The notes below the pieces were generated by a model, which was given only the letters and a program-made list of their open reading frames with translations, ran no database searches and had not been told where the DNA came from. A program made the position numbers and the translations under genes. Shown one piece after another: positions 1-64,000 of a stretch of 64,000 nt of DNA. Positions within the stretch are counted from its first letter, which is position 1, and the number at the start of each line of letters is the position of its first letter. The stretch is from Dehalococcoidia bacterium (GTDB lineage: Bacteria > Chloroflexota > Dehalococcoidia > GIF9 > UBA5629), in NCBI GenBank assembly GCA_041653995.1, contig JBAZEK010000001.1, positions 1,030,613 through 1,094,612 of the forward strand, given 5' to 3'.

Positions 1-60
1 CCCGCAGGTGGCAACGGTTCTGCCGAATATGATGCGCAACTGAACAGGAGGACGCAAACA

Positions 61-876
61 ATGGATACTTCGACTGACGAGCTGTTATTCGAGTGTGACA
101 ACGGGATTGGGGTTATCACTCTCAACCGGCCGGAAAGGAGAAATGCGATCACCTCAACGATGGGTGAAAGCTTTGTTAAAGTATTGGAACAGGCCAGAAA
201 AAGGGATGATATCAAGGTACTGATCATCACTGGCAGCGGCGAAGGCTTCTGCGCCGGCGCCGATGCTGCCAGCCGTCTCAAAGAACGGATAGGAGACGGC
301 GGTTACAAAGCGCTGGAGAAATCCCGCTCGGAGCTTCTGGAACCCGGCATGATAGTAATGCCCCACGCGCTTATGGACCTCGGTAAACCCGTAATTGCCG
401 CTGTTAACGGTGTCGCTGCCGCCTCGGGCCTTTCTCTGGCGCTGTTGTGTGACTTTCGCATAGCTTCAGAAAAAGCCAGGTTTGTCGCTTCATGGGTAAG
501 GATAGGGTTGATGCCGGACGCAGGCGCAAGCTACTGGCTGCCAAGGATAGTGGGGGTTGATAATGCTCTGAAGCTATTTTATACTGGTGAAGCGATTGAT
601 GCGGCCGAGGCAAAGAGGATAAACCTTGTTACACAGGTTGTTCCGCATGAAGAGCTCATGAGTACAGCCATGGACTTTGCAGGCAAAATAGCCAGTATGC
701 CCTCGGTGTCGATTGAGTTGACCCACCGTACGGTTTACCGTTTATTCAACGAGGAGTTGGCGAGGCAGCTGTTTAATGAAAACCTGGCAATGAACATCTG
801 CTTTAACACGGAAGATTTCAGAGAAGGTACAAAGGCTTTTCTCGAGAAGCGAAAGCCCGTATTTAAAGGCATCTAG
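61..876 (+). CDS. enoyl-CoA hydratase/isomerase (crotonase) family protein
   Basis: 271-aa ORF with crotonase motifs (ITLNRPERRNA, GSGEGFCAGAD, AAVNGVAAASG, FREGTKAFLEKRKP). AGGAGG lies upstream of the ATG. Confidence 0.85.
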   Translation: MDTSTDELLFECDNGIGVITLNRPERRNAITSTMGESFVKVLEQARKRDDIKVLIITGSGEGFCAGADAASRLKERIGDGGYKALEKSRSELLEPGMIVMPHALMDLGKPVIAAVNGVAAASGLSLALLCDFRIASEKARFVASWVRIGLMPDAGASYWLPRIVGVDNALKLFYTGEAIDAAEAKRINLVTQVVPHEELMSTAMDFAGKIASMPSVSIELTHRTVYRLFNEELARQLFNENLAMNICFNTEDFREGTKAFLEKRKPVFKGI

Positions 877-906
877 TCAATCAAAGAATCTAGAAGGAGT
901 GCTACA

Positions 907-2271
907 GTGAAGAAAATCAGGATCGGGGCGGGTTCGGGTTACGCGCCTTCCAAGACGGGTGAAGCACTGAGGCTCGTGCTGGAAGGGAATTTAAATTACA
1001 TCTGCTTCGACCAGCTGGCCGAGCTAACCATGTCCATCATGTCCAAGAACCAGCAGAAGGATCCCTCCAAGGGTTACCTTACCCAGCACATCGACGGTAT
1101 GAAACAGGTACTGCCTGAAGCTCACAAGAGGGGCGTTAAAATCATCACCAACGGCGGTGGCGTCAATCCCGAGGCGGCGGCTGACCAGATACTCAAAATA
1201 GCCTCCGATAATAACATCAAAGGTTTGAAAGTTGCCGTGATCAAAGGCGACAATATAGCAGGCAGGATCGACGAGCTGCTCAAGAAAGGATGGAAGTTCA
1301 CCAACCTGGAGACAGGCGAGGACGATATCAGCCGGATAAAAGACAATATCCTGATCGCCAATGCTTACATCGGCTCCGACTCCATTGTCGAAGCACTGGA
1401 GGCCGGCGCTGACGTGGTTGTGGCTGGCAGATGTTCTGATAGCGCGCTTTTCGTTGCCCCAATGATGCACGAGTTCGGATGGAAGTTTGAAGACACATAC
1501 TGGCCACGCATAGGCGCTGCCATTACCATCGGCCACACGCTGGAATGCGCCGATTTCGTCACGGGAGTGGCCAGCCCGGTGTGGGAACATGTACCCAAGC
1601 CGAACGAGATCGTCTATCCGCTGGCCGAGGTATCCGAGGACGGGACGGCCATACTGGAGATGCCGTCATCGGGAGGCGGCCTGCTCAACGAATGGACCGT
1701 CAAAAGCCAGCTCGTTTACGAGGTGCATGATCCTAAAAACTATATTATGCCCGACGGCGTGGCCGATATGACGGCGGTAAAGGTGGAGGACCTGGGCAAC
1801 AACAGGGTGAAGCTGAGCAATATGACCGGCAAGCGCAGGCCGGACACCCTCAAGGTGATCATCGGGTATCCGGGTGGGTTCATAGCGGAGACCATGAACT
1901 ACATATCGGCGCCTAAAGCCCTGACCAAGGCCAGAAGAGTGGAGGAACTGGGCTGGAAGAACCTTACCAAATACGGCATGAAGCGCGAGGATGTGGACGT
2001 ACAGATCGATTACGTCGGCTTGAATTCGATACTCAAGTCCATAGTCCCCCTGCCGGACGAAGACAGTATCAACGAACTCTGCCTGCGTATAGCGGCCAGG
2101 GGTAAAAATCCTCTCGAGGCGGGCATGATAGCCGTGTCTTTCCTGGACATGTCGCCGGTTGGTTTCACTGTATCGGTCCCTTCCAAGCCGAGAAGCTATA
2201 TATCCCTGTGGCCGACGCTGATACCGCGCGAAGAAGTCCCAACGAGTTTTATTATGAAGAGGCTGGAATAA
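907..2271 (+). CDS. AtuA-like (DUF1446) family protein, large part
   Basis: 454-aa ORF with GTG start after GAAGGAG. N-terminus 'IRIGAGSGYA' and length resemble DUF1446/AtuA proteins. Assignment is from memory, not searched. Confidence 0.6.
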   Translation: MKKIRIGAGSGYAPSKTGEALRLVLEGNLNYICFDQLAELTMSIMSKNQQKDPSKGYLTQHIDGMKQVLPEAHKRGVKIITNGGGVNPEAAADQILKIASDNNIKGLKVAVIKGDNIAGRIDELLKKGWKFTNLETGEDDISRIKDNILIANAYIGSDSIVEALEAGADVVVAGRCSDSALFVAPMMHEFGWKFEDTYWPRIGAAITIGHTLECADFVTGVASPVWEHVPKPNEIVYPLAEVSEDGTAILEMPSSGGGLLNEWTVKSQLVYEVHDPKNYIMPDGVADMTAVKVEDLGNNRVKLSNMTGKRRPDTLKVIIGYPGGFIAETMNYISAPKALTKARRVEELGWKNLTKYGMKREDVDVQIDYVGLNSILKSIVPLPDEDSINELCLRIAARGKNPLEAGMIAVSFLDMSPVGFTVSVPSKPRSYISLWPTLIPREEVPTSFIMKRLE

Positions 2272-2273
2272 AA

Positions 2274-2624
2274 ATGAGCAAGAAAGTGTTGATTAAAGAG
2301 CTGGCCTATGTCCGCAGCGGCGATAAAGGCGATATCTCCAACGTGGGGATAATGGCGTTCAATAAAGAGAACTACGAGATCATTAAAAAGCAGGTTACGC
2401 CTCAGAAGGTCAAGGACCATTACAAAGAGCTGGTCAAAGGCGAAGTCAAGGTATACGAGATGCCCAATATCGACGCTCTGCAGGTGGTCATGTACAGAGC
2501 CCTGGGAGGCGGCGCTACCTCTACACTCAGGTTCGATGAGACGGGAAAAGCCATGTGCCTGGGCATGCTATTCATGCCGGTCGAGGTGCCGGACGGATTC
2601 AAGCCGGCCAAACCTCCCATGTAA
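2274..2624 (+). CDS. small AtuA C-terminal-like protein
   Basis: ATG at 2274, 3 nt after the upstream stop and in frame with track ORF 2208..2624. 'VRSGDKGDISNVG' resembles the ~100-aa C-terminal module that is fused in many AtuA proteins. Confidence 0.5.
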   Translation: MSKKVLIKELAYVRSGDKGDISNVGIMAFNKENYEIIKKQVTPQKVKDHYKELVKGEVKVYEMPNIDALQVVMYRALGGGATSTLRFDETGKAMCLGMLFMPVEVPDGFKPAKPPM

Positions 2625-2671
2625 AATGTGTTATAAAAGGTCCAGCGCTTTCGTGCCGGCCATTCCGACTG

Positions 2672-3040
2672 CTATACGCCAGCCAGCCACTCCAGCAATC
2701 CGAATACCAGAACGCAGGCGATAAAATCTATACAGATACCGAAGCCTATTGCCTTGGTCACGCCGCCCTTACGTTTAACGGCGAAAACGACCAATACTAT
2801 TATTGCTATTCCGACCAGCCCAAGAGCTATAACGAAAAATGTATTTGCCAGAACTGACACCCCCGCCATTCCGGTGGCATTGCCGAGCACTTGTGAAGCA
2901 ATAGCAAGCAGGAGCGCCAGACATGGTGGAATTATTGTTGCGGGTATAGCCAGTCTGGCGGGACCAACCAGTTTCTCTTTTGGCCGGATCACCCATGCAA
3001 GAACGATGGCAGCAATGGTCAGCGGGATGGTCAATAACAT
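2672..3040 (-). CDS. small integral membrane protein
   Basis: Internal ATG at 3040 preceded by GGAGGA. About 4 hydrophobic helices. Downstream of the XRE gene in the same orientation. Confidence 0.5.
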   Translation of the reverse strand: MLLTIPLTIAAIVLAWVIRPKEKLVGPARLAIPATIIPPCLALLLAIASQVLGNATGMAGVSVLANTFFVIALGLVGIAIIVLVVFAVKRKGGVTKAIGFGICIDFIACVLVFGLLEWLAGV

Positions 3041-3098
3041 AATGAATTCTCCTCCACTTTTTGGTTTTCTGTCAGAATGTAATTTAGCACGCCTTCCG

Positions 3099-3302
3099 CT
3101 ATCCCTCTTTATCATTCAGAATAAAGATATCTTCGATGGCAGCTCCCAGCGCGCGAGAAATTCCATAAGCCAGCTTGAGCGATGGATTATATTTGCCTTG
3201 CTCGAGAAAGATAATGGTCTCGCGCCGCACCCCCACCATCTCCGCCAGCTTCTCCTGGGTCAGGCCGAGGCGGGCGCGATATTCTTTCATCCTTGTTTTC
3301 AT
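3099..3302 (-). CDS. XRE-family helix-turn-helix transcriptional regulator (short, YozG-like)
   Basis: 67 aa with '[29 protein letters not shown]' HTH. 4-nt ATGA overlap with the upstream membrane ORF. Confidence 0.85.
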
Positions 3303-3919
3303 GACTGTTCAACGGCACTGAAACTTGCACATAATCCCTTGCTATAGATTACCAGGCATCCCAGCAGGCTTAATGCCAGCACCGCCGGCGCCACCAGCAG
3401 CCCGAGTATAAAGAAGAAAGCATCCTCGAAGCCGAACCAGACGCTGACCAGATTATGCAGGACGATGGCCAGCGCGATTGTGCTGAGACAGAGCCCGGCT
3501 GTAATCAGGCATATCCTGAGCCATCTTGCCGCTTTCTCACCCAGGCAGGGACGGACACGGTCATAGTAATAATAGCCGATGACATAGACGAAGCCCACGA
3601 CCACGAGTTGTCCGCTGATGATCAGCTCTTTGGGAGTATTCTTGAAGACATTGAACCTGAACAGCAATATCAGCACTATGCTGGCAATAAAGAAAAATAT
3701 TCCGGTCAGGCGCATTGCACCTGTGAGATTATCGCGAACCCGTTCATCGATGACGGGCATCCGGCCGTGACGGATGAGCGACCACAATTCACGATGCCCC
3801 AGCAGCAAAATACCGGCTATCAGCGCTATCACTACGTACAGGTTCTCTCTGGAAAGCATCAGCATCAATGCCAGCAAACTGACAGCGGCATAGGCTATTA
3901 GTATCCATCTTGCTTTCAC
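3299..3919 (-). CDS. multi-pass membrane protein (DUF2178-like partner of short XRE regulators)
   Basis: 206 aa with several TM helices, translationally coupled to the XRE gene. The paralogous pair at 23503..24129 has the same organisation. Confidence 0.55.
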
Positions 3920-4357
3920 CGCATTTCCTCCCTATGTTAGAAATATTTAACGTTAGATATATATAACATATCACGTTCAAAAAGACCTGTCAAGGATTCC
4001 CACAGAAGCATGATGCAATTAAGCGCAGGTCACTGAGAAGAGTTACTTCGAAAAGCGGAGAGGGTTGATGACAGTCCGAGATAATTTACGCTTTGGTGGG
4101 GCATTGTGGACAGTTCCCGAACTCCTGTTTGAGAGCAAAAAGCTTATTTCGGTGCTGCAGCAATTGCTCACTGAAGGCTAACATGACCTTGTTTCCTTCC
4201 CTCCGACAACCACTTGCTCCTCGCCGGGATAAAACCTTTTCGTTTTGCTAAGCAAGACGCTCGAGATTATAAAGGCAGACCACTGACAGAAATCAAACTT
4301 GACAATTTATACCGGAGAAAGCATCTTCAATGTAGATACTATTGAAGGAGGCTTGGA

Positions 4358-4600
4358 TTGAAAGCTCGTATACAGAAATGGGGAAATAGTCTTGCTTTGC
4401 GTATCCCCAAGTCTTTTGCTTCAGAAGCAGGTTTGCAAAGAGAAACCTCTATTGAAATTTCACTATCAGAGGGAAAGCTCATAATAACACCATTGGCTAA
4501 TCCGAAATTTACTCTTAAACAGCTATTGGCAAAGGTTAATAAAGAGAATTTGCATCATGAGACGGATACTGGCCCCGCCGCAGGTAACGAAGCATGGTAA
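4358..4600 (+). CDS. mazE: AbrB/SpoVT-fold antitoxin MazE
   Basis: 80 aa with 'IQKWGNSLALRIPKSFA' looped-hinge-helix motif. TTG start after GAAGGAGG. Overlaps the toxin ORF. Confidence 0.75.
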   Translation: MKARIQKWGNSLALRIPKSFASEAGLQRETSIEISLSEGKLIITPLANPKFTLKQLLAKVNKENLHHETDTGPAAGNEAW

Positions 4601-4940
4601 GCGCTTCACCTATATTCCAAGATGCGGAGACATAGTGTGGATAACCTTAAATCCTCAAGCAGGACATGAACAATCAGGACGCCGCCCCGCCCTGGTAGTT
4701 TCACCTGTTAGTTATAATGATAAGACAGGGTTGGCCGTCCTTTGTCCCATCAGCAGCATTGTCAAGGGCTACCCTTTCGAAGTACTACTTCCAGAAGGAT
4801 CACCAGTGGCGGGGGCAATCTTATCTGACCAGGTAAAAAGCATGGATTGGCGTATTAGAAATGCAGTACTATTATGCACACTGCCTGCCGGAAATATCTC
4901 TGAGGTGCTCTTAAAACTGAACACCTTGTTATCACACTAA
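4557..4940 (+). CDS. mazF: MazF/PemK-family endoribonuclease toxin
   Basis: 'YIPRCGDIVWITLNPQAGHEQSGRRPALVVS...LAVLCPISS' is typical of MazF/PemK. Start is uncertain: ATG 4557 overlaps mazE by 44 nt. Confidence 0.8.
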   Translation: MRRILAPPQVTKHGKRFTYIPRCGDIVWITLNPQAGHEQSGRRPALVVSPVSYNDKTGLAVLCPISSIVKGYPFEVLLPEGSPVAGAILSDQVKSMDWRIRNAVLLCTLPAGNISEVLLKLNTLLSH

Positions 4941-5137
4941 ACAAATGCAATAAGGTCGTAGCCGGGTTGCGACTTGGACTACTTTACGATACGGCCTAAC
5001 AACTCTATACCGTTCGCAATATGAGTGTACATGCATAATAAAGTCAGCTTTAAATTCTGACACGCCGGCTTGACTGTGCCTTAATTTTCCCTTAATATTT
5101 CGCTCAACCATGACGTGAGGTTTAGGAGGATTGAAAT

Positions 5138-7201
5138 ATGGTGACAATGCTGAGGCTCTGCATAGCCCTGATTATCATTATCGCATTGGTCCTGCCAGGA
5201 ACAGGTTGTATTAAATTGGGCAAACTGCCGGGAAAACAGGCCGCGGAAAATAAGACTGCAGCATCAGGCGTCACGGCCGGGGGAACTGCCGGACAGTCAG
5301 GATCACAGGCGCCGGACACGGCGGGCAATCAGCCCGGTCAGGGCGGACAACCGGGCGCCCAACCCTCCGGCCAGGAGGCACAGGTCATTACCGGCGGTGG
5401 TGGAGTTGCCGTTGCCAACTGGATCGGCACCTGGCAATGCGGCAACTTTAAAATGTATCTGAACCAGGCAGGTGACCGGGTAACTGGGTGGTACGAGTAC
5501 GAAAACAGCGACATCGAAGGCACTGCTACCGGCAACACTCTCACCGGTACCTGGACTGTATCAGGTGTTAAATATGGTTTTCAGATTGTTCAGTCCTCTG
5601 ACGGCAAATCCTTTTCCGGCCGTTATAACCAGGGAACTTCAAGCAATCAAGGTGGATCATGGTCATGCACAAGGATAAGCACGGCCATGCCCACTGCAAA
5701 ATCATCAGGAGAAAATTCCCAGGTAATCACCCAGGGAGGAGGCGTGGCCGTTGCCAACTGGATCGGCACCTGGCAGTGCGGCAACAATAAAATGTACTTG
5801 GACCAATCAGGAAATCAGGTGACCGGGTGGTTCGATTCTGAAAATAGCGATATTGAGGGCTTTGCCACAGGCAATACACTTGTGGGTACCTGGACCAAGG
5901 GCGGAGTCAAATATGATTTCCAACTGGATCAGTCGTCTGACGGTAAATCATTTGCCGGACATTTTCGCCAGGGATCATCAGGCGCATGGACGGGAGAATG
6001 GTTCTGTATACGCACCAGCAGCGCCAGACCTCCGGCGAAACCAGCCACATCATATCCCCCCTCAGCCATACAGACTGCAAGCTGGACAGGTACATGGGAA
6101 TGCAATAATTATAAAATGTACCTGACCCAGACAGGCAGCAAGGTGACCGGCTGGACTGAACTGGATAATGGTGACATCGAAGGCTATGCAACCGGTAACA
6201 CAATTGTCGGCACCTGGACACTCTCCGGAATTGAATATGATATTCAGCTAAACCAGTCATCCGACGGCAAATCCTTTACAGGCCATTACCGTCAGGGTTC
6301 ATCAGGCAATTGGGCAGGAAGCTGGCCCTGCACTTTTATAACCAACGCACAGCCTCTGCCAAAGTCCGCAGTTCGATCTCAGCCTGCACCGACAGCACCC
6401 CCCACAAGCTGGACCGGCACATGGCAGTGCGGCCAGAAACAAATATGGCTACTTCAGACGGGCAGCCAGGTCATTGGCTGGTATGATGAACAGAGCGGTG
6501 ATATTCAGGGCTATGTCACAGGAAATACACTGGTAGGAACCTGGGCGGACGCCTCGGGTGAAAAAGATATTCAGCTGTCCATGTCCGCAGACGGGAATGC
6601 TTTTTCGGGTCATTACCGCACCAGCCCTTCAGCAAGCTGGATCAGCCACTTCTCCTGCACGAAAAAAAGCGCGGAATTACCCGCACCCAAAGTAACATTT
6701 GATATACAGCCCGTAAGTATTACCAGGGGGATGTCCGCGCAGTTATCCTGGAGCACTATACTGGCTACTTCTGTAGATATTAAACCGGACATAGGTCCCT
6801 GTGGCGCTAATGGCAAAATAAATGTCAAGCCCGACGCAGACATCTCATATACATTGAGCGCGAGCAACCCATTTGGCGGATCTAAAGTAACAGTTCCCCT
6901 AAAGGTAACATCGCCGAACTGGAGCGGGGAATGGGACTGCGGAAGCTTTGGGCATATGATACTCACCCAATCCGGCAACCAGGTTAACGGAATATATACA
7001 TACCAGGGCGGTAAAATCAGTGGCTATGTTAACGGGAATAAGCTTGCAGGAACGTGGTCTGAGGACCCGACCCATAAAGCTCCTGATGATGCGGGTGGTT
7101 GCGAATTCACCCAGTCAGCAGATGGTCTTTCCTTTACCGGTTATTATGACTACGGGTTTTCAGGCGCCGTGAGTCCCTGGAACGGGAAAAGGATTAGATA
7201 G
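5138..7201 (+). CDS. secreted lipoprotein with five ~105-aa Trp/Cys-containing repeats plus one Ig-like domain
   Basis: 687 aa with lipobox 'LPGTGC'. Repeats start W(I/T/S)G(T/E)W(Q/E/D)C and end (W/F)xC. AGGAGG upstream of the ATG. Confidence 0.8.
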   Translation: MVTMLRLCIALIIIIALVLPGTGCIKLGKLPGKQAAENKTAASGVTAGGTAGQSGSQAPDTAGNQPGQGGQPGAQPSGQEAQVITGGGGVAVANWIGTWQCGNFKMYLNQAGDRVTGWYEYENSDIEGTATGNTLTGTWTVSGVKYGFQIVQSSDGKSFSGRYNQGTSSNQGGSWSCTRISTAMPTAKSSGENSQVITQGGGVAVANWIGTWQCGNNKMYLDQSGNQVTGWFDSENSDIEGFATGNTLVGTWTKGGVKYDFQLDQSSDGKSFAGHFRQGSSGAWTGEWFCIRTSSARPPAKPATSYPPSAIQTASWTGTWECNNYKMYLTQTGSKVTGWTELDNGDIEGYATGNTIVGTWTLSGIEYDIQLNQSSDGKSFTGHYRQGSSGNWAGSWPCTFITNAQPLPKSAVRSQPAPTAPPTSWTGTWQCGQKQIWLLQTGSQVIGWYDEQSGDIQGYVTGNTLVGTWADASGEKDIQLSMSADGNAFSGHYRTSPSASWISHFSCTKKSAELPAPKVTFDIQPVSITRGMSAQLSWSTILATSVDIKPDIGPCGANGKINVKPDADISYTLSASNPFGGSKVTVPLKVTSPNWSGEWDCGSFGHMILTQSGNQVNGIYTYQGGKISGYVNGNKLAGTWSEDPTHKAPDDAGGCEFTQSADGLSFTGYYDYGFSGAVSPWNGKRIR

Positions 7202-7331
7202 GAGCATTATTGGTTTATGGTAAGTATTTTGGCTTCTATATTTAGTGCCAAATAACCAATATCCCATTGAATACCAGTCCATGCTAAAAAGAGATAAGTG
7301 GTGGTAGTATTACCTGGGGGCAGGTCATTTT

Positions 7332-7407
7332 TGGTGGACCTGGGGAGATTCGAACTCCCGACCTCCTGAATGCAAATCAGGCGCTCTCCCAATTGAGCTA
7401 CAGGCCC
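7332..7407 (-). tRNA. tRNA-Ala (anticodon UGC), CCA encoded
   Basis: Reverse complement GGGCCTGTAGCTCAATTGGGAGAGCGCCTGATTTGCATTCAGGAGGTCGGGAGTTCGAATCTCCCCAGGTCCACCA folds as a cloverleaf. G3:U70 is present; anticodon loop is TTTGCAT. Confidence 0.9.
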
Positions 7408-7468
7408 GCAAGACTACATATTATACTAAATCCGCTTCTGTTTGCTAAACGCCAGTGCGGCGATATAG

Positions 7469-8026
7469 CTATTTCTTGCCTTTGGCTGGTTTAGATGGAC
7501 GCGGCTCCGGTGAGCCCATCCAGCGCTCGTAGTGCACGCGCTCCGGCTTGAACCTGTCCTCCATGCGCGGCCTCTCGTCCGGATAGCCTACGGAAACGAG
7601 GGCGATCGGCACTATCCTGGTCGGCATGTTGAGCAGTTTCCTCATACCGTTCATCCTTTCCACCACCGGATAGACGCCGACCCACACCGCCCCCAGTCCC
7701 AGATCATGTGCGGCCAGCAGGATGTTCTGCGTGGCCGCCGAGCAGTCCAGCACACCCCTGCCTCTGGTCAGCTCGAGGCCGCTGTCGTTACACACCAGTA
7801 TGGCAAGCGCGGCTTCCTTGAGCATATGCGCGTGCGGATGAAAGGTCGGCACCTGTACGAGCGTCTTGCGCTCGGTGATGACCACGAAATGCCACGGCTG
7901 CTCATTGGCTGCCGAAGGGGCTGCCATCCCGGCCCGCAGGAGTTGCTCGACAACTTCCGCCGGCACGCGGTTATCCGTATATTTCCTGATGCTTCTGCGC
8001 GTCATGATTGATTCAAATGTTTCCAT
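7469..8026 (-). CDS. nitroreductase family protein
   Basis: 185 aa with 'RRSIRKYTD...AAPSAANEQPWHFVV' FMN-nitroreductase N-terminal signature. Confidence 0.85.
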   Translation of the reverse strand: METFESIMTRRSIRKYTDNRVPAEVVEQLLRAGMAAPSAANEQPWHFVVITERKTLVQVPTFHPHAHMLKEAALAILVCNDSGLELTRGRGVLDCSAATQNILLAAHDLGLGAVWVGVYPVVERMNGMRKLLNMPTRIVPIALVSVGYPDERPRMEDRFKPERVHYERWMGSPEPRPSKPAKGKK

Positions 8027-8050
8027 CGGTTCACCTCGTAAGCGCCGGAT

Positions 8051-9532
8051 CTATATACGCCGCCTGACCCTGGCAATCCAGCGCCCGATTAAAACGATCA
8101 GTGTAATGACTACCGCCGCCAGAACATAAGGCCAGATCATCTCGTAAAGCGGTGTGGGCGGCGGTTGCCTGTATCCGGTTAAATTCACCTTGAGCCTGTT
8201 GTCCAGTCCGCCGGCTATATGGAAAGTAGTCGCAGTCCTCTTGCCTTCTTTCTCGACAACTATCTTATATGTGCCGTAGAAGCCGCGCATTCTGGCGATG
8301 CCGTCATCACCCGTGTACACATCGCCGCGCGACCACCATTTATCACGGATAAGAGTCAGCAGGCGGTTATAGGCCGGCTTTTTCGTCATATCCATCCGCA
8401 ACAGCCCGGCCGGCGCCCCCTGCCAGGCGCCACTATCCGACAGGTCCCACCAGGTTATGGCCTGCACGGACGGGTGGCTGAAGAGCAGTATGTAGAACTT
8501 CTCCGCGTAATCAGCCTGCTCGTTCTCGCCTGCAGGTGTGGACGGCCACTCGGACGGCTGCTCCTGGGACGATATGCCCGTCCTGGGCTTGCCGCTCAAC
8601 ACGGTCACTTCGGTGAAATGAATGGGGGCATCGAAATCCTTGAACCGCTCGCAGGTATCCCAGACTTGGTATAAAGGCCAGTTGCCGCGGTGCATATGCG
8701 ATTGTATGCCTATGGCATCGAATTTACCCTTCTGCCTGACGATCCCCTGGAGCAGATCGCTATAATCCTGGTCGGTGCGAAAATCGTTGATTATGAGCGT
8801 CGACGTCGGGCAGGCCGACCTGGCCCAGCCCAGCGCATCCGCGCAGACCGTCACAGGTGTACGCTGGGACATCCACTTGCCCACCCGGGTGCTCACCTGC
8901 GCGCTCATGGTCGGCTCATTCACAACATCCCAATAATCGATCGTTCCGCAGAATTCACCGGCAATCTCCTTGACCCGCTTCTCCTGCGCTTTTTGCATAT
9001 CATCGGGCCCGACGGGCGCCCAGCCGGGCACCGATTCAGCCCAGATCAGAGGATGTCCCTTTACCGTGATACCCCTTTTCTCACACCATTCCGCAACCAT
9101 CTCGAGCATAATGGCTGATGACTGGCCCTGCTGCTCTTCATAGCTATCCCAGTAAAAAGGCGCGGTGCCGTAATTGAAAAAAGCGCTCAATGCTTCAGCC
9201 CAGTCCTGGTTGACTGCGGTGGGCCCGTTCTCGGCCAGCGGCGCCAGGCCGGTTCCGAAAAGGAAGTCATGGCTCTGCTGCTCGTAGTATACGCGCGCGC
9301 CCCTCACAGGAACGTTGTTCTCGTCCAGCACCTGTATAACGCCATCCCCCTTGCGTATCTTCTCGATACGGTCGCCGGCGCTCTGCATAATGAACCACTC
9401 AAATATCCCATTGTAAGCCTGAATGATGACATTGCCCGCGCTGACCCCAGGCGCCTGGCAGGCCGCCGCAGGCACAAGCAAAGAGACAACCACAATGGTC
9501 AGCGTCGCTATATAAAAACATCTTCTGTTCAT
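8051..9532 (-). CDS. glycoside hydrolase family 10-like (xylanase-like), membrane anchored
   Basis: 'YWDVVNEP' (acid/base Glu) and 'IHFTEVTV' (nucleophile Glu) motifs. N-terminal signal/anchor from the internal Met 'MNRRCFYIATLTIVVV'. C-terminal TM helix. Confidence 0.55.
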   Translation of the reverse strand: MNRRCFYIATLTIVVVSLLVPAAACQAPGVSAGNVIIQAYNGIFEWFIMQSAGDRIEKIRKGDGVIQVLDENNVPVRGARVYYEQQSHDFLFGTGLAPLAENGPTAVNQDWAEALSAFFNYGTAPFYWDSYEEQQGQSSAIMLEMVAEWCEKRGITVKGHPLIWAESVPGWAPVGPDDMQKAQEKRVKEIAGEFCGTIDYWDVVNEPTMSAQVSTRVGKWMSQRTPVTVCADALGWARSACPTSTLIINDFRTDQDYSDLLQGIVRQKGKFDAIGIQSHMHRGNWPLYQVWDTCERFKDFDAPIHFTEVTVLSGKPRTGISSQEQPSEWPSTPAGENEQADYAEKFYILLFSHPSVQAITWWDLSDSGAWQGAPAGLLRMDMTKKPAYNRLLTLIRDKWWSRGDVYTGDDGIARMRGFYGTYKIVVEKEGKRTATTFHIAGGLDNRLKVNLTGYRQPPPTPLYEMIWPYVLAAVVITLIVLIGRWIARVRRRI

Positions 9533-9637
9533 TTCCAACCCTGTCAACGAAAATACTTTATCTATTTTAGCACAGCATCCAATCTGTCTATACCGGCCTG
9601 CAGCCGCGAATGCCATTAACCCGACCGATAGTATTTT

Positions 9638-9666
9638 TTGACTATTGTTATAAACATCAATATAAT
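9638..9666 (+). promoter_or_regulatory. sigma-70-type promoter TTGACT-17 nt-TATAAT
   Basis: TTGACT at 9638-9643, a 17-nt spacer, then TATAAT at 9661-9666, about 20 nt upstream of the ArsR-family ORF. Confidence 0.6.
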
Positions 9667-9684
9667 ATATGATAATATGAGTAT

Positions 9685-10050
9685 ATGGTAATATATTCAG
9701 GGAGTAATCATTTGGCTGAATTGAAATTGGACCGGGTCACGCTGTATGAGTTTCATGCTCAGTTCTGCAAGACGCTGGCTGACGCCAATCGTTTGCTGAT
9801 CATCGCAGAACTTGTCGGTGGAGAGAAGTCTGTGACCGATCTGGCGCACAATCTGGGCCTCGGTCAGTCCAATGTGTCGAAGCACCTGGCGCTGATGAGG
9901 GAGCGCGGACTGGTGGAAACCAGGCGTGACGGCGCGTCCATCTACTACTCACTGTCGGACCCCAGAATCTTTAAGGCTATTGAACTGCTGGTGCAGGTTC
10001 AAACCGAACAGGTTGCCAGAAGGCATAGCCTTGCGCAGCACAGCCGCTGA
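9685..10050 (+). CDS. ArsR/SmtB-family transcriptional regulator
   Basis: 'FCKTLADANRLLIIAELVGGEKSVTDLAHNLGLGQSNVSKHLALMRERGLV' winged-HTH signature. Confidence 0.85.
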   Translation: MVIYSGSNHLAELKLDRVTLYEFHAQFCKTLADANRLLIIAELVGGEKSVTDLAHNLGLGQSNVSKHLALMRERGLVETRRDGASIYYSLSDPRIFKAIELLVQVQTEQVARRHSLAQHSR

Positions 10051-10116
10051 CGCCGTACGGCGTAGTATCAGCTATGAACGTTGGATTTTAATCAAAAGTT
10101 AAGGAGGCTATTCGAA

Positions 10117-10596
10117 ATGGATAACCAGGCAGACGGGGTGACCATAATAGTAATGAGTGGCGACATGGATAAGATAATAGCTGCGTTCAATATCTCCATT
10201 GGCGCCGCAGCTCTGGGCAAAGAAGCTAATATGTTTTTCACATTCTGGGGCATCAAGGCCATTCAGAAGGGCAACCTGACCGGAGACAGTTTCTTCGGCA
10301 AGATGATGGGGCTTCTGAACCGCGGCGGCATTGATCGCATCGGCCCCTCCCGCTTCAACTTCTGGGGCATGGGGAAATGGATGTTCAACCAGATGATGAA
10401 AATGCATAAGATCACACCCATAGCCGAGCTGCGTCAAACCGCCATCGACCTGGGAGTCAAGCTTCTACCCTGCCAGATGAGTATGGAAGTAATGGAAATC
10501 AAAAAAGAGGATCTCATCGACGAGGCCCAGCCTGCCTGCGGTGTGGCCACCATGCTGGAAATGGCCTACCGCTCCAAGGCGACCCTCTTTATTTAA
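10117..10596 (+). CDS. DsrE/DsrF-like family protein
   Basis: ATG 10117 preceded by AAGGAGG. 'VTIIVMSGDMDKIIAAFNISIGAAALG...FFTFWG' resembles DsrE-family (DrsE_2) proteins. Sits beside TusA. Confidence 0.6.
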   Translation: MDNQADGVTIIVMSGDMDKIIAAFNISIGAAALGKEANMFFTFWGIKAIQKGNLTGDSFFGKMMGLLNRGGIDRIGPSRFNFWGMGKWMFNQMMKMHKITPIAELRQTAIDLGVKLLPCQMSMEVMEIKKEDLIDEAQPACGVATMLEMAYRSKATLFI

Positions 10597-10606
10597 GGAG
10601 CATATT

Positions 10607-11059
10607 ATGTCAGTAGAAAATGAAGTAGTAATGACGCTTAACCTGGAAGGTCTCCTCTGTCCCATCCCGGTAGTTAAAGTCAGCAAAGCAATGCAGGACC
10701 TTCCCGTCGGGGGCGTGCTGGAAGCGACGGCCACCGACCCGGGCGTGCTTGCCGACATCCCCGCCTGGGCGCGCACCACCGGCAACGAGGTCATCAAGAT
10801 CGAACGAGAAGGCAAGCTGGTCAAATTTCAGATCCGAAGATTGAAATATTATACCCGCCATGATCGATCTATCGTTGGCTGTTCTCCTGGTCTCGTTGGC
10901 CGTTGCCCTGGCAGGCGTGGCGGTATGGATTTACCAGCTCTTCTCCAGGCCGAGCGCGTGCGATCCATCGCCCGGCAAGGGTTCGGACAAGCTGGGAGTA
11001 CTGTATGCCTTTACACTTGGCATGCTGCCGTGGAAGAAGGAAAGCGCCGGCCTGCATAA
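10607..11059 (+). CDS. TusA/SirA-family sulfur carrier (domain in first ~80 aa; ORF lacks a nearby stop)
   Basis: 'LNLEGLLCPIPVVKVSKAM' CPxP motif with AAGGAG upstream. The frame continues 200 nt into the next gene with a Gly/Arg-rich tail. Confidence 0.65.
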   Translation: MSVENEVVMTLNLEGLLCPIPVVKVSKAMQDLPVGGVLEATATDPGVLADIPAWARTTGNEVIKIEREGKLVKFQIRRLKYYTRHDRSIVGCSPGLVGRCPGRRGGMDLPALLQAERVRSIARQGFGQAGSTVCLYTWHAAVEEGKRRPA

Positions 11060-11504
11060 AATAGTCTATCTAAGGGGTATCTGCTTTCACATCGGCATTT
11101 TCGCCGGTATAGTGGCGCTAATACTTAGTATCTTCGGCATAGCGGCCGGCAGCACGTTGAACCTGGTGCTGAGCATACTGATGTGGATCGGCGCCGTTGC
11201 AGGCGTTACAGCAATAATATCACGCGCAACCGAAGCCAACCTGAGGGGGATCAGCCGCCCCGACGATTACATCTCGCCCGCGTTGATCACGCTCTTTATG
11301 TCCATGGGCGCGCTGCACGCCATGAACCTCGTCGATACCGTGTATTTTTATGCTGCCGCCAGCGTGCTGTGCCTTTACCTCCCCTGGAGCAAGGTCCGGC
11401 ACTGCGTTTACTTCTTCTTCATGCGCGGTAAGATCGGCGCGATGATGGGCCATCGAGGTCTGCTGGGCACGACGCAACGACAGACGAGGAAAGGAACACC
11501 ATGA
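10860..11504 (+). CDS. NarI/HdrE/DsrM-like polytopic membrane protein
   Basis: 214 aa with 5-6 TM helices. Position immediately before an HdrD/DsrK-like gene, with a 4-nt ATGA overlap at 11501. Confidence 0.5.
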   Translation: MIDLSLAVLLVSLAVALAGVAVWIYQLFSRPSACDPSPGKGSDKLGVLYAFTLGMLPWKKESAGLHKIVYLRGICFHIGIFAGIVALILSIFGIAAGSTLNLVLSILMWIGAVAGVTAIISRATEANLRGISRPDDYISPALITLFMSMGALHAMNLVDTVYFYAAASVLCLYLPWSKVRHCVYFFFMRGKIGAMMGHRGLLGTTQRQTRKGTP

Positions 11505-12790
11505 GCGACAACGACACAGCCACATTAACACCGGCGAATCCGGCATCTACGGACGCCGATATGCTTGATAAGCAGCTGACCAGAGAGGTTGAAGCTGCGC
11601 TGGGCGGCTGCGTACGCTGCGGCCTCTGCGCCGAGTCCTGCCATTACTACTCCGCCCAGCCTCAACTTCAGAATATGCCCGTCTACCGGGGTGAGGCCGT
11701 GAGAAAATTTTTCCGCCAGGCCGGCAGCCGGGCGAAGGGATTATTTCATCGGCCTGCAAAGGCGAAAACCGATGTATCGTCCCTTGACACGCTGGCGGAT
11801 ATGGCCTTCGGCAAGTGCACCCTTTGCCGCCGCTGCACGGTGAACTGCCCTGTGGGAGTGGATACGGCGGCGCTCATGCGTACCGCACGCGCCATCGCCA
11901 CGGCCTCCGGCAAAGCGCCGGAGATACTGGTCCAGCTCGCCGATGCGGCCATCAGCCGCGGGGAGAACATGGAGCTCTTTCGCGATATGTTGCTGGACCG
12001 TTTCAAAGAGCTTGAGGTCGAGACACGCAACAAGATCAATGATCCCGCTTTTTCGATTCCCGTGGGTAAAAAAGGCGCCGATATGCTGTTCGTAGGCCTC
12101 TCGGGCGAGCACAGCATAGTGCCCCCCGCCATATTGTTTCATTACGCCGGGGCAAACTGGACACTCAGCCTGTTTGAGGCGTCCAATTATGGCTCATTCC
12201 TGGGCGACAGCGAGAGATCGAAAAAAATAGCTCAACGCATAATCGACGAAGCCGGAGACCTTGGTGTGAAAGAGGTTGTGATCGGCGAGTGCGGCCACGC
12301 ATATACGGTGCTGCGCTGGGAGGCGCCCAAGTGGTTCAAAAAAGCGCTGCCGTTTCGTGTCAGGAGCCTGATAGAGGTGCTGGCCGAGTGGATACAGAGC
12401 GGGCGGCTGATCCTCAATCCCGAGGCCAATCCCGATCCTGTCACATATCATGATTCCTGCAACCTGGGCCGCAACGGCGGCCTTCTGGAGGAGCCACGCG
12501 TTGTGCTGCGCGCTGCAGTCAAGGATTTCCGCGAGATGTACCCCAACAGGGAGGAAAGCTATTGCTGCGGAGGAGGCAGCGGCATGGTGGCCGTTTCCGA
12601 ATGGGAAGAACGGCGCATGCTGGCGGGCTTGCCTAAAGCCAGGCAGATCAAGGCCACCGGCGCTAAAATCGTTGTCGCTTCCTGCGACAACTGCCGTATC
12701 CAGCTTGGCGAGCTCAACGAGCGCTACAACCTGGGCATCAAAGTGACCGGCCTGGCCGACCTGGTTGTGAACGCCGTCGTCAAAAAATAG
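11501..12790 (+). CDS. HdrD/DsrK-like (Fe-S)-binding oxidoreductase with CCG domains
   Basis: Two ferredoxin-type motifs (CVRCGLCAESC, CTLCRRCTVNCP) and cysteine-rich CCG-type motifs (HDSCNLGR, YCCGGGSG, SCDNC). Confidence 0.75.
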   Translation: MSDNDTATLTPANPASTDADMLDKQLTREVEAALGGCVRCGLCAESCHYYSAQPQLQNMPVYRGEAVRKFFRQAGSRAKGLFHRPAKAKTDVSSLDTLADMAFGKCTLCRRCTVNCPVGVDTAALMRTARAIATASGKAPEILVQLADAAISRGENMELFRDMLLDRFKELEVETRNKINDPAFSIPVGKKGADMLFVGLSGEHSIVPPAILFHYAGANWTLSLFEASNYGSFLGDSERSKKIAQRIIDEAGDLGVKEVVIGECGHAYTVLRWEAPKWFKKALPFRVRSLIEVLAEWIQSGRLILNPEANPDPVTYHDSCNLGRNGGLLEEPRVVLRAAVKDFREMYPNREESYCCGGGSGMVAVSEWEERRMLAGLPKARQIKATGAKIVVASCDNCRIQLGELNERYNLGIKVTGLADLVVNAVVKK

Positions 12791-12834
12791 TTCCAGTGGG
12801 CCTTTTCTCTCCCTGCATTGCCGGCGCTTATTAG

Positions 12835-12920
12835 TCATTGCGAGGAACGTAGTGACGAAGCAATCCTGTACGTGATTGCGTATACACAAGATTGCCACGC
12901 TTCGCTCGCAATGACGAGGA
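12835..12920. repeat. REP-like palindromic intergenic element, copy 1
   Basis: 'tcattgcgaggaacgtagtgacgaagcaatc...gattgccacgcttcgctcgcaatga'. Terminal inverted repeat cattgcgag/ctcgcaatg and inner gcaatc/gattgc. Translates as the FARNDE-type pseudo-ORF. Confidence 0.7.
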
Positions 12921-12988
12921 GAGAAACGCTGGCAACGACGTCTCGGCAAATACACCTCTTAACAGCGCCGTATGTTATCATTTGAGAC

Positions 12989-13720
12989 GTGGAATCCATT
13001 CCCCTCCTCAAGTACCTTGTGGAAGCCGGAATCGGCGCCAGGCGCCAGGTAGTAGCCGCCATCAAGATCGGCCGCGTATCAGTCAACGGGAAGCAGGCCG
13101 AGAGCTATACCATGCCGGTCTATCCGCAGGCGGACAGGATCACCTTCGACGGTAAACCCGTCGCGTTCCACAGCCGTGCCAGAATCGTCCTTATGCTGCA
13201 CAAACCGCTGAACCTGCTGACTACCACTAGCGACGACCGCGGCAGGCAGACTGTGCTCGATATCCTCCCAGCCGAGTACCGCGGACTGGGCCTGTATCCT
13301 GTGGGAAGACTGGACCACGATACCACCGGGCTGCTACTTCTGACCAATGACGGCAACCTTACCTACCGCCTGACGCATCCCCGCTTCGAGCTGGGCAAGG
13401 AATACTTTGTGCACATAGAAGGTACGCTGAGCCGGCAGGAAAAAGAGCTGCTGGAAAAAGGCGTGATGCTGGACGACGGCATCACAGCGCCCGCCGGAGT
13501 GAAGGAGATCGGCTACGAGCCGCCCTACAATTACAGCATCACCATCCACGAAGGGCGCAACCGCCAGGTCAGGCGCATGTTCGCCCATCTCGGATATACC
13601 GTCAAATCCTTAAAACGTGTCAGGATGGGGAATCTCCGGCTGGGCGACCTGGCTGAAGGAAGCTTCAGAAGACTCTCTGCACAGGAGATCGCATCGGCCC
13701 TGCGCCAGCACAAACAATAG
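12989..13720 (+). CDS. pseudouridine synthase, RsuA/RluB family
   Basis: N-terminal S4 domain and catalytic 'GRLDHDTTGLLLLTNDG'. GTG start. Confidence 0.85.
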   Translation: MESIPLLKYLVEAGIGARRQVVAAIKIGRVSVNGKQAESYTMPVYPQADRITFDGKPVAFHSRARIVLMLHKPLNLLTTTSDDRGRQTVLDILPAEYRGLGLYPVGRLDHDTTGLLLLTNDGNLTYRLTHPRFELGKEYFVHIEGTLSRQEKELLEKGVMLDDGITAPAGVKEIGYEPPYNYSITIHEGRNRQVRRMFAHLGYTVKSLKRVRMGNLRLGDLAEGSFRRLSAQEIASALRQHKQ

Positions 13721-13837
13721 CACGCTCGAGTTCATAATCATTGACGGGTAAGTCAATGATGTGCAGCCGTTGCCCTGTTGGTGTACAATATGCAGGGTTT
13801 TGCTCGCAACTAATTAAAATAAGGAGTGTGATTCAAT

Positions 13838-14779
13838 ATGGGTGACAGGCTAAAGGGCAAGGTAGCAATCGTTACGGGTTCCGGACGCGGCATCGGCCGT
13901 GCCGAGGCCATGGCGCTGGCCGCTGAGGGCGCCAAGGTTGTTGTCAACGACCTCGGCGCAGCTTCAGACGGCTCCGGCAAATCGGCCAGCCCGGCGGAGG
14001 AAGTCTGCCAGGAGATCAAGAAGCTGGGCGGCGAGGCCGTACCCAATTTTGATTCTGTGGCCACCTGGGCCGGCGGCGAGAATATCGTAAAGACCGCTAT
14101 CGATAAATTCGGCCGCATCGACATCCTGGTCAATAACGCGGGCATCCTGCGCGACCGCATGCTCTTCAACATGAGCGAGGACGAGTGGGATATTATTCTC
14201 AAAATACATCTATATGGCCATTTTTACTGTGCCAGGGCTGCTTCTCCCTATATGCGCCAGCAGCGCTGGGGGCGCATCATCAACACCTCATCCATCGCCG
14301 GCCTGGGCAATATGGGCCAGACCAACTACAGCGCAGCCAAAGAGGGCATCGTCGGATTCACCCGCTCGGCGGCTCTGGATCTGGGCAAATACGGCATAAC
14401 CTGCAATGCCATCCGTCCCAATGCAGCCACGCGCATGACGGTTACACCCGAGCTCAAGGCCGCCTGGGAGAAGAGGGCCGCAGCGGCGGGCATCACCGAT
14501 AAGGCGCAGTTCGAGGCCATGATCAGCCAGATGTTCGCCTCCAAACCTGAGAATATCGCCCCTGTAGTGGTTTTCCTCTGCACGGACGAGGCTGCCAACA
14601 TCAACGGCAGGACCCTCTTTATCAACCTCAACCAGGTCGGCCTGTATTCAGAGCCTGCCCTGATCAAGGAGATCAATAAGGCCGAAGGCTTCTGGTCTGT
14701 TGATGAACTGGTCAAAGAGATCCCGGGCAAGCTGACCGGCGACCTGGTGAATCCGGCGCCGCCTCAGCCGGCCAAATAA
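13838..14779 (+). CDS. short-chain dehydrogenase/reductase (SDR)
   Basis: 'GKVAIVTGSGRGIGRA' Rossmann motif, 'NNAG', and 'YSAAKEG' catalytic YxxxK. Confidence 0.85.
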   Translation: MGDRLKGKVAIVTGSGRGIGRAEAMALAAEGAKVVVNDLGAASDGSGKSASPAEEVCQEIKKLGGEAVPNFDSVATWAGGENIVKTAIDKFGRIDILVNNAGILRDRMLFNMSEDEWDIILKIHLYGHFYCARAASPYMRQQRWGRIINTSSIAGLGNMGQTNYSAAKEGIVGFTRSAALDLGKYGITCNAIRPNAATRMTVTPELKAAWEKRAAAAGITDKAQFEAMISQMFASKPENIAPVVVFLCTDEAANINGRTLFINLNQVGLYSEPALIKEINKAEGFWSVDELVKEIPGKLTGDLVNPAPPQPAK

Positions 14780-14878
14780 ACCGCTCAAACAGATAAGCTA
14801 AACAGAAGGGCATCACCCTAAAAGATGCCCTTCTGTTATAATCTCCTTTAACAAGCGCCGGCAGGCTTCAATCAGAGG

Positions 14879-16351
14879 TTGAAAATGACTGATTTCATCG
14901 TGCAGGACAGCCGACGTCAGCTCTGGATCGTCATAAGCGTGGCATTTGCAGCGTTTATGGCGGCGCTGGATACCTATATTGTCAACGTGGCCCTGCCCAC
15001 CATAGCGTCGGATTTCAATGCCAGCCCCACCGATGCGGCGCTCATCACGCTTTCATATCTGCTGGTCATCACCAGCACCCTGCTTATCTTCGGTAAGATC
15101 GGGGAGAGGACAGGCTTCAAAGTCGTGTTTGTCGCCGGATTCGCCCTGTTCGCCGTCGGCTCTTTCCTGAGTGGACTGGCTCCCACGCTGTACCTGCTCT
15201 CAGGCGCGCGCTGCATACAGGGATTTGGCGCCGCCATGCTTTACGCCGTGGGGATGGCCATGATAATCAGGTACATACCGCCGGGCAAGCGCGGCTGGGC
15301 TTTCGGCATCACCTCGACCGGGGCCGGTATGGGCGTGATTATAGGCGCGCCCATGGGCGGCTTTATCACGCAGTACCTGGACTGGCACTGGATATTCTGG
15401 TTCAACGTGCCGGTCGGTATCGCCGCCGTCATCGTGGCGCTGAAGGTGATGCCCAACGACCGCGTCCGCCGCAAAAAGGGCGTCAAACTTCCCCCCTTCG
15501 ATATCGCCGGCGCCCTGATGAGCTTTTTCGCGCTGGCGCTCCTTGTGGGAGCTATAAACCGGGGCCAGCAGTTCGGCTGGGACCACTGGGGCATCTGGGG
15601 CTCATTCACTCTCTCCGCCATACTTTTCATAGCGTTCGTACTGTGGGAGAAGAGGTGCCGCGATCCCCTGCTCGACATGTCCCTTTTCAAGTTCGCCAGC
15701 TTCGGCTTCGGATCGTTCGCCGCACTGGCCGCATGGAGTATGTACTCCGGAGGCAACTTCCTCTTCCCCTTCTACCTGACCATGATCCAGGGCCTTTCAT
15801 CCAGCATGATCGGCTCCATCTTCCTTATCAGCTCCGTTGTATATATCGCCACCAGCCTTTACATGGGACGGCTGTCCGACCGGATCGGCAGGCGGGTGCT
15901 ATGCTGCGCCGGCATGATCTCGGCCTGCGCGGCGCTGATTTTCCTGGCGCTGACGATGGGCCTGCCCTCCCTCATTCCCATGATGGTTTATCTGGCATGG
16001 GTCGGCGTATCCATGGGCACATTCGTCTCACCCAATAACAGCCTTATGCTCGGATCCATACCGACAGATAACCAGGGCGAAGCGTCGGCGGCGTCCAGGG
16101 CCATGCAAAACCTGGGCATGGTGCTGGGCGTGGCTATCTTTGAGACCGTGTTCTCGGCCTTCATACCATCCGCCGACCTGGGCTCCGAGCAGGCCGTTGC
16201 AGGTGTGCCCACAAACGTGCTTGTGATGGGCTTCAGCGCCGCATGTTTCGTGGGCGCCGCCATGTGCGTTTTATCCCTCATCCTATCCTGGCTGGCCAAA
16301 GAAGACAGTGCGGCTGCAACGGGCGAAAAGCCCGGGCCCATAGCGATTTAG
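14879..16351 (+). CDS. MFS transporter, DHA2 (EmrB/QacA-like, ~14 TMS)
   Basis: 490 aa. 'LDTYIVNVALPTIASDF' and 'GKIGERTGFK' motifs are typical of DHA2. Start is TTG 14879 or ATG 14885. Confidence 0.8.
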   Translation: MKMTDFIVQDSRRQLWIVISVAFAAFMAALDTYIVNVALPTIASDFNASPTDAALITLSYLLVITSTLLIFGKIGERTGFKVVFVAGFALFAVGSFLSGLAPTLYLLSGARCIQGFGAAMLYAVGMAMIIRYIPPGKRGWAFGITSTGAGMGVIIGAPMGGFITQYLDWHWIFWFNVPVGIAAVIVALKVMPNDRVRRKKGVKLPPFDIAGALMSFFALALLVGAINRGQQFGWDHWGIWGSFTLSAILFIAFVLWEKRCRDPLLDMSLFKFASFGFGSFAALAAWSMYSGGNFLFPFYLTMIQGLSSSMIGSIFLISSVVYIATSLYMGRLSDRIGRRVLCCAGMISACAALIFLALTMGLPSLIPMMVYLAWVGVSMGTFVSPNNSLMLGSIPTDNQGEASAASRAMQNLGMVLGVAIFETVFSAFIPSADLGSEQAVAGVPTNVLVMGFSAACFVGAAMCVLSLILSWLAKEDSAAATGEKPGPIAI

Positions 16352-16378
16352 CGTACCTTTATACAGAGGTTACTTTCG

Positions 16379-16873
16379 ATGCAGGGCTATGAGATAAGAC
16401 GGGTACGGGAGGCGGACCGCAGCACCGTGGTGAGCATCTTCAACTACTTCGTTGAGAACAGCTTCGCTGCCTACCCCGATAAAAAAGTGGGGCCGGAGAT
16501 CTTCGACCTGCTTAAAAATATGAGCAGGGCGGGGGTTTTTTATGTGGCGGAAACGGCAGACAAAGAGGTGATAGGCTTCGCCCTGCTGAGACATCACCAG
16601 GTTGCAGAGGCGTTCAAGCGTGCCGGCGAGATCACCTATTTCATTCTGCCCGGGCACGAACGCAGGGGCCTGGGCTCCCGCTTTATGGAGACCATTATTA
16701 TTGATGCCAGGGCTGCAGGTGTGGAAACGCTACTGGCCAATATATCATCGCTCAACGAGGTGAGCCTAAATTTCCACCTCAAGCACGGATTCAAAGAGTG
16801 CGGAAGCTTCCAGCGCATCGGGCAGAAGTTCGGCCGGGATTTCGACGTCGTCTGGATGCAGAAATTCCTGTAG
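16379..16873 (+). CDS. GNAT-family N-acetyltransferase
   Basis: 164 aa with 'HERRGLGSRFME' acetyl-CoA binding-type motif. Overall resembles phosphinothricin-acetyltransferase-like GNATs. Confidence 0.75.
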   Translation: MQGYEIRRVREADRSTVVSIFNYFVENSFAAYPDKKVGPEIFDLLKNMSRAGVFYVAETADKEVIGFALLRHHQVAEAFKRAGEITYFILPGHERRGLGSRFMETIIIDARAAGVETLLANISSLNEVSLNFHLKHGFKECGSFQRIGQKFGRDFDVVWMQKFL

Positions 16874-16886
16874 GCCGGCGCACGCG

Positions 16887-16972
16887 TCATTACGAGGAAC
16901 GCAGTGACGAAGCAATCTTGTGCCGTCATGCGCGTGAACAGGATTGCCGCGCCCTCCGGGCTCGCAATGACC
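16887..16972. repeat. REP-like palindromic intergenic element, copy 2
   Basis: 'tcattacgaggaacgcagtgacgaagcaatc...gattgccgcgccctccgggctcgcaatga'. The left half differs from copy 1 at only 2-3 positions. Lies between convergent genes. Confidence 0.7.
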
Positions 16973-16990
16973 AATGATGATTAATACTTA

Positions 16991-18259
16991 CTACTTCGAG
17001 CGGAAATCGAAAGGCCCGATTTTAAATTCGTACTGATCTGAGTCCGGCGCCGGTATCCAATCCTGGCCGTCGCCCTGGTCGAACTCATAGTACCCCGGCA
17101 GCCTGTCGGGCCATTCAGCCAGCTCAACCGGCACCGAGAGCTGCTGATCCCCTCTCTGTATAGACAGTGTGACTTTATCCCCCGGCTTCTTGCCGTTGAA
17201 ATAAGAAAGGATATCGTTCACTTTAGCTACAGGTGTATCATCAACCGCCAGGATAATGTCGCCACCCGCCGCAGGCTCGTTTTGTTTATTCCTGCCGCTC
17301 TCCACCAACCCGGCCCTGTCCGCAGGGCTGCCGGTTATAACGCCGACGATGTACACGCCCTTCGTCGCCTTGAGATCCAGCTTGTCCTCCAGGTCTCGGC
17401 TGACGGGCATGCCCTCGATGCCGAGCCAGGGGGCCCTGATGGTGCTGCCCTTGATCAGCTCAGGCAGTACTTTTTTAGCGGTATTGATAGGTACGGCAAA
17501 TCCCACCCCGTTGGCTGTGGCCTCTATAGCAGTATTGATACCGACTACTTCGCCTTTCGAATTGAGCAGCGGGCCGCCGGAATTGCCGGGATTGATTGCG
17601 GCGTCCGTCTGTATGATATCCGTTATATTGCGGCTGTTGGAATTTGGTATGGACCTGCCCGTGCCGCTGATGATGCCGATGGTGATAGAGCCCTGCAGAC
17701 CGTAGGGCGAACCAAGGGCCAACGCCATCTGGCCGGGTTTGACCTCGCTGGAATCTGCCATCACCAGGTATGTCAGGTTCGGCACTTTGGAAGCATCCAC
17801 CTGCAGCAGGGCTACATCGTTATTGAGGTCTGCTCCGATGACCTTTCCCTGGAGCTCGCTGCCGTCGCTGAGCACGATCTTGACGGTGGAAGCCCTGTCC
17901 ACCACGTGGTTATTGGTGAGAATATGGCCTTCCGTATCGATGATGAAGCCCGATCCCTGCCCCCTCATATTGGGTATATCCAGGCCGAAGGGGCCGAGCA
18001 ATTTAGAGGCGATCGTTGTCTCGGATTCCACCTGCACCACGGCCGGTATGCACTTTTCATACAGCGAAACAACCGTGTCTTCATCGTAGAGCGGCGTCAC
18101 CTGCACCGTCGCCGATGAGGAGGGAAGGTTGATGGACTTCTGCTCCGTGGAAACGGATCCCGCGCTGCAGCCGGTAAGCAGGAGCGCAGCAATTAAAAGG
18201 GCAGCGGCCGGCGTTCCGATCATGCTGCGCCGTCCACTGCAAATTTTTAATAAAGACAT
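16991..18259 (-). CDS. HtrA/DegP-type trypsin-like serine protease with PDZ domain
   Basis: 'GSGFIIDTEGHILTNNHVV', 'DVALLQV' and 'GNSGGPL' catalytic triad motifs, a C-terminal PDZ, and a lipoprotein-type signal. Confidence 0.9.
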   Translation of the reverse strand: MSLLKICSGRRSMIGTPAAALLIAALLLTGCSAGSVSTEQKSINLPSSSATVQVTPLYDEDTVVSLYEKCIPAVVQVESETTIASKLLGPFGLDIPNMRGQGSGFIIDTEGHILTNNHVVDRASTVKIVLSDGSELQGKVIGADLNNDVALLQVDASKVPNLTYLVMADSSEVKPGQMALALGSPYGLQGSITIGIISGTGRSIPNSNSRNITDIIQTDAAINPGNSGGPLLNSKGEVVGINTAIEATANGVGFAVPINTAKKVLPELIKGSTIRAPWLGIEGMPVSRDLEDKLDLKATKGVYIVGVITGSPADRAGLVESGRNKQNEPAAGGDIILAVDDTPVAKVNDILSYFNGKKPGDKVTLSIQRGDQQLSVPVELAEWPDRLPGYYEFDQGDGQDWIPAPDSDQYEFKIGPFDFRSK

Positions 18260-18294
18260 TTATAACCTCCCGGTATTCGATATCCGTAGTGAGA

Positions 18295-19104
18295 TCAAAG
18301 GTTCTGCGGCCCGAAGAATATCTCGTAGTAGTACATGTTGCCCGCCTCCGGCTCCGTGATACGCTCAACGCGGCCCTGCTCGAGGTCGACCAGCGCCAGC
18401 CAGGTTTTCCCATCGAGCTGCACCGATACGATGGCCTGTGCCGCGGCGGGCGTAACTTTCAGAATGGAGCCTCCGATAACGGACATATTGGAGACGGAGG
18501 AAAAAATAGGGAAGACCCTGTCCACACTTCCACCCCTGTCCATGACACTTTTCATCCTCTCATCCGCAGCGGCGATTTTTATCGCGCCTTCACGCTCATC
18601 CTGGGCCAGCTCCGGCATAAAAAGCCCCTCGTAGCGCCGTGCGCTTACCACCGTTTTGACGTTTATATCCACATCGGCTTCGATTAAATCCCCCATACAT
18701 CGCCCGCAGATGACGCTGGCCATACCGTCCCTCACATCCACGCGCATTATGATGATCTCCCCCGTGCCGTTGAGGCGCTGCTGTATGCCGGGATCCCTTT
18801 TGACCACGTCCGCAGCGACAACCGAGGGCGAGGGGGCGGCCAGATAAAAGGCCAGCGATAGCACGGCGGCCACAACGAAGATGGCCAGGCCGCTGGCGGC
18901 GGCCATCCTCCAGGACGGCGCGCGCAGCCAGTTCAGCCAGCCCTTAAAGATGTTCCCCGGCGATTCCAGGCTTCCGCCCGCTGCCAGAGCTTTCGCATAG
19001 GCACCCTGCAGCAGCACCTTTCGCAGGCTGCTTTTGTGTCCCGCTACCATCAGGTCGGGCAGATCAGTGCTTTCCAGCATCCTGATAAGCGCTTCTTTTT
19101 TCAT
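18295..19104 (-). CDS. single-pass membrane protein, putative anti-sigma factor
   Basis: 269 aa with one TM helix ('MAAASGLAIFVVAAVLSLAFYLA'), immediately downstream of the ECF sigma gene. Function is inferred from position only. Confidence 0.4.
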   Translation of the reverse strand: MKKEALIRMLESTDLPDLMVAGHKSSLRKVLLQGAYAKALAAGGSLESPGNIFKGWLNWLRAPSWRMAAASGLAIFVVAAVLSLAFYLAAPSPSVVAADVVKRDPGIQQRLNGTGEIIIMRVDVRDGMASVICGRCMGDLIEADVDINVKTVVSARRYEGLFMPELAQDEREGAIKIAAADERMKSVMDRGGSVDRVFPIFSSVSNMSVIGGSILKVTPAAAQAIVSVQLDGKTWLALVDLEQGRVERITEPEAGNMYYYEIFFGPQNL

Positions 19105-19156
19105 AATCCTATGCTTCCGTCCAATAATATAATGTGTTTTAACATAAAAAGTTGCA

Positions 19157-19750
19157 TCACTTCATTTGTTCGCGGAGCTTTTCGACCCCCCTGTGCAGCA
19201 GCGACTTGATTGTTCCCTCTTTCTTGCCCAGTATCTTCACCATCTCGCGTATCTTCTTTTTTTCGAAGAACTTCAGGGCTATGACCTCCTGATAAATAAA
19301 GGGCAGCTCGGAGATCTTTTTGTGCAGTGTAATGAATTCCTCGTGCCGGCTCAGCTCCTCCTCCGCCTCGCTTATCTCGTCGCTGTAATCACCGGTGTCC
19401 GCCAGGTCGGCGATGGATTCGATGCTGGATATCCTCCTTCCCCCCTCCCTGCGGTAATGGTCATTAACCTCATTGCTGGCGATACGGTAAAGCCAGGCCG
19501 CGAAGGGCACGTCCCGCCAGCGATACTTTTTAATCTGCGCAAAGGCTTTGAGAAAGGTTATCGATGTTATGTCAAGTGCTAACTGAACACTGGCAGTTCG
19601 TTTCAAAGCATAGTTGAAGATGCGCCGGTAGTAGATTTCGTACAGTTCTCCGAAGGCTTCCGGGCTGTGCTGGGCGCGCTTCACCAGCTCCTTTTCCGCT
19701 TGCAACTGGTCCGGCGAAAGCGAAGTATCAGACGTCATATGATCAGGCAT
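19157..19750 (-). CDS. ECF-type RNA polymerase sigma-70 family factor
   Basis: Region 2 ('FGELYEIYYRRIFNYALKR', 'DVPFAAWLYRIASN') and region 4 HTH ('IREMVKILGKKEGTIKSLLHRG'). Confidence 0.85.
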   Translation of the reverse strand: MPDHMTSDTSLSPDQLQAEKELVKRAQHSPEAFGELYEIYYRRIFNYALKRTASVQLALDITSITFLKAFAQIKKYRWRDVPFAAWLYRIASNEVNDHYRREGGRRISSIESIADLADTGDYSDEISEAEEELSRHEEFITLHKKISELPFIYQEVIALKFFEKKKIREMVKILGKKEGTIKSLLHRGVEKLREQMK

Positions 19751-19881
19751 GTAACACAGTTTAACTCATAACGTAATGGATGCAAAAAGGTTGCATGCGT
19801 AAAACAGGCTGCAACGATATTGGTAATTGTGGCAGGCAACATGCACGGCCTGTATGCGAACTGACGGGCAGCGCGATCCGG

Positions 19882-20559
19882 CTACTGGTTCTTGAAACCC
19901 CAGCGCCAGATGACTGCCGCCAGGATGCCGCCTATGAGGGGCGCAACCCAGAAGAGCCAGAGCTGCGACAGTGCCTCTCCGCCAACTACCAGCGCGGGCC
20001 CAAAGCTGCGCGCCGGATTAACAGAGGTCCCTGTGATGGGTATCCCCACCAGGTGGATAAGCACCAGCGAGAGACCGATGGCCAGCCCGGCAAAGCCCGC
20101 CGGGGCATTTTTGCTGATGGATCCGAAGATAACGAAAAGGAAGAGGGCGGTCAGCACGATTTCAGCCACGAAACAGGATAACAGGTTGAACTGGCCGGGA
20201 GATAGAGCGCCGTATCCGTTCTGGCCCAGGCCGTTAACCGCCAGTGAGTATTCGGGCATACCGCTGGCTATCAGCCACAGCAGCAGGGCAGCCAGCACAC
20301 CGCCCACACACTGGAATATCACGTAAAAAATGGTGTCTTTCCAGCCCAGCCTTCCGGCAACCAGCATGGCCACGGATATGGCCGGATTAATATGGCAGCC
20401 TGATATGTTGCCGATGGCGTACACCATCGCCAGCACGGTCAGACCGAAGGCGAAGGAGATGCCCATGAAGCCGATATACTTGCCGGCGATAACGGCGCTG
20501 CCGCATCCTATCAGCACCAGCGCAAATGTGCCTATCAGTTCCGCCCAGTACTTTTTCAC
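19882..20559 (-). CDS. aqpZ: aquaporin Z / MIP-family channel
   Basis: Two NPA boxes ('GCHINPAISVA', 'GTSVNPARSFGP') and 6 TM helices. Confidence 0.9.
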   Translation of the reverse strand: MKKYWAELIGTFALVLIGCGSAVIAGKYIGFMGISFAFGLTVLAMVYAIGNISGCHINPAISVAMLVAGRLGWKDTIFYVIFQCVGGVLAALLLWLIASGMPEYSLAVNGLGQNGYGALSPGQFNLLSCFVAEIVLTALFLFVIFGSISKNAPAGFAGLAIGLSLVLIHLVGIPITGTSVNPARSFGPALVVGGEALSQLWLFWVAPLIGGILAAVIWRWGFKNQ

Positions 20560-20592
20560 TTCCCGTTTACCTCCTTTCCCGGATTATTCGAT

Positions 20593-21294
20593 CTACTTTT
20601 TCAGCGAATCAAGCGCATTCTGCCAGGCAAGCACGGTCGCATAGGCTGTATTCTTATTAAATGCGATATACAGGTCGACCTTGTGCACAAAGGCCACCGC
20701 TTCGATCTCAGCCGGATCCACGCCCGCCTGCTTGGCCACCAACGCCACATCGGCGCCCGTGCCCAGCCAGAGGTCTGCTTCTCCCGCCACCAGCTTCTTC
20801 AGGCCATCGGCGGTTGAATCGACATAAGCGAAATTGATGCATCCCTGCTGAGCCAGCTTCTGCTGGCCCGCTTCATCTTTAACAACGGCAATGCATTTAA
20901 CGGTCCTGGCCTCATCGATACTGCTAACTCTGACATTCGAGCCCTTCCTGGCATAGAGCCAGTTCTCGTAAGAGCCTATAGGACCCACCCACATGAAAAG
21001 GTTTTCCCTTTCCGACGTCCTGGCCATGGAATAAAGCGCGGTATCGGGTTCCGCAAGCACGACCTCGTAGGCCTGTGACCACGGCAACACCTCGATGGTG
21101 ATGTTCTCGCCCAGCTTGTTGATTACACCTTTGACCGCCTCGGTGGATGAACCGACCAGGTTGCCGCCGGCATCGGTGTAATTGAAAGGAGGATATTCCT
21201 CCGTCATAACGCGCAGTTTAGCGGGCTGCGCCGGCGTTGTGCATGCAGTGACAAGCAGTATTACTGCTATAAGAGCAAAACAAAGTCTCTTCAT
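20593..21294 (-). CDS. periplasmic solute-binding protein (family 3 / amino-acid-type), lipoprotein
   Basis: Signal peptide 'MKRLCFALIAVILLVTAC' from the internal Met. 'EEYPPFNY' motif is typical of SBP_bac_3. Confidence 0.65.
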   Translation of the reverse strand: MKRLCFALIAVILLVTACTTPAQPAKLRVMTEEYPPFNYTDAGGNLVGSSTEAVKGVINKLGENITIEVLPWSQAYEVVLAEPDTALYSMARTSERENLFMWVGPIGSYENWLYARKGSNVRVSSIDEARTVKCIAVVKDEAGQQKLAQQGCINFAYVDSTADGLKKLVAGEADLWLGTGADVALVAKQAGVDPAEIEAVAFVHKVDLYIAFNKNTAYATVLAWQNALDSLKK

Positions 21295-21558
21295 ATCTCC
21301 TACCTCAGTGGTTTTTAACAAGATTATACTCCAGATTCGGCAATGTCAATAGGTGAATGGTACTGGACCAAACACTGGGACAAGATGAAAATCGAGATCG
21401 AGGCGGCGCAGCAATACGAGAGCCGTGAATCGCCTGCTTAATCATTCAGACAGGTCAGTCCGCCTTTGTGTGAATCTGATGCAATTTGGTAGCCCTGCAC
21501 AACGGAGCTATAATGCAATTCAGACCCGAGTATAGTGTCGCTGGAGGTTCTGTCTAAT

Positions 21559-22032
21559 ATGAACTTCAAATTTATTCCGGCATTGCTCTTAATGATACTG
21601 GTTTTATCCGGCTGCGCTTCCGGCACAGCTGATTCCAACACCCCACCAACTCCCACCCCGTCAGATAACTCAACTTCAGCGCCTTCGGACAAGGCGCCGC
21701 GCATCAGCATCGAAGAGCTGTTGCAGAAGATGAACAGCGGATCGGATATCCTCATTGTCGATGCCAGGAGGGATGTGGAAGAACAATTCAAGATAGCGCA
21801 TATCAAGGGCGCCATTGCGGTTCCTCCCGATAAAATCACGGCGGGACAATGGACGCCGCCGCCTGATCTAAACAGAGAAATAGTCATCTACTGCTCCTGT
21901 CCCAACGATGGGACAAGCGCCAGCGCTGTGCTTGTACTGGTTAGTAAAGGTTACACCAACGTCAGGGCATTGAAGGGCGGCTGGAACGCCTGGCAGGCAG
22001 CCGGATACCCTGTGGAATCCGGTACCGATTAG
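21559..22032 (+). CDS. rhodanese-domain lipoprotein
   Basis: ATG 21559 after GGAGG. Lipobox 'LSGC'. 'ILIVDARRDVEEQFKIAHIKGA...IVIYCSCPNDGTSA' rhodanese active-site loop. Confidence 0.8.
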   Translation: MNFKFIPALLLMILVLSGCASGTADSNTPPTPTPSDNSTSAPSDKAPRISIEELLQKMNSGSDILIVDARRDVEEQFKIAHIKGAIAVPPDKITAGQWTPPPDLNREIVIYCSCPNDGTSASAVLVLVSKGYTNVRALKGGWNAWQAAGYPVESGTD

Positions 22033-22053
22033 GGAGTTTACTTCCGGCTCATT

Positions 22054-23361
22054 TTACTCAGGCGTAATCTCAGAGATATAGGAAACGCCGGCAACAGCAC
22101 GTTTGATGCGGGTTGTATCCAGAAGGTGACGCATATCCACAAACTCACCGGCGCGCGCGATCCTTCTGATTTCTCCGTCCAGATCCAGGGCATAATCCCA
22201 CTGCATATTTTCAAAGACCACACCGTGGTTATGCAGCAGCATCATCTTCTTATCGCCGACATTGGCCGGGTGCATATAGAACGCGTTCTCCAGTGCTGAT
22301 TTCGACAGGTGGGACAGGTCGGCCGTCAGGTCCAGCCCCAGTCCGAAGCTGATCATGGTCCGGCCGGGCAGCTTCGGCTCCAGATTAATGTCCATCCATT
22401 TCTCTATATTTTCAGGATCCGTAATCAGTCCTTTGTTGGCCGGGGCGTGTTTTTTGATGGGGGAGATTTTGACGCCGGAGCTGAAAAGCACGTCCAGGTC
22501 GGCTATCATGGCCACGCTCACCAGGCCACGATTAATCACCTGCCGCTCCCGGGCTATATCGAAAACGGCTTCGTACAGCTCGCTGAGGGTAATCGCTTTG
22601 CTGCCAGCGTCGTCACCTACCAGCATGATATCGTTAAATTCACCATGCAAAGCCAGATTGAGACCGGTGTGGATCATGACCTCGCCTGTATCTTTTTGAG
22701 GGATGAGAAAATCGGGTGTGTCGTTTCCGTCGGTGGGCAGCCAGACCATGGTGCCTCCGCTGGTCATCATTTCGCCCAGCAGCGGCAGGCAGTCTTCAAG
22801 GCTACCGCCCAACGCCCCCAGGCCGATGGAATACTCCGCCTCGGAGAAACGCCTCTGCCGTATATCGCCTGATTCCAGGGTGGCATTCATTACTTTGCTC
22901 AGATCGCCCACGGTCTTCAGAGTGGCGGGGCGATCGGTAACGTGGAAGACGTGAAAGCTGGTATCCTTTCTGTGGTAACAGGGAAGGCTTCCCCAGTCCT
23001 TTTCGGAGCGTCTCATATCCTTCAGCATGGAGCTGTGGTTGACGGCTTCGTCCACCGTAGAATAGGTGGGGAACATGCCTTCCATACCCGCCATCTTCAA
23101 GACCTGGGCCGGGTATTCCGTAATTCCACACAGGGAGAGATGCCCTTTTCTGCCGGCCAGTTTTTTATGTATGGAGAGAAGGAGCCTGATGCCCCCGCTG
23201 CTCAAATACAGCGCGCCGGACATATCGAGCACCAGATAGTGATCGTCCTCCGTTACAAGGAACTCAAGCTCTTTGCCCAGGCCGGCGGCCTCAAAGGCGC
23301 CCAGCCTGCCCTCCAGAGCCACCACCAGGATGCCGTTTCTGCGTTCCGATTTAATGCTCAC
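22054..23361 (-). CDS. STAS-domain protein fused to a ~320-aa unrecognised C-terminal domain
   Basis: N-terminal ~105 aa look like an anti-sigma-factor antagonist ('ILVVALEGRLGAFEAAGLGKEL...LVLDMSGALYLSSGGIRLLLS'). I do not recognise the remainder. Confidence 0.7.
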   Translation of the reverse strand: MSIKSERRNGILVVALEGRLGAFEAAGLGKELEFLVTEDDHYLVLDMSGALYLSSGGIRLLLSIHKKLAGRKGHLSLCGITEYPAQVLKMAGMEGMFPTYSTVDEAVNHSSMLKDMRRSEKDWGSLPCYHRKDTSFHVFHVTDRPATLKTVGDLSKVMNATLESGDIRQRRFSEAEYSIGLGALGGSLEDCLPLLGEMMTSGGTMVWLPTDGNDTPDFLIPQKDTGEVMIHTGLNLALHGEFNDIMLVGDDAGSKAITLSELYEAVFDIARERQVINRGLVSVAMIADLDVLFSSGVKISPIKKHAPANKGLITDPENIEKWMDINLEPKLPGRTMISFGLGLDLTADLSHLSKSALENAFYMHPANVGDKKMMLLHNHGVVFENMQWDYALDLDGEIRRIARAGEFVDMRHLLDTTRIKRAVAGVSYISEITPE

Positions 23362-23502
23362 AACGATTCAATTTAATTAATAAGCCGGAGTATGTCAACA
23401 GACAGCAGTCCGAATAAAGACGGTACACAACCGGTAATACACTTGACAGAATGTATAGTATGCTTTACAATTAGTATAATAAACTATATAGGAGACGTTG
23501 TA

Positions 23503-23883
23503 ATGCAAGTAAGCAGATTCCGAGTCTACAGGGCGATTATAGCCGCCGGGCTGGCCGTTGCCGTGGCGATTGCGATCGCCACCGATATCCCCTTAATCGC
23601 GCTGGTCGCGGTTGTCGTTGCTATCGCGCTTGCCATAGTTCTGGAACGCCGCAACAAAGAGATCGTGCGGGATGAGCGGATCCAGCAGATCGGCGGGAGG
23701 GCCGCCACTGCATCTTTCAACAGCGTGATTATACTGGCGGCTGTGGCCGCGCTGGGCGCTGCCCTTTTCCGCAATCAATTGCCTGAAAATATTGTATTCG
23801 TCGGCAACATCATGGGCTATTTCGTCTGCATCGCCATAATACTGCACCTGTGCTTTTACGCATATTTCAGCCGCAAGCTTTAG
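23503..23883 (+). CDS. multi-pass membrane protein (DUF2178-like)
   Basis: ATG 23503 after AGGAGA. 4 TM helices. Followed 9 nt later by a short XRE gene; paralogous organisation to 3099..3919. Confidence 0.55.
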   Translation: MQVSRFRVYRAIIAAGLAVAVAIAIATDIPLIALVAVVVAIALAIVLERRNKEIVRDERIQQIGGRAATASFNSVIILAAVAALGAALFRNQLPENIVFVGNIMGYFVCIAIILHLCFYAYFSRKL

Positions 23884-23892
23884 GGTGTAAAT

Positions 23893-24129
23893 ATGAAAAA
23901 CAGGTTAAAGGTATTCCGGGCCATGCACGACCTCACACAGGAGGCGCTGGCCGATCGATTGCGCGTGACCAGGCAGACGGTCATATCCATCGAAAACGGC
24001 AAATACGACCCTTCCCTGCCGCTTGCCTTCCGTATCGCCAATCTTTTTAACGTGAAAATCGAGGACGTCTTCTTCTACGAAGGTGGTCCGGGTGAGTTCC
24101 ACGGCTATCCACCCAGGTCTGAAAAATGA
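23893..24129 (+). CDS. XRE-family HTH regulator (short, YozG-like)
   Basis: 'LTQEALADRLRVTRQTVISIENGKYDPSLPLAFRIANLF'. Confidence 0.85.
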   Translation: MKNRLKVFRAMHDLTQEALADRLRVTRQTVISIENGKYDPSLPLAFRIANLFNVKIEDVFFYEGGPGEFHGYPPRSEK

Positions 24130-24148
24130 AGCCGCCGCAAAGAAGCAG

Positions 24149-24538
24149 TCATGCCTTCCCAAAAGCGCCCTGGAGTATCAGTAGAGCCGAAATTGTAAAA
24201 ATAACCGGACAAAGTCTATATGGAATAAAATCGATTTGGGCGCCTGTAAACAGCGACAGCACTGCCATCGCTATCAGCATGACCGCTGCTGATACAAACA
24301 CAACTTTCCGTGATTTCAGATTACTGTAGTTGAGTGCTGCAACGAGAATTACCAACCCTCCCAGGAATAAGAGCGTCAGGCCTTCATTTATCCATTCCAT
24401 CAAAACTATTCTTGTATTGTCGACTGAAATGGCGCCGAATCCATCGACAACCGAATCAGTGGGAATCAAGTGAGCAATACCCCATAAGATACACAGTGCG
24501 CCACCGATTATAACCAATACTTTCCTGGCCATCTTCAC
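24149..24538 (-). CDS. small integral membrane protein (4 TM)
   Basis: 129-aa hydrophobic ORF, convergent with the XRE gene. Confidence 0.5.
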   Translation of the reverse strand: MKMARKVLVIIGGALCILWGIAHLIPTDSVVDGFGAISVDNTRIVLMEWINEGLTLLFLGGLVILVAALNYSNLKSRKVVFVSAAVMLIAMAVLSLFTGAQIDFIPYRLCPVIFTISALLILQGAFGKA

Positions 24539-24642
24539 ACTCCTTCAATTTGTTACCGCACCATCCAGTTCAGGCAGCTGCCCAATCAATTACAATAGTA
24601 TCCCATCCGACCTCCCATAGTCATCACGCCATTTTCATTTCA

Positions 24643-24666
24643 GTAATCTCACGACTGTTTCTTAAA
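24643..24666. repeat. 24-nt direct repeat, left copy, flanking TA cassette
   Basis: 'gtaatctcacgactgtttcttaaa' recurs at 25312-25335 with 1 mismatch. Confidence 0.8.
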
Positions 24667-24701
24667 TATGGTATGATAATATGTAATACCAGGAGGTCAT
24701 A

Positions 24702-24944
24702 ATGGGCAAGGAAAAGATAGCGATCACTATTGATGGGCAGCTTGTCAGCGAACTTGACGGGCTGGTGGGTAAAAACGTCTTTCAGAGCCGCAGCCAGGCT
24801 ATTCAGGAAGCTGTCCATGAAAAACTTATGCGAATCAGAAAGACCCGCCTGGCGGAAGAGTGCGCCAAACTTAATCCTTCATTTGAAAGAGCCCTCTCCG
24901 AGGACGGATTTGAAGGGGATATTAAACAGTGGCCGGAATACTGA
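24702..24944 (+). CDS. ribbon-helix-helix (CopG/MazE-like) antitoxin
   Basis: 'KIAITIDGQLVSELDGLV...SRSQAIQEAVHEKL' RHH pattern. AGGAGG upstream. Overlaps the toxin ORF by 16 nt. Confidence 0.75.
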   Translation: MGKEKIAITIDGQLVSELDGLVGKNVFQSRSQAIQEAVHEKLMRIRKTRLAEECAKLNPSFERALSEDGFEGDIKQWPEY

Positions 24945-25264
24945 GGGGAGAGATCCGCTGGGCGGACTTAAGCCCAACTCGGGGACATGAACAAACGGGT
25001 TTGCGCCCCGTGCTCGTTGTCAGTCACGACGTTTTCAATGAACGCTCGGGCACCGCTATTGTAGTCGCAATCACGAGTCAGCTGCAGCAGGCTGGTTTTC
25101 CACTTGTCCTGGAGTTGAAAACGGGAGGCCTTCCCAAGCGTTCATGGGCAAAAATCAGCCAGATCAGGACCGTTTCAACTGAAAGGCTGGGCAATAAAGT
25201 CGGTAGATTATCCCACGAAGAGCTGGCAAAAATCATCGATGGTCTGAACGAAATCGTTGCATAA
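24929..25264 (+). CDS. MazF/PemK-family toxin
   Basis: 'RGEIRWADLSPTRGHEQTGLRPVLVVSHDVFN...AIVVAITS'. GTG start. Confidence 0.8.
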   Translation: MAGILRGEIRWADLSPTRGHEQTGLRPVLVVSHDVFNERSGTAIVVAITSQLQQAGFPLVLELKTGGLPKRSWAKISQIRTVSTERLGNKVGRLSHEELAKIIDGLNEIVA

Positions 25265-25311
25265 ATATACGCCGGGCAGCTTCGAGAAAAACATACTGCA
25301 TTATTATTTAG

Positions 25312-25335
25312 GTAATCTCACGACTGCTTCTTAAA
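25312..25335. repeat. 24-nt direct repeat, right copy
   Basis: 'gtaatctcacgactgcttcttaaa', 23/24 identical to 24643-24666. Confidence 0.8.
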
Positions 25336-25368
25336 CAGGCATGCAACCTGCATCACCAACCTGCCGGG

Positions 25369-25397
25369 TTGAATTCACCGGTCACTGGTGATAGTAT
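25369..25397 (+). promoter_or_regulatory. candidate promoter TTGAAT-17 nt-TAGTAT
   Basis: Hexamers at 25369-25374 and 25392-25397. The spacer contains the small inverted repeat tcacc...ggtga. Confidence 0.4.
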
Positions 25398-25430
25398 TTC
25401 CAACATAATACGCATAAAGGAGGACTATTG

Positions 25431-25484
25431 ATGCTTGCCATTTTAATAACTGCGGATATTACATCCCTTGAGGTTTCAGGCTAG
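25431..25484 (+). CDS. 17-aa mini-ORF (MLAILITADITSLEVSG)
   Basis: AAAGGAGG lies 6 nt upstream of the ATG. Bracketed by the candidate promoter and an intrinsic terminator. No homology claim. Confidence 0.3.
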   Translation: MLAILITADITSLEVSG

Positions 25485-25517
25485 ATACCATATCATCGTT
25501 TAACCGATAGATTGCCG

Positions 25518-25543
25518 GTCGTTCCGCAGGGAACGGCTTTTTT
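25518..25543 (+). terminator. intrinsic terminator
   Basis: Stem cgttcc/ggaacg (extendable) with loop gcag, followed by TTTTTT at 25538-25543. Confidence 0.6.
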
Positions 25544-25654
25544 GTTCTTCTCCTGATCAGGAAGTAAGGCTTAATTACGCACGGGGTGTGAGTCCGTGGA
25601 TTATTCGACATTGAATAATGTCCTGATTAACTTACTTTCGAAAAGGAGCAAGAA

Positions 25655-26764
25655 TTGAATATAGCTTCAAACCATTCACGAACACCCAACCTCCAGGATA
25701 TAGGGTGGAATTCGTTTTTTCAGAAGAGCTACCGGGCGTTGCAAATCCCGGACACCATGCCTGCCAGAGTCATCACCGAACTCAAGGATGCTTTTCAGGT
25801 TTACACTGAATGCGGGGAATTGACTGCCGCGGTTTCAGGCAGGATGAGACACTTCGCTGAAAGTGAAGAACGATATCCGGCCGTCGGCGACTGGGTTGTC
25901 ATCAAACGGCTGAATAACGAACGGAAAGCGGTAATCCATGCCGTACTGCCGAGAAAGAGCAAATTCTCCAGGAAAGTTGCCGGGGAACGTACCGAAGAGC
26001 AGATTGTCTCGGCTAACATAGACACCGTTTTCATTGTCAGCGCTATGGACGGCGGCAGGAACTTCAATCTCCGGCGGATTGAGCGATATCTCACACTTGC
26101 CTGGAGCAGCGGCGCCACCCCGGTAGTTGTCCTCAATAAAGTCGACCTGTGCACGGATATCGATACGCCCGTTCACGAAGTCGAGACTGTCGCTCCGGGC
26201 ATATCCATTCACCCGGTCAGCGCCCGTGAGAAAATCGGTCTGGATGCGCTCACAGCTTACCTGGGAAGAGGAAAAACGACTGCTTTTCTGGGCTCCTCGG
26301 GCGTGGGCAAATCCGCACTGATCAATGCGCTGCTCGGCGTGGAGAGACAGAAGACGGGAGAGGTCCGGGGAGACGACCGCATGGGCAGGCACACCACGAC
26401 CAGACGCGAACTGATCATCCTTCCCGGCGGCGGCATGGTGATTGATACGCCGGGTATGAGGGAAATCCAGATGTGGGCCGGAGAAGAGGACCTGCAGGCG
26501 GCATTTCAAGATATCGAGATGCTGGCCGGACAATGCCGCTTCAGCGATTGCAGTCACAACACGGAATCCGGCTGCGCCGTAAAAGCAGCAATCGCCAGGG
26601 GCGCTCTTGACCCATCCAGGCTGGAGAGCTTCAGGAAACTGCAGAGGGAAATAGATTACCTTGCATACAGGGAAGAGCATGGTACACGCCTGTACGAAAA
26701 GCTCAGATGGAAGAAAGTAGCTAAGCTGGTGAAAGAAATAAAGCATAATCCCAAGAATCGTTAA
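25655..26764 (+). CDS. rsgA: ribosome small-subunit-dependent GTPase A
   Basis: Circularly permuted GTPase: 'VVLNKVDL' (G4) precedes 'GSSGVGKSALINAL' (G1). C-terminal zinc knuckle 'CRFSDCSHNTESGCAV'. TTG start after AAGGAG. Confidence 0.9.
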   Translation: MNIASNHSRTPNLQDIGWNSFFQKSYRALQIPDTMPARVITELKDAFQVYTECGELTAAVSGRMRHFAESEERYPAVGDWVVIKRLNNERKAVIHAVLPRKSKFSRKVAGERTEEQIVSANIDTVFIVSAMDGGRNFNLRRIERYLTLAWSSGATPVVVLNKVDLCTDIDTPVHEVETVAPGISIHPVSAREKIGLDALTAYLGRGKTTAFLGSSGVGKSALINALLGVERQKTGEVRGDDRMGRHTTTRRELIILPGGGMVIDTPGMREIQMWAGEEDLQAAFQDIEMLAGQCRFSDCSHNTESGCAVKAAIARGALDPSRLESFRKLQREIDYLAYREEHGTRLYEKLRWKKVAKLVKEIKHNPKNR

Positions 26765-26831
26765 CCGGCTGCAGACGTTTGAACCAATAGTCTCCCTCGC
26801 ATCATTCTTGATCGCAGGGGGGCTATCAGTT

Positions 26832-26871
26832 TTGACCATTTGATTAATAATTGCTACAGTTATTGATATCA
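26832..26871 (+). promoter_or_regulatory. candidate promoter (TTGACC-17-TACAGT) overlapped by an AT-rich inverted repeat (possible Fur/PerR box)
   Basis: 'tgattaataattg' (26841-53) and 'cagttattgatatca' (26857-71) are imperfect inverted copies, directly upstream of the Fur-family gene. Confidence 0.35.
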
Positions 26872-26886
26872 GGATGTATTACTAAT

Positions 26887-29545
<2,659 letters not shown>

Positions 29546-29561
29546 TACCATAAACGCTTTT

Positions 29562-29600
29562 CTGTGATTCAAAGGTAACAATGTTACCTTTGAATCACAG
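29562..29600. terminator. perfect 18-bp stem hairpin downstream of katG
   Basis: 'ctgtgattcaaaggtaac'-aat-'gttacctttgaatcacag'. No T-tract follows, so terminator function is inferred. Confidence 0.45.
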
Positions 29601-29661
29601 TAGCAATCCATTATGAACCCGCAGGCAGGGCAGAATGACTATGCTATGATAGATACTCACA

Positions 29662-30966
29662 ATGGTCTATTTCGAAATAATCATCATTATCTTTTTGACT
29701 ATGCTCAACGGCTTGCTCGCCATGTCCGAGCTTGCTATTGTCTCTTCACGTAAAAGCCGTCTTGAACAGATGATGAAAAACGGGGACAAGGGGGCGCGTT
29801 CAGCTCTCCGGCTCCTCGAGAATCCCAGCCGGTTCCTTTCAACCGTCCAGATAGGCATCACTCTTATCGGCCTGATCGCCGGTGCATTTAGTGGAGCAAC
29901 GATCGGACACCGCCTTGGGCTTTGGCTGGATTCCTTTCCAGTGATCTCACCATATGGTGACATACTGGGTATAGGTGTTACGGTTATAGCCATTACGTAT
30001 TTATCTGTGATAATAGGTGAACTCGTCCCAAAGCGGATTGCCTTTGCCCAACCTGAGAGGATTGCTGCTTCCATTGCCAGGCCAATGCAGGTGCTCTCGC
30101 TCATATTCACGCCTGCGGTCTGGTTGCTTCACGTATCAACCGAAGGAGTGTTGCGTGTATTCCACATGTCGGCAAACAGGGAAACAAGCATCACTGAAGA
30201 TGAGGTCAAATCACTCATCACCGAAGGGACAAGAGCGGGTGTCTTTGCTCCGCAAGAAAAGGAGATGATCGATGGTGTACTCAGGCTGGCAGACCGCCCG
30301 GTAAGAGCAATCATGACACCGCATTCCAAGATAATCTGGTTGGACTTACAATCAGATCGGGATACTATACTCAAGATACTGGAGACCAACCGCTTTTCCC
30401 GTGTTTTAGTCTGTGATGGAACTCTGGATAAGCCGATTGGCGTTGTGAATGCTAAAGACCTTCTGCCAAAAGCCATGACTTGCGCTGATATTAATCTGGC
30501 TGATTTGATTACACCTTTGCTTTATGTTCCTGAAAACACATCTATCCTTATACTTCTCAATCAATTCAAGAAAGAAAAGGTGCATGTGGCCGCCGTAATC
30601 GACGAATACGGCATGACTAAAGGGCTGGTCACGCTCACCGATGTAATCGAAGCAGTCGCTGGAGATTTGCCGGAACTTGGCGAAGATATGACTCCTGAGA
30701 TTACCCAAAGAGATGACGGATCGTGGCTGATCGACGGCATGCTGCCGACGGATGAATTGGAATCCATCACCGGCATCAGCGTGGGGAAAAGTATGAAGAT
30801 CCTTGCCGGATTCGTAATGGAACAGCTTGGACATATACCGGCAGCAGGTGAGAGCTTCATCTATGGGAGCTATCGGTTTGAAGTGGTGGACATGGACGGC
30901 AACCGTATCGACAAGGTACTCATCCAAAACATTCAAAACGCTGCTGAAGCTCAAAGCTCGGATTAG
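29662..30966 (+). CDS. CNNM/TlyC-family protein (DUF21-CBS pair-CorC_HlyC)
   Basis: 434 aa. N-terminal 4-TM DUF21 ('LAMSELAIVSSRKSRL'), CBS region, and C-terminal transporter-associated domain. Confidence 0.85.
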   Translation: MVYFEIIIIIFLTMLNGLLAMSELAIVSSRKSRLEQMMKNGDKGARSALRLLENPSRFLSTVQIGITLIGLIAGAFSGATIGHRLGLWLDSFPVISPYGDILGIGVTVIAITYLSVIIGELVPKRIAFAQPERIAASIARPMQVLSLIFTPAVWLLHVSTEGVLRVFHMSANRETSITEDEVKSLITEGTRAGVFAPQEKEMIDGVLRLADRPVRAIMTPHSKIIWLDLQSDRDTILKILETNRFSRVLVCDGTLDKPIGVVNAKDLLPKAMTCADINLADLITPLLYVPENTSILILLNQFKKEKVHVAAVIDEYGMTKGLVTLTDVIEAVAGDLPELGEDMTPEITQRDDGSWLIDGMLPTDELESITGISVGKSMKILAGFVMEQLGHIPAAGESFIYGSYRFEVVDMDGNRIDKVLIQNIQNAAEAQSSD

Positions 30967-31005
30967 CAATCATTATCTTTGGCTTTGCCGCTCCCTTTGA
31001 CGCTC

Positions 31006-31029
31006 GCCCGCCCGGTTGCGGGCCGTTTT
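31006..31029 (+). terminator. possible intrinsic terminator
   Basis: gcccgc-ccggtt-gcgggc followed by cgTTTTg. Confidence 0.35.
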
Positions 31030-31038
31030 GATCTGGGT

Positions 31039-31275
31039 TTACATGATGTAGGGCGTGCGGCAGCATTTAAGTGCAACACGATGAGAACATATGGTGGGCG
31101 ATACTGGATTTGAACCAGTGACCCCCTGTGTGTAAGACAGGTAAAAACCTTTAATTGACTGGAGCTTATTGATAATCTCTAGGGAAGCCTTACGTTGTCC
31201 TGAAAGAATCATGCTCAAATAGCTTTTACTGATACCTAATTCTTTGGCTAATTGACTCTGTGTTAACTTTTTCAT
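31039..31275 (-). CDS. HTH protein = putative N-terminal fragment of the split integrase (Int-N)
   Basis: ATG 31275 abuts the xis-like stop. HTH 'LTQSQLAKELGISKSYLSMILSG'. Residues 49-61 are encoded by the att/tRNA copy and the last 17 aa by host flank. Confidence 0.6.
   Translation of the reverse strand: MKKLTQSQLAKELGISKSYLSMILSGQRKASLEIINKLQSIKGFYLSYTQGVTGSNPVSPTICSHRVALKCCRTPYIM
31092..31142. repeat. att site (distal copy): 3' 51 nt of tRNA-Val(UAC) without the 5' half
   Basis: 'tggtgggcgatactggatttgaaccagtgaccccctgtgtgtaagacaggt' is identical to 43144-43194. Confidence 0.95.
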
Positions 31276-31530
31276 TTATTTCACCCGCCTTTTTATATCC
31301 TTTAAGCCTGCGTTTCCAATTATCGGTAAATATTGGTACGACTTCTTCTGTCTTCCTTTTGCACTAAAGTTCCCCTGTGGTTTTCTCACAAAATGACAGT
31401 CTACCTCATCAATAAGCCATCTCCGTCCAATGTAGAGTGCATTAATCCGTCCCTCTGACAAAAGCTTACGAACCCGTCTCTCAGATATACCAAGCCTTTC
31501 TGCTGCCTGTGGAACCGTAAGTAGTTTCAT
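31276..31530 (-). CDS. excisionase-family DNA-binding protein (Xis-like)
   Basis: 'LLTVPQAAERLGISERRVRKLLSEGRINALYIGRRWLI' is the typical excisionase/MerR-type HTH_17 pattern. Confidence 0.7.
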   Translation of the reverse strand: MKLLTVPQAAERLGISERRVRKLLSEGRINALYIGRRWLIDEVDCHFVRKPQGNFSAKGRQKKSYQYLPIIGNAGLKDIKRRVK

Positions 31531-31706
31531 TCAATTACCTTCTATCATTTTAATATTATACCGTTATCGGAATAATGTCAAGTATAATTACAAGCTAAAA
31601 TATCTTTTCTTTTTGCCGCATTTTTCCATAATACTCCGCAGAATTTTTTCAAATCGTATTTAAATTAAGTTTTAAAAGTTCAAGAATGAGGGTTTATAAT
31701 ATGCAT

Positions 31707-31817
31707 ATAAACTGGAAGCATATGGAAGGAAGCACGATAGAAAGTTAGAACGTAAGCAAGCGAGTAAGCAAGAAGGAAAGCAGGCGAGCAGGGAAGCTAT
31801 GTTGCTTTCCTTTTTTT
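31707..31817 (+). ncRNA. candidate ~110-nt purine-rich small RNA or leader ending in an intrinsic terminator
   Basis: TATAAT at 31695-31700. Five GGA motifs. 8-bp stem ggaaagca/tgctttcc (31775-82 / 31803-10) followed by T7. Confidence 0.3.
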
Positions 31818-31841
31818 AATTTTTTGATTCGGAGGTACGAA

Positions 31842-32057
31842 ATGACTGAAAACAAGGTCAAGGAAATTAGATTGAGCAAATGCATGAATCAGAGAGAACT
31901 GGCAGAGAGAGCTCATATCTGTCAAACAGCTATTTCAGACATTGAAAGGGGGGTAAGACTACCATGGAAAGCAGCGTCTGAAAAGCTTGCTATTGCATTG
32001 GGTGTCACAATCGAGGAATTATTCCCAAACAATCTTAGGGGAGGTAAAAATTGCTAA
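31842..32057 (+). CDS. Cro/CI-type XRE HTH regulator
   Basis: ATG 31842 after GGAGG. 'MNQRELAERAHICQTAISDIERGVRLP'. Divergent from xis-int. Confidence 0.75.
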   Translation: MTENKVKEIRLSKCMNQRELAERAHICQTAISDIERGVRLPWKAASEKLAIALGVTIEELFPNNLRGGKNC

Positions 32058-32398
32058 ACAAAAATAGAACGTCTTTAAAGCTGGGAAACAAGAAAGTAGG
32101 CTACTTTGAAGGTGATAAATTCATCAAACCCGTAATCGGCTCAAAGCATCTGCTGAAATTTCCTTACCAAGCTTGGGCAATTGATGCCAAAGTATTTGAC
32201 GATGAAATTAAACCTAACGCCAATTATTTTATTGTAAGAGATAGGGAGTCGGGGCTTGAATATAGTTGTACGGTAAAGGACTTCGACAATTTAAAGCGAA
32301 CCATTAACAGAGGGTATGGTAAGCAGTACAGTCTATCTCTAAAACATTGGAAAATAGCAGCTATGGAAGACGCTGAAGCTTCCAGTAACGCAACATAG
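32051..32398 (+). CDS. hypothetical protein
   Basis: 115-aa ORF with TTG start after GGAGG, overlapping the cro-like stop by 7 nt. No recognisable motifs. Confidence 0.5.
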   Translation: MLNKNRTSLKLGNKKVGYFEGDKFIKPVIGSKHLLKFPYQAWAIDAKVFDDEIKPNANYFIVRDRESGLEYSCTVKDFDNLKRTINRGYGKQYSLSLKHWKIAAMEDAEASSNAT

Positions 32399-32579
32399 AG
32401 TAGTGCAGCACCCGTTTTAGTAGTTGGAGGTGCTGTGTAAAAATGGTATTAGACAGAAGGAAAAGGCTGATGGAGGAGGGTATGACTCGCCATGATATTT
32501 CAGGAGCCTACTTATTTAATCAATTCAAGTGAGTTGTAATAGATGGTCATACCTATTCGATGGTCTTAAGGAGGAAAAT

Positions 32580-33026
32580 ATGATTCAGGGCATAGAAAAT
32601 TATATAAATTTAACAGATACCAAGAATGAATGGGCAAAATTTCTAAATGGCTTTGAATGGCATTGGTTCTTTACTCTCACATTTGATAAAAAGGTAAGTG
32701 ATGACTTGGCATACAAGCAATTCTTTAGGTGGAAGAATTGGATAAAGAGTTCAGTAGGACACAGAATTTTCTATCTAATTATTCCTGAGCGTCCCAAGTA
32801 TAAGGGAGATAATACTCATATTCATGGATTTCTTAATGGTGTTGAAAATGAGAAACCCTACATATGGAGAAGGAAATGGGAGGCAATGGCAGGCTTTTCT
32901 CGGATTCAACCCTATGATAGTTCAAGGGGTGCAAGCTATTATCTAGCGGATAAAATTGTATTTAAAGAAGAGGATATTTATCATAGCAAAGACCTAAATA
33001 TGATAAAGATAAATACACTCAATTAA
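32580..33026 (+). CDS. HUH-superfamily rolling-circle replication initiator (Rep)-like protein
   Basis: ATG 32580 after AAGGAGG. Motif I 'FFTLTF', motif II 'THIHGFL' (HUH), motif III 'YYLADK'. Confidence 0.55.
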   Translation: MIQGIENYINLTDTKNEWAKFLNGFEWHWFFTLTFDKKVSDDLAYKQFFRWKNWIKSSVGHRIFYLIIPERPKYKGDNTHIHGFLNGVENEKPYIWRRKWEAMAGFSRIQPYDSSRGASYYLADKIVFKEEDIYHSKDLNMIKINTLN

Positions 33027-33117
33027 ATCCATTATATATATCAATATGATTATTACTACAAACATCAATATTTATTTCTTTTACTTTTACTTTTCCTTAT
33101 GCCCCTTTTTTATTTTT

Positions 33118-33172
33118 GCCCCAAATATGAATTAAATATAAATATCTACAATTAATTGCATAAAATTGGGGC
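33118..33172. other. hairpin (7-bp GC-rich stem, 41-nt AT-rich loop): candidate replication origin
   Basis: gccccaa (33118-24) pairs with ttggggc (33166-72). The loop holds 'taaatataaatatctacaa' (33133-51), which recurs at 34198-34216. Confidence 0.35.
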
Positions 33173-33231
33173 ATAGGGAAAAAATCACATATAAAATTCA
33201 AATAGAAAGTCAGGAGGAATCAGTAAGTAAA

Positions 33232-33858
33232 ATGAGTACAATAATTTCAAAACCTACGACAATTCAAATTAGCATGCTTGGGACACATGCCTTTTGTGAA
33301 TATAGGATATATCTTGAGCTTGTTATGGGTTTTAAAGCACGAGGTACACCAGAAATGCTTGAAGGCACAAAAGCACACTCAAGGATAAATACGATGGCTT
33401 TCTTAACGAGAGATTCAAATATTAGCATTGAGGATGCGTTGCTCCAAGCAGAGTCAGACGGAAGAGAAATAACAAAAAGGAACGTACGGGTAACAGGTAA
33501 GATACTACGTGGGAATATCGATGAAATTCACATTGGGCCAAAAGAAATTACGATTATAGATGATAAAAAATGGGCAGAGCATTATCCATCATATAAAAAT
33601 CAAGTCTTTGGCTATTGCCTTGCGTTTAAAGAACAATACAACCCAAAGCAGCCGATATACGGTGCCATAAAGAATTATCAGTCTGGAAAGGAAGTCTGGA
33701 AAAAACAATTTTCAGTTTTGGAAGAGGAATATATAAACGGCATTGTTCAAAGAATACTGGGGATAATTCGTGAGGATATCACTCCAAAACCCATTGGTGT
33801 TAGAGAAGTATGCTGGCAATGTGGATTTAAAAATTACTGCAATGTAAGGACACGATAG
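33232..33858 (+). CDS. Cas4-like PD-(D/E)XK nuclease with 4-Cys cluster
   Basis: N-terminal Cys 'HAFCEYRIYLE', 'IDEIH', 'IIDDKK', 'NQVFGY' (QxxxY), C-terminal 'CWQCGFKNYC' (C-x2-C-x5-C). AGGAGG upstream of ATG 33232. Confidence 0.6.
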   Translation: MSTIISKPTTIQISMLGTHAFCEYRIYLELVMGFKARGTPEMLEGTKAHSRINTMAFLTRDSNISIEDALLQAESDGREITKRNVRVTGKILRGNIDEIHIGPKEITIIDDKKWAEHYPSYKNQVFGYCLAFKEQYNPKQPIYGAIKNYQSGKEVWKKQFSVLEEEYINGIVQRILGIIREDITPKPIGVREVCWQCGFKNYCNVRTR

Positions 33859-33895
33859 CAAAATGGTGGAAAAAGGAAAAAGAAGAAACTAACTA

Positions 33896-34159
33896 CTATA
33901 CTGCCTTGAAACCCACAATAAAGTAATTTGATTTATCAAATATAAGTCTTATCTTGTGTTCTGAATTATCCTTGCCGGCCAGGGCAATTAAGAATGATAG
34001 CTTCTTTGGATTAGTAACTGTCTTAGAAATTGGACGATGGACAATAAAACCCTCAAGTTCAATCTTCACATATCTACAGCCAGTCTTCGGATATGGCAAA
34101 TCCTTCTCTTCCACAATATCTATATATTTGCATATGGCTGAATTTGTCCTTCTTGGCAT
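33896..34159 (-). CDS. hypothetical protein
   Basis: 87-aa ORF on the opposite strand, with purine-rich SD (AAGGGAAGAAAGGAA) upstream of the ATG. Confidence 0.4.
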   Translation of the reverse strand: MPRRTNSAICKYIDIVEEKDLPYPKTGCRYVKIELEGFIVHRPISKTVTNPKKLSFLIALAGKDNSEHKIRLIFDKSNYFIVGFKAV

Positions 34160-34503
34160 ATTTATTTCCTTTCTTCCCTTTTCCGCTAAATTTAAACTAA
34201 ATATAAATATCTACAAATTATTATATTAAATCCACAACCAAATTTGAATATGAATGCCACAGATAAATGGCGGAAAAGAAAAAGAGTCTTAGAGATATTA
34301 TTATTTTGTATTATTTTCTTTAATAGTCAGATAGCAAGTGTGGCTAAGGGCAATTTTACCTTTAAAAATATTGAATCTGGTTGTCATTTGTCTAGTGCTT
34401 TAAAAATAGAAAACCTTCACGTGTGAGAAATGCCAGTAGCACGTGTATTAGAAGCGGCATTTTAAATAAAATCTTAGCCCAAAGTCATAGCAAATATAGA
34501 TTG

Positions 34504-34532
34504 TTGCATGCGTCCTTTTAATACGATAGAAT
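34504..34532 (+). promoter_or_regulatory. promoter TTGCAT-17 nt-TAGAAT (copy A)
   Basis: Both hexamers and the spacing are conserved in the duplicated unit at 40413-40441. Confidence 0.5.
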
Positions 34533-34558
34533 ACGGTCAATGTAGTGAGGCTGGGGAG

Positions 34559-36502
34559 ATGAAATATTTACTTGCTTGTTTCATAGCACTATTCGTTATA
34601 TCAGCCTGTGCATCTCAAGTCCATGTTGGTGACCAAGCTCCAAACTTCACACTGACAGATATAAATGGTAAACGTATTAGTCTGCAAGATTTTCGTGGCA
34701 AGCAGGTTGTTCTTTATCTTTGGTTTTTATATTGTCCTGAATGTACAGAAGACCTTGCTGAGATTCAAGAGTTGAATAATAATAGTGACGAAAGAGTCAT
34801 TAAGTTCCTAACCATTAACCCAGAAAATTCATCAAAAGACGTTGCGGATTTTTTCACTAAAAATGGATATAGTTTCCCAGTTTTGTTTGATTTAGATGGA
34901 AGTATTTACAAGCAATATAATTTACGACCTCGGTCTGCACCCTACACAATAATTATTGCTCCTGATGGAAAGATTAACAATATTACAGTGGGGAATCTTC
35001 ATTATCAAGGTGGTTTAAAACGGTTAATTGGAGATAACGTAACATCCTTCAGTCCAAGTGCACAAACTCAAAAGACTCCAATAATTATCGTACCCAGTTT
35101 ACAATCTCATGGTGTCGATGAACTTGCTTATGTATCTAGCGAAACGAACACGAACTCTATATATGTCGTGAATGCAAACGGGGAATATATTGCTAACTCA
35201 TCTGGAAAAATGGATGCATTATACCATGTTAGTTGGTCGCCAAACGGAGATAAGATTATTTTTGAAGTGGTTAAAGATATCAATATAGACCAGAGAAATA
35301 TGACCCTTATTTCTTCGTCTGATATTTATTCTCTTGATATTAAAGACCATGAAGAGCGTAGACTTACTTCAAATTATCCGTATAGCAATTGTTCTCCCAC
35401 ATGGATTGAAGACGATAAAATCGTATTTTATTCAACAAGGGGAAGTTCGTATGGCAGTTTTTTACAAAATATATACATCATGAACGCAGACGGAAGTAAT
35501 CAGATAAATTTAACTAATTGTGCAGAGAATGTACCTATGGTATTAGAACCAATATTATCGCCTGACCACTTGTCTGCAGCATATATTACGGGTAAGTTAT
35601 TCGATGAAGATATATATGTGATAAACCTAGTGAATGGAAATAAATTTGAAATAGGCCATAATCCAACATTTGCACCCTGGACTTGGTGGTCTCCAAACAG
35701 TAAACAGATAGCGTATATATCTGCCTCTCTAAACGGGGGGCCTGAATCATTTTATCTCTACGATGTCGAAAAACAGAAACCGATAAAATACTATGATAGC
35801 CCTCAATCTTATTCTATTATGGAAATAGCATGGTCGCCAGACAGTAACAAAGTCGCTATTTTTGAAAAACCGCAGAGCTTGTATGTTTTAGATTGTCTGA
35901 GTTCCAAGTTTACAAAACTTGATGGGATATGTGACTGGGTAGTAGAGATGAAATGGATACCTAATAACCAACAAATAGCCATTATTGGTGACAGGTTTAC
36001 AAACAGAAACTTGTATGTAATTGATATTGGTGAGCAGAGTAAGCATAAAATCAATCCAGAGGGAACGGCAGTCGAGTCGTATCGATGGTCAACTGATAAT
36101 ACAAGAATCATTTATTGCTTAGATGATGGATATCTTTACACAACTTTCCTACCCAACTTAAATACCATAAAACTAATGCAACTTAATAAAAATACGATAA
36201 AAGGGTTAGCTTTGTCACCAGACGGTTTATTAATCGCTGTTGCTCTGAGTGACGATACTCTAACTGTAATTTCATTAAACAATAACAAGGTGTGCTTGTT
36301 AACTAATGATTATTACAATATTGGAGCAATTTCTTGGTCGCAAAACAGTAACATACTTGCATTTGAATACGGAACTTTATGGGATAGTCCGTTTGTATGC
36401 AGTAACATTCAAATCATCAATTTCGAAAACGAGGAACAGTTCATTAAATTAGATAAACCAATCTCAGGACGCTCTCCAATTTGGGCGAGAAAGGAAAAAT
36501 AA
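34559..36502 (+). CDS. lipoprotein: TlpA/ResA-like thioredoxin domain (CPEC) fused to TolB-like beta-propeller
   Basis: Signal 'MKYLLACFIALFVISAC'. 'VGDQAPNFTLTDINGKRISLQDFRGKQVVLYLWFLYCPEC'. Then >=8 PD40-like blades ('SWSPNGDKIIFE', 'WWSPNSKQIAYIS', 'AWSPDSNKVAIF', 'ALSPDGLLIAVA'). Confidence 0.75.
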   Translation: MKYLLACFIALFVISACASQVHVGDQAPNFTLTDINGKRISLQDFRGKQVVLYLWFLYCPECTEDLAEIQELNNNSDERVIKFLTINPENSSKDVADFFTKNGYSFPVLFDLDGSIYKQYNLRPRSAPYTIIIAPDGKINNITVGNLHYQGGLKRLIGDNVTSFSPSAQTQKTPIIIVPSLQSHGVDELAYVSSETNTNSIYVVNANGEYIANSSGKMDALYHVSWSPNGDKIIFEVVKDINIDQRNMTLISSSDIYSLDIKDHEERRLTSNYPYSNCSPTWIEDDKIVFYSTRGSSYGSFLQNIYIMNADGSNQINLTNCAENVPMVLEPILSPDHLSAAYITGKLFDEDIYVINLVNGNKFEIGHNPTFAPWTWWSPNSKQIAYISASLNGGPESFYLYDVEKQKPIKYYDSPQSYSIMEIAWSPDSNKVAIFEKPQSLYVLDCLSSKFTKLDGICDWVVEMKWIPNNQQIAIIGDRFTNRNLYVIDIGEQSKHKINPEGTAVESYRWSTDNTRIIYCLDDGYLYTTFLPNLNTIKLMQLNKNTIKGLALSPDGLLIAVALSDDTLTVISLNNNKVCLLTNDYYNIGAISWSQNSNILAFEYGTLWDSPFVCSNIQIINFENEEQFIKLDKPISGRSPIWARKEK

Positions 36503-36527
36503 GAAATTTCAAAAATGGAGACTGAAT

Positions 36528-36824
36528 ATGACTGGCGAATTGGGAAATTTTGTTATCGTCATGGGATTACCCTGTTTAGGAGCGCTGTTAATAGCTTTTT
36601 GTTCATTACCAACCGATAAATGGACAATAAAACACACTTTTATGTTGGTGGGAACTTCACTAATTTTTATTAGCTTTATTTTGCAAGCATATCAGATTAT
36701 TGATAAATACCCTGATAAAAATGAATATATATTTGGATGGTGGATTGTCGGTTTAGCTACCGTTATCATGGCTATAATAGGGCAAATTATTAGAATCAGA
36801 TACGGTAAAAGTTGGTTCCAATAG
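36528..36824 (+). CDS. small membrane protein (3 TM)
   Basis: 98-aa hydrophobic ORF, 26 nt after the upstream stop. Confidence 0.5.
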   Translation: MTGELGNFVIVMGLPCLGALLIAFCSLPTDKWTIKHTFMLVGTSLIFISFILQAYQIIDKYPDKNEYIFGWWIVGLATVIMAIIGQIIRIRYGKSWFQ

Positions 36825-36920
36825 GATAATAAAATAGTGGGAAAGGAAAGAGAAGGAAATTTAATTAGCTATCTATATTTAAGATAAGAGTGACTTATAG
36901 AACTTCATTGAGGTTGGGAG

Positions 36921-37451
36921 ATGCAACAACAGTATCAATGCCCTAATTGTAGGTATCCAGTTGCTTATGGGAATAATTTCTGTGGACATTGTAGACAACA
37001 ACTAATCTGGCAACAATTAATGCCACCTTCACCACCAGTACACCATCAGCAAACACCACAAGGCATTATTGGGAAATCACACGAGCAAAACACTTCTGGA
37101 CAAGGTGGTCAATCAATAATACCCGATGAAAAGCGTATTAAACTTCCAAAACTCAATATTCGTTTCGACTTTGAGTTGTTTCAAGCAATTGAGGACAATG
37201 ACCGTAAACTGGCTGAACAGCTCAAAGCAAAATATGGGGATGATGTTTATAATTCCAATTTTTATAACCTGCTTAGTATCGAAGACGCTAACTCAGTAGA
37301 CTCACTTCATCTTAAACTAGTATCAGTTGAAAAAATGAATTTCAATGATATTTTATGCGAAAGTATCAAAATAGAGACTGAAAAAGTACGCAAAAGGATA
37401 GAGGAGCTTGAGAATATAAAAAATTTACGCAACGGGATTGAGGAAGTGTAA
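36921..37451 (+). CDS. zinc-ribbon protein with Pro-rich linker and helical C-terminus
   Basis: 'MQQQYQCPNCRYPVAYGNNFCGHCRQQLIW'. Head is homologous to the host ORFs at 57880(-) and 58107(+). No TM helix. Confidence 0.65.
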   Translation: MQQQYQCPNCRYPVAYGNNFCGHCRQQLIWQQLMPPSPPVHHQQTPQGIIGKSHEQNTSGQGGQSIIPDEKRIKLPKLNIRFDFELFQAIEDNDRKLAEQLKAKYGDDVYNSNFYNLLSIEDANSVDSLHLKLVSVEKMNFNDILCESIKIETEKVRKRIEELENIKNLRNGIEEV

Positions 37452-37511
37452 GGAACTGACTAAACCCCTGAAACTGGCAGCTCGAGTAAGAAAAATGGCG
37501 GGAAAGAAAAT

Positions 37512-39368
37512 TTGATTTATATGTTATGGGATGATACGTATCGTAAAGATGCAGCGGAGTATGAAATCTATCTGCGTATGCATCATAAAGAAAAAAACGA
37601 TTACGAGAAGCTTTTATCTAATCTTGAACGTGAGTGGTCAGAAAAATCAGTTAAAGAAGAAAACTACATATCGCTTAAAAAGGAATACACAGCGAAACTA
37701 CAGGAAACAAAGAAGTACATTTCAAAGCTGAAATTCCAGATTACAGCACTCATTAAAAAATGTAATAAAGACATAGATAAAATCGATAGCCAAATTGAAC
37801 AAATTAAATTGCGGCACAAAGTTGGTGAATATTCAGAGGAGAAACTCAAAGAACTATTATCACCATCTGAAACAGAAAGAAGGCAATTTGAATCCTTAAT
37901 AATCGAACTGAAACGCATACATGGCTTGAAATATATACCTAAACCAACTACCGATGATGTTGTATCAGAAACAGAACCGAGTCAGCCTAGAAGGTCTCCT
38001 ATCCCAACGTCATCTACTTCTATTTCAACAGCTGAAGAGCAAGCCCCCGAAATATCAGCACCAATGAGTTTTGAAGAACCGCCTCCTATTTTGGTACCTG
38101 CTGTATTTAAAAAGTCTTCACCTGTAAGAGTAAAGAAGAGTCTGTGGATTATGGCTTCGATTACTATGTTTGTAATATTAATTCTCTGTTTTGTTATTTG
38201 GAATATAGAAGTGCATAAAAAGGTAATCCCTCAGATTGGAGACCAAGCTCCAAACTTCTCTCTCCCAGATATGAATGGTAAAACGGTTAACCTTCAGGAC
38301 TTTCACGGAAAGGGTGTTGTTCTTTACCTTTGGGACACATCATGTCCTTACTGCAAAAATGACCTTAGCTGGATAAATGAATTAAATGGCTGCACCTATG
38401 ACGAAGCAATAATATTTTTAACTATTAATATCTCAGATTCACGTGGAACAGCTATTAAATATTTTGAGGAAAATGGATATAGTATTCCCGTTTTAAATGA
38501 TATGCGTGGGACGGTTATTAAGCAGTATGTAAAGTACACCTTAGGCCATACGTATCCAGATACTATTCTTATTGGTTCAAATGGCCAGATTCGTAATGTA
38601 AAAGTCGGGCCCTTCCAAAGCAAGACTGAATTAAAAACATTTATAGAATCAGGTTTAACCCCCCGTTGGGATAATACTCCTCCACAAATTTATGATATTA
38701 ATCTTTCTAAGGCCTCTATTTTGAGTTGGAAAACGGATGAGGAAACACATAGTAATATACAAGGGTTTCGTAATAGTGTCGGAGGTGCTGGAGTCACTCT
38801 TGGTGAAAATTGGACAAGATATCATAGCGTAAATGAAACAGTTTGCACTAATGGCTACTATGACCAAATTCAAATCAACTCGTATGACCGCTGCGGTAAT
38901 TCTGCTTCAAAAGTTTTTACACTGCCCAACTGCATAAATTTAGGTTGTAGAGCTCCTGATTTCACAGCAACTTCAACTAATAATCAGGATATAACGCTGT
39001 CCGCAGTACCTAGCAAAATGACTCTACTTCACTTCTGGCTACTCGGATGTGGTGCATGTGAAAAGGAACTTCCATTAATCCAAAAACTATATTATGAGCG
39101 TCCTAGAGAAGAACTTGAGATATTGGCTGTGAATGTTAGAGGTGACATATACAGCATAAATGACTTCGTTACTGCAAATGGTTATAGATTAATTATTTTA
39201 CTAGATACAGAAGGCATAATAGATGCCGCCTATCATAATCCAAGGTTCCCCACAACCTTTTTATTGGATTGCAATAAGGTAATTATTAACAAGCATGACG
39301 GTGCCTTTCAAAATTATGAAGAAATCGTTGATTTTGTAGGTCAGTATCCAAAACTTCCTGGTAAATAG
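37512..39368 (+). CDS. coiled-coil / TM / thioredoxin (CPYC) / Fn3-like / thioredoxin (CGAC) protein
   Basis: 618 aa. TM 'LWIMASITMFVILILCFVIW'. 'IGDQAPNFSLPDMNGKTVNLQDFHGKGVVLYLWDTSCPYC', 'ILSWKTDEETHS', 'CRAPDFTATS...LLHFWLLGCGAC'. Start uncertain (TTG 37512, ATG 37521, or frameshifted ATG 37495). Confidence 0.7.
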   Translation: MIYMLWDDTYRKDAAEYEIYLRMHHKEKNDYEKLLSNLEREWSEKSVKEENYISLKKEYTAKLQETKKYISKLKFQITALIKKCNKDIDKIDSQIEQIKLRHKVGEYSEEKLKELLSPSETERRQFESLIIELKRIHGLKYIPKPTTDDVVSETEPSQPRRSPIPTSSTSISTAEEQAPEISAPMSFEEPPPILVPAVFKKSSPVRVKKSLWIMASITMFVILILCFVIWNIEVHKKVIPQIGDQAPNFSLPDMNGKTVNLQDFHGKGVVLYLWDTSCPYCKNDLSWINELNGCTYDEAIIFLTINISDSRGTAIKYFEENGYSIPVLNDMRGTVIKQYVKYTLGHTYPDTILIGSNGQIRNVKVGPFQSKTELKTFIESGLTPRWDNTPPQIYDINLSKASILSWKTDEETHSNIQGFRNSVGGAGVTLGENWTRYHSVNETVCTNGYYDQIQINSYDRCGNSASKVFTLPNCINLGCRAPDFTATSTNNQDITLSAVPSKMTLLHFWLLGCGACEKELPLIQKLYYERPREELEILAVNVRGDIYSINDFVTANGYRLIILLDTEGIIDAAYHNPRFPTTFLLDCNKVIINKHDGAFQNYEEIVDFVGQYPKLPGK

Positions 39369-39441
39369 ATAATTTCTTGATATTAAGAAATCGAGGTGTA
39401 CTGGTCTGAACCCCTGAAACTGGACAGCTTGAGTAAGAAAA

Positions 39442-39951
39442 ATGGCGGAAAAAGAAATGCAACAGGAGGAGCATCCCCTAAATATGGGGAAGCTACTTGT
39501 GAATTTCCAATCACTTGAGATAGCTCTCCGTCTATTTCTTTATAATGATGAAATTGCCTCTAGAGTTTCATCTCCTCAGGCGGTAAACCTAAATGCTATG
39601 AATGCGGGGGATATAGTAGCTGAAAATGCGTTCACAAACTATGATAGTCTAAGTCAACTCATTGATAAATATAATAACCATCCCAACATCATATCGACAG
39701 GTCTAACCATTGATAAGACTTTAGTGGACATACGTGATGCAATAGCTCATGGAAGAGTCGCTGGAGTCACTCCTTTGCTTGTGCCTCCTTTAAAACTAAT
39801 GAAGTTTGATAAACCAAAGAACAAAAGTGTGAAAGTAACATTTAGCGTTTTATTGACAAGGGAATGGTTCATTCTAGAGATGGCTAAGGTTCAAGATGCA
39901 GTTTTTAAAGTCTTTCAAGCTATCCAAATAATACAGAGTGCTAAGACATAA
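39442..39951 (+). CDS. hypothetical protein with RxxxxH (HEPN-like) motif
   Basis: 169 aa, predicted helical. 'VDIRDAIAHGRV' matches the Rx4-6H HEPN signature. Motif-level evidence only. Confidence 0.45.
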   Translation: MAEKEMQQEEHPLNMGKLLVNFQSLEIALRLFLYNDEIASRVSSPQAVNLNAMNAGDIVAENAFTNYDSLSQLIDKYNNHPNIISTGLTIDKTLVDIRDAIAHGRVAGVTPLLVPPLKLMKFDKPKNKSVKVTFSVLLTREWFILEMAKVQDAVFKVFQAIQIIQSAKT

Positions 39952-40412
39952 GTGGTGCCCTCTGAAATCGCTCTGAGGGGCTGAAATCAGGGTGTTGCAT
40001 ATTGAACATGACGGATTCCACCTGTCATTACTATTCCAGCTTAATTAGAGCCTTTAAAGTATTAAACAGTAAAGGTAATAACTCTACTTCCTTTCCCTTA
40101 AGCCCCTTTATTATTTCTTCGCCTAAGTTTCCGTTCAAGTGAATTATGTCGCTTTTAAGACCAACAAACGCTGGTACACCATAAACACGTTTACGTTCAA
40201 GCCAATTATGTCGTTTTGCATATATTATTTCCAGCTTAAATTAACTACAGAAAAATGGGGCAAAAAGAGAAAAAGGGGAATTATATATCAATTTATTGTC
40301 AATAATCTTTGAAATACTATTACTTCATCTGAGAGAGATGCCAGCAGCTAAGTGTAACGGCATTGAATTTTAAATAACTTCTCAGCCCAAAGTGGTAACG
40401 CATATAGGTCTA

Positions 40413-40441
40413 TTGCATAAGTATTGTTCATATAATAGAAT
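40413..40441 (+). promoter_or_regulatory. promoter TTGCAT-17 nt-TAGAAT (copy B)
   Basis: Same hexamers and spacing as 34504-34532. Followed by an identical 5' UTR and signal-peptide coding sequence. Confidence 0.5.
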
Positions 40442-40467
40442 ACGGTCAATGTAGTGAGGCTGGGGAG

Positions 40468-41880
40468 ATGAAATATTTACTTGCTTGTTTCATAGCACTA
40501 TTCGTTATATCAGCCTGCACACCAAATAACTCAATAAACAACGTTGAGACATTCCCAAAAATCGGAGATAAGATACCGAATATCTCATGGACTACTATCA
40601 ATGGCGAAAAGATTGATTTAAATCAGTTTAAAGGCAGTTGGGTGCTACTATGCTATTGGTGCTCTTGCCCTGTACATAGGAATGACATACTGACTATTCA
40701 TAATGTTTATGATTCATTATATGATAAGAATCTCGATGTCATTGTAATTAATGATACTTATGCTCAGATAGAATTAGAGGCATTTGGAAAACAAAACAAT
40801 GTACCGTTTTATTTAATTGAAGATAATCAAAAAACAATTGATAAACTTGTACCATTTGGCAACAGGCCAATATATCTCTTAATTGATGGGAGTGGGGATT
40901 TACATGCTATCGAAATAGGTACATTTCGCTCTGGCGAAAATAGCGTTAACAATGTAATCAATTTCCTTGATGATGTGATTAAGGTAAGAATCGATAATAT
41001 TACAGTCACTAATATTACTTCAAATAGGGCAACTGTGAGATGGAAAACAGATAAGGCAGTACCGTGTTGGTTGGAAATTCACCCCCAAGGTGACCCAATC
41101 GGAAAGTGCATCGGCAAGACAAATCCAAATACATTTCATGAATTGATATTAAACTGTAATCCCAACACAGCTTACACTTTTAACGTAGCTGCTAGTGGAT
41201 TAGATAATTCTTTAATTAACGATGCAAGCAATCGTAGTAGTGAATTTTCATTTCAAACATTACCAAATTGGGTTACTTCTTTATATGAGGTTGACTCTAC
41301 TAAACCAAAAATATCGAATGTTAAAGTTTCTATAATTACAGATACGAGTGCAGAGTTATATTGGGAAACTGATGTGGAAGCTCAAGTCACCGCTACAATC
41401 TGTAAATATATATCCAGTACTGATGCGCCCTTAAACTCCCAGAAAATTGATTTTATAGAAGACATATATTTTACAAAGAAACATAGCTTTACAATTAGCT
41501 CTCTTGAGCCAAGACGATTATATGACGTTGGTTTAAATGCCAAAGATAGAATGGGAAGGGTTGCCGATTACAGTGTCGAATTTTTAACACAACCTTCAAA
41601 TTATACTCACGGAGCGAAGATATCCAATATATCTTTATATGACATCACGGACAGGAGTGCTAAATTAAAATGGTCAACTGACAAGTCAGTATGGAGTTCA
41701 GCCTGCTATAAATATGAGTGCTCTTCTGGGGACATCAACACTGAGCATTCATATACACTATCCTATGGTCTGGAACCCGATACAGAATACTGGGTGCAAA
41801 TTCTAGCACATGGGGAATCGGTATCTGATGTATTCAACTTCAGAACATTAAAGACAACAGATAAGGTAGATATGAAATGA
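40468..41880 (+). CDS. lipoprotein: degenerate thioredoxin-like domain (WCSCP) plus three Fn3-like domains
   Basis: Identical signal 'MKYLLACFIALFVISAC'. 'IGDKIPNISWTTINGEKIDLNQFKGSWVLLCYWCSCP'. Fn3-like starts 'ITSNRATVRWKTDK', 'ITDTSAELYWETDV', 'ITDRSAKLKWSTDK'. Confidence 0.7.
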   Translation: MKYLLACFIALFVISACTPNNSINNVETFPKIGDKIPNISWTTINGEKIDLNQFKGSWVLLCYWCSCPVHRNDILTIHNVYDSLYDKNLDVIVINDTYAQIELEAFGKQNNVPFYLIEDNQKTIDKLVPFGNRPIYLLIDGSGDLHAIEIGTFRSGENSVNNVINFLDDVIKVRIDNITVTNITSNRATVRWKTDKAVPCWLEIHPQGDPIGKCIGKTNPNTFHELILNCNPNTAYTFNVAASGLDNSLINDASNRSSEFSFQTLPNWVTSLYEVDSTKPKISNVKVSIITDTSAELYWETDVEAQVTATICKYISSTDAPLNSQKIDFIEDIYFTKKHSFTISSLEPRRLYDVGLNAKDRMGRVADYSVEFLTQPSNYTHGAKISNISLYDITDRSAKLKWSTDKSVWSSACYKYECSSGDINTEHSYTLSYGLEPDTEYWVQILAHGESVSDVFNFRTLKTTDKVDMK

Positions 41881-41907
41881 AAGAAAATCAAAAGGGAGGT
41901 AAAGAAG

Positions 41908-42084
41908 ATGGTAGCAAATAAGAAGAAGTATTATGCAGGGGAATCAGCTAAAGTCTCTGGCAAATACAACGAATGCAGATTGGGCACAGGCAAAACAGGA
42001 GTAACAGCAAATGTCAAGAAGGGGGATACACTCCCACCACATAAAATAGGAGCTCATTGGGAGTTATCAAGAAAATCTAAATAA
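41908..42084 (+). CDS. small YjzC-like protein (58 aa)
   Basis: Not in the track (<60 aa). AAGGGAGG lies 8 nt upstream. 'GESAKVSGKYNE...VKKGDTLPPHKIGAHWEL' resembles the YjzC family pattern (from memory). Confidence 0.5.
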   Translation: MVANKKKYYAGESAKVSGKYNECRLGTGKTGVTANVKKGDTLPPHKIGAHWELSRKSK

Positions 42085-42316
42085 TATAGACATATTTAAG
42101 AAAGTGGTGACTTATAAAACTTCATGCTGTCCTGAAAGCTGAATGACCGAGTATATCTTTGCACCATAATAAAGTTCAGCCAAGGCACCGTTAAAATGTA
42201 CTACAGAATTGTTCTAAAGGGCCAAAATGGGGTATATAATATAGGGCATGACAGATTCTTCCTGCCTGAGCTTTTCAAGCTTAATTATTGAACAAATAAC
42301 TATGAAATCCTGATTG

Positions 42317-43081
42317 CTAACGAGGTAACTGATTTGAGCCGTTCACATCTTTGTAGACTTGAAGAGCATCCTCAAAGGATAAAGATTTTGAATACCTTTC
42401 AACCATAGAAATGCTTTCCCAACCGCCTAGATTTTGCACAATACGAGTGGATAACCCAGACTTAATATTGTGAATACAAAACCCTCTTCTATAGCTATGG
42501 GCGTTGGACTTAATGCCAGTTTCTTTAGACAATCGTTTAAGCATAGTTTTAATGCCAGCTCTTGATATTTCAAAACTATCATGCTCATCAAACCACTTTC
42601 CGATAACACCATTACCAGCTAAAGCCTTACGATACTTGTTACCCTTGCCCAGAATGGTTACTGTACCTTCACCCCAGTCAAAGTCTTTAGCGTGCACATT
42701 AGCACATTCACTCAGCCTTACTCCTGAGTACCATAAGAAACTAATTAATGCTCTATCACGTTCACAATGACAATGATTTATCAGAACTTCTAATTGTTCT
42801 TTTGATACCGCAGGCAATAGCTTCTTTTGAATTTTTGGGCTAGGAACTTTGTCAATAACCTTGTCGTGAATATAGCTATTGCTGTATAGCCATGAAATGA
42901 GAGTTTTGAGAGCTTGATAGAATCTTGCTTTGCCATTATGACAGGTAAGTGATTTTAGATAAGCATTAACTCCATCTGGACTTAGGGGATAACCAATAAA
43001 ATGAGTTAAAGTATATTCGTAAAATTCAATAGTTCGCTTACTACAACCATCGGGGCGAGAAGAAATAAACTTCTCCAACAA
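42317..43081 (-). CDS. tyrosine recombinase, C-terminal part of split integrase (Int-C)
   Basis: Catalytic residues in 'GVRLSE' (R), 'HSYRRGF' (HxxR) and 'MVERY' (Y). No ATG or SD (track start is TTG) and first Met codon is at residue 180. The frame stays open upstream through attR. Confidence 0.85.
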   Translation of the reverse strand: MLEKFISSRPDGCSKRTIEFYEYTLTHFIGYPLSPDGVNAYLKSLTCHNGKARFYQALKTLISWLYSNSYIHDKVIDKVPSPKIQKKLLPAVSKEQLEVLINHCHCERDRALISFLWYSGVRLSECANVHAKDFDWGEGTVTILGKGNKYRKALAGNGVIGKWFDEHDSFEISRAGIKTMLKRLSKETGIKSNAHSYRRGFCIHNIKSGLSTRIVQNLGGWESISMVERYSKSLSFEDALQVYKDVNGSNQLPR

Positions 43082-43143
43082 TTCTTTTGTGAACTTTTTG
43101 TAGCTAACTTGTGAATATTGTGAAATTGAGCTGTAGTTTTCTT

Positions 43144-43219
43144 TGGTGGGCGATACTGGATTTGAACCAGTGACCCCCTGTGTGTAAGACAGGTGCTCTA
43201 ACCGCTGAGCTAATCGCCC
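43144..43219 (-). tRNA. tRNA-Val (anticodon UAC), CCA encoded; integration target
   Basis: GGGCGATTAGCTCAGCGGTTAGAGCACCTGTCTTACACACAGGGGGTCACTGGTTCAAATCCAGTATCGCCCACCA. Anticodon loop CTTACAC. The 3' 51 nt form attR. Confidence 0.9.
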
Positions 43220-43226
43220 TGGGGAG

Positions 43227-43302
43227 TGGCACGCCTGGTGGGGCTTGAACCCACGGCCTCAGCCTCCGCAGGGCTGCGCTCTATCCACTGAGCTACAGGC
43301 GC
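43227..43302 (-). tRNA. tRNA-Arg (anticodon GCG), CCA encoded
   Basis: GCGCCTGTAGCTCAGTGGATAGAGCGCAGCCCTGCGGAGGCTGAGGCCGTGGGTTCAAGCCCCACCAGGCGTGCCA. Anticodon loop CTGCGGA. G1:U72 pair. Confidence 0.75.
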
Positions 43303-43308
43303 ATAAAA

Positions 43309-43397
43309 TGGTGCCGAAGGTGGGAGTTGAACCCACACATCCGTTACGGATACTACGCCCTGAACGTAGCGCGTCTGCCATTCCGCCACTTCGGCCC
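43309..43397 (-). tRNA. tRNA-Leu (anticodon CAG), long variable arm, CCA encoded
   Basis: GGGCCGAAGTGGCGGAATGGCAGACGCGCTACGTTCAGGGCGTAGTATCCGTAACGGATGTGTGGGTTCAACTCCCACCTTCGGCACCA. Confidence 0.9.
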
Positions 43398-43470
43398 TGG
43401 GCAGCACAGGATTTGAACCTGTGACCCCTTGCGTGTGAAGCAAGTGCTCTAACCGCTGAGCTAGCCGCCC
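43398..43470 (-). tRNA. tRNA-Val (anticodon CAC), CCA not encoded
   Basis: GGGCGGCTAGCTCAGCGGTTAGAGCACTTGCTTCACACGCAAGGGGTCACAGGTTCAAATCCTGTGCTGCCCA. Its discriminator base directly abuts the 5' end of tRNA-Leu. Confidence 0.9.
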
Positions 43471-43605
43471 TCTAACGCTATATTTTATTCTTTAACAAGG
43501 TTTAAAAGCAAGGCGAACCGCCCCGTACAATCATAGTTCATCAGGATTTATAAGCCCGCGCTGTGGACATCCCTCTACTCCAATGCATATAATTCAACTA
43601 CACCC

Positions 43606-44448
43606 ATGTTATCTTTTAAGCCGCTTGAAGCCGGCCCATCATCGCTGCTGAGTGTCCTCATCCTGCTTGCCGTGCTGGCTGTGGCCTGTGCATCACCCCT
43701 GCCGTCGCAACCGACGCCGGGCGACGATAATTCTCAACCCACGGCTGAGCCGGCGCAGATACCGGCTGCTCCTCCACCGGAACCGGCTGAATCCGAGAAC
43801 GTCTCCACAACAGTTGCCACTCCGGGATCGCCCGTCCGGATAAAGCTTATCCACTACAGGGGCACGCTCAGCAGGATCGGTTGCTGCAATCCGGGACTTT
43901 ACGAGAGAGATGAATTCGTTGTCATCCAGAATGTCGGAGATACGTATGTCGATATCGTCGACTGGCGTCTGACCAATATTACCAGGGGCTATCCCACTTT
44001 CATATTCCCGTCGCACTTCCCCTGCGTCCCCTACGAGCTGCCGCCGCCGGACCCGACCGAGGAAATAATATCGACCGAAAGCTATTACTCCTTGACCAAG
44101 AACCCGGCGCAGTCCGAGATCTACAGGTTCACGACAAATCCCCAGCAGTCCAAACCGACCAATGTGCCCAACAGTGAAATAGACTGGGCTTCATGCACGC
44201 CGGTGGAACCGCTGGACGAGACGCCCATGCAGCCGATAGCGGGCGAACAGGGAGTGCCGCCGCAGTGCATCCTCTACCCCGGTCAAACGATACTGGTATT
44301 CACAGATGAAATTCACTGCCAGACCGGAGGCTTCTCCTTCAACTGGGGACTGGGCAATATCTGGAACAACGTGACCGCCGATACGGCCGCGCTGTATAAC
44401 GCCCGCGGCGAAGAGGTATCGCGCAGGAGCTACCTTGTCGGCAGATAG
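43606..44448 (+). CDS. secreted protein, possibly lamin-tail-domain (LTD)-like
   Basis: Signal/lipobox 'LAVACASP'. 'DEFVVIQNVGDTYVDIVDWRLTN' and 'AALYNARGEEVSRRSY' resemble LTD strands. Weak, from memory. Confidence 0.35.
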   Translation: MLSFKPLEAGPSSLLSVLILLAVLAVACASPLPSQPTPGDDNSQPTAEPAQIPAAPPPEPAESENVSTTVATPGSPVRIKLIHYRGTLSRIGCCNPGLYERDEFVVIQNVGDTYVDIVDWRLTNITRGYPTFIFPSHFPCVPYELPPPDPTEEIISTESYYSLTKNPAQSEIYRFTTNPQQSKPTNVPNSEIDWASCTPVEPLDETPMQPIAGEQGVPPQCILYPGQTILVFTDEIHCQTGGFSFNWGLGNIWNNVTADTAALYNARGEEVSRRSYLVGR

Positions 44449-44586
44449 CGGCATGTTTTTCTCCCCGAATTATTAAGTTTATTGATTTATTTAATACCTG
44501 TGTATATAATCAAGAAAATGGTTAAACATAGTCCGCCGGAAATACGTTTTCTCTATGGATAGTTATGGATGTGATGGAGAGATGAA

Positions 44587-45612
44587 ATGCAGCAATGGAT
44601 AAGATGCACCAGATGCGGCGCCAATAATGCTCCCGGACAGAAATTCTGTAACGCATGCGGTACACCCCTGCCGACCGTCTGCCCCAATTGCGGAACCCCG
44701 GCAGGTCCCGGCAGCACTTTCTGCGCCAGGTGCGGCATGACATTCAGCGGTATGCCCCAGCAGACCGGATATTACCCTCCGCAGCAGCCGGGATATCCTC
44801 AGCAACCTGGCTATCCGCAGCAACCGGCATATCCGCAACAGCCGGGCTATCCTCAGCAACCGGGCTATCCTCAGCAACCGGGCTATCCGCAACAGCCGGG
44901 ATACCCGCAACAGCCTGGATATCCGCAGCAGCCCCCCGGCTACCCGCCTCAACAGACCGGCTATTATCCTCCGCAGCAGCCGGGTTATCCTCCACAGCCG
45001 GGATATCCGCAGCAACCGCCCGGTTATCCGCCGCAGCCGGGATATCCGCAACAGCCCGGCTATCCCCAGCAACCGGGATATCCGCCGGGCTATCCTCCGC
45101 AGCAGCCGCCACGCGGAGCGTATCCGCCGGGCGCAAGGCCACCCCAGCAAGGCGGCGGCAAAGGCATGCTCATATTGCTGCTGGTTGTTCTGATTGCCGG
45201 CCTGGCAGGCTTCGGTTACTGGGCTTACAGCCAGGGCTACCTCAAGGGCATACTTAACTTCGGCAGCGATAACACCACCACCTCCACAGGGAAACAGAAG
45301 GACACTGTGCCGCCCACCATCAGCGGCGTAGAAGTTAGCGCCAAGGCCATAAACGAAGTCGGCATTATCTGGAAGACGGACAAGCCATCCAGTTCTCAGG
45401 TGGAATGGGGTCCCAAGGGATCGTTCGGCAACAAGACGACACTACAGGATGACCCCGTGAGCGGTACCAGCATCGGTGTCACCGATCACGGGGTTATCGT
45501 CAAGGGATTAACGGCAAATACTGAATACCAGTACCGTGTGTTATCACATACCGACGGCAACGTTGACGCCGTATCCGCCACCAATACTTTCACGACACCT
45601 TCGGCAGATTAA
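44587..45612 (+). CDS. double zinc-ribbon / PGYPQQ-repeat / TM / Fn3-like domain protein
   Basis: '[19 protein letters not shown]...[19 protein letters not shown]', 132-aa Pro/Gln/Tyr repeat, TM '[21 protein letters not shown]', and C-terminal '[16 protein letters not shown]...TEYQYRV'. Confidence 0.8.
44755..45150. repeat. 18-nt tandem repeat (P-G-Y-P-Q-Q) coding region
   Basis: About 20 degenerate copies of 'ccgggctatcctcagcaa'. This generates the long spurious ORFs in other frames and on the other strand. Confidence 0.9.
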
Positions 45613-45644
45613 CCCTCCTTTTCGCTGCGTTTACAGATTTTCTA

Positions 45645-46529
45645 ATGTATCAATCAACAGTACCCTGCCCTAAATGCGGCGCGCAGAACCTGCGGGGACA
45701 GTGGGTATGCGCGTACTGCGGAAATACGCTTGTCGTTTATTGTCCATCCTGCCATACCGGCAACGCCATCGACAGCCAGTATTGCCACGCCTGCCATGCA
45801 GTTCTCGCGTATACCGGCGTTCCGCCGGCTCAACCACAGTATCAACCCCAACCCCAGCAGCCTCAACCATATCCGCAGTACCCGCAATATCCTCCCGGGC
45901 AAACTGACCAGGGCCAGTACCCTCCGCAGTATCCACCCTACCCTCCACCCGGTTATCCACCACAGCAACCACCCTACCCGGACTACCAGGCCGGATACGG
46001 CCAGCCCGGCGATTATAAACCATACTCGGTTCACGGCGGCGAAGCCTACGCCGGAGGCGGGCTGGACGGCCTGATCGACAGGCTCAAAGAGTTCGTGCGC
46101 AATACCAATCCCATTCTCCTCTCTTCGCTGGTGGTGCTGGTAGTCGGTCTGACCATCTTCCTCATCCTGGCCTTCCAGTTCGGCTGGATCAAGACGGGTT
46201 CGGCGCCCAAAGTAGAAACAGTTAAAGATACCACAGCTCCTGTGATAACTTATTTAACTTATGAGCCCGGTGAAAATAGAAGCATTATAATAATTTGGGC
46301 AACCAATGAGCCAGCAAGTACGCGGGTCGAGTGGGGTATCGCACCTGTTTTCAACCAATTCACACTTATAGAAAACGATCCCCAAGTTGGCCAAGGTACA
46401 CTTTCACATAGGGTAACATTGACTAACCTGCTACCAAACACCAGCTATATTTACCGCGCAATATCATATGACAAAGCAGGGAACAAATGCATGAGTCCTA
46501 CTATGCCATTCCAAACTACGAACTACTAG
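45645..46529 (+). CDS. double zinc-ribbon / PQ-rich / TM / Fn3-like domain protein (paralogous architecture)
   Basis: 'CPKCGAQNLRGQWVCAYCG...CPSCHTGNAIDSQYCHACH', PQY-rich linker, TM 'ILLSSLVVLVVGLTIFLILAF', and 'IIIWATNEPASTRVEWG...TSYIYRA'. Confidence 0.8.
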   Translation: MYQSTVPCPKCGAQNLRGQWVCAYCGNTLVVYCPSCHTGNAIDSQYCHACHAVLAYTGVPPAQPQYQPQPQQPQPYPQYPQYPPGQTDQGQYPPQYPPYPPPGYPPQQPPYPDYQAGYGQPGDYKPYSVHGGEAYAGGGLDGLIDRLKEFVRNTNPILLSSLVVLVVGLTIFLILAFQFGWIKTGSAPKVETVKDTTAPVITYLTYEPGENRSIIIIWATNEPASTRVEWGIAPVFNQFTLIENDPQVGQGTLSHRVTLTNLLPNTSYIYRAISYDKAGNKCMSPTMPFQTTNY

Positions 46530-46632
46530 TAGAAACGCACCCTGCCTCAAAGCCCGCGTAACATCCGACACCGATCATACATTGCTCCGGGCCCGCATTG
46601 GACATACAATATTAAGCATTTAAGGGATTATC

Positions 46633-46917
46633 ATGCAGCAAAACTTTCTCTGTCCCATCTGCTGGCAAGAAAATACGGCCGGCAGCACGGTGTGCAGCCA
46701 CTGCCACTCACAACTCGGCGTTCTGGGCGCCGTCAATTCCAATTGCCCCCATCCCGGCTGCCGATGGCCGCGCGTACCCTACGACCGCTTCTGCGGCAAC
46801 TGCGGAAGCCCTCTGCAACCCATCTGCCCTAACTGCGGCAACAACATCTCCAGGGACTCGAGATACTGCCCCAAATGCAGCTTTTTCTGCGGCGGGGGCC
46901 GGGAAGGATTAAAATAA
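46633..46917 (+). CDS. stand-alone multi zinc-ribbon protein
   Basis: 94 aa with repeated CxxC pairs ('CPICW...CSHCH', 'CPHPGC...CGNCG', 'CPNCG...CPKC'). Confidence 0.65.
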   Translation: MQQNFLCPICWQENTAGSTVCSHCHSQLGVLGAVNSNCPHPGCRWPRVPYDRFCGNCGSPLQPICPNCGNNISRDSRYCPKCSFFCGGGREGLK

Positions 46918-46942
46918 TCATATAGCACTGCTGGAGAAGTAT

Positions 46943-47263
46943 ATGGCTGATATCCTTGACGAAGCTCAATCGTTATTACAGTGCAAGACCTGCCCCTGGT
47001 ATAAGAACTGCGTCCTGCCTGTCCGCGTGACGGAGCTCGACCTGAAAAAGCAACTCGGCTCGAATATATCTTTCTCCACGCCTCCCGGCATGGAGGACCT
47101 GGGTCTCAACCAGTTGCTGGGGGGTCTGGCTTCAGCCGCCGAAAATTCGATGCTGGAAGGCTGCCCGGTTTTCATCGATAGACTGCGCTCCAATCCCAAT
47201 CTGGCCCTGCGCATTAAAAAGGTCATGCAGGAGTGGTCGGACGAAAGCGGCGACCAGCAATAG
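46943..47263 (+). CDS. hypothetical protein
   Basis: 106-aa ORF ending 4 nt before xth. Contains a 'CKTCPWYKNC' motif. Confidence 0.5.
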   Translation: MADILDEAQSLLQCKTCPWYKNCVLPVRVTELDLKKQLGSNISFSTPPGMEDLGLNQLLGGLASAAENSMLEGCPVFIDRLRSNPNLALRIKKVMQEWSDESGDQQ

Positions 47264-47266
47264 CTG

Positions 47267-48130
47267 ATGAGCGATCAGATCAAGCTTATCTCCTGGAACG
47301 TGGTCAGCATGCGAAACATGCTGGATAAGGCCAACCTGGCGCCGGACGGACAACCACATTTGCCCTTTCTCGACTGGTTGAAACGGGAATCGCCCGACGT
47401 TGTCTGTTTCCAGGAAACGAAGCTGCAGCAGTCCCAGCTCCCTCCCGCCCTCGAAAACCCGGCCGGCTACTTCACGCTCTGGAATTTCGCAGAGAAGAAG
47501 GGCTACAGCGGTGTGGCCACATTCAGCCGTAATAAGCCTCTTTCCCACAGCAGCGGGCTGGGGATAGAAAGGTTCGACAGCGAGGGCAGGGTGCTGATGA
47601 CCGAACACCCCGGATTCAAACTCTTCAACATCTATTTTCCCAAGGCCTATTCGCCAAAGGAGGTGGCCACAGCCCGCAAAGAGGGCGCAGGAAATGCCGA
47701 TAAAATGGCGGAACGGCTGCCCTTCAAGCTGGCCTTTTACGATGCGCTGCTGGAACACGTGGACCGATTATCGGAGCGGGGCGAAAAAATTGTTATCTGC
47801 GGCGACTTCAATGTAGCCCATACCGAGATAGACCTTGCCCGTCCCAGGGAAAACCGCGAGACCTCCGGATTCCTGCCCGAGGAACGCGCATGGATGGATA
47901 AGCTGATCGACCATGGGTACGTCGACACCTTCCGCCATATCTATAAGGACGCCGGGCATTACACCTGGTGGAGCTACCGCTTCAAAGCACGGGAAAAAGA
48001 TATCGGTTGGCGTCTCGACTATTTCTTTATCTCACGCAATCTGACCGAATCGCTGACCGGCGCATTCATCCTCAAAAACGTGCTGGGATCGGACCACTGC
48101 CCGGTGGGCATAACGTTGAAAATAGGCTGA
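47267..48130 (+). CDS. xth: exodeoxyribonuclease III
   Basis: 'ISWNV', 'DVVCFQETK', 'GYSGVA', 'VICGDFNVAH', 'WRLDYFF' and 'GSDHCPV' EEP-family motifs. Confidence 0.9.
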   Translation: MSDQIKLISWNVVSMRNMLDKANLAPDGQPHLPFLDWLKRESPDVVCFQETKLQQSQLPPALENPAGYFTLWNFAEKKGYSGVATFSRNKPLSHSSGLGIERFDSEGRVLMTEHPGFKLFNIYFPKAYSPKEVATARKEGAGNADKMAERLPFKLAFYDALLEHVDRLSERGEKIVICGDFNVAHTEIDLARPRENRETSGFLPEERAWMDKLIDHGYVDTFRHIYKDAGHYTWWSYRFKAREKDIGWRLDYFFISRNLTESLTGAFILKNVLGSDHCPVGITLKIG

Positions 48131-48153
48131 GCAGGCCTTAATATAAAGGGTAT

Positions 48154-48453
48154 ATGATCGACGCCCTGCACGAACTGAAAAACAATATAGCGCGCGTAGA
48201 GCAGAGCCATCCCCACCTGGGCAACGACCTTTCATCCACATGCGACAGGGCCATCACGGAACTGCAGGAGATCCACCGACGGCAGCGCATGGCCGGGACG
48301 AGGGATAGCGCTGAAGCCGCGCCGCGGACAACCGGGACCAATCCCCTTTCGCAGATGATCGATAAGACAGGCGCCTGTATCATAAGCGGACTGGACAGGA
48401 TGGGCGACGCCATCATATTTCTCTTCGTAAAGATCGGCAGGGTATTCAGTTAG
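48154..48453 (+). CDS. hypothetical protein
   Basis: 99-aa ORF with no recognisable motif. Confidence 0.4.
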   Translation: MIDALHELKNNIARVEQSHPHLGNDLSSTCDRAITELQEIHRRQRMAGTRDSAEAAPRTTGTNPLSQMIDKTGACIISGLDRMGDAIIFLFVKIGRVFS

Positions 48454-48498
48454 ACGCCTGATTTCAATACAAAGCGGCTTCTCTGTTAAGATATTTGC

Positions 48499-49443
48499 AT
48501 GAAAAAAACGCAGCGCATCGCTGTGATAGGCGCCGGCGCCGTGGGAAGCTATTACGGGGGACGTCTGGCCGAGGCCGGACATGATGTCCGATTCCTGGTC
48601 AGGCGTGATTACCATACCGTCAGGTCGTCCGGCCTGAATGTAACCAGTCCGGACGGGGATTTCCTGCTGGCACGTCCTTTTACAGCTGCAGACAGCACGG
48701 AGATAGGTACGGTGGACTGGGTGATCTGCGCGCTCAAGTCAACCTCCATTCATGCCGCACACAAGCTGGTCCAGCCCTGCGTGGGCGCCGACACCCGCAT
48801 ACTGGTGCTGATGAACGGCCTGGGATTGGAGGACCATTTCGCCGGGTGGTTCGGCCAAGAACGCATATTCGGAGGCCTGGCCTTTACCTGTATCAACAGA
48901 GGCAAGCCCGGTAACGTGCATCACCTGGCATACGGAACGGTTACACTGGGACACTACAAAAACGATCAAGGCGAGATCGACAAAGCCCTTGCGCTGTGGT
49001 CGGGCAGCAAAACCAGCGTTGTCTCAGCGTCCTCGCTTTTGAAGGCCCGCTGGGAGAAGCTTTGCTGGAATATACCTTTCAGCGGCCTGTGCGTGGCCGG
49101 CGGAGGTATCACGACCGACCGCATCATGGCGGACGAAGGACTGCGCGCCGCTGCAAAGGCATTGATGCAGGAAGTCATATGCGCGGGAAACGCCGACCTG
49201 GCATATCACGGCGAAAAATCCGACATCGACCGCAATACAATAATAAATAGTCTGTTTCAGAAGACTTCCACCATGGGAGCATATAAGCCGAGCACCATGA
49301 TCGATTTCGTGGAGGGCAAGGCTATGGAGGTCGACGCCATCTTCGCTGAGCCGCTACGGCGCGCCCGTGAACTCAAGGTCCCCACCCACCGCCTTGCGCT
49401 GCTTACAACCCTGCTGAGATCCCTCAACCACGGCCGGCAATAG
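48499..49443 (+). CDS. panE: 2-dehydropantoate 2-reductase (ApbA/PanE family)
   Basis: 'IAVIGAGAVGSYYGGRLAEAGHDV' Rossmann motif, 'KSTS' and 'WEKLCWN' family motifs. Confidence 0.8.
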   Translation: MKKTQRIAVIGAGAVGSYYGGRLAEAGHDVRFLVRRDYHTVRSSGLNVTSPDGDFLLARPFTAADSTEIGTVDWVICALKSTSIHAAHKLVQPCVGADTRILVLMNGLGLEDHFAGWFGQERIFGGLAFTCINRGKPGNVHHLAYGTVTLGHYKNDQGEIDKALALWSGSKTSVVSASSLLKARWEKLCWNIPFSGLCVAGGGITTDRIMADEGLRAAAKALMQEVICAGNADLAYHGEKSDIDRNTIINSLFQKTSTMGAYKPSTMIDFVEGKAMEVDAIFAEPLRRARELKVPTHRLALLTTLLRSLNHGRQ

Positions 49444-49455
49444 GGCCCGAGGCCG

Positions 49456-49866
49456 CTACGGTACCGTTATGCCCGATTCCCCTGAGATAGGCACGTATCT
49501 GAATGGACCGCTGTAATCCAGACCCTCCATGCCCATTTTAATATCGTTTACATCCCATATCGAGCTGATGATCCAGACCACCGCCACCTGTTTGCTGGCG
49601 GTAAGCTTTATTAGTATGGGGGCGAAGTCCTTTGTTCCCTGTTTATAGTACTCGATGGGGCCTATCTCGTAACCCTCAGCGACGGATCGCTGCTTCATCG
49701 CGGCCAGCGAGCTCCTTCCGGTCTCATTATCGAGGACCAGGAAAGAGGCATAACTTTTGGATGGATCATAGGTGAAGCCCTGTTCCGGCAACAACGAACA
49801 TGCAAGACACGGCAACGCAAGCAGGACGAGAGCCGCCAGGGTAGCAAGAAGCAGTTTCAGACGCAT
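49456..49866 (-). CDS. lipoprotein, function unknown
   Basis: Internal ATG 49866 gives the signal 'MRLKLLLATLAALVLLALPCLAC'. The longer track ORF's N-terminal extension is antisense to a better + strand gene. Confidence 0.55.
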   Translation of the reverse strand: MRLKLLLATLAALVLLALPCLACSLLPEQGFTYDPSKSYASFLVLDNETGRSSLAAMKQRSVAEGYEIGPIEYYKQGTKDFAPILIKLTASKQVAVVWIISSIWDVNDIKMGMEGLDYSGPFRYVPISGESGITVP

Positions 49867-49950
49867 CTTTTTAATTTCCTTACCGGTATTCCGTATATTA
49901 TACAAAATGGCAGGCCTGGACGCCCAATTCGATGTATAATCGTCAGTAAT

Positions 49951-50160
49951 ATGAAAAGGGTCTACCACAACGATAAAATAACGGTTTTCTGGGATTCGGA
50001 GAAGTGTATACATTCCGGCAACTGCTTCTCCAACCTGCCCGAGGTTTTTAAACCGATGAGGCGTCCCTGGGTGGATATCAATGCCGCCGAAGCGGCGACT
50101 ATTAAAAGCGCCATAGACAAATGCCCATCGGGCGCGCTTACCTGTGAACTGCATAAATAG
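49951..50160 (+). CDS. small divergent 4Fe-4S mono-cluster protein (YjdI-like)
   Basis: 69 aa: 'ITVFWDSEKCIHSGNCFSNLPEVF...IDKCPSGAL'. Confidence 0.65.
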   Translation: MKRVYHNDKITVFWDSEKCIHSGNCFSNLPEVFKPMRRPWVDINAAEAATIKSAIDKCPSGALTCELHK

Positions 50161-50252
50161 CGGGTGACTGTCGTTAGGGACATTGGGGGCATGACTAAAT
50201 ACCTATTGATACCGGAATATCTGCTGTTATAATAAGCAGTTGGAGGTGATCT

Positions 50253-50900
50253 ATGGGAATCCAGAATGCGGGACAGGTGCTCGGTGTCGTATGCCTGGGT
50301 CTGGCATCCCTGGCAGCATTTCTCATGGTGCCGGCGCGCGAACTGAGCATACGGGAGAGGATCGGCATACATACGTTTTACTGGGCTTTTGCCGTCTACG
50401 CAGCCTGGACCATATTCTTCATGTCGGCAGACCAGGGCTGGGAAAGATATTTTTATACCTGCATACCGTTGATGCTGGGATTGATCCTCAGCCTGTTGTC
50501 CGAGCTGCAGTCCAAACAGCCGCCCATCAATATAAACGATGCCCGTCTCAAAAAGATCGCCGTCCGGACGTGGCAAAGGCTGCCTAATCACGTGAAAAGA
50601 GGGCTGCAGAGCACCGTCATGAATATACAGGAGGTCCCGGAGTGGGACGAGCTGGACGAGGAATATTCCAGGGATTCCACGGCCAGGGCAGCGCGCTGGT
50701 ATACCATCCTGCCCCTGCCGACCAGAGGTATAATACACGTATCGGAAAGCGACTGCCGAAACCTGCAGGACCAGGCTGTAGCGGCAGCCCTGGCACGCGA
50801 GTTAGGCATGGCATATCAATCCACCAAAACCCCCTTCGACAGCAACGCCATCGAAAAAGCCGGCGACGAGCTGCCTGTTAAATGGAAGTTCACTAAATAG
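50253..50900 (+). CDS. membrane protein with soluble C-terminal domain, function unknown
   Basis: 215 aa with 3 N-terminal TM helices. Confidence 0.5.
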   Translation: MGIQNAGQVLGVVCLGLASLAAFLMVPARELSIRERIGIHTFYWAFAVYAAWTIFFMSADQGWERYFYTCIPLMLGLILSLLSELQSKQPPININDARLKKIAVRTWQRLPNHVKRGLQSTVMNIQEVPEWDELDEEYSRDSTARAARWYTILPLPTRGIIHVSESDCRNLQDQAVAAALARELGMAYQSTKTPFDSNAIEKAGDELPVKWKFTK

Positions 50901-50990
50901 GTCCGGCCTGTTGCATTCGTCTCATATCAACCGTATCATGGTGACGGTTCACTATCTATGCCCGCGGGGAACTGAGGAGGAGAACAGTAT

Positions 50991-52187
50991 ATGCTGAGCA
51001 AAAGCAGGACCTCTGTCAGGGCCGTCGATGTCGACGATGTGCTTTCCGAGTGGCGTTCCAGGGCGGTCACGGTTTTAACTTACGTGGTTCTGATAGTGGC
51101 GCTGCCGGCATTTGCGATTTCAGCGTTCTCCATGTACGCGTCAAAATCCTGGGCCGCGTTTGTCGTGATGAGCGCGGCTTACCTGGGGATGATCGCGCTT
51201 GCCTTATTAAAAAAGATCGATTTCAGGTTGCGGGCCTGGGTGCTGATCACACTGGGCTATATGATGGCCGCGGTCAATTTATGGTATTTCGGGTCCGCGG
51301 GTTCCGCGCGCGTTTATCTCCTGGCATTACCCATTTTGGGATTCATTCTAATCGGTACGCGCACCGGATGGGTCACCACCGCCTTCAGCGCCCTGCTCTA
51401 CGCTGTTTTCTGCCTTCTTGACTATTACGCAATCCTCTCGCCCCGCTTATTGCCTCTCGATAGATTTGATTTGTTGAACTGGGTTACGACTGGTTTTACT
51501 ATGATGATGCTGCTGGTTATCATCGTGATCCTGCTGATACGCATGTACCGTTTCCTGATCAACACCCTGAGGAAAGAGCGTGTCCTTTCGGCCGAGCTGG
51601 AACAGACCTACGACGCGACTCTGGAGGGCTGGGCTACTGCACTGGAATATCGCGACCTTGAAACGGCCGGACACTGTCACCGCGTCAGCGCAATAACCAA
51701 AAGGCTGGCGGAGGCCGACGGCACGGGAGCGCTCGATATAATGGACGTCCATCGCGGCTCCCTTCTGCACGACGTCGGCAAAATGGGCATACCGGACAGC
51801 GTCCTGCTCAAGCCGGGCAAGCTCACCGATGAGGAATTCAAGCAGATGCAGCAGCATACAACCTATGCGTATGAACTGTTGTCCCATATACCCTATCTCA
51901 AACATGCGCTGGATATACCTTACTGCCACCACGAGAAATGGGATGGCAGCGGCTATCCGCGCGGGTTGAAGGGCACGGATATCCCCCTTTCGGCCCGCAT
52001 CTTCTCGGTGGTCGACGTCTACGATGCCCTCATCTCGGACCGCCCATACCGCAAAGCCTGGCAGGAAGAGAAGGCGATCGAATATATAAAAGAGAGATCG
52101 GGCAAAGATTTCGACCCGGCCGTGGTCCAGGCGTTTGTAAAGCTGGCCGAAGAGGAAACCGATTCGCTTTCCAGCAGCGAAGAATGA
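50991..52187 (+). CDS. membrane-anchored HD-GYP domain phosphodiesterase
   Basis: 5-6 TM helices, then 'HCHRVS', 'LLHDVGKMGIPDSVLLKPGKLT' and 'HHEKWDGSGYPRGL'. Confidence 0.85.
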   Translation: MLSKSRTSVRAVDVDDVLSEWRSRAVTVLTYVVLIVALPAFAISAFSMYASKSWAAFVVMSAAYLGMIALALLKKIDFRLRAWVLITLGYMMAAVNLWYFGSAGSARVYLLALPILGFILIGTRTGWVTTAFSALLYAVFCLLDYYAILSPRLLPLDRFDLLNWVTTGFTMMMLLVIIVILLIRMYRFLINTLRKERVLSAELEQTYDATLEGWATALEYRDLETAGHCHRVSAITKRLAEADGTGALDIMDVHRGSLLHDVGKMGIPDSVLLKPGKLTDEEFKQMQQHTTYAYELLSHIPYLKHALDIPYCHHEKWDGSGYPRGLKGTDIPLSARIFSVVDVYDALISDRPYRKAWQEEKAIEYIKERSGKDFDPAVVQAFVKLAEEETDSLSSSEE

Positions 52188-52350
52188 CAGACCATAGCAA
52201 ACCCGAGGCTATGTCGCTTCAAGCTGTTATGAAAATCCTTCTCAAGAATAATTAATCAGCCCGCTACTGAATTAGGTATGCCTACGTATTTATCAGGCGG
52301 CGCTAAGATTGTATACTTTCCACTCACTACAATGGAGGAGAAAGTATACA

Positions 52351-53187
52351 ATGATAAAAATAATCTGCGACAGCACCGGAGACATTCCCGAGGAAATAAG
52401 AAAGCAGTACGACATCACCATCGTGCCGCTTAACGTGCAATTCGGCACCGACAGCTATCAGGACGGCGTGAACCTTACTGGAACTCAGTTCTATAAGATG
52501 CTGGTGGAGGGCAAGGTGCATCCCACCACATCCCAGCCCGCGCCCGGCGTGTTTGCCGAGGCATATGAGAAGCTGGCCAAACAAACGGATGAAATACTGG
52601 TGCTGACCATATCGGCCGGCATCAGCGGCACCTACGACAGCGCCATGCAGGCCAAACAACTTGTGGACAGCAAGCTTAAAATCGAGGTCATCGATAGCAA
52701 GTGGACCTGCGCCGGGCTGCTGCTGCCCACACTCAAAGCTGCCAGGGCGGTTGAAAAGGGCATGAAGATGGCGGAGATCACCAGTATGATAAAGGATATC
52801 CTGCCTAAGATCCGTGTCTACATGATTTTCGACACCCTGGAATACCTGAGGAAAGGCGGCCGCATCGGCCGGGCCAAGGCGCTGCTGGGGGGTATGCTCA
52901 AACTGAACCCGGTTTTGACGCTCAAGGACGGTGTAATCCACCCGGTGACTCAAGCTCGCGGCCGTGCCAAAGCCGTAGATCTATTGGTTGACCTGATTAA
53001 AAAGACCGGTAATCCTGACGAAATCGTGGTGGAAGATGCCACCACACCGGATGAGCTCGAAGACCTGGCCAAACGTATAGGCTCCGCCATCCCCAACGCC
53101 AAAATAATCCGCACCAAGGTTGGCCCCACTATCGGCGTCCACGCCGGTCCGAGGATTATGGTCGCCGGCGCAATAGCCACCGTCTGA
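52351..53187 (+). CDS. DegV-family fatty-acid-binding protein
   Basis: ATG 52351 after GGAGGAG. 'IKIICDSTGDIP', 'TSQPAPG' and 'SAGISGTY' DegV motifs. Confidence 0.85.
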   Translation: MIKIICDSTGDIPEEIRKQYDITIVPLNVQFGTDSYQDGVNLTGTQFYKMLVEGKVHPTTSQPAPGVFAEAYEKLAKQTDEILVLTISAGISGTYDSAMQAKQLVDSKLKIEVIDSKWTCAGLLLPTLKAARAVEKGMKMAEITSMIKDILPKIRVYMIFDTLEYLRKGGRIGRAKALLGGMLKLNPVLTLKDGVIHPVTQARGRAKAVDLLVDLIKKTGNPDEIVVEDATTPDELEDLAKRIGSAIPNAKIIRTKVGPTIGVHAGPRIMVAGAIATV

Positions 53188-53234
53188 TCCTCCTCTCCAT
53201 CAGTCAGACTACTGGAACCTGTGAAGAATCCCGA

Positions 53235-53284
53235 TGTGAGCCGGGTGCGGTCTATGTCGTTATCCGGCTCACAGGTTTTTTTTG
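53235..53284 (+). terminator. intrinsic terminator
   Basis: 10-bp stem tgtgagccgg/ccggctcaca followed by a T8 tract. Confidence 0.7.
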
Positions 53285-53479
53285 CTTTCAGCCCTTCCGC
53301 CGCCTGCAATCGATCCCATTTCAGCAGTGTTTCGGATCAACCCTGTATTAACCCAGTACCTAAGTCATAGTACCATAGTAGTATTGCTAATTTGAATATA
53401 CTGAGGTTATATATATGACATATGTATATGAGGTCGGATGTGAGGGTCCCCTTCAAATCAAACTTATATACATGCAAGG

Positions 53480-55312
53480 GTGAGGGTGAAACCGAATAGA
53501 TATGAAAAAGATCGATCTTTAAGTGAGGCATGGGCCGGCATCGACCGCGAGAGCTGTGATCAGCTGTTCAAATCGATATTTTTGAATTCCCCCATAGGTA
53601 AATACGTTGGGCAGAACGGCAAGTTCGTGCTCTTTAATCCTGCCTTTGAAAAGATCACCGGTCATAAGAAAGACGATCTCAGGGACATGCGCCATTTGAG
53701 CCTGGTCGTCCCGGCCGACAGGGAGCTCGTCAGAAGGAATGCCGTGCGCATGCTTAAAGGTTTGCGCAAAACACCCTACCGGTTCAGGGTATGTACGCGC
53801 ACGGGCGAGGTGCGCTGGATAATCGAGACAGTCGTGCCCATCGTGTACCGGGGCCGGCGCGCCGTCCTGGGCAATTCCACGGACATCACCAGCCAGAAAA
53901 ACCTGGGGGAGTCGTTTAAGGCAAGCGAGGAAAAATACCGCGCGCTGGTGGAGAATATCAACGACGTTTTATTCACGCTGGACACCAGGAAGACTATAAC
54001 TTATATAAGTCCGGTCGTAGAGCGCGTCACCAGCTATAAAGTTAAGGAATTGCTGGGACAACCCTTTACCTCATATGTACATCCGGATGACCTGCCGGGC
54101 CTGCTGGGCAGCTACAAACGCCTGCTGTCGGGGATAGTGGAGCCATGGGAATTCCGCCTGAAGGACAGGGACGGTGAAACCAGATTCGTGCGTTCCTCCA
54201 GCCGCCCGATCTACCGGGAAAAACGCATCGTGGGGGTTTCCGGCCTGATAACCGATATAACCGAGCACAGGAAAGCTGAGGACGAGCTTGTGAGATCCAA
54301 GAACCTGTTGCAGAACGTGATAGACGCCACTCCCGACTGGATGTGCGTCAAAGATTTCGAGCATAAATACATATTAGTCAACAAGAGCTTTGCTCAGGCT
54401 CAGCACCTTTCACCCCGGGATATGATAGGCAGGCCGGATACCGACTTCTTCGCGGAAGAGCTATGCGTGGGTAATCCGGGAAAAGGCATCGCGGGATTTC
54501 ACCATGACGACATGCAGGCCTTTCAGGGCCTCCTCGTGCAGAATCCCGGGACCGTTGTAACCTGGGCCGATAGCTCACAACATATTTACGATATATACAA
54601 TATCCCGTTGAGGGACAACTCGGGAAATGTGTACGCCGCCCTCACGTACAGCCGCGACTCCACAGAGAGACAGAAGGCGGAGGAAGAGCGCGAGGCATCC
54701 ATCAACGCCCTACAGAGGACTTTGCGGGCCCTGGTGGATACCATGGTCAAGGTGGTGGAGATGCGAGACCCATATACCGCCGAACACCAGCACCGGGTGG
54801 CCGACCTGGCGGGCGCCATTGCCAGGGAAATGAAGATGGATGAGCTGCGGATCGAACACCTGGTGATGGCGGCCAAAATCCACGATATCGGCAAGATGTA
54901 TGTGCCGTCGGATATACTCAGCAAGCCCGGCAAACTGACCGACACCGAACTGGACCTGATCAAGACGCATACCCTCGGCAGCTATTCCATACTGCGGGAC
55001 ATCGAGTTCTCCCGTCCCATCGCCTTAATGGTCCTGCAGCACCATGAAAGGCTGGACGGTTCCGGTTACCCCCGGGGATCGACGGGCAAAGAGATGCTGA
55101 CGGAGTCCAAGATACTGGCTGTGGCCGATGTGGTGGAAGCCATGTCGTCGCACCGCCCCTACAGAGCGGCGCTGGGTATAGATAAAGCCCTGAATGAAAT
55201 ATCAAAGAATCAAGGCAGGCTGTACGATCCCGAAGTTGTCGACGTCTGCCTGATGCTGTTTAAAGAGAAAGGATTTAAATTCGAGGACAGGTTCGTCTAC
55301 AGGGACCTGTAG
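53480..55312 (+). CDS. multi-PAS sensor with C-terminal HD-GYP domain
   Basis: Three PAS-like segments ('FEKITGHKKDDL', 'VERVTSYKVKEL', 'NKSFAQAQHLSPRDM'), then 'HQHRVA', 'KIHDIGKMYVPSDILSKPGKLT' and 'HHERLDGSGYPRG'. GTG start is uncertain. Confidence 0.8.
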   Translation: MRVKPNRYEKDRSLSEAWAGIDRESCDQLFKSIFLNSPIGKYVGQNGKFVLFNPAFEKITGHKKDDLRDMRHLSLVVPADRELVRRNAVRMLKGLRKTPYRFRVCTRTGEVRWIIETVVPIVYRGRRAVLGNSTDITSQKNLGESFKASEEKYRALVENINDVLFTLDTRKTITYISPVVERVTSYKVKELLGQPFTSYVHPDDLPGLLGSYKRLLSGIVEPWEFRLKDRDGETRFVRSSSRPIYREKRIVGVSGLITDITEHRKAEDELVRSKNLLQNVIDATPDWMCVKDFEHKYILVNKSFAQAQHLSPRDMIGRPDTDFFAEELCVGNPGKGIAGFHHDDMQAFQGLLVQNPGTVVTWADSSQHIYDIYNIPLRDNSGNVYAALTYSRDSTERQKAEEEREASINALQRTLRALVDTMVKVVEMRDPYTAEHQHRVADLAGAIAREMKMDELRIEHLVMAAKIHDIGKMYVPSDILSKPGKLTDTELDLIKTHTLGSYSILRDIEFSRPIALMVLQHHERLDGSGYPRGSTGKEMLTESKILAVADVVEAMSSHRPYRAALGIDKALNEISKNQGRLYDPEVVDVCLMLFKEKGFKFEDRFVYRDL

Positions 55313-55453
55313 CTACCGCCTGCCGATATCACCGCCATCTTTCTAAACCACTTTGCTTTCCTCTACGTTTTAATATTTGATCAATATTTGAGCTGTATAC
55401 TGTTTATGTAAACAGCTTAAGATGGTCAATTATAGTGCGCAGGACGTAGATAA

Positions 55454-55651
55454 ATGCTGAAGAATTTGTACTGCCCCAGGTGCATGGCGCGGGTTATGTG
55501 CGGTGAGAGATTCTGTGGGAATTGCGGTGCAAACCTTGTATGGGCGGTGCGGCCGGCACAGTCAGGTGTGCCTGTGACGCCCATCAGCAAGGATATCTCC
55601 AGATTACTGGCAGACTTCGAGAAGCATATTAAATACAGCCATTCCAACTGA
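55454..55651 (+). CDS. small zinc-ribbon protein
   Basis: 65 aa: 'YCPRCMARVMCGERFCGNCGANLVW'. Confidence 0.5.
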   Translation: MLKNLYCPRCMARVMCGERFCGNCGANLVWAVRPAQSGVPVTPISKDISRLLADFEKHIKYSHSN

Positions 55652-55751
55652 AGTAATACACCGCCCGTTTAAGTTTAAGAGTTGCATAATAAGGAAGCGC
55701 TGACCGGGTCGATGCGATCAGCGCTTCCCTGTTTTATAAGACGTCAGGCTG

Positions 55752-56180
55752 CTACGGCATGGGCGGCGGGGGTGGCATGGTGCCGGGGAAGGGGCCGGGG
55801 AACGGGCCGGGGAACGGAGCGGGCCGCGGCGCCGGGTATGAACGATACGGGTAGTTATACCAGGGTGTGCCGTAGGAGTAGGTCCGGTAATAGATAACGG
55901 TGGGTTGATAGGCCGGCTGCGCAGAAGTTACATACGTATTCTGCTGCCGCAGTTTGGCCTGGGCTTCAGCCAGCGATTGCTGGGTAGTATTCAGTTGCTG
56001 CTGGGTTGAAGACAACTGCTGCTGTGTAGAGTTCAGCGAGTTGTTGAGTGAGTTCACCTGGCCTTGCAGGGCCATGTACTGCTCGCTGCTTATACCAGTG
56101 GAAATGCAACCCGCAGACATCACCGTCATCAGCAATACGACTGATAGAACCGCGATAATTGCTGTCTTTTTCATTTTCAC
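55752..56180 (-). CDS. lipoprotein with Gln-rich coiled coil and Pro-rich tail
   Basis: Signal 'AIIAVLSVVLLMTVMSAGC'. 'LNSTQQQLSSTQQQLNTTQQSLAEAQAKL'. GGAGG upstream. Confidence 0.6.
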   Translation of the reverse strand: MKMKKTAIIAVLSVVLLMTVMSAGCISTGISSEQYMALQGQVNSLNNSLNSTQQQLSSTQQQLNTTQQSLAEAQAKLRQQNTYVTSAQPAYQPTVIYYRTYSYGTPWYNYPYRSYPAPRPAPFPGPFPGPFPGTMPPPPPMP

Positions 56181-56281
56181 CTCCTTTTTCTTAGCATAAA
56201 GGAGGTGAACTCAGTATGCTTGACGGCAATCTGACAAGTTACTGATATCAGGCTAACAAATTATCGATCGAGGCTGAATTG

Positions 56282-57880
56282 TCACGGGGTTACGCTCACG
56301 GTGACCGTGGCGTTATCAGTCCCGTAGCTGTTGATGGCGGTCAAGGTAAAGCTGGTGGTTTCAGCCGGCGATACAGCCTGCGTGTATTTCGAGGCTGGAA
56401 CGCCGATGCCCTGGTCAATAATGTATAAAGTAGCGCCATTCACATTCCAGGAAAGGTTGGATGTCCCGCCCTGAGAAATGCCGGTAGGCGTGGCCGTGAA
56501 AGATCTTATTATCGGCGCAGTGCCGTCGGTTAAAACGCCTACCGCAACCGTGACTTCCTTCTTTACGGAGCCGAACGTGTTGACCGCGGTCAGCTCATAA
56601 GTGGTGGAAGCGGTCGGTATCACCTTCGTCCAGCCGGAAGACGGTACGCTGCCGACATTCGGGCTGATAGAGACTGTCCTGGCCGCATCGACCGTCCAAT
56701 TGAGTGTCACCTCCTCCCCCAGCATGATCGAATTGTTGCTTACGGAGAAGGTTTTAATCCGGGGCGGGTCTTTGGTCAGCGCCGGACCGGTGCTCAGGCT
56801 GGAAGCATCCACGCTGATAGTGACCGTCCTGGTTACCGAGCCGTAGTCGCTGTCGGCCCTCAATGTATATACTGCGGTCTCGGAGGGCGTTATTCTGACC
56901 GTACCCTTTAAGGCCACGCCGCCGATGCCCGGACTGATATTAATCGATTTCGCGCCGATGATATCCCATGCCAGCGTCGCTTCGTCGCCGGCTTTAATCG
57001 AGGACGGGCTGGCGCTGAAGATCGTGATGATGGGCGTCTTGGATGTGCTTACCTCCAGCGCGGCTGAAGCGGTTGTATTGCCGTTGATATTGGCCGCCGT
57101 CAGCACATAGCGGGTGGTCGCTCCCGGGGAAACGACTTTCGATCCGGTCGAAGATACGGTTCCCACCTCCGGCTGGATGGAAACCGATGTTGCGCCGGAG
57201 ACGTTCCAGGATAAAGTGGACGTCTGCCCCACATAGATACCGCCAGGGCTGGCAACAAAGCTGTTGACCGTCGGCGGCTTGCCGGTGACCTCAACGGTTA
57301 TCTCCCTGCTCACAGAGCCGCCGAAACGGCTATCGGCGGTCAGCTTATAGGTAGTGGTTTCATCCGGCGACATTTTCTTTGTTCCGCTGAAAGACACCGT
57401 CCCTATGCCGGGGCTGATGGAGACGGCGGTTGCCTCGCCGACATCCCACTGTAAAGTCACCTCCTGGCCGGATATAATCGTAGATGAACTGGCCTCGAAA
57501 GCTGTAATAACCGGCGGCGCAAACAGTTTTTCAATATCTCCCTTCAAAGCAACGCCCGTGACGATAAGCGCTGTAACAACAAGCAAGGCAGAGGCTATAG
57601 CAATAGTCTTTGTCCGGTTATCTTTTATCCGCTGCAGCAGTTTCGATACGACGCTATTATTCGGCGGTTGTTCCTGTCCCTGCGAATCCTGACCCGCCCA
57701 TTGATTACCTTCCTGCGACTGATACCATTGCTGCTGCTGATCATGCCGGGAATCGTATGACTGGGACTGGCCCTGCGTCTGGGATCCCTGCCAGTTGAGG
57801 ACGGTTTTGCAGTATGAGCACTGCGCCTGTCCGTAGACGACAGGTGTGTTGCAGTAGGGGCAGTAATACATTTGCTGCAT
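56282..57880 (-). CDS. zinc-ribbon / Gln-rich / TM / 5x Ig-like repeat surface protein
   Basis: 'MQQMYYCPYCNTPVVYGQAQCSYCKTVLNW', TM 'IAIASALLVVTALIVTGVAL', and five ~80-aa repeats with core 'TLSWNVSGATSVSI.P..G.V...G...V.P..TT.Y.LTA'. Confidence 0.85.
   Translation of the reverse strand: MQQMYYCPYCNTPVVYGQAQCSYCKTVLNWQGSQTQGQSQSYDSRHDQQQQWYQSQEGNQWAGQDSQGQEQPPNNSVVSKLLQRIKDNRTKTIAIASALLVVTALIVTGVALKGDIEKLFAPPVITAFEASSSTIISGQEVTLQWDVGEATAVSISPGIGTVSFSGTKKMSPDETTTYKLTADSRFGGSVSREITVEVTGKPPTVNSFVASPGGIYVGQTSTLSWNVSGATSVSIQPEVGTVSSTGSKVVSPGATTRYVLTAANINGNTTASAALEVSTSKTPIITIFSASPSSIKAGDEATLAWDIIGAKSINISPGIGGVALKGTVRITPSETAVYTLRADSDYGSVTRTVTISVDASSLSTGPALTKDPPRIKTFSVSNNSIMLGEEVTLNWTVDAARTVSISPNVGSVPSSGWTKVIPTASTTYELTAVNTFGSVKKEVTVAVGVLTDGTAPIIRSFTATPTGISQGGTSNLSWNVNGATLYIIDQGIGVPASKYTQAVSPAETTSFTLTAINSYGTDNATVTVSVTP
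56285..57517. repeat. five tandem ~240-nt coding repeats (Ig-like domain)
   Basis: Periodic protein motif as described for the CDS. Confidence 0.8.
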
Positions 57881-58106
57881 GATATATTTTTACTTCCGTC
57901 ACAGAGGTAAGTCAAGCTGTATAAATAGTCCGGTGTGCCGGGATTGTTCGATCTTCTCCCTGTGGTTGACGAAGCTTAGCATAATGCATAGTCCGGGCCG
58001 GGTCAACTCATTCTCAGATAAGGACGCCATTGCTTTCGTGCCCTTAATAAATCCTTTATAATTTGCACATAAACTATTACATATATGACAAAAGTGAAGA
58101 TTTGTT

Positions 58107-60068
58107 ATGCAGCAAATGTACTCTTGTCCAAACTGTAGAGCGCTTATTCAGTATGGACAGCCGTATTGCAGCAACTGCGGTATGACCTTTAATTGGCCTC
58201 CTCCACAACCGCCTCCTTACCCATACCCCAACCAGCAATATATGTACGGCAATCAGGGGGCTATGCCGCCCGGGAAAAGCTCGATGGGCGGTTTTGTCTG
58301 GTTTATTGTGATATTGCTGATCGTCGGCGGAGCGATCGGCGGCTTCTATTACGCTACGAACGGAGATGTCTTGAAATGGTTCACCCCACCCTCCGTAACA
58401 TCCTTCGACGCCAGTCCCAAGTCCATCACGTCGGGAGGGACGGCAACATTAAACTGGGCCGTCATGGGGGCTCAATCGGTCTCCATCAGCCCCGACATCG
58501 GGACCGTGTCATCCAGCGGTTCGCAGGCTGTGAATCCTGATAAAACGACCGAGTACACACTGACCGCCTCCAATTTATCCGGCTCCTCCCGCGCCTGGGC
58601 CACCGTTACAGTTACAGCTCCGAGCAAGCCGGCCATCAGCAGCTTCAGTTCCAATCCGGGCACTATCACCGCCGGGCAGTCGGCCACATTATCATGGAAT
58701 GTTACGGGGGCAACCTCGGTTTCCATCAGTCCCGCTGTCGGCAACGTATCATCGAGCGGCTCAAAGACAGTGACACCCACCGAGACAACCAGCTACACGA
58801 TCACCGCCGTCAACGACGCCGGCTCGTCTACAACAACAGCCAAAGTTACGGTGAATCCGTCCGGACCACCGACGATCGCCAGTTTTACAGCCAGCCCGGC
58901 CTCTATCACCTCAGGCGGGAGTTCGACGCTGTCCTGGACCGTCAGCGGCGCAACCTCTGTTACCATTAACCAGGGTGTGGGCACAGTATCGACTTCCGGA
59001 ACCAGGTCGGTATCGCCCTCCACCACAACCACCTACACCCTTACAGCCGGCAACAGCCTGGGCAGCTCCACCGCGACGGCCGCTGTCACGGTCACGGCGG
59101 CAGGCATACCCGTCATAACCATATTCACCGCCAGCCCGTCGCCGATTACCGCAGGGGACAATATGACACTGTCGTGGACCGTAACGGGGGCGACAACGAT
59201 CAATATCTTGCCAGGTGTCGGAACAGTATCGGCAACAGGAACGCGCACTCTGATCCCCGCTGCGACCACCACCTATACGCTAACCGCCACCAACACTAAC
59301 GGCCCGGCGACCGCGACAGCGACGGTGACGGTGGCTTCGGAAGGCCCACCGGTAATCAGCTCGTTTTACCCATCTCCCGTCACCGTTACCTCCGGATCGT
59401 CTTCGACACTGCACTGGACTGTTGCGGATGCGACGGAGGTATCCATTACCCCCGGCATCGGCGTCGTATCTGCCACCGGATTAGAGACGGTAACGCCTTT
59501 ATCCACAACCACCTATGTATTAACCGCCTTTAACAGCCACGGCACAATCACGGCGACGACCGCTGTCACAGTGGCCCCGGCAGGCTATCCCGCGATCAGC
59601 TTCTTCAATGCCGTCCCGGCCTCGGTCGCGTCGGGACAATCGACAACGTTATCATGGACCGTCACTGGGGCGAGCACGGTCTCCATCAACCAGGGCATAG
59701 GCGCCGTTTCGGCCTCGGGTTCCAGGACAATAACTCCCGCCGCCACCACCACATACACAATTACCGCAACCAACGGCTCCGGCTCTGTTGCTGCTTCAGC
59801 TACGGTAACCGTAACGACAACCTCAGGTACGCCTCCGGTAATAGATTCTTTCGGAGCTTCGCCCACTACCATCTCGCCCGGAGGATCATCGCTGCTGAAC
59901 TGGTCCATAACGGGAGCAACTTCCATCTCAATCGAACCCGATATAGGCGAGCCATCATCGTGGGGCTATCAGGACGTATATCCCACGGAGACCACGACTT
60001 ATACCCTGACCGCCTTCAACAGCGCGGGTTCGGATACAGCCACAGTGACCGTGACGGTAACTCCCTGA
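58107..60068 (+). CDS. zinc-ribbon / Pro-rich / TM / 7x Ig-like repeat surface protein
   Basis: 'MQQMYSCPNCRALIQYGQPYCSNCGMTFNW', TM 'FVWFIVILLIVGGAIGGFYY', and seven 80-aa repeats of the same family. Confidence 0.85.
   Translation: MQQMYSCPNCRALIQYGQPYCSNCGMTFNWPPPQPPPYPYPNQQYMYGNQGAMPPGKSSMGGFVWFIVILLIVGGAIGGFYYATNGDVLKWFTPPSVTSFDASPKSITSGGTATLNWAVMGAQSVSISPDIGTVSSSGSQAVNPDKTTEYTLTASNLSGSSRAWATVTVTAPSKPAISSFSSNPGTITAGQSATLSWNVTGATSVSISPAVGNVSSSGSKTVTPTETTSYTITAVNDAGSSTTTAKVTVNPSGPPTIASFTASPASITSGGSSTLSWTVSGATSVTINQGVGTVSTSGTRSVSPSTTTTYTLTAGNSLGSSTATAAVTVTAAGIPVITIFTASPSPITAGDNMTLSWTVTGATTINILPGVGTVSATGTRTLIPAATTTYTLTATNTNGPATATATVTVASEGPPVISSFYPSPVTVTSGSSSTLHWTVADATEVSITPGIGVVSATGLETVTPLSTTTYVLTAFNSHGTITATTAVTVAPAGYPAISFFNAVPASVASGQSTTLSWTVTGASTVSINQGIGAVSASGSRTITPAATTTYTITATNGSGSVAASATVTVTTTSGTPPVIDSFGASPTTISPGGSSLLNWSITGATSISIEPDIGEPSSWGYQDVYPTETTTYTLTAFNSAGSDTATVTVTVTP
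58386..60065. repeat. seven tandem 240-nt coding repeats (Ig-like domain)
   Basis: 560 aa / 7 = 80-aa period. Each unit contains 'S.L.W.V.GA..V.I..G.G.VS..G...V.P...TTY.LTA.N'. Confidence 0.85.
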
Positions 60069-60379
60069 CGTTTTGAACCTGCAATACGTTTGCGTTCAAC
60101 TAAAAACCGGTATAGCTATAGCGAACCAATCATTACAGGGAATCGCTATAATCCGGTGCACTTATACAGCGATGGAACCCGGCAATAACCGGATGCTACT
60201 TCTTCTTGGCTGTGCCCTTTTTAGCTTTGGTCGGCTTACCCTTTGTCTTCGGCGGATTGTGAGCAGCGCACGTCTTGCACATAATATCCTCCTCGCCTTG
60301 AAGCTGTCTCCTTACTTCCGATAATAGTTATTCCGTTTAAAGCTGTCAAATTAAAAGGCATACATACTTAAAAGGTCGA

Positions 60380-61465
60380 TCAAGGGGTGCATGTGATGGT
60401 AAAACTCGCCTGGTTCGACATCATCGGCAACGGGGTAAGGATGCTCACCCTTTCCCAGTACGTGACATTGGAGGCCACATAGATCATCCAGCTCGTTGAT
60501 ACGGTCTTGGTGCCGGCCGCGCTGAAGACGAGGGTCTCCACCGGGCCTGTCGCGCCGTCGATACGCTCCCATCTATATGTTACCGTGCAGGGCCCGTCGA
60601 CAGTGATATCAGCGGACGTGGTAACAGTTTTCGGGCACGGGCCGGTATAGTTGGACGGATTTGCCGTAGCTACAGCGCTTGTCACCTTGGGAGGACCCGA
60701 CCAGCCGCCTCCACCGGGCGGAGTTGCGGGAGGCGGTGTTATCGGTACCGGCGTCCCTACCACAAATGTTCCGACCTGGACTGTTTTTGTAGCTGTCCCA
60801 CCACAGCCGGTGGCTGTCAGTACATAGGTTGTAGAAGTTGTCGGATAAACCACGCGTGAGCCCGGTGACCCCACTTCACCGAAGCCGCCGGGTGAAAGAA
60901 CAACAGAATTCACCAGTTCCCCCGACGTTCCGTTGGTTACCGGACCCCATTCCAGTGTAACCGCCTTGCCGGATTCAACAAAACCGGGATTCGCCTCAAA
61001 ATGGGAAAAAATAGGTGCTCCGGGACATCCGGCGGGCGAGGGTTGCTGCGGTTGGCCCGGTTGCGATGGCTGTTGCGGCTGGCCCGGTTGCGACGGTTGC
61101 TGCGGCGTCCCTGTTCCTGCCACTTCAACCATAACCTCGCGTCTGAGCACAGTGCTGCCTATATCTATCATAAGAGCATAGACGGTGGATTCGGACGGGC
61201 ATACCTGCTTCTGGCCGGAGGCATTCACCGGTTGGCCTTGCAGTTCCACTCCAAAGAAACCTTCGCCCTGAATACTCCAGTTCAGATTAACGCATTCTCC
61301 CGGCTGAATAGTGTTTCTGTCCGTTGTGAAAACTATTTGCGGTTCCCCGGGGGGCTGAGCGCCCTGCGGCGTGCCCGGAGCAACTTCACTTCCTCCCCGG
61401 CATGTGCAGCTGACAGTGGCCAGCATGATCGCAATAAGCACTACAGCAAATACACTTCTACACAT
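60380..61465 (-). CDS. lipoprotein with two Ig-like domains of the same family, PQQPSQPGQ linker and distinct C-terminal domain
   Basis: Signal 'VVLIAIMLATVSCTC'. 'VNLNWSIQGEGFFGVEL...STVYALM' and 'VTLEWGPV...TSTTYVLTA'. Confidence 0.75.
   Translation of the reverse strand: MCRSVFAVVLIAIMLATVSCTCRGGSEVAPGTPQGAQPPGEPQIVFTTDRNTIQPGECVNLNWSIQGEGFFGVELQGQPVNASGQKQVCPSESTVYALMIDIGSTVLRREVMVEVAGTGTPQQPSQPGQPQQPSQPGQPQQPSPAGCPGAPIFSHFEANPGFVESGKAVTLEWGPVTNGTSGELVNSVVLSPGGFGEVGSPGSRVVYPTTSTTYVLTATGCGGTATKTVQVGTFVVGTPVPITPPPATPPGGGGWSGPPKVTSAVATANPSNYTGPCPKTVTTSADITVDGPCTVTYRWERIDGATGPVETLVFSAAGTKTVSTSWMIYVASNVTYWERVSILTPLPMMSNQASFTITCTP
61041..61105. repeat. 27-nt tandem repeat (2.4 copies) encoding PQQPSQPGQ
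   Basis: 'ggttgctgcggttggcccggttgcgat' / 'ggctgttgcggctggcccggttgcgac' / 'ggttgctgcgg'. Confidence 0.85.
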
Positions 61466-61683
61466 TTCAAAACCTCCTCAGTATCATAGCAGTGTGCTGA
61501 GTCCCGACAATACAAACCCGTTAAGGACATATTAAAAGAAATCCCTGGAATCGGCAATCAAGACGATGGTCCCGGCTGATAGAACGTATGATCGGCCTGC
61601 TGACCGCCGGGATTGATTAATGCCGGAGGCAAGATCCCGTTATTGACACCGGGACACATCAGAATCTACAATACTTATCTGAA

Positions 61684-62109
61684 ATGCCGATTGCTTCTTA
61701 TACGCATACCATTGCCACTGTGCTGGGCTTTATTTGCGCGATAGTCTGCGCCGCCCTCATGCTGAACTTGAAGACGGATGAGCAGAGGCTTAAAAGGGCG
61801 CGCATCGCACGTCGCATAGCGCCTGTAACCTGGGTCGCCTTTATCGCGCTTATTATCAGCGGAATCTTTCTGGCCCTGGACAAGAATGACCTCAATGTCT
61901 ATGTATTGGGAGCGAAGCACCTGCTGGTGTTAATACTGCTGGTCGACGCCCTGCTGATTCACTTCCGCTATTTCCCGCGATTTTTCAAACAGATCGGATC
62001 ACCCGAGTTCGCTAAAACATACACGGTGATGCGCCGCATCGGCGCACTGTCCGTTTCCTGCTGGATCATCATCCTTGTGCTTTCGGTCCTGCTTGACCGT
62101 TTGACTTAG
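61684..62109 (+). CDS. integral membrane protein (4 TM), function unknown
   Basis: 141-aa hydrophobic ORF. Confidence 0.5.
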   Translation: MPIASYTHTIATVLGFICAIVCAALMLNLKTDEQRLKRARIARRIAPVTWVAFIALIISGIFLALDKNDLNVYVLGAKHLLVLILLVDALLIHFRYFPRFFKQIGSPEFAKTYTVMRRIGALSVSCWIIILVLSVLLDRLT

Positions 62110-62151
62110 GCTCTTGTTCCCATTTCCTGCGCAAAGACTATAATATCAGCT

Positions 62152-62439
62152 ATGAAAGGCGCCTGGTACGTTTATATAGTCGAGTGCAGTGAGGGTACCC
62201 TTTACACAGGCATCACTAACAATATTGATAAGCGTATAAGGGATCACAATGCAGGGATCGGTTCCAGGTACACCAAAGGGAGGAGGCCTGTTAAATTGCT
62301 CGGGAAGTGGGATTGTGCCGACAAATCACATGCAGCTAAAATGGAGTATAAAATAAAGCGCCTTTCCAGATCAGATAAACTGAGGGCAATCATGGGAATG
62401 GTAAAATCAAAAGGAGAAGGGGAACTTGATCAACGTTAA
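62152..62439 (+). CDS. GIY-YIG nuclease-family protein (UPF0213-like)
   Basis: 'WYVYIVECSEGTLYTGITNNIDKRIRDHN'. Confidence 0.8.
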   Translation: MKGAWYVYIVECSEGTLYTGITNNIDKRIRDHNAGIGSRYTKGRRPVKLLGKWDCADKSHAAKMEYKIKRLSRSDKLRAIMGMVKSKGEGELDQR

Positions 62440-63448
62440 GACTGTTCTGTGTATTATATTGGCTGGATTGGCAACCATTTTATGCGGTTGCATTCCTGCG
62501 GTGGTGGTATCCGATATCCCGGCCCGCAACTGGGTAATGAGCGTCGTGACCAACGAAAACTCAGCCTGGACCAGAGGAGCGCAGCTGTTCGCCGACCTGG
62601 TCAAACAACGCAGCGGCGGCCGGATTCAGATAACAGTTCATCCCGATGCCGGGCTGGCGGGCGGCAACCAGGTGAACGAACTGACCATGCTGCGGGACGG
62701 CAACATTAATTTCACCTATCACTCCAATTTGCTTTATTCCAATCTCGACCAATCGTTCGCGGCCATTTCCATGCCGTGGTTGTTCACGGACTATGCGCAG
62801 GTCGATGCGGCGCTGTCAGGTGCGGCCGGCAGCGAGCTGTTGAAGGAGACGGAAGCCTACGGCATAGTCGGCCTGGCCTACGGCGAGAACGGTTTTCGCC
62901 AGTTGACCAACAGCAAGCTCGCGGTACGTGGACCCGACGACATGCACGGTTTGAAGATCCGTATCCCCGATGTAGGGCTATATAACTCGATTTACACAGA
63001 ACTGGGCGCCACCCCCATAATAATGAACTTCCCCGAGGTTACCGGCGCACTCAAGCAGGGACAAATCGACGGCCAGGAGAATCCCGTGGACATTATTGTG
63101 TCCTCCCGGCTCTACGAGGTACAGAACCATATTACCGTCTGGAACTACTCCTACGACGCCCTTATCCTGGGAATGAACAAGAAGGACTGGGACGGTTTAC
63201 CCGCCGCTGCACAGAATATTATCAGGCAGGCGGCAATCGAAGCTTCACAGGAACAGGTAAAGCTGTCTCGCGATGCCGCCCGGACGAAGTTGAGCCTGTT
63301 GCGTGATAAGGGCATGGCTGTAACCGAACTGACACCGGACCAGGTTAAAGCATTTCGGACTGCGACAGAACCGGTATATGCGGAATGGTCGGGTAAGATC
63401 GAACCCCATATTCAAAAGTTATGGGAGATCAGGAGCCTGTCCCAGTAG
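62426..63448 (+). CDS. TRAP-transporter solute-binding protein (DctP family), lipoprotein
   Basis: Signal 'CIILAGLATILCGC'. Overall DctP-like pattern ('ISMPWLF', 'GLKIRIP', 'GQIDGQENP'). No adjacent DctQ/M genes. Confidence 0.75.
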   Translation: MINVKTVLCIILAGLATILCGCIPAVVVSDIPARNWVMSVVTNENSAWTRGAQLFADLVKQRSGGRIQITVHPDAGLAGGNQVNELTMLRDGNINFTYHSNLLYSNLDQSFAAISMPWLFTDYAQVDAALSGAAGSELLKETEAYGIVGLAYGENGFRQLTNSKLAVRGPDDMHGLKIRIPDVGLYNSIYTELGATPIIMNFPEVTGALKQGQIDGQENPVDIIVSSRLYEVQNHITVWNYSYDALILGMNKKDWDGLPAAAQNIIRQAAIEASQEQVKLSRDAARTKLSLLRDKGMAVTELTPDQVKAFRTATEPVYAEWSGKIEPHIQKLWEIRSLSQ

Positions 63449-63612
63449 CCGCAAGCTACACGGATCGTTTCAACGCTATCATATGGCAGCCATCTGCCGG
63501 CACTATCTGATATTGACCGATATTAATCAGACTTATACAATGTAACTTAACGAACACTTACTTTTTCCACTATCAATAAACGCAGATCAGTCTTGCAATA
63601 TAGGAGGCAGCA

Positions 63613-64000
63613 GTGAAAAAAAACATAGCATCTCAGATATTGGTGGCGATTCTTACTCTGGCTTTATTGTTTGTATCTGCGCCCGTCGTCGCTGATTCCG
63701 GTCTCACCAGCGGGTTTGTAAAAATCAAGGACTGGGATGAGACACATGAAGCCTTCAGTTTTTCATCGGGACAAGTTGCCTGGGGCAGCGGCGACTTCTT
63801 TATTTCACCCAGAGGGATCCATGTTTTTGAATCTCCCGGCATCATCGATATGGGTTTGGTATATCTTGACGATGTAGGCGAGGCGCCGGCAGCGGGATAT
63901 GTGGAGATGGCTGCGCCGGTTGATGGTCATACATATGTTGTGCGCTCCAATGGAAAGTACGGTAAATTCTATCTCGAGGAGACCTATGATTGGCTGACCC
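63613..64000 (+). CDS. secreted protein, 5' partial (continues past window end)
   Basis: GTG after AGGAGG. Signal 'ILVAILTLALLFVSAPVVADS'. The frame is open to base 64000. Not in the track because no stop is reached. Confidence 0.5.
   Translation, partial: MKKNIASQILVAILTLALLFVSAPVVADSGLTSGFVKIKDWDETHEAFSFSSGQVAWGSGDFFISPRGIHVFESPGIIDMGLVYLDDVGEAPAAGYVEMAAPVDGHTYVVRSNGKYGKFYLEETYDWLT

Follow-up and report, generated by a model that had tools for sequence, protein, structure and literature searches.

The calycin superfamily (avidin/streptavidin, lipocalins and FABPs; Pfam clan CL0116) is characterized by an eight-stranded antiparallel up-and-down beta-barrel. Its signature is a first-strand Trp (G-x-W) latched by an Arg or Lys of the last strand (PMC2954199). 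Surface lipoproteins with lipocalin-like or eight-stranded barrels include the handle-barrel lobes of TbpB/LbpB/HpuA, Tp0751 and NHBA, which come from diderm pathogens, combine one or two barrels with handle domains and have known host ligands. MORN repeats are tandem units of ~23 aa (YxGxWxxGxxxGxG) that form an open beta-hairpin array. Cap15, the CBASS cyclic-dinucleotide receptor (PDB 7n34), senses cytoplasmic nucleotides. It has two N-terminal TM helices, faces the cytoplasm and is encoded within CBASS operons (PMC10419184).

We compared these systems with a gene for a 687-aa protein in a 64,000-nt stretch of a Dehalococcoidia genome (the window). Like the pathogen proteins, its product is a predicted surface lipoprotein, but it sets five homologous barrels in series, adds an Ig domain and belongs to an environmental Chloroflexota lineage. 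Unlike Cap15, its barrels are predicted to be exported, tandem and lipid-anchored. Relative to calycins, the modelled barrel is smaller (about 90 aa), lacks the C-terminal helix and occurs in tandem arrays of 2-7 copies with lineage-specific disulfides, and it gives a significant sequence match to none of the curated calycin families. The short 3-10 helix that caps a calycin barrel ahead of strand 1 was not detected: the DSSP string of the repeat model has no helix there, although it reports only H/E and a 3-10 turn would not show.

We first consider the gene itself, whose features are collected in Table 1. A ribosome-binding site and a promoter-like site, dN/dS values of 0.32-0.46 against orthologues and an identical protein on several other public contigs establish that it is a real gene of the Dehalococcoidia bacterium. 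Two minus-strand ORFs within it (5907-6260 and 6613-6978) were taken as shadow ORFs. Both flanks of the block shared with contigs L005 and L010 are unrelated to the flanks on those contigs (blastn), and the L005 flank proteins have no match inside the window (tblastn). The genes beside it are mazEF, tRNA-Ala and a nitroreductase; the putative terminator adjoins the tRNA-Ala, which lies on the opposite strand. Comparison of neighborhoods showed that gene order is kept only among closely related strains and never between subclades. No operon or partner gene conserved across subclades was found, and no operon points to a function. The sole exception to the variable neighborhoods is a downstream Ig-lipoprotein gene in a single subclade.

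Table 1. Features of the gene and its surroundings (positions counted from the first letter of the window; residues are those of the 687-aa protein)
Feature	Position	Strand	Basis
Block common to related Dehalococcoidia contigs L005 and L010	5063..7225	+	94-96% nt identity, blastn
Promoter-like site TTGACT, 17 nt, TAATAT	5070..5098	+	Consensus scan; within conserved 75 bp upstream
Shine-Dalgarno AGGAGG, 8 nt 5' of ATG	5124..5129	+	Sequence read
CDS, 687 aa plus stop	5138..7201	+	ORF list
Predicted signal peptide and lipobox, aa 1-24, ending LVLPGTG before C24	5138..5209	+	Sequence; conservation across clade
Low-complexity Gly/Gln/Ala/Pro/Ser tether, aa 25-87	5210..5398	+	Sequence
Barrel repeat 1, short-loop type, C101/C177, aa 88-185	5399..5692	+	HMM
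29-nt stretch identical to 5747-5775	5408..5436	+	Sequence
Barrel repeat 2, short-loop type, C214/C290, aa 201-298	5738..6031	+	HMM; copy modelled
29-nt stretch identical to 5408-5436	5747..5775	+	Sequence
Barrel repeat 3, short-loop type, C322/C398, aa 309-406	6062..6355	+	HMM
Barrel repeat 4, short-loop type, C431/C507, aa 418-515	6389..6682	+	HMM
Ig/PKD-like beta-sandwich domain, aa 520-588	6695..6901	+	Profile, BLASTP, AF2, Foldseek
Barrel repeat 5, long-loop 'head' type (WSEDPTHKAPDDAG), C601 only, aa 591-687	6908..7198	+	HMM
Possible intrinsic terminator, 5-bp stem, 4-nt loop, T-run	7312..7335	+	Consensus scan only, weak

The protein begins with a signal peptide and lipobox, continues with a tether and four Cys-bracketed repeats, and closes with an Ig-like domain and repeat 5, which is of another subtype. 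A preliminary description made from the sequence had proposed five copies of a ~105-aa Trp/Cys unit with a Cys near both ends, separated by short Pro/Ala linkers. The number of copies was recovered in three ways: the W.G(T/E)W.C motif begins at aa 95, 208, 316, 425 and 595, the HMM delimits five repeats (the last at aa 588-687), and a profile built from 409 copies, all from outside the window clade and hence non-circular, matches all five at 69-84 bits. The length differs from that described, with a period of 108-113 aa and a folded core of ~85-98 aa. The linkers are indeed short (10-28 aa) and rich in Pro, Ala, Ser and Thr. Paired terminal Cys were found in repeats 1-4 and not in repeat 5, where the first Cys (C601) is kept and Gly replaces the second. 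A further Cys of repeat 5, C655, is non-homologous to the bracket Cys and is missing in orthologues 93-96% identical.

The N-terminus reads MVTMLRLCIALIIIIALVLPGTG, followed by C24, and its hydrophobic segment (aa 1-30) is the only signal or lipobox segment in the protein. A positively charged n-region, a hydrophobic h-region and an invariant Cys at residue 24, inside the range of ~15-35 aa from the start expected of an Lgt/LspA substrate, are all present, with a lipobox that is atypical at two positions (Gly at -3, Pro at -4). The signal peptide and the invariant Cys are retained in all of the ~22 full-length members of the clade, together with the surrounding pattern '..(T/A/G)GC(I/V)K(L/I)'; the I-K-L-G right after C24 is likewise conserved among them. 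This conservation supports the proposal of a lipoprotein, in which export through Sec would be followed by lipidation of Cys24 and loss of the signal peptide. The lipidated Cys24 would tether the protein to the cytoplasmic membrane, on its outer leaflet. The tether that follows (~60 aa) differs among orthologues in length and composition, and would form a disordered Gly/Gln/Pro spacer between the lipid anchor and the first barrel.

We next asked what the repeat is. The AF2 model of repeat 2 (pLDDT 92.6) has eight strands in a meander that close into a barrel, and its top Foldseek matches were FABPs, Cap15, PvdP, avidin and RsfG. The model thus has the eight-stranded antiparallel up-and-down topology of calycins, and the latch residues of that superfamily are present at sequence level: among 471 copies, G10 is found in 93%, W12 in 76% and R/K93 in 75%, with all three together in 264 of 383 ungapped copies and in four of the five window repeats. 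The best PDB sequence match of the profile was an FABP variant (E 6e-4, over about 57 residues), none of the PDB sequences matching better, and the best match to Pfam Avidin (PF01382) had E 0.0056 in one of 48 copies. No gathering score of the Avidin, Lipocalin or FABP family HMMs was reached by the whole protein or the 48 repeat copies. The statement that the Trp/Cys repeat is unrecognized consequently stands for the sequence family and falls for the fold: on the predicted model the barrel fold is a known one (calycin, avidin/lipocalin-like), and the sequence family is new.

That the repeat belongs to an already named family overlooked in the preliminary description (MORN, choline-binding repeats or the Cap15 CBASS effector barrel) is very improbable, and largely refuted by the searches and the model together. 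Assignments to MORN, choline-binding repeat, glucan-binding repeat, DUF499, Cap15 and avidin were all dropped, every sequence match falling under the curated thresholds. Scans of the whole protein (E<=10) and of the 48 copies (E<=1) brought up no Pfam MORN family, leaving a weak PDB sequence match (E 0.009) as the only trace of MORN, and the modelled closed barrel is neither an open MORN sheet nor a choline-binding solenoid. The Cap15 arrangement of two TM helices and a C-terminal barrel in a CD-NTase operon was not seen: a PADLOC scan gave no Cap15 match, the gene neighbors show no CBASS or other defense context, and the protein has its single N-terminal segment and is predicted to be exported.

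The repeat occurs well beyond this gene: at E<=1e-3 its profile retrieved 5,522 protein clusters (50% identity). They span Chloroflexota, Bacillota, Acidobacteriota and Pseudomonadota, a taxonomy that comes from a few named matches, the narrower alignment A3 retrieving only the Cys-type clade. A word-indexed profile search gave only 23 short proteins without names, and cluster look-ups yielded no informative names. Copies always lie behind a signal peptide, lipobox or TM helix, placing them outside the cytoplasm. They are accompanied by PKD, Ig/ASH, Cu_amine_oxidN1, LamG, cohesin and WSC domains, and occur in architectures that include ECF sigma-TM-5 repeats, FecR fusions and the N-terminus of a Loktanella MscS-family channel. 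Among ~65 family proteins scanned, no curated model of Pfam-A 2025, NCBIfam 20.0 or PADLOC covered the repeat, and a confident match to a well-characterized family was not obtained at sequence level. Judged by these searches, the repeat is a widespread sequence family contained in none of the libraries searched (Pfam, NCBIfam, PADLOC, PDB sequences).

Within this family the paired Cys are a local feature. Cys at columns 14 and 91 occur together in 33 copies, with the second alone in only two (Fisher P 3e-33), and the pair is specific to a rare Dehalococcoidia/Chloroflexi clade. In other lineages Cys are instead paired at columns 6 and 70, both being present in 53 copies (P 8e-59). The columns 14+91 and 12+93 both total 105, placing the Cys pair and the Trp-Arg/Lys pair in one antiparallel register of strands 1 and 8. 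From this co-occurrence and shared register we infer a disulfide between strand 1 and strand 8 in repeats 1-4, in agreement with the intradomain bond suggested before. It would staple the barrel seam beside the latch between the Trp of strand 1 and the Arg/Lys of strand 8. Repeat 5 has an unpaired Cys at column 14 (C601), which the stalk-and-head arrangement discussed below leaves unexplained.

The domain between repeats 4 and 5 had been described as one copy of an Ig-like domain massively repeated at 56-61 kb. A profile of the 14 copies there recovers its sequence at E 1e-26, and BLASTP gives 46% identity to one copy, confirming the relationship. The AF2 model (pLDDT 97.6) has eight strands, and its top Foldseek matches were an archaeal S-layer PKD domain, Dscam Ig, ICAM and titin (TM 0.6-0.75, E about 3e-3), as expected of a two-sheet Ig/PKD sandwich of seven to nine strands. 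The paralogous repeats at 56-61 kb match Pfam I-set weakly; the single inserted copy has no Pfam match of its own. It resembles bacterial Ig-like/PKD repeat surface proteins in its seven- or eight-strand beta-sandwich, but its sub-family (L.W......V.I.P.IG) appears lineage-typical. Its placement varies within the family, from an N-terminal fusion (P0005/10/11) to an insertion (window) or the next gene. Many Ig-repeat surface proteins are encoded in the neighboring genome region.

Repeats 1 and 2 share the 29-nt identical run that had been attributed to recent duplication or gene conversion. The run is non-random: only 0.32% of codon-column shuffles gave one that long (P about 0.003). Recent tandem duplication is not supported: nt identity between the two repeats is 70% overall and 53% for third codon positions, and repeat 1 of orthologue P0002 is nearer to each of them than they are to one another. 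A short gene-conversion tract between them remains plausible. Apart from this similarity, TRF and direct-repeat scans revealed no tandem array in the DNA.

We regard it as rather probable that the protein is a surface lipoprotein in which a lipid-anchored stalk of stapled calycin-like barrels and an Ig domain carries a distal head barrel as binding module. Repeat 5, with its conserved long loop and no second Cys, suggests such a stapled stalk presenting a distal head. Two loop classes occur in the family, one of 8 aa and one of 14 aa with a conserved motif. A long-loop repeat stands last in 14 of the 16 clade proteins, usually after a series of short-loop ones (S...S-L), and the C-terminal repeat is the best scorer against the non-clade profile in seven of eight. 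The turns at the barrel end holding the N- and C-termini are conserved (Q23, G25, G45, D69), whereas the loops at the opposite end differ in length and sequence. Barrels 1-4 and the Ig domain would form a semi-rigid stalk resistant to protease and force. The last barrel would be of a different, more canonical subtype, its 14-residue loop (WSE.P.Y..P.DAG type) lying at the variable-loop end, and may bind a ligand or partner by way of the loops at its open end and a mouth lined with aromatic residues. We infer this division of labor, and any binding function, from the arrangement of the repeats. Beyond the clade, most proteins with several repeats carry a single loop class throughout, short or long, so a split into stalk and head is no general rule of the family. 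The head loop of the window protein has His in place of the family Tyr. No ligand or partner is evident, and gene neighborhoods differ between subclades.

The same observations can be read without a head. All barrels and the Ig domain may instead be inert spacer beads of a purely structural surface or envelope protein, for example within the proteinaceous envelope or as a spacer under an S-layer, a possible reading to which we give limited credence. Nearly all conserved positions are Gly kinks or inward-facing aromatics, as would suit a spacer. So would the ligand-free de novo barrels among the best structural matches, the frequent tandem arrays of 2-7 copies with Pro-rich linkers, the nearby Ig-repeat proteins and the variable gene partners. 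A spacer does not readily account for the 14-residue loop motif, which is kept across phyla in the long-loop subtype, for the domain's sensor position in ECF sigma, FecR and MscS proteins, or for the consistently terminal long-loop repeat within the clade. The conserved Gly and inward aromatics resemble a purely structural core, and a Trp-filled barrel may leave no pocket.

Pocket size also bears on whether every barrel is an avidin/lipocalin/FABP-like carrier, making the protein a multivalent surface scavenger of a hydrophobic nutrient or cofactor. The calycin-like fold with its Trp/Arg latch, the weak FABP and Avidin matches and an inward face rich in aromatics towards the variable-loop end (Y32, W52, W77, Y79, W89) are consistent with a carrier. 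We nevertheless consider this improbable: a barrel of ~90 residues into which five or six Trp/Tyr point, with Gly in mid-strand, is probably filled, and no curated calycin family reaches threshold. Position 54 is E/Q in 66% of non-clade copies but V/K/L/D in the internal repeats of the window protein, and no transporter or metabolic gene linked to the gene was found.

A bolder extension of the stalk-and-head reading, which we put forward tentatively and think rather doubtful, is that the long-loop barrel is a widespread extracytoplasmic sensor or receptor module of ECF-sigma/anti-sigma systems, MscS-type channels and adhesins, carried in Dehalococcoidia on a lipid-anchored stalk of stapled sister barrels, where it would take up one particular ligand from the environment, such as a cofactor, a glycan or a component of the envelope. 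If true, describing this module would establish a domain family that is new, comprises >5,000 protein clusters and has a testable function. Defining the repeat family would in any case give an annotation to thousands of surface and sensor proteins now labelled 'hypothetical'. With the putative pairs 14/91 and 6/70, one barrel would have acquired disulfides independently in two ways, which would be of use in beta-barrel design and may serve as a marker of oxidizing compartments in poorly known phyla. The Dehalococcoidia envelope is poorly characterized, and a lineage-specific class of lipid-anchored surface proteins could be a target for metaproteomics.

The window gene encodes a protein in which an HMM delimited five repeats, 36–68% identical pairwise. 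A profile built from 409 copies, none of them from the clade of Dehalococcoidia/Chloroflexi proteins with Cys at repeat alignment columns 14 and 91, and independent of the window, matched all five at 69–84 bits; since it recognizes every copy, the repeat is real. The preliminary description, which had read the protein as a lipoprotein built from five ~105-aa Trp/Cys units, was essentially right. The copy number was confirmed by both models, and the unit size was revised to a period of 108–113 aa with a core of ~85–98 aa. The expected Cys near both ends of each unit is present in repeats 1–4 and not in repeat 5, which keeps the first and has Gly at the second position; C655 of this repeat is absent even from orthologues at 93–96% identity. 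All full-length clade proteins retain a basic n-region, a hydrophobic segment of ~15 residues and the lipobox ‘(T/A/G)-G-C-(I/V)-K-(L/I)’, followed after the Cys by a Gly/Gln/Pro/Ala/Ser segment of ~60 residues that varies among orthologues. The window protein is exported, lipobox-bearing and multi-domain, and quite likely a lipoprotein, as proposed. In DeepCast Chloroflexi MAGs, the gene of a 932–936-aa paralogue that has four repeats behind an ordinary signal peptide is followed in tandem by that of a 518–519-aa lipoprotein; the gene call behind database entry P0006 lacks the N-terminus of the latter.

Using A2, an alignment of 48 repeat copies from 18 homologues, AlphaFold2 modelled repeat 2 as an eight-stranded up-and-down meander (pLDDT 92.6, pTM 0.82). 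Foldseek matched this model to FABPs, Cap15, PvdP, avidin and the anti-sigma factor RsfG, all at E≥0.017, which points to a minimal calycin-type barrel, a known fold, with no close relative among solved structures; the TbpB/LbpB/HpuA barrels, the PknI sensor domain and others were also among the barrels set beside it. The best PDB sequence matches of the A2 profile were a truncated intestinal FABP (E 6e-4) and then MORN1 (0.009). Calycins are marked by a first-strand Trp latched by a last-strand Arg/Lys (PMC2954199). The barrel repeat appears to have the same latch: across 471 aligned copies G10 is conserved in 93%, W12 in 76% and R/K93 in 75%, and the complete trio is found in 264 of the 383 copies without gaps and in every window repeat but one.

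The preliminary description did not recognise the repeat as a named family; the libraries searched gave it no family either, and Foldseek gave fold-level matches only. Pfam-A matched no part of the window protein even at E≤10, gave nothing consistent for the 48 copies and never covered the repeat region in 46 other family proteins; NCBIfam and PADLOC hold no model for it, and source records give it no informative name. Its taxonomic spread, for which a profile search had been suggested, proved wide: an exhaustive search of 1.84 billion representatives returned 5,522 proteins at E≤1e-3, of which 2,219 reached E≤1e-10, with named sources in Chloroflexota, Bacillota, Acidobacteriota and Pseudomonadota and, among the best 150 matches, usually 2–3 and up to 7 copies per protein. 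The sequence family is large, and the libraries searched do not appear to contain it. Family-wide, the barrel domain is extracytoplasmic, always preceded by a signal peptide, lipobox or TM helix, and its partners include PKD, Ig/ASH, Cu_amine_oxidN1 (‘stalk’), LamG, cohesin, WSC and CFI-box-CTERM domains. We consider it very likely that the repeat defines an uncurated, calycin-like extracytoplasmic barrel family. The C-terminal tail ‘KIGPLSCFIATAAYGSE..’ is common to the homologue P0012 and the orthologue’s neighbour on related contig L005; in P0012 it is CFI-box-CTERM by NCBIfam (NF041770, E 2e-26).

The Cys columns co-vary as pairs. Over the 471 copies, columns 14 (strand 1) and 91 (strand 8) carry both Cys in 33, only the first in 23 and only the second in 2 (Fisher P 3e-33). 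An alternative pair consists of column 6, which precedes strand 1, and column 70, in the strand 6–7 turn, where ‘DC’ replaces ‘DG’; it co-occurs in 53 copies of other lineages (P 8e-59) and is almost never mixed with 14/91. Judged from the alignment, the pairs are putatively two independent disulfide solutions on one fold, and an intradomain disulfide in 14/91-type repeats is probable. Because 14+91 and 12+93 each sum to 105, we infer that the Cys pair and the Trp/Arg latch would share one antiparallel register along the barrel-closing seam. The 14/91 type is rare: a search of 185,579 species genomes located it at 5 loci, in 4 Dehalococcoidia/Chloroflexi MAGs, and one of 241 million metagenome records at 19 loci. 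Within the clade, internal repeats all carry both Cys and C-terminal repeats, including window repeat 5, only the first, with Gly at column 91. This column-14 Cys is apparently unpaired and conserved; a buried thiol, an intermolecular disulfide and ligand chemistry are possible roles.

The Ig-like domain that the preliminary description placed between repeats 4 and 5, and likened to the repeats at 56–61 kb, was upheld on both counts. A profile made from the repeats of the three genes there (7, 5 and 2 copies) matched it at E 1e-26, and it is 46% identical to one copy. AlphaFold2 predicts an eight-strand sandwich (pLDDT 97.6); its best Foldseek matches were PKD, Ig, ICAM and titin domains (TM 0.6–0.75, E about 3e-3), and the paralogous repeats matched Pfam I-set. 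At the level of fold, ‘Ig-like’ is the right name. Barrel and sandwich both stand as predicted folds. Two of the three genes are divergently transcribed, and their products each have a zinc ribbon at the N-terminus, a single TM segment and either 5 or 7 Ig-like repeats; the third encodes a lipoprotein with 2 copies. In the subclade of homologue P0005, a second lipoprotein gene lies 40–55 bp downstream on the same strand, and its product shares the ‘GC-I-K-I-G’ start of the barrel protein and has, besides a low-complexity tether, two domains of the insert’s Ig-like family; the two genes probably form an operon. Three kinds of link thus connect this Ig-like domain with the barrel repeat: N-terminal fusion, internal insertion and gene adjacency.

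Positions of the features discussed (window nucleotides unless a protein or another locus is named)
Feature	Position	Strand	Details
mazE (PF04014), mazF/pemK (PF02452)	4358–4940		Directly 5′ of window gene
Block shared with related contigs	5063–7225		L005 5315–7486; L010 641–2815
Promoter-like element	5070–5098		TTGACT-17-TAATAT
Ribosome-binding site	8 nt 5′ of ATG		AGGAGG
Window gene	5138–7201	+	687 aa
29-nt identity, repeats 1 and 2	5408–5436 = 5747–5775		
Repeat 1	aa 88–185		W.G(T/E)W.C from 95; Cys 101/177
Repeat 2	aa 201–298		From 208; Cys 214/290
Repeat 3	aa 309–406		From 316; Cys 322/398
Repeat 4	aa 418–515		From 425; Cys 431/507
Ig-like insert	aa 520–588		Cys 555
Repeat 5	aa 588–687		From 595; Cys 601, 655
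tRNA-Ala(tgc)	7332–7407	−	Downstream of window gene
GH10 glycoside hydrolase	8051–9616	−	
Low-GC island	31000–43500		
Cas4/PD-(D/E)XK-like ORF	33166–33858		
AhpC/TSA-redoxin fusion	34508–36502		Beta-propeller
AhpC/TSA-redoxin fusion	37512–39368		
AhpC/TSA-redoxin fusion	40468–41880		fn3
Phage-type integrase	42317–43081	−	
tRNAs Val, Arg, Leu, Val	43144–43470	−	
Gene of the insert’s Ig-like family	56282–57880	−	
Gene of the insert’s Ig-like family	58107–60068	+	
Gene of the insert’s Ig-like family	60380–61465	−	
DeepCast tandem paralogues	L001 4767–7565, 7659–9218		Also L007, L020, L021
P0005-subclade downstream lipoprotein	L002 4872–5894		Homologues L028, L029, L031–L033
Orthologue’s neighbour with shared tail	L005 7714–9171		
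P0012 tail	aa 924–989		
Homologue P0029			ECF sigma, TM helix, five repeats
Homologue P0041			FecR, four repeats
Loktanella salsilacus MscS-family channel	aa 24–117		N-terminal barrel, E 7e-21
Acetoanaerobium stalk-domain protein			C-terminal barrel

The window gene stands alone in its neighbourhood, between a toxin–antitoxin pair with overlapping reading frames and a tRNA, beyond which lie a nitroreductase and then the GH10 enzyme. Gene and promoter recur at 94–96% nt identity on two related Dehalococcoidia contigs with unrelated flanks; homology ends at 5063 and 7223–7225, and none of the L005 flank genes is present within the 64 kb window. This is therefore a single-gene block with its own promoter, found at different loci in close relatives, which suggests a cassette relocated or transferred to its place between mazEF and tRNA-Ala. 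Gene neighbourhoods are kept within subclades only. With a dN/dS of 0.32–0.46 the gene is under purifying selection that is relaxed, as often seen in surface proteins. The 29-nt identity between repeats 1 and 2 was confirmed, and the recent duplication read from it was not: the two repeats share 70% of their DNA and 53% of third positions, and each is 76–77% identical in amino acids to repeat 1 of the orthologue P0002, versus 68% to one another, so the duplication is not recent. Codon-column shuffles produce a perfect run of this length in just 0.32% of cases; a short conversion tract, the part of the earlier reading that is still compatible, or local nucleotide constraint could account for it.

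The GH10 protein has a signal/TM segment at its N-terminus and, at its C-terminus, a hydrophobic stretch with basic residues after it; it may be another envelope-anchored protein of the region. Elsewhere in the window, the low-GC island (GC 0.35 versus about 0.54), bordered by the integrase and four tRNAs, resembles an integrated element whose cargo serves extracytoplasmic thiol-redox chemistry; it holds the Cas4/PD-(D/E)XK-like ORF and the three AhpC/TSA-redoxin fusions, which are large.

The strand 5–6 loop falls into two classes across the family. Of 423 non-clade copies, 179 have the short loop, 8 aa in length, and 102 the long one, 14 aa in length; 72 of these 102 show the conserved motif W-S-E-(A/S)-P-(S/T)-Y-x-x-P-x-D-A-G. 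Window repeats 1–4 are short-loop and repeat 5 is long-loop (WSEDPTHKAPDDAG). In the clade the two subtypes tend to follow one order: the long type comes last in 14 of 16 clade proteins, mostly as S…S-L (S, short; L, long), and in 7 of 8 the C-terminal repeat best matches the non-clade profile; most non-clade proteins are homotypic in loop class. The S…S-L arrangement, putatively Cys-stapled and lipid-anchored, is a lineage-specific variant. If the barrel ends are assigned by the meander topology, conservation falls on the turns at the N/C-terminal end (Q23-x-G25, G45-N46, D69-G70), and loops 1, 3, 5 and 7 at the opposite end differ in both length and sequence. Calycins bind ligand at their variable open end, and the barrel repeat has the same pattern of conserved and variable ends.

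Dehalococcoidia are monoderm, and some lack peptidoglycan. The lipid anchor of the window protein would sit in the cytoplasmic membrane, followed by a flexible tether and a stalk of four disulfide-stapled barrels and the Ig domain, and the distal canonical barrel would use its long loop and aromatic mouth to bind a partner. We hold this binding model tentatively, at slightly short of an even chance; the chief alternative is an envelope protein with a purely structural role, in which the same barrels and Ig domain would have no binding head. The finding is of an unsurprising kind and of moderate value for annotation and for the envelope biology of Chloroflexota.

Follow-up and report, generated by a model that had tools for sequence, protein, structure and literature searches.

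A repressor-controlled operon of a Dehalococcoidia bacterium joins two small sulfur carriers to a predicted membrane-anchored iron-sulfur/haem enzyme

In dissimilatory sulfite reduction and oxidation, the DsrMKJOP complex has DsrMK as its minimal membrane module. A cytochrome b anchor with a NarI fold is paired there with a cytoplasmic protein, DsrK, in which two clusters of the ferredoxin type precede a single complete CCG motif at the C-terminal end, and the substrate is cysteine-bound sulfur on the small carrier protein DsrC. The membrane-bound heterodisulfide reductase of methanogens, HdrDE, also joins a b-type cytochrome anchor to a CCG-domain iron-sulfur subunit, takes a disulfide as substrate, and draws its electrons from a quinone-like carrier of the membrane; HdrD has two complete CCG motifs, against one in DsrK, and HdrE has two haems. 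A further relative, EtfD (Rv0338c homologue; PDB 9OJN), is the mycobacterial ETF:menaquinone oxidoreductase, a single fused chain of 1042 amino acids. In Metallosphaera, Aquifex and Hyphomicrobium, dsrE3A-dsrE2B-tusA genes accompany sHdr, a soluble, multi-subunit HdrAB1B2C1C2 enzyme with lipoate-binding proteins, and DsrE2B and TusA are encoded beside an HdrB-like CCG enzyme (PMC4175335; PMC11094781). Finally, the CstR-controlled clusters of Firmicutes (cstAB-sqr of S. aureus, yrkD-yrkJ of Bacillus) begin with a thiol-based repressor and include the DsrE-like yrkE and TusA-like yrkI carriers (PMC9918477); they dispose of sulfur oxidatively, by persulfide dioxygenase and SQR, and require O2. 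Here we describe a cassette, found in a stretch of 64,000 nucleotides that we call the window, of which we found no description as a unit in the searchable literature.

The locus is a real repressor-controlled operon of five genes, two of them for small sulfur carriers and two for a membrane-anchored iron-sulfur/haem enzyme (Table 1). Its promoter is one of just six sites on both strands of the window that match at least 11 of the 12 consensus positions, and the 8 related loci with a sigma-70-like promoter of that quality at the equivalent spot 5' of the regulator gene are mostly labelled Dehalococcoidia. Behind it, the genes for ArsR, the DsrE2B-type DrsE_2 protein, TusA, the membrane protein and the Fe-S/CCG protein follow on the same strand, with gaps of 66, 10 and 10 nt and, between the last two, an overlap in ATGA. 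The initial annotation, which saw a consensus promoter ahead of five co-oriented, tightly packed genes, was right on this point, and its five domain assignments all stand after HMM and structure searches. The hairpin past the last gene folds, as RNA, at -34.3 kcal/mol (z=-4.07); no U-tract terminator was found at the operon end.

Table 1. Features of the operon and its surroundings, in window coordinates
Feature	Position	Strand	Evidence or remark
Sigma-70-type promoter, TTGACT-17 nt-TATAAT	9638..9666	+	11/12 match; kept in 8 related loci
Candidate operator, imperfect inverted repeat AATATATGATAATAT-N4-ATATGGTAATATATT	9664..9697	.	Arms 12/15 complementary
ArsR/SmtB-family repressor, 112 aa	9712..10050	+	HTH_5, NF033788; ORF reaches up to ATG 9685
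DsrE2B-type sulfur-carrier candidate (DrsE_2), 159 aa, Cys119	10117..10596	+	PF13686 E=6e-40
TusA sulfur carrier, 80 aa expected, Cys18 in LLCPIP	10607..10849	+	PF01206 E=4e-19
Membrane anchor of five helices with a NarI fold, 214 aa; probably a cytochrome b that binds one bis-His haem	10860..11504	+	
DsrK-like cytoplasmic Fe-S subunit, 429 aa	11501..12790	+	Pfam CCG + Fer4_8
Long nested hairpin, possible end-of-operon or REP-like element	12834..12915	+	Inverted repeats; 44 nt past last stop codon
Rhodanese lipoprotein	21535/21559-22032		PF00581; lipobox LSGC

The genes are strictly linked. Among 49 loci whose Fe-S protein is at least 50% identical and that have at least 2 kb of upstream DNA, the membrane gene and tusA are present in all and dsrE in 47: the gene neighbourhood bears out a conserved link to DsrE and TusA. 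The four structural genes occur together in Chloroflexota (Dehalococcoidia, Anaerolineae, Thermoflexus, Chloroflexia), and also in Kryptoniota, Bacteroidota-labelled MAGs, Armatimonadota, Aminicenantia and Neomarinimicrobiota; the genes that flank them vary among lineages. Where the flanks have Pfam annotations, the 6-8 kb around the cassette are free of Dsr, sHdr, SQR and PDO genes, in agreement with the first description of a unit without the rest of the Dsr or sHdr systems, and neither dsrC, dsrAB nor dsrJOP was seen in any flank examined. The rhodanese lipoprotein pointed out 9 kb away is real, but it is an unlinked extracytoplasmic protein whose proximity is not conserved.

The DsrE-like protein (137 bits for PF13686), whose gene is preceded by AAGGAGG, keeps its Cys119 in 50 of 50 homologues. 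Its closest structure is 2QS7, with the cysteine aligned; this protein, SSO1126, bears the name DsrE2B (PMC4175335). In vitro, the archaeal DsrE2B of Metallosphaera was inert to all the sulfur compounds that were tried, and no binding to TusA was seen (PMC4175335), an observation that counts against the reading proposed below. TusA (69 bits for PF01206) has its active-site Cys18 in all 51 homologues. Its stop codon at 10847-10849 reads TAT in the window, and the frame runs on to 11059; in two assemblies made independently from the same strain the codon is TAG, this G→T being the sole difference in 3201 nt, and relatives have TAG or TAA. The loss is confined to the present assembly. Judged by eye, DsrE, TusA and the Fe-S protein have no signal or Tat motif.

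The membrane protein has no Pfam match; it represents a small family of its own, for which Pfam has no model, and its only family matches are TmcC and HmcE. Its fold is that of NarI and EtfD, as the label NarI-like implied, but the accompanying comparison with HdrE and DsrM, which are di-haem, probably does not extend to the haems: just three His are invariant, among them a pair that resembles His78/His241 of EtfD, and the anchor is therefore probably mono-haem, like mycobacterial EtfD. By the positive-inside rule, its conserved loops are on the cytoplasmic side.

The Fe-S subunit has two CX2CX2CX3C motifs, with all eight cubane-cluster cysteines kept. Over the 40 sequences on which invariance was judged, the first CCG domain is degenerate and retains an invariant C264-G-H266-A, and the second motif is complete (C320, C355, C356, C395, C398). 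The best-scoring named family in NCBIfam is DsrK, matched over nearly the full length at 260 bits (E=3e-77; equivalog cut-off 400), followed by TmcB (236 bits) and HmcF (226 bits); none of the three reaches its cut-off. Of the two likenesses first proposed, to HdrD and to DsrK, the second holds, and the single complete CCG motif speaks against the first. Foldseek places EtfD on top (TM 0.69, with the entire soluble subunit superposed) and LutA second (TMq 0.41), and matches HdrB at a TMt of about 0.6. The CGHA motif aligns with C581-P-H583-C584 of EtfD, where His583 is a ligand of a non-cubane cluster described as non-catalytic (PMC13083937). Since H266, the counterpart of His583, is invariant in the cassette, the site there could be a pure electron-transfer site, which counts against the reading proposed below.

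NCBI and JGI annotate an identical 112-aa ArsR protein in the frame 9685-10050; the NCBI start, TTG 9712, is preceded by a GGGAG ribosome-binding site. The protein matches HTH_5 (E=6e-11), and HTH_5 together with NF033788 (87 bits). Among solved structures it comes closest to SqrR (E=1e-16) and BigR (E=6e-13), both persulfide sensors, but the sensing cysteines of these two are absent, with Ala at the position of SqrR Cys41 and no C-terminal Cys; persulfide sensing by this ArsR is therefore not established. Its single Cys, Cys28 in the 121-aa numbering, is kept in 38 of 40 homologues. The candidate operator overlaps the 3' end of the -10 box and stops before the regulator's ribosome-binding site; taken alone, in an AT-rich region, it is a weak candidate. 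Many related loci have different, clear palindromes in the same place, such as TCTCCGGTTATCCTGT-TA-ACCGGATAACCGGAGA in Thermoflexus and ATGCTTATGCG-N6-CGCATAAGCAT in locus L019. Related loci also differ by lineage in their regulator: 39 have an ArsR, 6 a MerR with a Cys-rich tail, and one a CsoR-like protein, every one from a family that has thiol-based sensors. The CsoR-like protein has Cys47, Cys76 and a Gly instead of the His at the copper-ligand position, which we take to be the pattern of the CstR persulfide sensor.

It is highly probable that the cassette is a sulfur-carrier-dependent, quinone-linked redox module, with a thiol/disulfide-to-quinone chemistry that we infer from homology and gene linkage. 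Its best reading is an inducible module that moves electrons between quinone and carrier-bound sulfane sulfur. The chances are slightly better than even that its role is the handling of reactive sulfur, most likely processed via the membrane quinone pool. The cluster headed by the CstR-like repressor gene yrkD in Bacillus licheniformis, with dsrE-like yrkE and tusA-like yrkI, protects against sulfane sulfur (PMC9918477) and can be counted as a precedent for the handling of reactive sulfur.

Gene content, conserved residues, folds and the strict linkage are observed; the cofactors, substrate, inducer, direction and function that we propose are as follows. In the cytoplasm, TusA (Cys18) and the DsrE2B-type protein (Cys119) would take up sulfane sulfur as persulfides, and may also join in a carrier-carrier di- or trisulfide. 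The loaded carriers would hand the sulfur to the DsrK-like subunit, where the complete CCG motif, probably with His266, and the lone Cys264 nearby would form the processing site; a non-cubane [4Fe-4S] cluster is predicted in it from the homology to HdrB and EtfD. Two cubane [4Fe-4S] clusters would link it to a single b haem (His77/His181) in the anchor, adjoining a quinone site. In the direction that we tentatively favour, though its chances are somewhat below even, menaquinol would reduce the carrier-bound persulfide or trisulfide to thiols and H2S. ArsR may bind the palindrome that follows the -10 box and precedes the regulator's ribosome-binding site, and modification of its single conserved Cys would release it and induce the operon. 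As a whole, this explanation, a self-contained, repressor-controlled operon with a membrane-bound redox enzyme that acts on protein-bound sulfur, has an even chance of being correct.

Persulfide reduction by menaquinol (about -74 mV) is uphill at standard conditions, and it is not obvious how a haem on the cytoplasmic side could couple it to an energy source, so that on thermodynamic grounds the opposite direction is favoured. Reverse flow through the same module, from sulfide or carrier thiols/persulfides to the quinone pool, is unlikely in our judgement, yet has several points in its favour: oxidation of thiols or sulfide by menaquinone is exergonic, and EtfD, the closest solved relative, feeds menaquinone through one cytoplasm-side haem. 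Examples would be H2S + TusA-SH giving TusA-SSH, or the joining of TusA and DsrE in a trisulfide, a reaction of the kind put forward for the DsrMK of sulfur oxidisers. This would make the module an analogue of sulfide:quinone oxidoreductase that needs no flavin and has a protein as acceptor, or a membrane-linked counterpart of sHdr. Sulfur oxidisers do have DsrE2B and tusA genes adjoining CCG-domain Hdr-like genes (PMC4175335; PMC11094781), and the carriers of the cassette include aerobes and microaerophiles, such as Thermoflexus and Armatimonadota. However, the lineage labels of many carriers, Dehalococcoidia and Anaerolineae, are those of anaerobes, extra persulfide is not an obvious output for a stress-type repressor circuit, and no genes for the later steps of sulfur oxidation (PDO, Sox, Dsr, sHdr or SoeABC) were seen in the flanks examined.

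That the module answers metal or metalloid stress (from selenium, tellurium or copper, say), the DsrK-like enzyme reducing carrier-bound selenium or a thiol-metalloid adduct, for instance a selenotrisulfide, is improbable. ArsR/SmtB, MerR and CsoR are classical metal-sensor families, a selenotrisulfide chemically resembles the DsrC trisulfide, and the Armatimonadota cassette, with its divergent CstR-type regulator, adjoins a copper ATPase, an HMA protein and a second CsoR. But the ArsR has a single Cys and no conserved His outside the DNA-binding helix, both the alpha-3 CxC site and the alpha-5 Asp/His/Glu metal site are missing from it, and in the CsoR-like regulator no His occupies the copper-ligand position. 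In NCBIfam, TusA matches the selenium-metabolism protein YedF best, at 41 bits, below the cut-off of 79, and YedE, SelD and metal-efflux genes are not conserved beside the cassette in the flanks examined.

An EtfD-like quinone reductase with a non-sulfur donor, co-transcribed with TusA and DsrE for, say, cofactor thiolation or Fe-S maintenance, is more improbable still. EtfD is the closest solved structure to both subunits, and the His behind its non-catalytic cluster is invariant here; against this, neither etfAB nor any further donor gene is linked, TusA and DsrE accompany the enzyme across phyla in otherwise unrelated flanks, the four Cys of EtfD's linear [3Fe-4S] cluster are missing save Cys264, and the Fe-S sequence scores 62 bits against EtfD, far from its DsrK score. 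A GlcF/LutA/GlpC-type subunit of glycolate, lactate or glycerol-3-phosphate dehydrogenase with a membrane anchor, which the initial annotation named as what would refute its idea, shares the CCG fold and can practically be dismissed: GlpC (52 bits, cut-off 278), GlcF (31, cut-off 333) and LutB (25, cut-off 445) score far below DsrK, and no glpAB, glcDE or lutBC neighbours occur in the flanks examined, so that scores and neighbourhoods both contradict this identity.

Returning to carrier-bound sulfur and the reductive direction, the proposed action on a persulfide or trisulfide would parallel that of DsrMK on the DsrC trisulfide. The cassette shares the two-part design of DsrMK, with TusA and DsrE2B in place of DsrC, and with three invariant His in the anchor instead of the four of the di-haem DsrM. 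Compared with HdrDE, only one of its CCG motifs is complete and its haem is probably single, in bacterial hosts with no CoM/CoB context; compared with EtfD, it has two genes instead of one chain, linked to TusA and DsrE instead of ETF. Unlike sHdr, its enzyme is membrane-anchored and of two subunits, and LbpA, HdrA and DsrE3 genes are lacking. It resembles the cst/yrk clusters in its leading repressor and its carriers, but its sole enzyme is the DsrK-like/cytochrome b pair: if it does run reductively, it would remove reactive sulfur species independently of O2.

Five genes read in the forward direction follow one another closely behind a sigma-70-type promoter, much as the initial annotation had described them: gaps of 66, 10 and 10 nt lead up to the membrane gene, which shares an ATGA overlap with the Fe-S gene, the last of the five. 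The near-perfect promoter is one of only six sites with at least 11 of 12 matching positions on both strands of the 64-kb window. A promoter of the same quality (at least 11/12) stands at the equivalent spot 5' of the regulator gene in eight related loci, mostly labeled Dehalococcoidia, and the one in the window is therefore more than a chance match. The neighbors of the operon are unrelated: a GH10 glycosidase upstream on the opposite strand, and a pseudouridine synthase and a short-chain dehydrogenase downstream.

Promoter and genes of the operon (window coordinates)
Feature	Position	Strand	Remarks
Sigma-70-type promoter, TTGACT-17 nt-TATAAT	9638-9666	+	11/12 positions match
ArsR/SmtB regulator	ORF 9685-10050; annotated start TTG 9712 behind GGGAG	+	112 aa; exact protein annotated by NCBI and JGI
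DrsE_2 protein	10117-10596	+	159 aa; PF13686, E=6e-40
TusA	start 10607	+	80 aa expected; LLCPIP; PF01206, E=4e-19
Membrane protein	10860-11504	+	214 aa; no Pfam match
Fe-S protein	11501-12790	+	429 aa; Fer4_8 and CCG domains

The table gives no end for TusA: in the window its reading frame stays open to 11059, a 200-nt overlap with the membrane gene. The origin of this extension lies in the codon at 10847-10849, where the window reads AAA TAT and its relatives read AAA TAG or AAA TAA. When the window is compared over 3201 nt with two independent assemblies of its strain, one from ENA and one from Logan, a single base differs, G→T at 10849; the codon is TAG in both assemblies, and an 80-aa TusA is called in both. 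The TAT is probably either an error in the consensus or a mutation of very recent date. Given the stops of the relatives and the single differing base, a programmed frameshift, a recoding signal and a fusion of TusA with the membrane protein can be set aside.

Past the last stop of the operon, by 44 nt, a nested inverted repeat (12834-12915) folds into a long hairpin (RNA, -34.3 kcal/mol, z=-4.07). The motif of its arm, TCGCAATGAC, is found again at 16962, and the hairpin may therefore be a REP-like repeat that serves as an operon-end element. A search for an intrinsic terminator behind the operon found none, and an Rfam scan of 9000-13500 returned a single sub-threshold chance match.

How far this arrangement is conserved can be read from its relatives. 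In a scan with one genome per species, a relative of the Fe-S protein was found in at least 591 genomes, a count that takes in a sister system without DsrE or TusA. The linkage was evaluated on 49 fetched loci whose Fe-S protein is at least 50% identical and for which at least 2 kb of upstream DNA was available: the membrane gene and TusA are present in all 49, DsrE in 47 and a regulator in 46, co-oriented and upstream of the Fe-S gene. A lack of linkage to DsrE and TusA, which the initial annotation had named as fatal to its reading of the operon as a sulfur-relay unit, is thus not what the loci contain. Variants exist: the DsrE gene lies downstream of the Fe-S gene in two loci (L057 and L062 in our numbering), and some Anaerolineae-type loci (L017, L019, L022, L047, L053-L055) have a far more divergent DsrE, of about 31-33% identity. 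According to their record labels, the hosts of the cassette are Anaerolineae, Dehalococcoidia, Thermoflexus, Chloroflexia, other Chloroflexota and Kryptoniota, together with Bacteroidota-labeled MAGs, Armatimonadota, Aminicenantia and Neomarinimicrobiota.

The flanks of the cassette vary from locus to locus. In the 6-8 kb examined around loci with annotated flanks, there are no Dsr, sHdr, SQR or persulfide dioxygenase genes; dsrC, dsrAB and dsrJOP, in particular, are absent there and beside the operon in the window, which agrees with the early description of a unit without the rest of the Dsr or sHdr systems. The sister system combines an Fe-S/CCG protein of about 590 aa, 38-47% identical, with a homologous membrane partner, and its Fe-S proteins were found in Acidobacteriota, Gemmatimonadota, Desulfobacterota and Zixibacteria. 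In four of its loci (L068, L080, L084 and L086, from Acidobacteriota and Zixibacteria, at about 4200-9700 of each), an Rrf2-like regulator and a macro-domain gene lie upstream of the pair, and genes for a PAS sensor kinase and a response regulator follow downstream. This clade is a separate system and sets the outer limit of the cassette.

Both carriers are readily recognized. TusA scores 68.7 bits against PF01206 (cut-off 28.6), and the active-site cysteine of its CPxP motif, Cys18 in LLC18PIP, is conserved in 51 of 51 homologues, so that its annotation as a sulfur carrier stands; neither the TusA nor the YedF equivalog of NCBIfam is reached (38 bits for a cut-off of 78, and 41 for 79). The DsrE-family protein, also correctly named at the outset, scores 137 bits against PF13686 (cut-off 25). 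The structure closest to it is 2QS7 (SSO1126; E=3e-17), the DsrE2B prototype (PMC4175335), in which the cysteine aligns, and its Cys119 is conserved in 50 of 50 homologues: we class it as DsrE2B-type. It is not a DsrE2 of the Allochromatium type (NF047629), for which 210 bits and membrane helices are required: it scores 62.5 bits and has 159 residues, and inspection of its sequence by eye showed no hydrophobic N-terminal segment.

The best NCBIfam scores of the Fe-S subunit are 260 bits for DsrK, 236 for TmcB and 226 for HmcF, all below the curated equivalog cut-offs, which rules out strict membership in any of the three. The best named family is DsrK (NF045796, E=3e-77 over residues 27-428), whose cut-off is 400. 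The scores for GlpC (52 bits, cut-off 278), GlcF (31, cut-off 333) and LutB (25, cut-off 445) are far lower, and no GlpC, GlcF or LutA-LutB dehydrogenase-subunit genes lie beside the cassette in the examined flanks. Scores and neighborhoods together exclude a GlpC/LutA/GlcF identity, the second outcome that the initial annotation had held to be fatal.

The subunit contains two ferredoxin motifs CX2CX2CX3C (C37/40/43/47 and C106/109/112/116) and, near its C-terminus, a complete CCG motif CXnCCGXmCXXC (C320, C355-C356, C395-x2-C398); these cysteines are invariant or nearly so in 40 homologues. The first CCG domain has C264 as its sole cysteine (none other lies in residues ~190-260), so only the second CCG motif is complete, and this cysteine belongs to a motif, C264-G-H266-A, that is invariant in the same 40 homologues. 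A sequence search of the PDB yielded one match only, EtfD of Mycobacterium smegmatis, which also heads the Foldseek ranking (TM 0.69), followed by LutA and HdrB. The CGHA motif aligns to C581-P-H583-C584 of EtfD, with alanine here at the position of C584. In EtfD, C581 and C584 are among the ligands of a linear [3Fe-4S] cluster, and His583 is the residue that completes the non-cubane one (PMC13083937). Since the other ligands of the linear cluster are missing here, the lone invariant Cys264 should adjoin the non-cubane cluster: comparison with EtfD thus suggests a possible active site made of a cluster plus a thiol.

The membrane anchor was detected by fold search alone, which gave a NarI-type five-helix fold. 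A sequence search of the PDB found nothing, and no Pfam family, Nitrate_red_gam included, matches at E<=0.01; the weak similarities to TmcC (29.6, cut-off 240) and HmcE (26.7, cut-off 275) fall well short of membership. The family is small: 515 of its clusters occur among 1.84 billion representatives, and one of them is a 670-aa protein in which the anchor is fused to the Fe-S part. In 71 homologues, His77 and His181 are conserved throughout and His66 in 64; the fourth NarI-type position (198) is arginine in 49 and histidine in 14, and the outer half of helix 5 has no histidine. In EtfD, the one b haem has His78 and His241 as ligands and lies close to the Fe-S chain on the cytoplasmic side, with menaquinone 4-5 Å away (PMC13083937). 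Because of the two invariant histidines, the mostly arginine fourth position and this one-haem precedent, the anchor is most likely mono-haem, like EtfD, and not di-haem like NarI, DsrM or HdrE; the histidines were assigned to haem positions from topology and by analogy to EtfD and NarI, and not from measured distances. Of the early label of a polytopic NarI-like, HdrE(DsrM)-like protein, the NarI fold is thus retained; a Nitrate_red_gam match and the four di-haem histidines are absent.

The regulator of the cassette varies: it is an ArsR in 39 loci, a MerR with a Cys-rich tail in six, a divergently transcribed CsoR-like protein in one, and a two-component system in another. In the window it is, as first annotated, an ArsR/SmtB protein with the winged-helix fold of that family (HTH_5; NF033788, 87 bits), and its best PDB matches are the persulfide-sensing ArsR repressors SqrR (6O8K, 1e-16) and BigR (3PQJ, 6e-13). 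It has neither of their sensing cysteines (Cys41/Cys107 in SqrR, Cys42/Cys108 in BigR): alanine occupies the Cys41 position, and there is no C-terminal cysteine. Its sole cysteine, Cys28 (counted in the 121-aa ORF), is conserved in 38 of 40 homologues and aligns with Leu29 of SqrR. Two family assignments were rejected: BigR, at 64.7 for a cut-off of 155, and TsoR, below its curated NCBIfam cut-off, a name for which no source paper was found in the literature searched.

In loci of Kryptoniota and in Bacteroidota-labeled loci (L001, L015, L018, L059, L065 and L066), the gene 5' of DsrE encodes a MerR of 150 aa in place of ArsR. Its C-terminal tail has about ten cysteines, matches no Pfam domain, and may be a redox or Fe-S sensing module. 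In an Armatimonadota locus (L005, 319-4310), the cassette adjoins a copper-type cluster (CsoR, P-type ATPase, HMA protein and thioredoxin-like protein); its own divergent CsoR-family regulator has two cysteines 29 residues apart and glycine at the position of the copper-ligand histidine, which is the arrangement of CstR. Between the -10 box and the ribosome-binding site of the regulator gene, the window has an imperfect inverted repeat (9664-9697), and other lineages have different yet clear palindromes at the equivalent spot. Repeats so placed fit an autoregulated repressor operon, with 9664-9697 as candidate operator.

The rhodanese 9 kb away, which had been mentioned along with the operon, is indeed a lipoprotein (21535-22032, …VLSGC…). 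Its lipobox places it outside the cytoplasm, so that it cannot pass sulfur straight to TusA in the cytoplasm, and the examined loci have no conserved rhodanese around the cassette; we thus discard a functional link. Farther along the window, a low-GC island (about 31000-43100, ~35% GC versus ~54%) looks like an integrated mobile element. It contains a tyrosine-integrase-like gene (42317-43081, - strand) and, by eye, several TlpA/thioredoxin-like lipoproteins, and borders directly on a cluster of tRNA genes (Val, Arg, Leu, Val; 43144-43470).

That two Cys-based carriers are so strictly linked to a DsrK-like/cytochrome b pair suggests a specific function, and the same is suggested by the regulators, which are of thiol type, and by the lack of further conserved partners. 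Judging from homology and linkage, the quinone pool and the sulfane sulfur bound to the carriers would most likely exchange electrons through the enzyme. We favor the reductive direction, in which quinol would reduce a persulfide or trisulfide on TusA/DsrE, with release of H2S: it parallels the action of DsrMK on the DsrC trisulfide, and suits hosts without an oxygen-dependent persulfide dioxygenase. There is a precedent in a CstR-headed cluster with DsrE-like and TusA-like genes, which guards against sulfane sulfur (PMC9918477).

The main rival is the same module running in the oxidative direction, which we hold to be unlikely but worth weighing. The transfer of electrons from menaquinol to a persulfide is thermodynamically uphill, which counts against reduction. 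So do two properties of EtfD, the closest solved relative: it runs electrons towards quinone, and the histidine equivalent to the invariant His266 is said to render its cluster non-catalytic (PMC13083937). An archaeal DsrE2B, moreover, was inert in vitro (PMC4175335). These points make oxidation the main rival of the favored reductive direction. A role with metalloids or selenium ranks below it and seems improbable; the ArsR of the window has no classical metal sites. Last comes an EtfD-like role outside sulfur metabolism, very improbable: no ETF genes, whose linkage as etfAB would be the test for EtfD/EMO, appear in any examined flank.

Taken as a whole, and with distinctly less than even confidence, we propose that the cassette represents an unrecognized enzyme class, a TusA/DsrE2B-persulfide (or trisulfide):menaquinone oxidoreductase. 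It would be related to DsrMK, but stripped down and independent of DsrC; its anchor would bind one haem, as in EtfD, and its active site would consist of a cluster plus Cys264. It would carry out O2-independent reduction or oxidation of reactive sulfane sulfur at the membrane in Chloroflexota, Kryptoniota and other mostly uncultured lineages, with a new single-Cys subclass of ArsR as sensor. The full-text literature searched contains no description of the cassette as a unit; its coverage is incomplete, and an earlier mention elsewhere is possible.

The cassette bears on two poorly understood questions: how reactive sulfur is removed in anaerobes that have no persulfide dioxygenase, and what DsrK-like enzymes do beyond dissimilatory sulfite metabolism. 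It is compact and self-contained, and its carriers are abundant, poorly characterized lineages (Anaerolineae, Dehalococcoidia, Thermoflexus, Kryptoniota). At least one of them, Thermoflexus hugenholtzii, is cultured, so the idea can be tested. Reduced to two subunits and with defined protein substrates, it offers a minimal model of sulfur chemistry at a CCG cluster, which could clarify the debated mechanism and direction of DsrMK. It also draws attention to a membrane protein family that Pfam does not cover, and to a subclass of ArsR whose putative sensing cysteine lies elsewhere.

Compared with named systems, the cassette has carriers that fall within TusA and the DsrE2B-type DrsE_2 proteins, and an enzyme that, strictly, is neither DsrK, DsrM/HdrE, HdrD nor EtfD. 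Its Fe-S subunit shares with DsrK two ferredoxin motifs and one complete CCG motif, but differs in its score (260 against 400) and in the absence of the dsrC/dsrAB/dsrJOP context. HdrD has two complete CCG motifs, and two non-cubane clusters, where the Fe-S subunit has one: of the early label HdrD(DsrK)-like, only the DsrK half holds. The anchor has the five-helix fold of DsrM, HdrE and NarI, but not their di-haem set of four histidines, two on helix 2 and two on helix 5. With EtfD/EMO, the module has in common the overall fold and the single haem held by one His pair; of the four cysteine ligands of the linear [3Fe-4S] cluster, however, only C581 has an equivalent here, C264. By analogy, the module appears to work like DsrMK and HdrDE, and to be built like a split EtfD.

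What the first reader, a model, noticed from the sequence alone, without database searches (positions are those of the whole stretch)
24643..25335. RHH-MazF toxin-antitoxin cassette bracketed by a 24-nt direct repeat
'gtaatctcacgactgtttcttaaa' (24643-66) and 'gtaatctcacgactgcttcttaaa' (25312-35) are 23/24 identical and flank exactly the two-gene TA module (24702..25264). The left copy supplies a -35-like 'acgact' for the TA promoter (-10 'gataat'), while the right copy has no -10 after it. This looks like duplication of a target or att sequence created when the 0.65-kb cassette inserted. The TA pair would then be a minimal mobile unit with no recombinase of its own.
Basis: seen in the sequence. 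Interest (0 to 1): 0.5.

Follow-up and report, generated by a model that had tools for sequence, protein, structure and literature searches.

The report
Toxin-antitoxin cassette bracketed by duplicated DNA
A small two-gene toxin-antitoxin unit in an uncultured Dehalococcoidia genome sits between two copies of a unique 37-base sequence, probably a scar of how it was inserted, which matters because nobody knows how such units enter genomes.

Summary
The 24-mer occurs only twice in the window (23/24 identical, 0 expected by chance). It is the core of a 37-nt direct repeat (32/37 identical; 24630-24666 and 25299-25335) bracketing an RHH-MazF pair. Homology to the closest cassette relatives in other contexts always runs 24668/71-25264/68, so the left repeat abuts the cassette and the repeat never travels with it. 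Flanking homology to related genomes stops at ~24616 and resumes at ~25346, and the interval between differs in every relative. There are no inverted ends, attC features or adjacent recombinase. Other members of this TA family are bracketed by unrelated repeats of 31-218 nt. One of these is a duplicated 3' end of the neighbouring cysK gene, an unambiguous target duplication. [quoted passage not shown] Caveats: no empty site was found, the enrichment over ordinary genes is marginal (6/57 vs 2/92, p=0.054), and the duplication may predate arrival at this site.

The parts
24539..24616 (-). Left backbone: conserved upstream region of the 127-aa membrane-protein gene (mem127, 24149-24532, minus strand). 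Homology to every mem127-bearing relative ends here.
   Evidence: blastn homology to L106, L107, L108, L109, L110 and L112 ends at window 24614-24619.
24630..24666 (+). Left copy of the 37-nt direct repeat.
   Evidence: It ends 1-4 nt before the start of cassette homology to L116, L118 and L026.
24667..24701 (+). 5' control region of the cassette. It holds a conserved operator-like palindrome overlapping the -10 (GGTATGATAATATGTAATACC, 24670-24690) and a Shine-Dalgarno AGGAGG (24691-24696).
   Evidence: This stretch is conserved nearly unchanged upstream of all TA relatives, including those with only ~47% antitoxin identity. Binding by the antitoxin is inferred, not tested.
24702..24944 (+). 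Antitoxin gene (80 aa) with a probable ribbon-helix-helix N-terminus.
   Evidence: Pfam RHH_1 E 0.002, below its cut-off. NikR RHH domain E 2.8e-5. Always paired with the MazF gene in 80 related loci.
24929..25264 (+). MazF/PemK endoribonuclease toxin gene (111 aa). It overlaps the antitoxin gene by 16 nt.
   Evidence: Pfam PemK_toxin 8.6e-32. PDB EndoA/YdcE 9e-20.
25265..25298 (+). 34-nt segment between the end of cassette homology and the right repeat copy. Its origin is unknown. It probably came in with the insert.
   Evidence: Homologous neither to cassette relatives nor to the backbone.
25299..25335 (+). Right copy of the 37-nt direct repeat (24-nt core at 25312-25335).
25346..25654 (+). 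Right backbone: the conserved rsgA leader. It contains a promoter-like TTGAAT (25369-74), a 17-nt spacer and TAGTAT (25392-97), then a 17-codon ORF (25431-25484), a terminator (25517-25545) and a second hairpin, followed by rsgA (25655-26764).
   Evidence: blastn homology to L019 starts at 25346, and to L012, L013, L017 and L021 at 25367-25369. Terminator called. The small ORF is conserved in L021.

Best explanation
A promoter-to-stop RHH-MazF cassette of about 0.6 kb (24667-25298) was inserted into intergenic DNA. The process duplicated about 37 nt of the recipient sequence, leaving one copy on each side. No cassette-encoded or adjacent recombinase was involved. This is the architecture called 'insertion with long target duplication', described so far for restriction-modification units.

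Shown: the repeat, its uniqueness in the data available, the cassette boundaries, the variable slot, and the recurrence of bracketing in this TA family.

Inferred:
- The repeat was a single copy before insertion.
- The two joints were made by host repair or replication at staggered positions on the target (illegitimate or microhomology-mediated joining).
- The toxin's addictive property then protected the insert from loss while the two copies diverged to 86% identity.
- The repeats could later allow excision or amplification by recombination between them.

Whether the duplication arose at this site or at an earlier one is open.
For: - The repeat is unique and far above chance.
- The left copy ends at 24666, and DNA homology to three independent cassette relatives starts at 24668-24671 and ends at 25264-25268. 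None of them has the repeat, so it is not part of the cassette.
- Backbone homology stops at ~24616 and resumes at ~25346, and the interval holds different genes in every relative, including a different TA pair in L019 and L110.
- No terminal inverted repeats, attC core sites or hairpins, and no neighbouring recombinase.
- Family members are bracketed by unrelated repeats: L039 218 nt (209/218), L074 121 nt, L101 107 nt, L034 52 nt, L103 46 nt. The downstream copy always starts 2-36 nt after the mazF stop.
- In L039 the repeat is the 3' end of the adjacent cysteine-synthase gene: a 69-codon fragment plus the intact gene. That can only be a duplication of target DNA.
- Bracketing frequency is 6/57 TA loci against 0/592 arbitrary segments.
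- The 21-nt core is absent from 185,579 species-representative genomes and from the JGI metagenome collection, so it is not a widespread motif.
- The right copy resembles a motif in the native mem127 flank of L106 and L107 (14-25 of 500 shuffles reach the score).
- Literature: long, variable target duplications without mobility genes are documented for RM units (PMC2853133, PMC3874152).
Against: - No empty site with one copy was found, and the source species shows no polymorphism.
- Both copies lie in DNA that aligns neither to the backbone of relatives nor to the cassette.
- Relatives L106, L107 and L110 share ~65 nt next to the mem127 promoter that the window largely lacks, so this site was also otherwise rearranged.
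- The nativeness signal is marginal, and the reconstructed empty site aligns better only to L106.
- Against real genes in the same contigs the enrichment is only 6/57 vs 2/92 (Fisher p=0.054).
- Three of the bracketed family cases (L027, L029, L031) are explained by a dispersed element, not by a unique target.
- 14% divergence between the copies means the event is old, or the copies came from different sources.
- The rest of the source genome could not be searched for more copies.
Confidence: 0.5

Rival explanations
1. Site-specific integration by a recombinase acting in trans. The 37-mer would be the att core shared by a circular cassette and the chromosome. The cassette would be a non-autonomous element, or the last remnant of a larger integrative element kept by toxin addiction.
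For: Direct repeats of 20-200 nt are typical of integrase-mediated insertion, and in L039 the duplicated sequence is a gene 3' end, a classic integrase target. A tyrosine recombinase gene exists in the window at 42317-43081.
Against: That recombinase lies 17 kb away inside a separate Rep/Cas4-containing element, with no copy of the repeat near it. Across the family, repeat sequences, lengths and distances to the genes all vary, and there is no shared cassette-end motif. Close cassette relatives lack the 37-mer, so no attP-like copy travels with the cassette.
Confidence: 0.13
2. Homology-driven (Campbell-type) integration or allelic transfer. A DNA circle or fragment from a related donor carried the TA pair plus a stretch homologous to this intergenic region. 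It recombined with the resident copy, so one repeat copy is of donor origin and the other of recipient origin.
For: The two copies differ at 5 of 37 positions although all strains are otherwise near-identical. Family repeats are also 73-96% identical rather than identical. L118 shows recombination-type tandem amplification of a cassette plus 200 nt of flank.
Against: It needs a donor that already had the cassette at the homologous site, so it does not explain the first insertion. No relative has this cassette at this exact junction. L026 has it after the HTH gene, without mem127 or the repeat.
Confidence: 0.12
3. The repeat has nothing to do with the insertion. Either the cassette landed by chance between two existing copies of a short repeated sequence, or a local duplication arose later (a tandem duplication followed by deletion).
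For: This class was recognised for RM units (PMC2853133). It applies to L027, L029 and L031, where the bracketing repeats are copies of a dispersed ~100-nt element also present at window 4086-4189. 2 of 92 ordinary genes in these contigs are also bracketed.
Against: The 37-mer is not a copy of that element. It has no other copy in the window, in any fetched locus or in the two large collections. The left copy abuts the cassette boundary within 1-4 nt, which chance placement does not predict.
Confidence: 0.15
4. The two copies are functional regulatory sites, for example extra operators for the antitoxin-toxin complex or sites for the neighbouring XRE-type regulator. They would couple the TA promoter to the promoter of the rsgA leader 34 nt downstream of the right copy.
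For: Both copies lie just upstream of promoter-like sequences. The repeat begins with GTAAT, which also occurs in the conserved operator-like palindrome at 24670-24690.
Against: The element conserved across all TA relatives is the palindrome at the -10, not the 24-mer. The 24-mer is not palindromic and has no internal repeat. It is absent from the mem127 and rsgA upstream regions of all relatives. Bracketing repeats in other family members are unrelated in sequence.
Confidence: 0.05

Closest known systems
Insertion with long target duplication of restriction-modification gene units (Nobusato et al. 2000, Gene 259:99; Furuta, Abe & Kobayashi 2010, PMC2853133)
   Same: A compact addiction-type gene unit without mobility genes, bracketed by a direct repeat longer than 30 bp. 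The repeat is unique local sequence, and its length and sequence vary from case to case (46-bp examples in H. influenzae; 'in the order of 100 bp' per PMC3874152). Tandem amplification through such repeats is known for RM units and is seen here for a TA relative (L118).
   Different: The cargo is a type II toxin-antitoxin pair whose toxin is an RNase, not a DNA-cutting enzyme. Furuta et al. suggested that DNA double-strand breakage by the RM enzymes underlies the process, and that cannot apply here. The defining empty-site comparison is missing for this locus. My literature searches found no report of this insertion mode for TA pairs, but they cover open-access papers only.
B. subtilis EndoA/EndoAI (YdcE/YdcD) and B. 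anthracis MoxXT: MazF toxins with RHH antitoxins
   Same: A MazF-fold toxin (best PDB match EndoA, 9e-20) preceded by a small overlapping antitoxin gene with an RHH-like N-terminus, and a palindromic sequence over the promoter.
   Different: Only distantly related in sequence. The antitoxin's RHH assignment is below the curated thresholds. Activity, cleavage specificity and autoregulation are untested.
Integron gene cassettes carrying TA pairs (chromosomal integrons)
   Same: Small promoter-proximal TA cassettes separated by repeated sequences in variable arrays. Relatives of this cassette sit in arrays of same-strand ~100-nt repeats (L029, L033).
   Different: No attC structure or core sites, no hairpin potential and no intI gene. 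The window's repeat is unique rather than a family of attC sites. The dispersed element has no conserved secondary structure.
IS/MITE-type transposition with target-site duplication
   Same: An insert flanked by a direct duplication of target DNA.
   Different: The duplication is 37 nt here and 31-218 nt in relatives, not a fixed 2-14 nt. There are no terminal inverted repeats (best 6 nt, equal to shuffles) and no transposase.

Membership tests
Type II toxin-antitoxin, MazF/PemK toxin with RHH antitoxin | Toxin with MazF/PemK (SH3-like barrel) domain | tested here: met
   Pfam PF02452 E 8.6e-32, 110 bits against a cut-off of 23.1. PDB EndoA/YdcE 9e-20.
Type II toxin-antitoxin, MazF/PemK toxin with RHH antitoxin | Small upstream antitoxin gene, overlapping or abutting the toxin gene, with an RHH DNA-binding N-terminus | tested here: inconclusive
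   Gene order and the 16-nt overlap are met, and the pairing is conserved in 80 loci. The RHH fold has only sub-threshold matches: Pfam RHH_1 18.4 bits against 20.5, and NikR RHH domain E 2.8e-5. No structure was predicted.
Type II toxin-antitoxin, MazF/PemK toxin with RHH antitoxin | Autoregulatory operator (inverted repeat) in the operon promoter | tested here: inconclusive
   The palindrome-like GGTATGATAATATGTAATACC over the -10 is conserved in all relatives examined. Binding was not tested.
Type II toxin-antitoxin, MazF/PemK toxin with RHH antitoxin | Toxicity of the toxin and its neutralisation by the antitoxin | not testable with these tools
   Requires expression experiments.
Insertion with long target duplication (criteria of Furuta et al. 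2010, PMC2853133) | The insert contains the complete addiction unit, is shorter than 20 kb and has no mobility gene | tested here: met
   The insert is 632 nt (24667-25298) and holds only the two TA genes.
Insertion with long target duplication (criteria of Furuta et al. 2010, PMC2853133) | Flanking direct repeat longer than 30 bp | tested here: met
   37 nt with 32/37 identical; the 24-nt core is 23/24 identical. This only just passes the criterion.
Insertion with long target duplication (criteria of Furuta et al. 2010, PMC2853133) | Both repeat copies align to a single copy at an empty site in a related genome | tested here: inconclusive
   No empty site was found among 11 conspecific contigs or about 20 orthologous loci. 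There is only marginal similarity of the right copy to the native flank of L106 and L107.
Insertion with long target duplication (criteria of Furuta et al. 2010, PMC2853133) | The repeated sequence occurs nowhere else in the genome | tested here: inconclusive
   Only two copies in the 64-kb window, and none in the GTDB representatives or JGI contigs.
Integron gene cassette | attC site: imperfect palindrome with RYYYAAC and GTTRRRY core sites | tested here: not met
   No core-site match in either junction, and ssDNA folding of the repeats is no better than shuffles.
Integron gene cassette | Integron integrase (intI) and attI next to the array | tested here: not met
   The neighbouring genes are STAS, DUF2178, HTH, mem127, rsgA, fur and katG. 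The only tyrosine recombinase is at 42317-43081 in a separate element.
IS/MITE-type transposable element | Terminal inverted repeats and a short target duplication of fixed length | tested here: not met
   The best inverted repeat between the two ends is 6 nt (shuffle mean 6.5, maximum 9). The duplication is 37 nt here and variable across the family.
Integrative element with its own integrase (genomic islet) | Integrase gene inside the repeat-bounded unit | tested here: not met
   Only the two TA genes lie between the repeats.

The most novel reading that the evidence does not exclude
Promoter-to-stop type II TA cassettes are themselves minimal mobile units. They would enter genomes by a recombinase-independent, host-mediated joining process that duplicates tens to hundreds of bases of target DNA. 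The repeats would then support amplification (as in L118) and excision. This would extend to RNase-based addiction modules the 'virus-like life cycle' proposed for restriction-modification units. It would also show that DNA cleavage by the cargo is not required.
Probability: 0.25. Interest if true: 0.75.

Novelty: new variant of a known kind. Interest (0 to 1): 0.5.

Why it matters
[quoted passage not shown] A TA pair bracketed by a long duplication of local DNA, with no recombinase, gives that question a concrete set of junctions to study. Sibling cases exist in the same family, including a duplicated gene end in L039. If the architecture matches the one known for restriction-modification units, the explanation offered there (DNA breakage by the cargo's own enzymes) cannot be general, because MazF cuts RNA. 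That would point to a host repair or replication process that any selfish, loss-resistant cassette can exploit. If not, this is one more chromosomal MazF pair in a variable intergenic slot.

Tried and rejected
1. Empty site: not found.
- Exact look-ups of MazF, mem127 and RsgA returned only filled conspecific contigs.
- Orthologous loci via RsgA (L012-L025) and via mem127 homologues (L106-L115) all had other content in the slot.

2. Dispersed-motif test. The 21-nt core with Y at the variable position had 0 hits in genome contigs and 0 in metagenome contigs. Neither collection contains the source genome, so copies elsewhere in that genome stay untested.

3. The idea that the 37-mers are decayed copies of the ~100-nt 'WTVPELLFESKKLIPxLQQLL' element that flanks the closest TA relatives: rejected.
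- nhmmer profiles (three iterations, plus a search restricted to the junctions) found nothing.
- Pairwise local alignments against shuffles gave only one 11-mer, at a non-equivalent position, in 44 tests.

4. The idea that this element is the 3' end of an extant gene. The protein search found only one 37-aa fragment. It has no conserved RNA or DNA structure on either strand.

5. Rfam on 23000-27000 at E<=1: no family.

7. Plasmid or phage carriage: no tblastn match at 1e-20.

8. L112's 81-aa ORF beside mem127 looked like an antitoxin by size but is a methyltransferase fragment.

9. The first enrichment estimate (6/57 vs 0/592 arbitrary segments) overstated the case. Against real genes it is 6/57 vs 2/92, p=0.054.

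Full report
**1. Observation**

The 24-mer is at 24643-24666, and a 23/24 copy is at 25312-25335. These are the only matches in the window at up to 3 mismatches, and none was expected in shuffles. The repeat is really 37 nt with 32/37 identical, at 24630-24666 and 25299-25335. Its score is 22, against at most 10 for shuffled flanks.

Between the copies lie an 80-aa gene (24702-24944) and a 111-aa gene (24929-25264) that overlap by 16 nt. The second is a MazF/PemK toxin (Pfam 8.6e-32; best solved relative B. subtilis EndoA, 9e-20). The first has an RHH-like N-terminus, but only at sub-threshold scores.

Independent assemblies of the same species from ENA, Logan and JGI show the same structure with identical repeats. 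The source is an uncultured Dehalococcoidia bacterium.

**2. Boundaries**

Two kinds of comparison define what is backbone and what is cassette.

- Backbone, left side. Relatives that share the membrane-protein gene mem127 (83-88% protein identity; L106-L115) align to the window up to 24614-24619 and no further.
- Backbone, right side. Relatives that share rsgA align from 25346 (L019, RsgA 91% identical) or from 25367-25369 (L012, L013, L017, L021). That is the start of a conserved rsgA leader with a promoter-like site, a 17-codon ORF and a terminator.
- Cassette. The closest relatives of the TA pair in other contexts (L116 MazF 86%, L118 83%, L026 80%) align to 24668/71-25264/68.

So the left repeat copy (ending at 24666) abuts the cassette within 1-4 nt. 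The right copy follows the stop codon after 34 nt of unassigned DNA. No relative's cassette carries anything like the repeat. Both copies therefore lie in junction DNA, 24617-24668 and 25265-25345.

**3. The slot**

The interval between mem127 (or the HTH gene) and the rsgA leader differs in every relative.

- L021: nothing but 170 nt.
- L013: a cupin gene and a DUF4118 gene.
- L019: about 4.7 kb, including a different TA pair directly upstream of the leader.
- L110: a permease, DUF4118 and other TA genes.
- L107, L108 and L112: a methyltransferase.
- L113 and L114: a beta-helix protein.
- L106: fur without rsgA.

L026 has a relative of this very cassette straight after the DUF2178-HTH pair. 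The other TA pairs in this slot, and the window's second MazEF pair (4358-4940), are not repeat-bracketed. No empty site with a single repeat copy was found.

**4. Is the repeat native target DNA?**

Beyond the conserved mem127-promoter anchor, L106 and L107/L112 carry TATTA(A/G)GTTA(A)TCT. This resembles the right copy's TATTTAGGTAATCT, with 14-25 of 500 shuffles reaching the score. A reconstructed empty site aligns better than the actual sequence only to L106 (4 of 300 shuffles).

L106, L107 and L110 share about 65 nt there that the window largely lacks, so the site has also been rearranged in other ways. I call this test inconclusive, leaning supportive.

**5. What it is not**

- There are no terminal inverted repeats (best 6 nt, equal to shuffles), no attC core sites and no hairpin potential in the repeats.
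- No Rfam family matches.
- No recombinase lies next to the cassette. The only one in the window (42317-43081) sits in a separate element with a Rep-like gene and a Cas4-like gene.
- The 21-nt core is absent from the species-representative genomes and the JGI contigs.
- The sequence conserved in front of all TA relatives is a palindrome over the -10 (24670-24690), not the 24-mer. That argues against an operator role for the repeat.
Relatives have TTGACT-17-TAAAAT, and the window retains only the -10 side because homology starts at ~24669.

**6. The family pattern**

Among 80 metagenomic loci with relatives of the pair (MazF 69-81% identical), several are bracketed by direct repeats of unrelated sequence:

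| Locus | Repeat | Note |
|---|---|---|
| L039/L042 | 218 nt, 209/218 | duplicated cysK 3' end |
| L074 | 121 nt | |
| L101 | 107 nt | |
| L034 | 52 nt | includes the upstream gene's terminator |
| L103 | 46 nt | |

The downstream copy starts 2-36 nt after the stop, and the upstream copy ends 35-164 nt before the start. The window (37 nt; 35 and 34 nt) fits this series.

In L039 the repeat is the 3' end of the adjacent cysteine-synthase gene, present as a 69-codon fragment on one side and the intact gene on the other. That is a duplication of target DNA by any reading.

L027, L029 and L031 are bracketed by copies of a dispersed ~100-nt element instead. L118 has two tandem cassette copies, 777 nt at 97.6% identity.

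Bracketing at score >=15 occurs in 6/57 TA loci, against 0/592 arbitrary segments. Against real genes in the same contigs it is 6/57 vs 2/92 (odds ratio 5.3, p=0.054). The enrichment is suggestive, not secure.

**7. Explanation**

The best fit is insertion of a promoter-to-stop cassette with a long target duplication. This is known for restriction-modification units, where repeats over 30 bp of unique local sequence, variable in length, flank units that have no mobility genes (PMC2853133, PMC3874152).

That literature attributes the process to DNA breakage by the cargo. A MazF RNase cannot do that, so a host repair or replication route is implied. This step is my inference.

The 14% divergence between the copies suggests an old event or copies of different origin. 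The duplication may also have arisen at an earlier site and been carried here with the cassette. The rivals are integrase in trans, homology-driven integration, coincidental repeats and a regulatory function. They are listed with their evidence, and none is excluded outright.

**8. Novelty and verdict**

The TA pair itself is an ordinary new member of a known family. The bracketing architecture is a known kind of insertion with a new kind of cargo. My searches of open-access literature found it described for RM units but not for TA pairs. A 2020 review calls TA integration mechanisms unelucidated.

My confidence in the target-duplication reading is about 0.5, and interest is 0.5.

Noticed in passing
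window 4086-4189 (+); also L029 (four copies), L033, L026, L012 5336-5438, L013 4902-5005, L017, L106, L107, L118: A dispersed ~100-nt element reads as a relic coding 3' end (...GGAL-WTVPELLFESKKLIPxLQQLLxxG-stop). Variation is highest at third codon positions, there is no conserved structure, and no parent protein exists in the database. It lies at the boundaries of variable gene cassettes, always on the same strand within a locus. It sits directly upstream of the closest relatives of this TA pair and flanks them on both sides in L027, L029 and L031. It may mark a lineage-specific cassette-array system.
   Followed up: partly
window 4358-4940 (+), with 3099-3919 (-): A second TA pair in the window: a MazE/AbrB-type antitoxin (4358-4600) and a MazF (4557-4940). 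It lies about 190 nt downstream of the dispersed element and next to an HTH plus membrane-protein gene pair that resembles the DUF2178+HTH pair beside the focal cassette. It is not repeat-bracketed.
   Followed up: partly
window 25346-25654 (+): A conserved leader upstream of rsgA: promoter-like TTGAAT-17-TAGTAT (25369-25397), a Shine-Dalgarno site plus a 17-codon ORF (25431-25484, MLAILITADITSLEVSG), an intrinsic terminator (25517-25545) and a second hairpin. It is conserved at the DNA level in seven related genomes, and the peptide is conserved in L021. It could be an attenuator or a small-protein gene. No Rfam family matches.
   Followed up: partly
window ~32000-43100: A probable small integrated element with a Rep ORF2/G2P-like protein (32529-33026), a Cas4/PD-(D/E)XK nuclease (33166-33858) and a tyrosine recombinase (42317-43081, minus strand). 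Its ends were not mapped.
   Followed up: no
L019 4999-5576; L110 695-1272: In the two relatives with the most similar rsgA or mem127 genes, the same slot holds a different two-gene pair: an AbrB/MazE-type 105-aa gene plus an unassigned 86-aa gene. In L019 it sits directly upstream of the rsgA leader, and L110 also has a separate PemK-like gene. The slot looks like a hotspot for TA cassettes.
   Followed up: partly
L118 3725-5367: Two tandem copies of an RHH-MazF cassette plus about 200 nt of downstream flank (777 nt at 97.6% identity). A DDE transposase fragment and an MmeI-type RM gene are nearby. This is an example of cassette amplification.
   Followed up: partly
window 36921, 44587, 45645, 46633, 56282 (-), 58107: Several proteins share a zinc-ribbon-like N-terminus (MQQ.Y.CP.C...), suggesting a lineage-specific paralogous family.
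   Followed up: no
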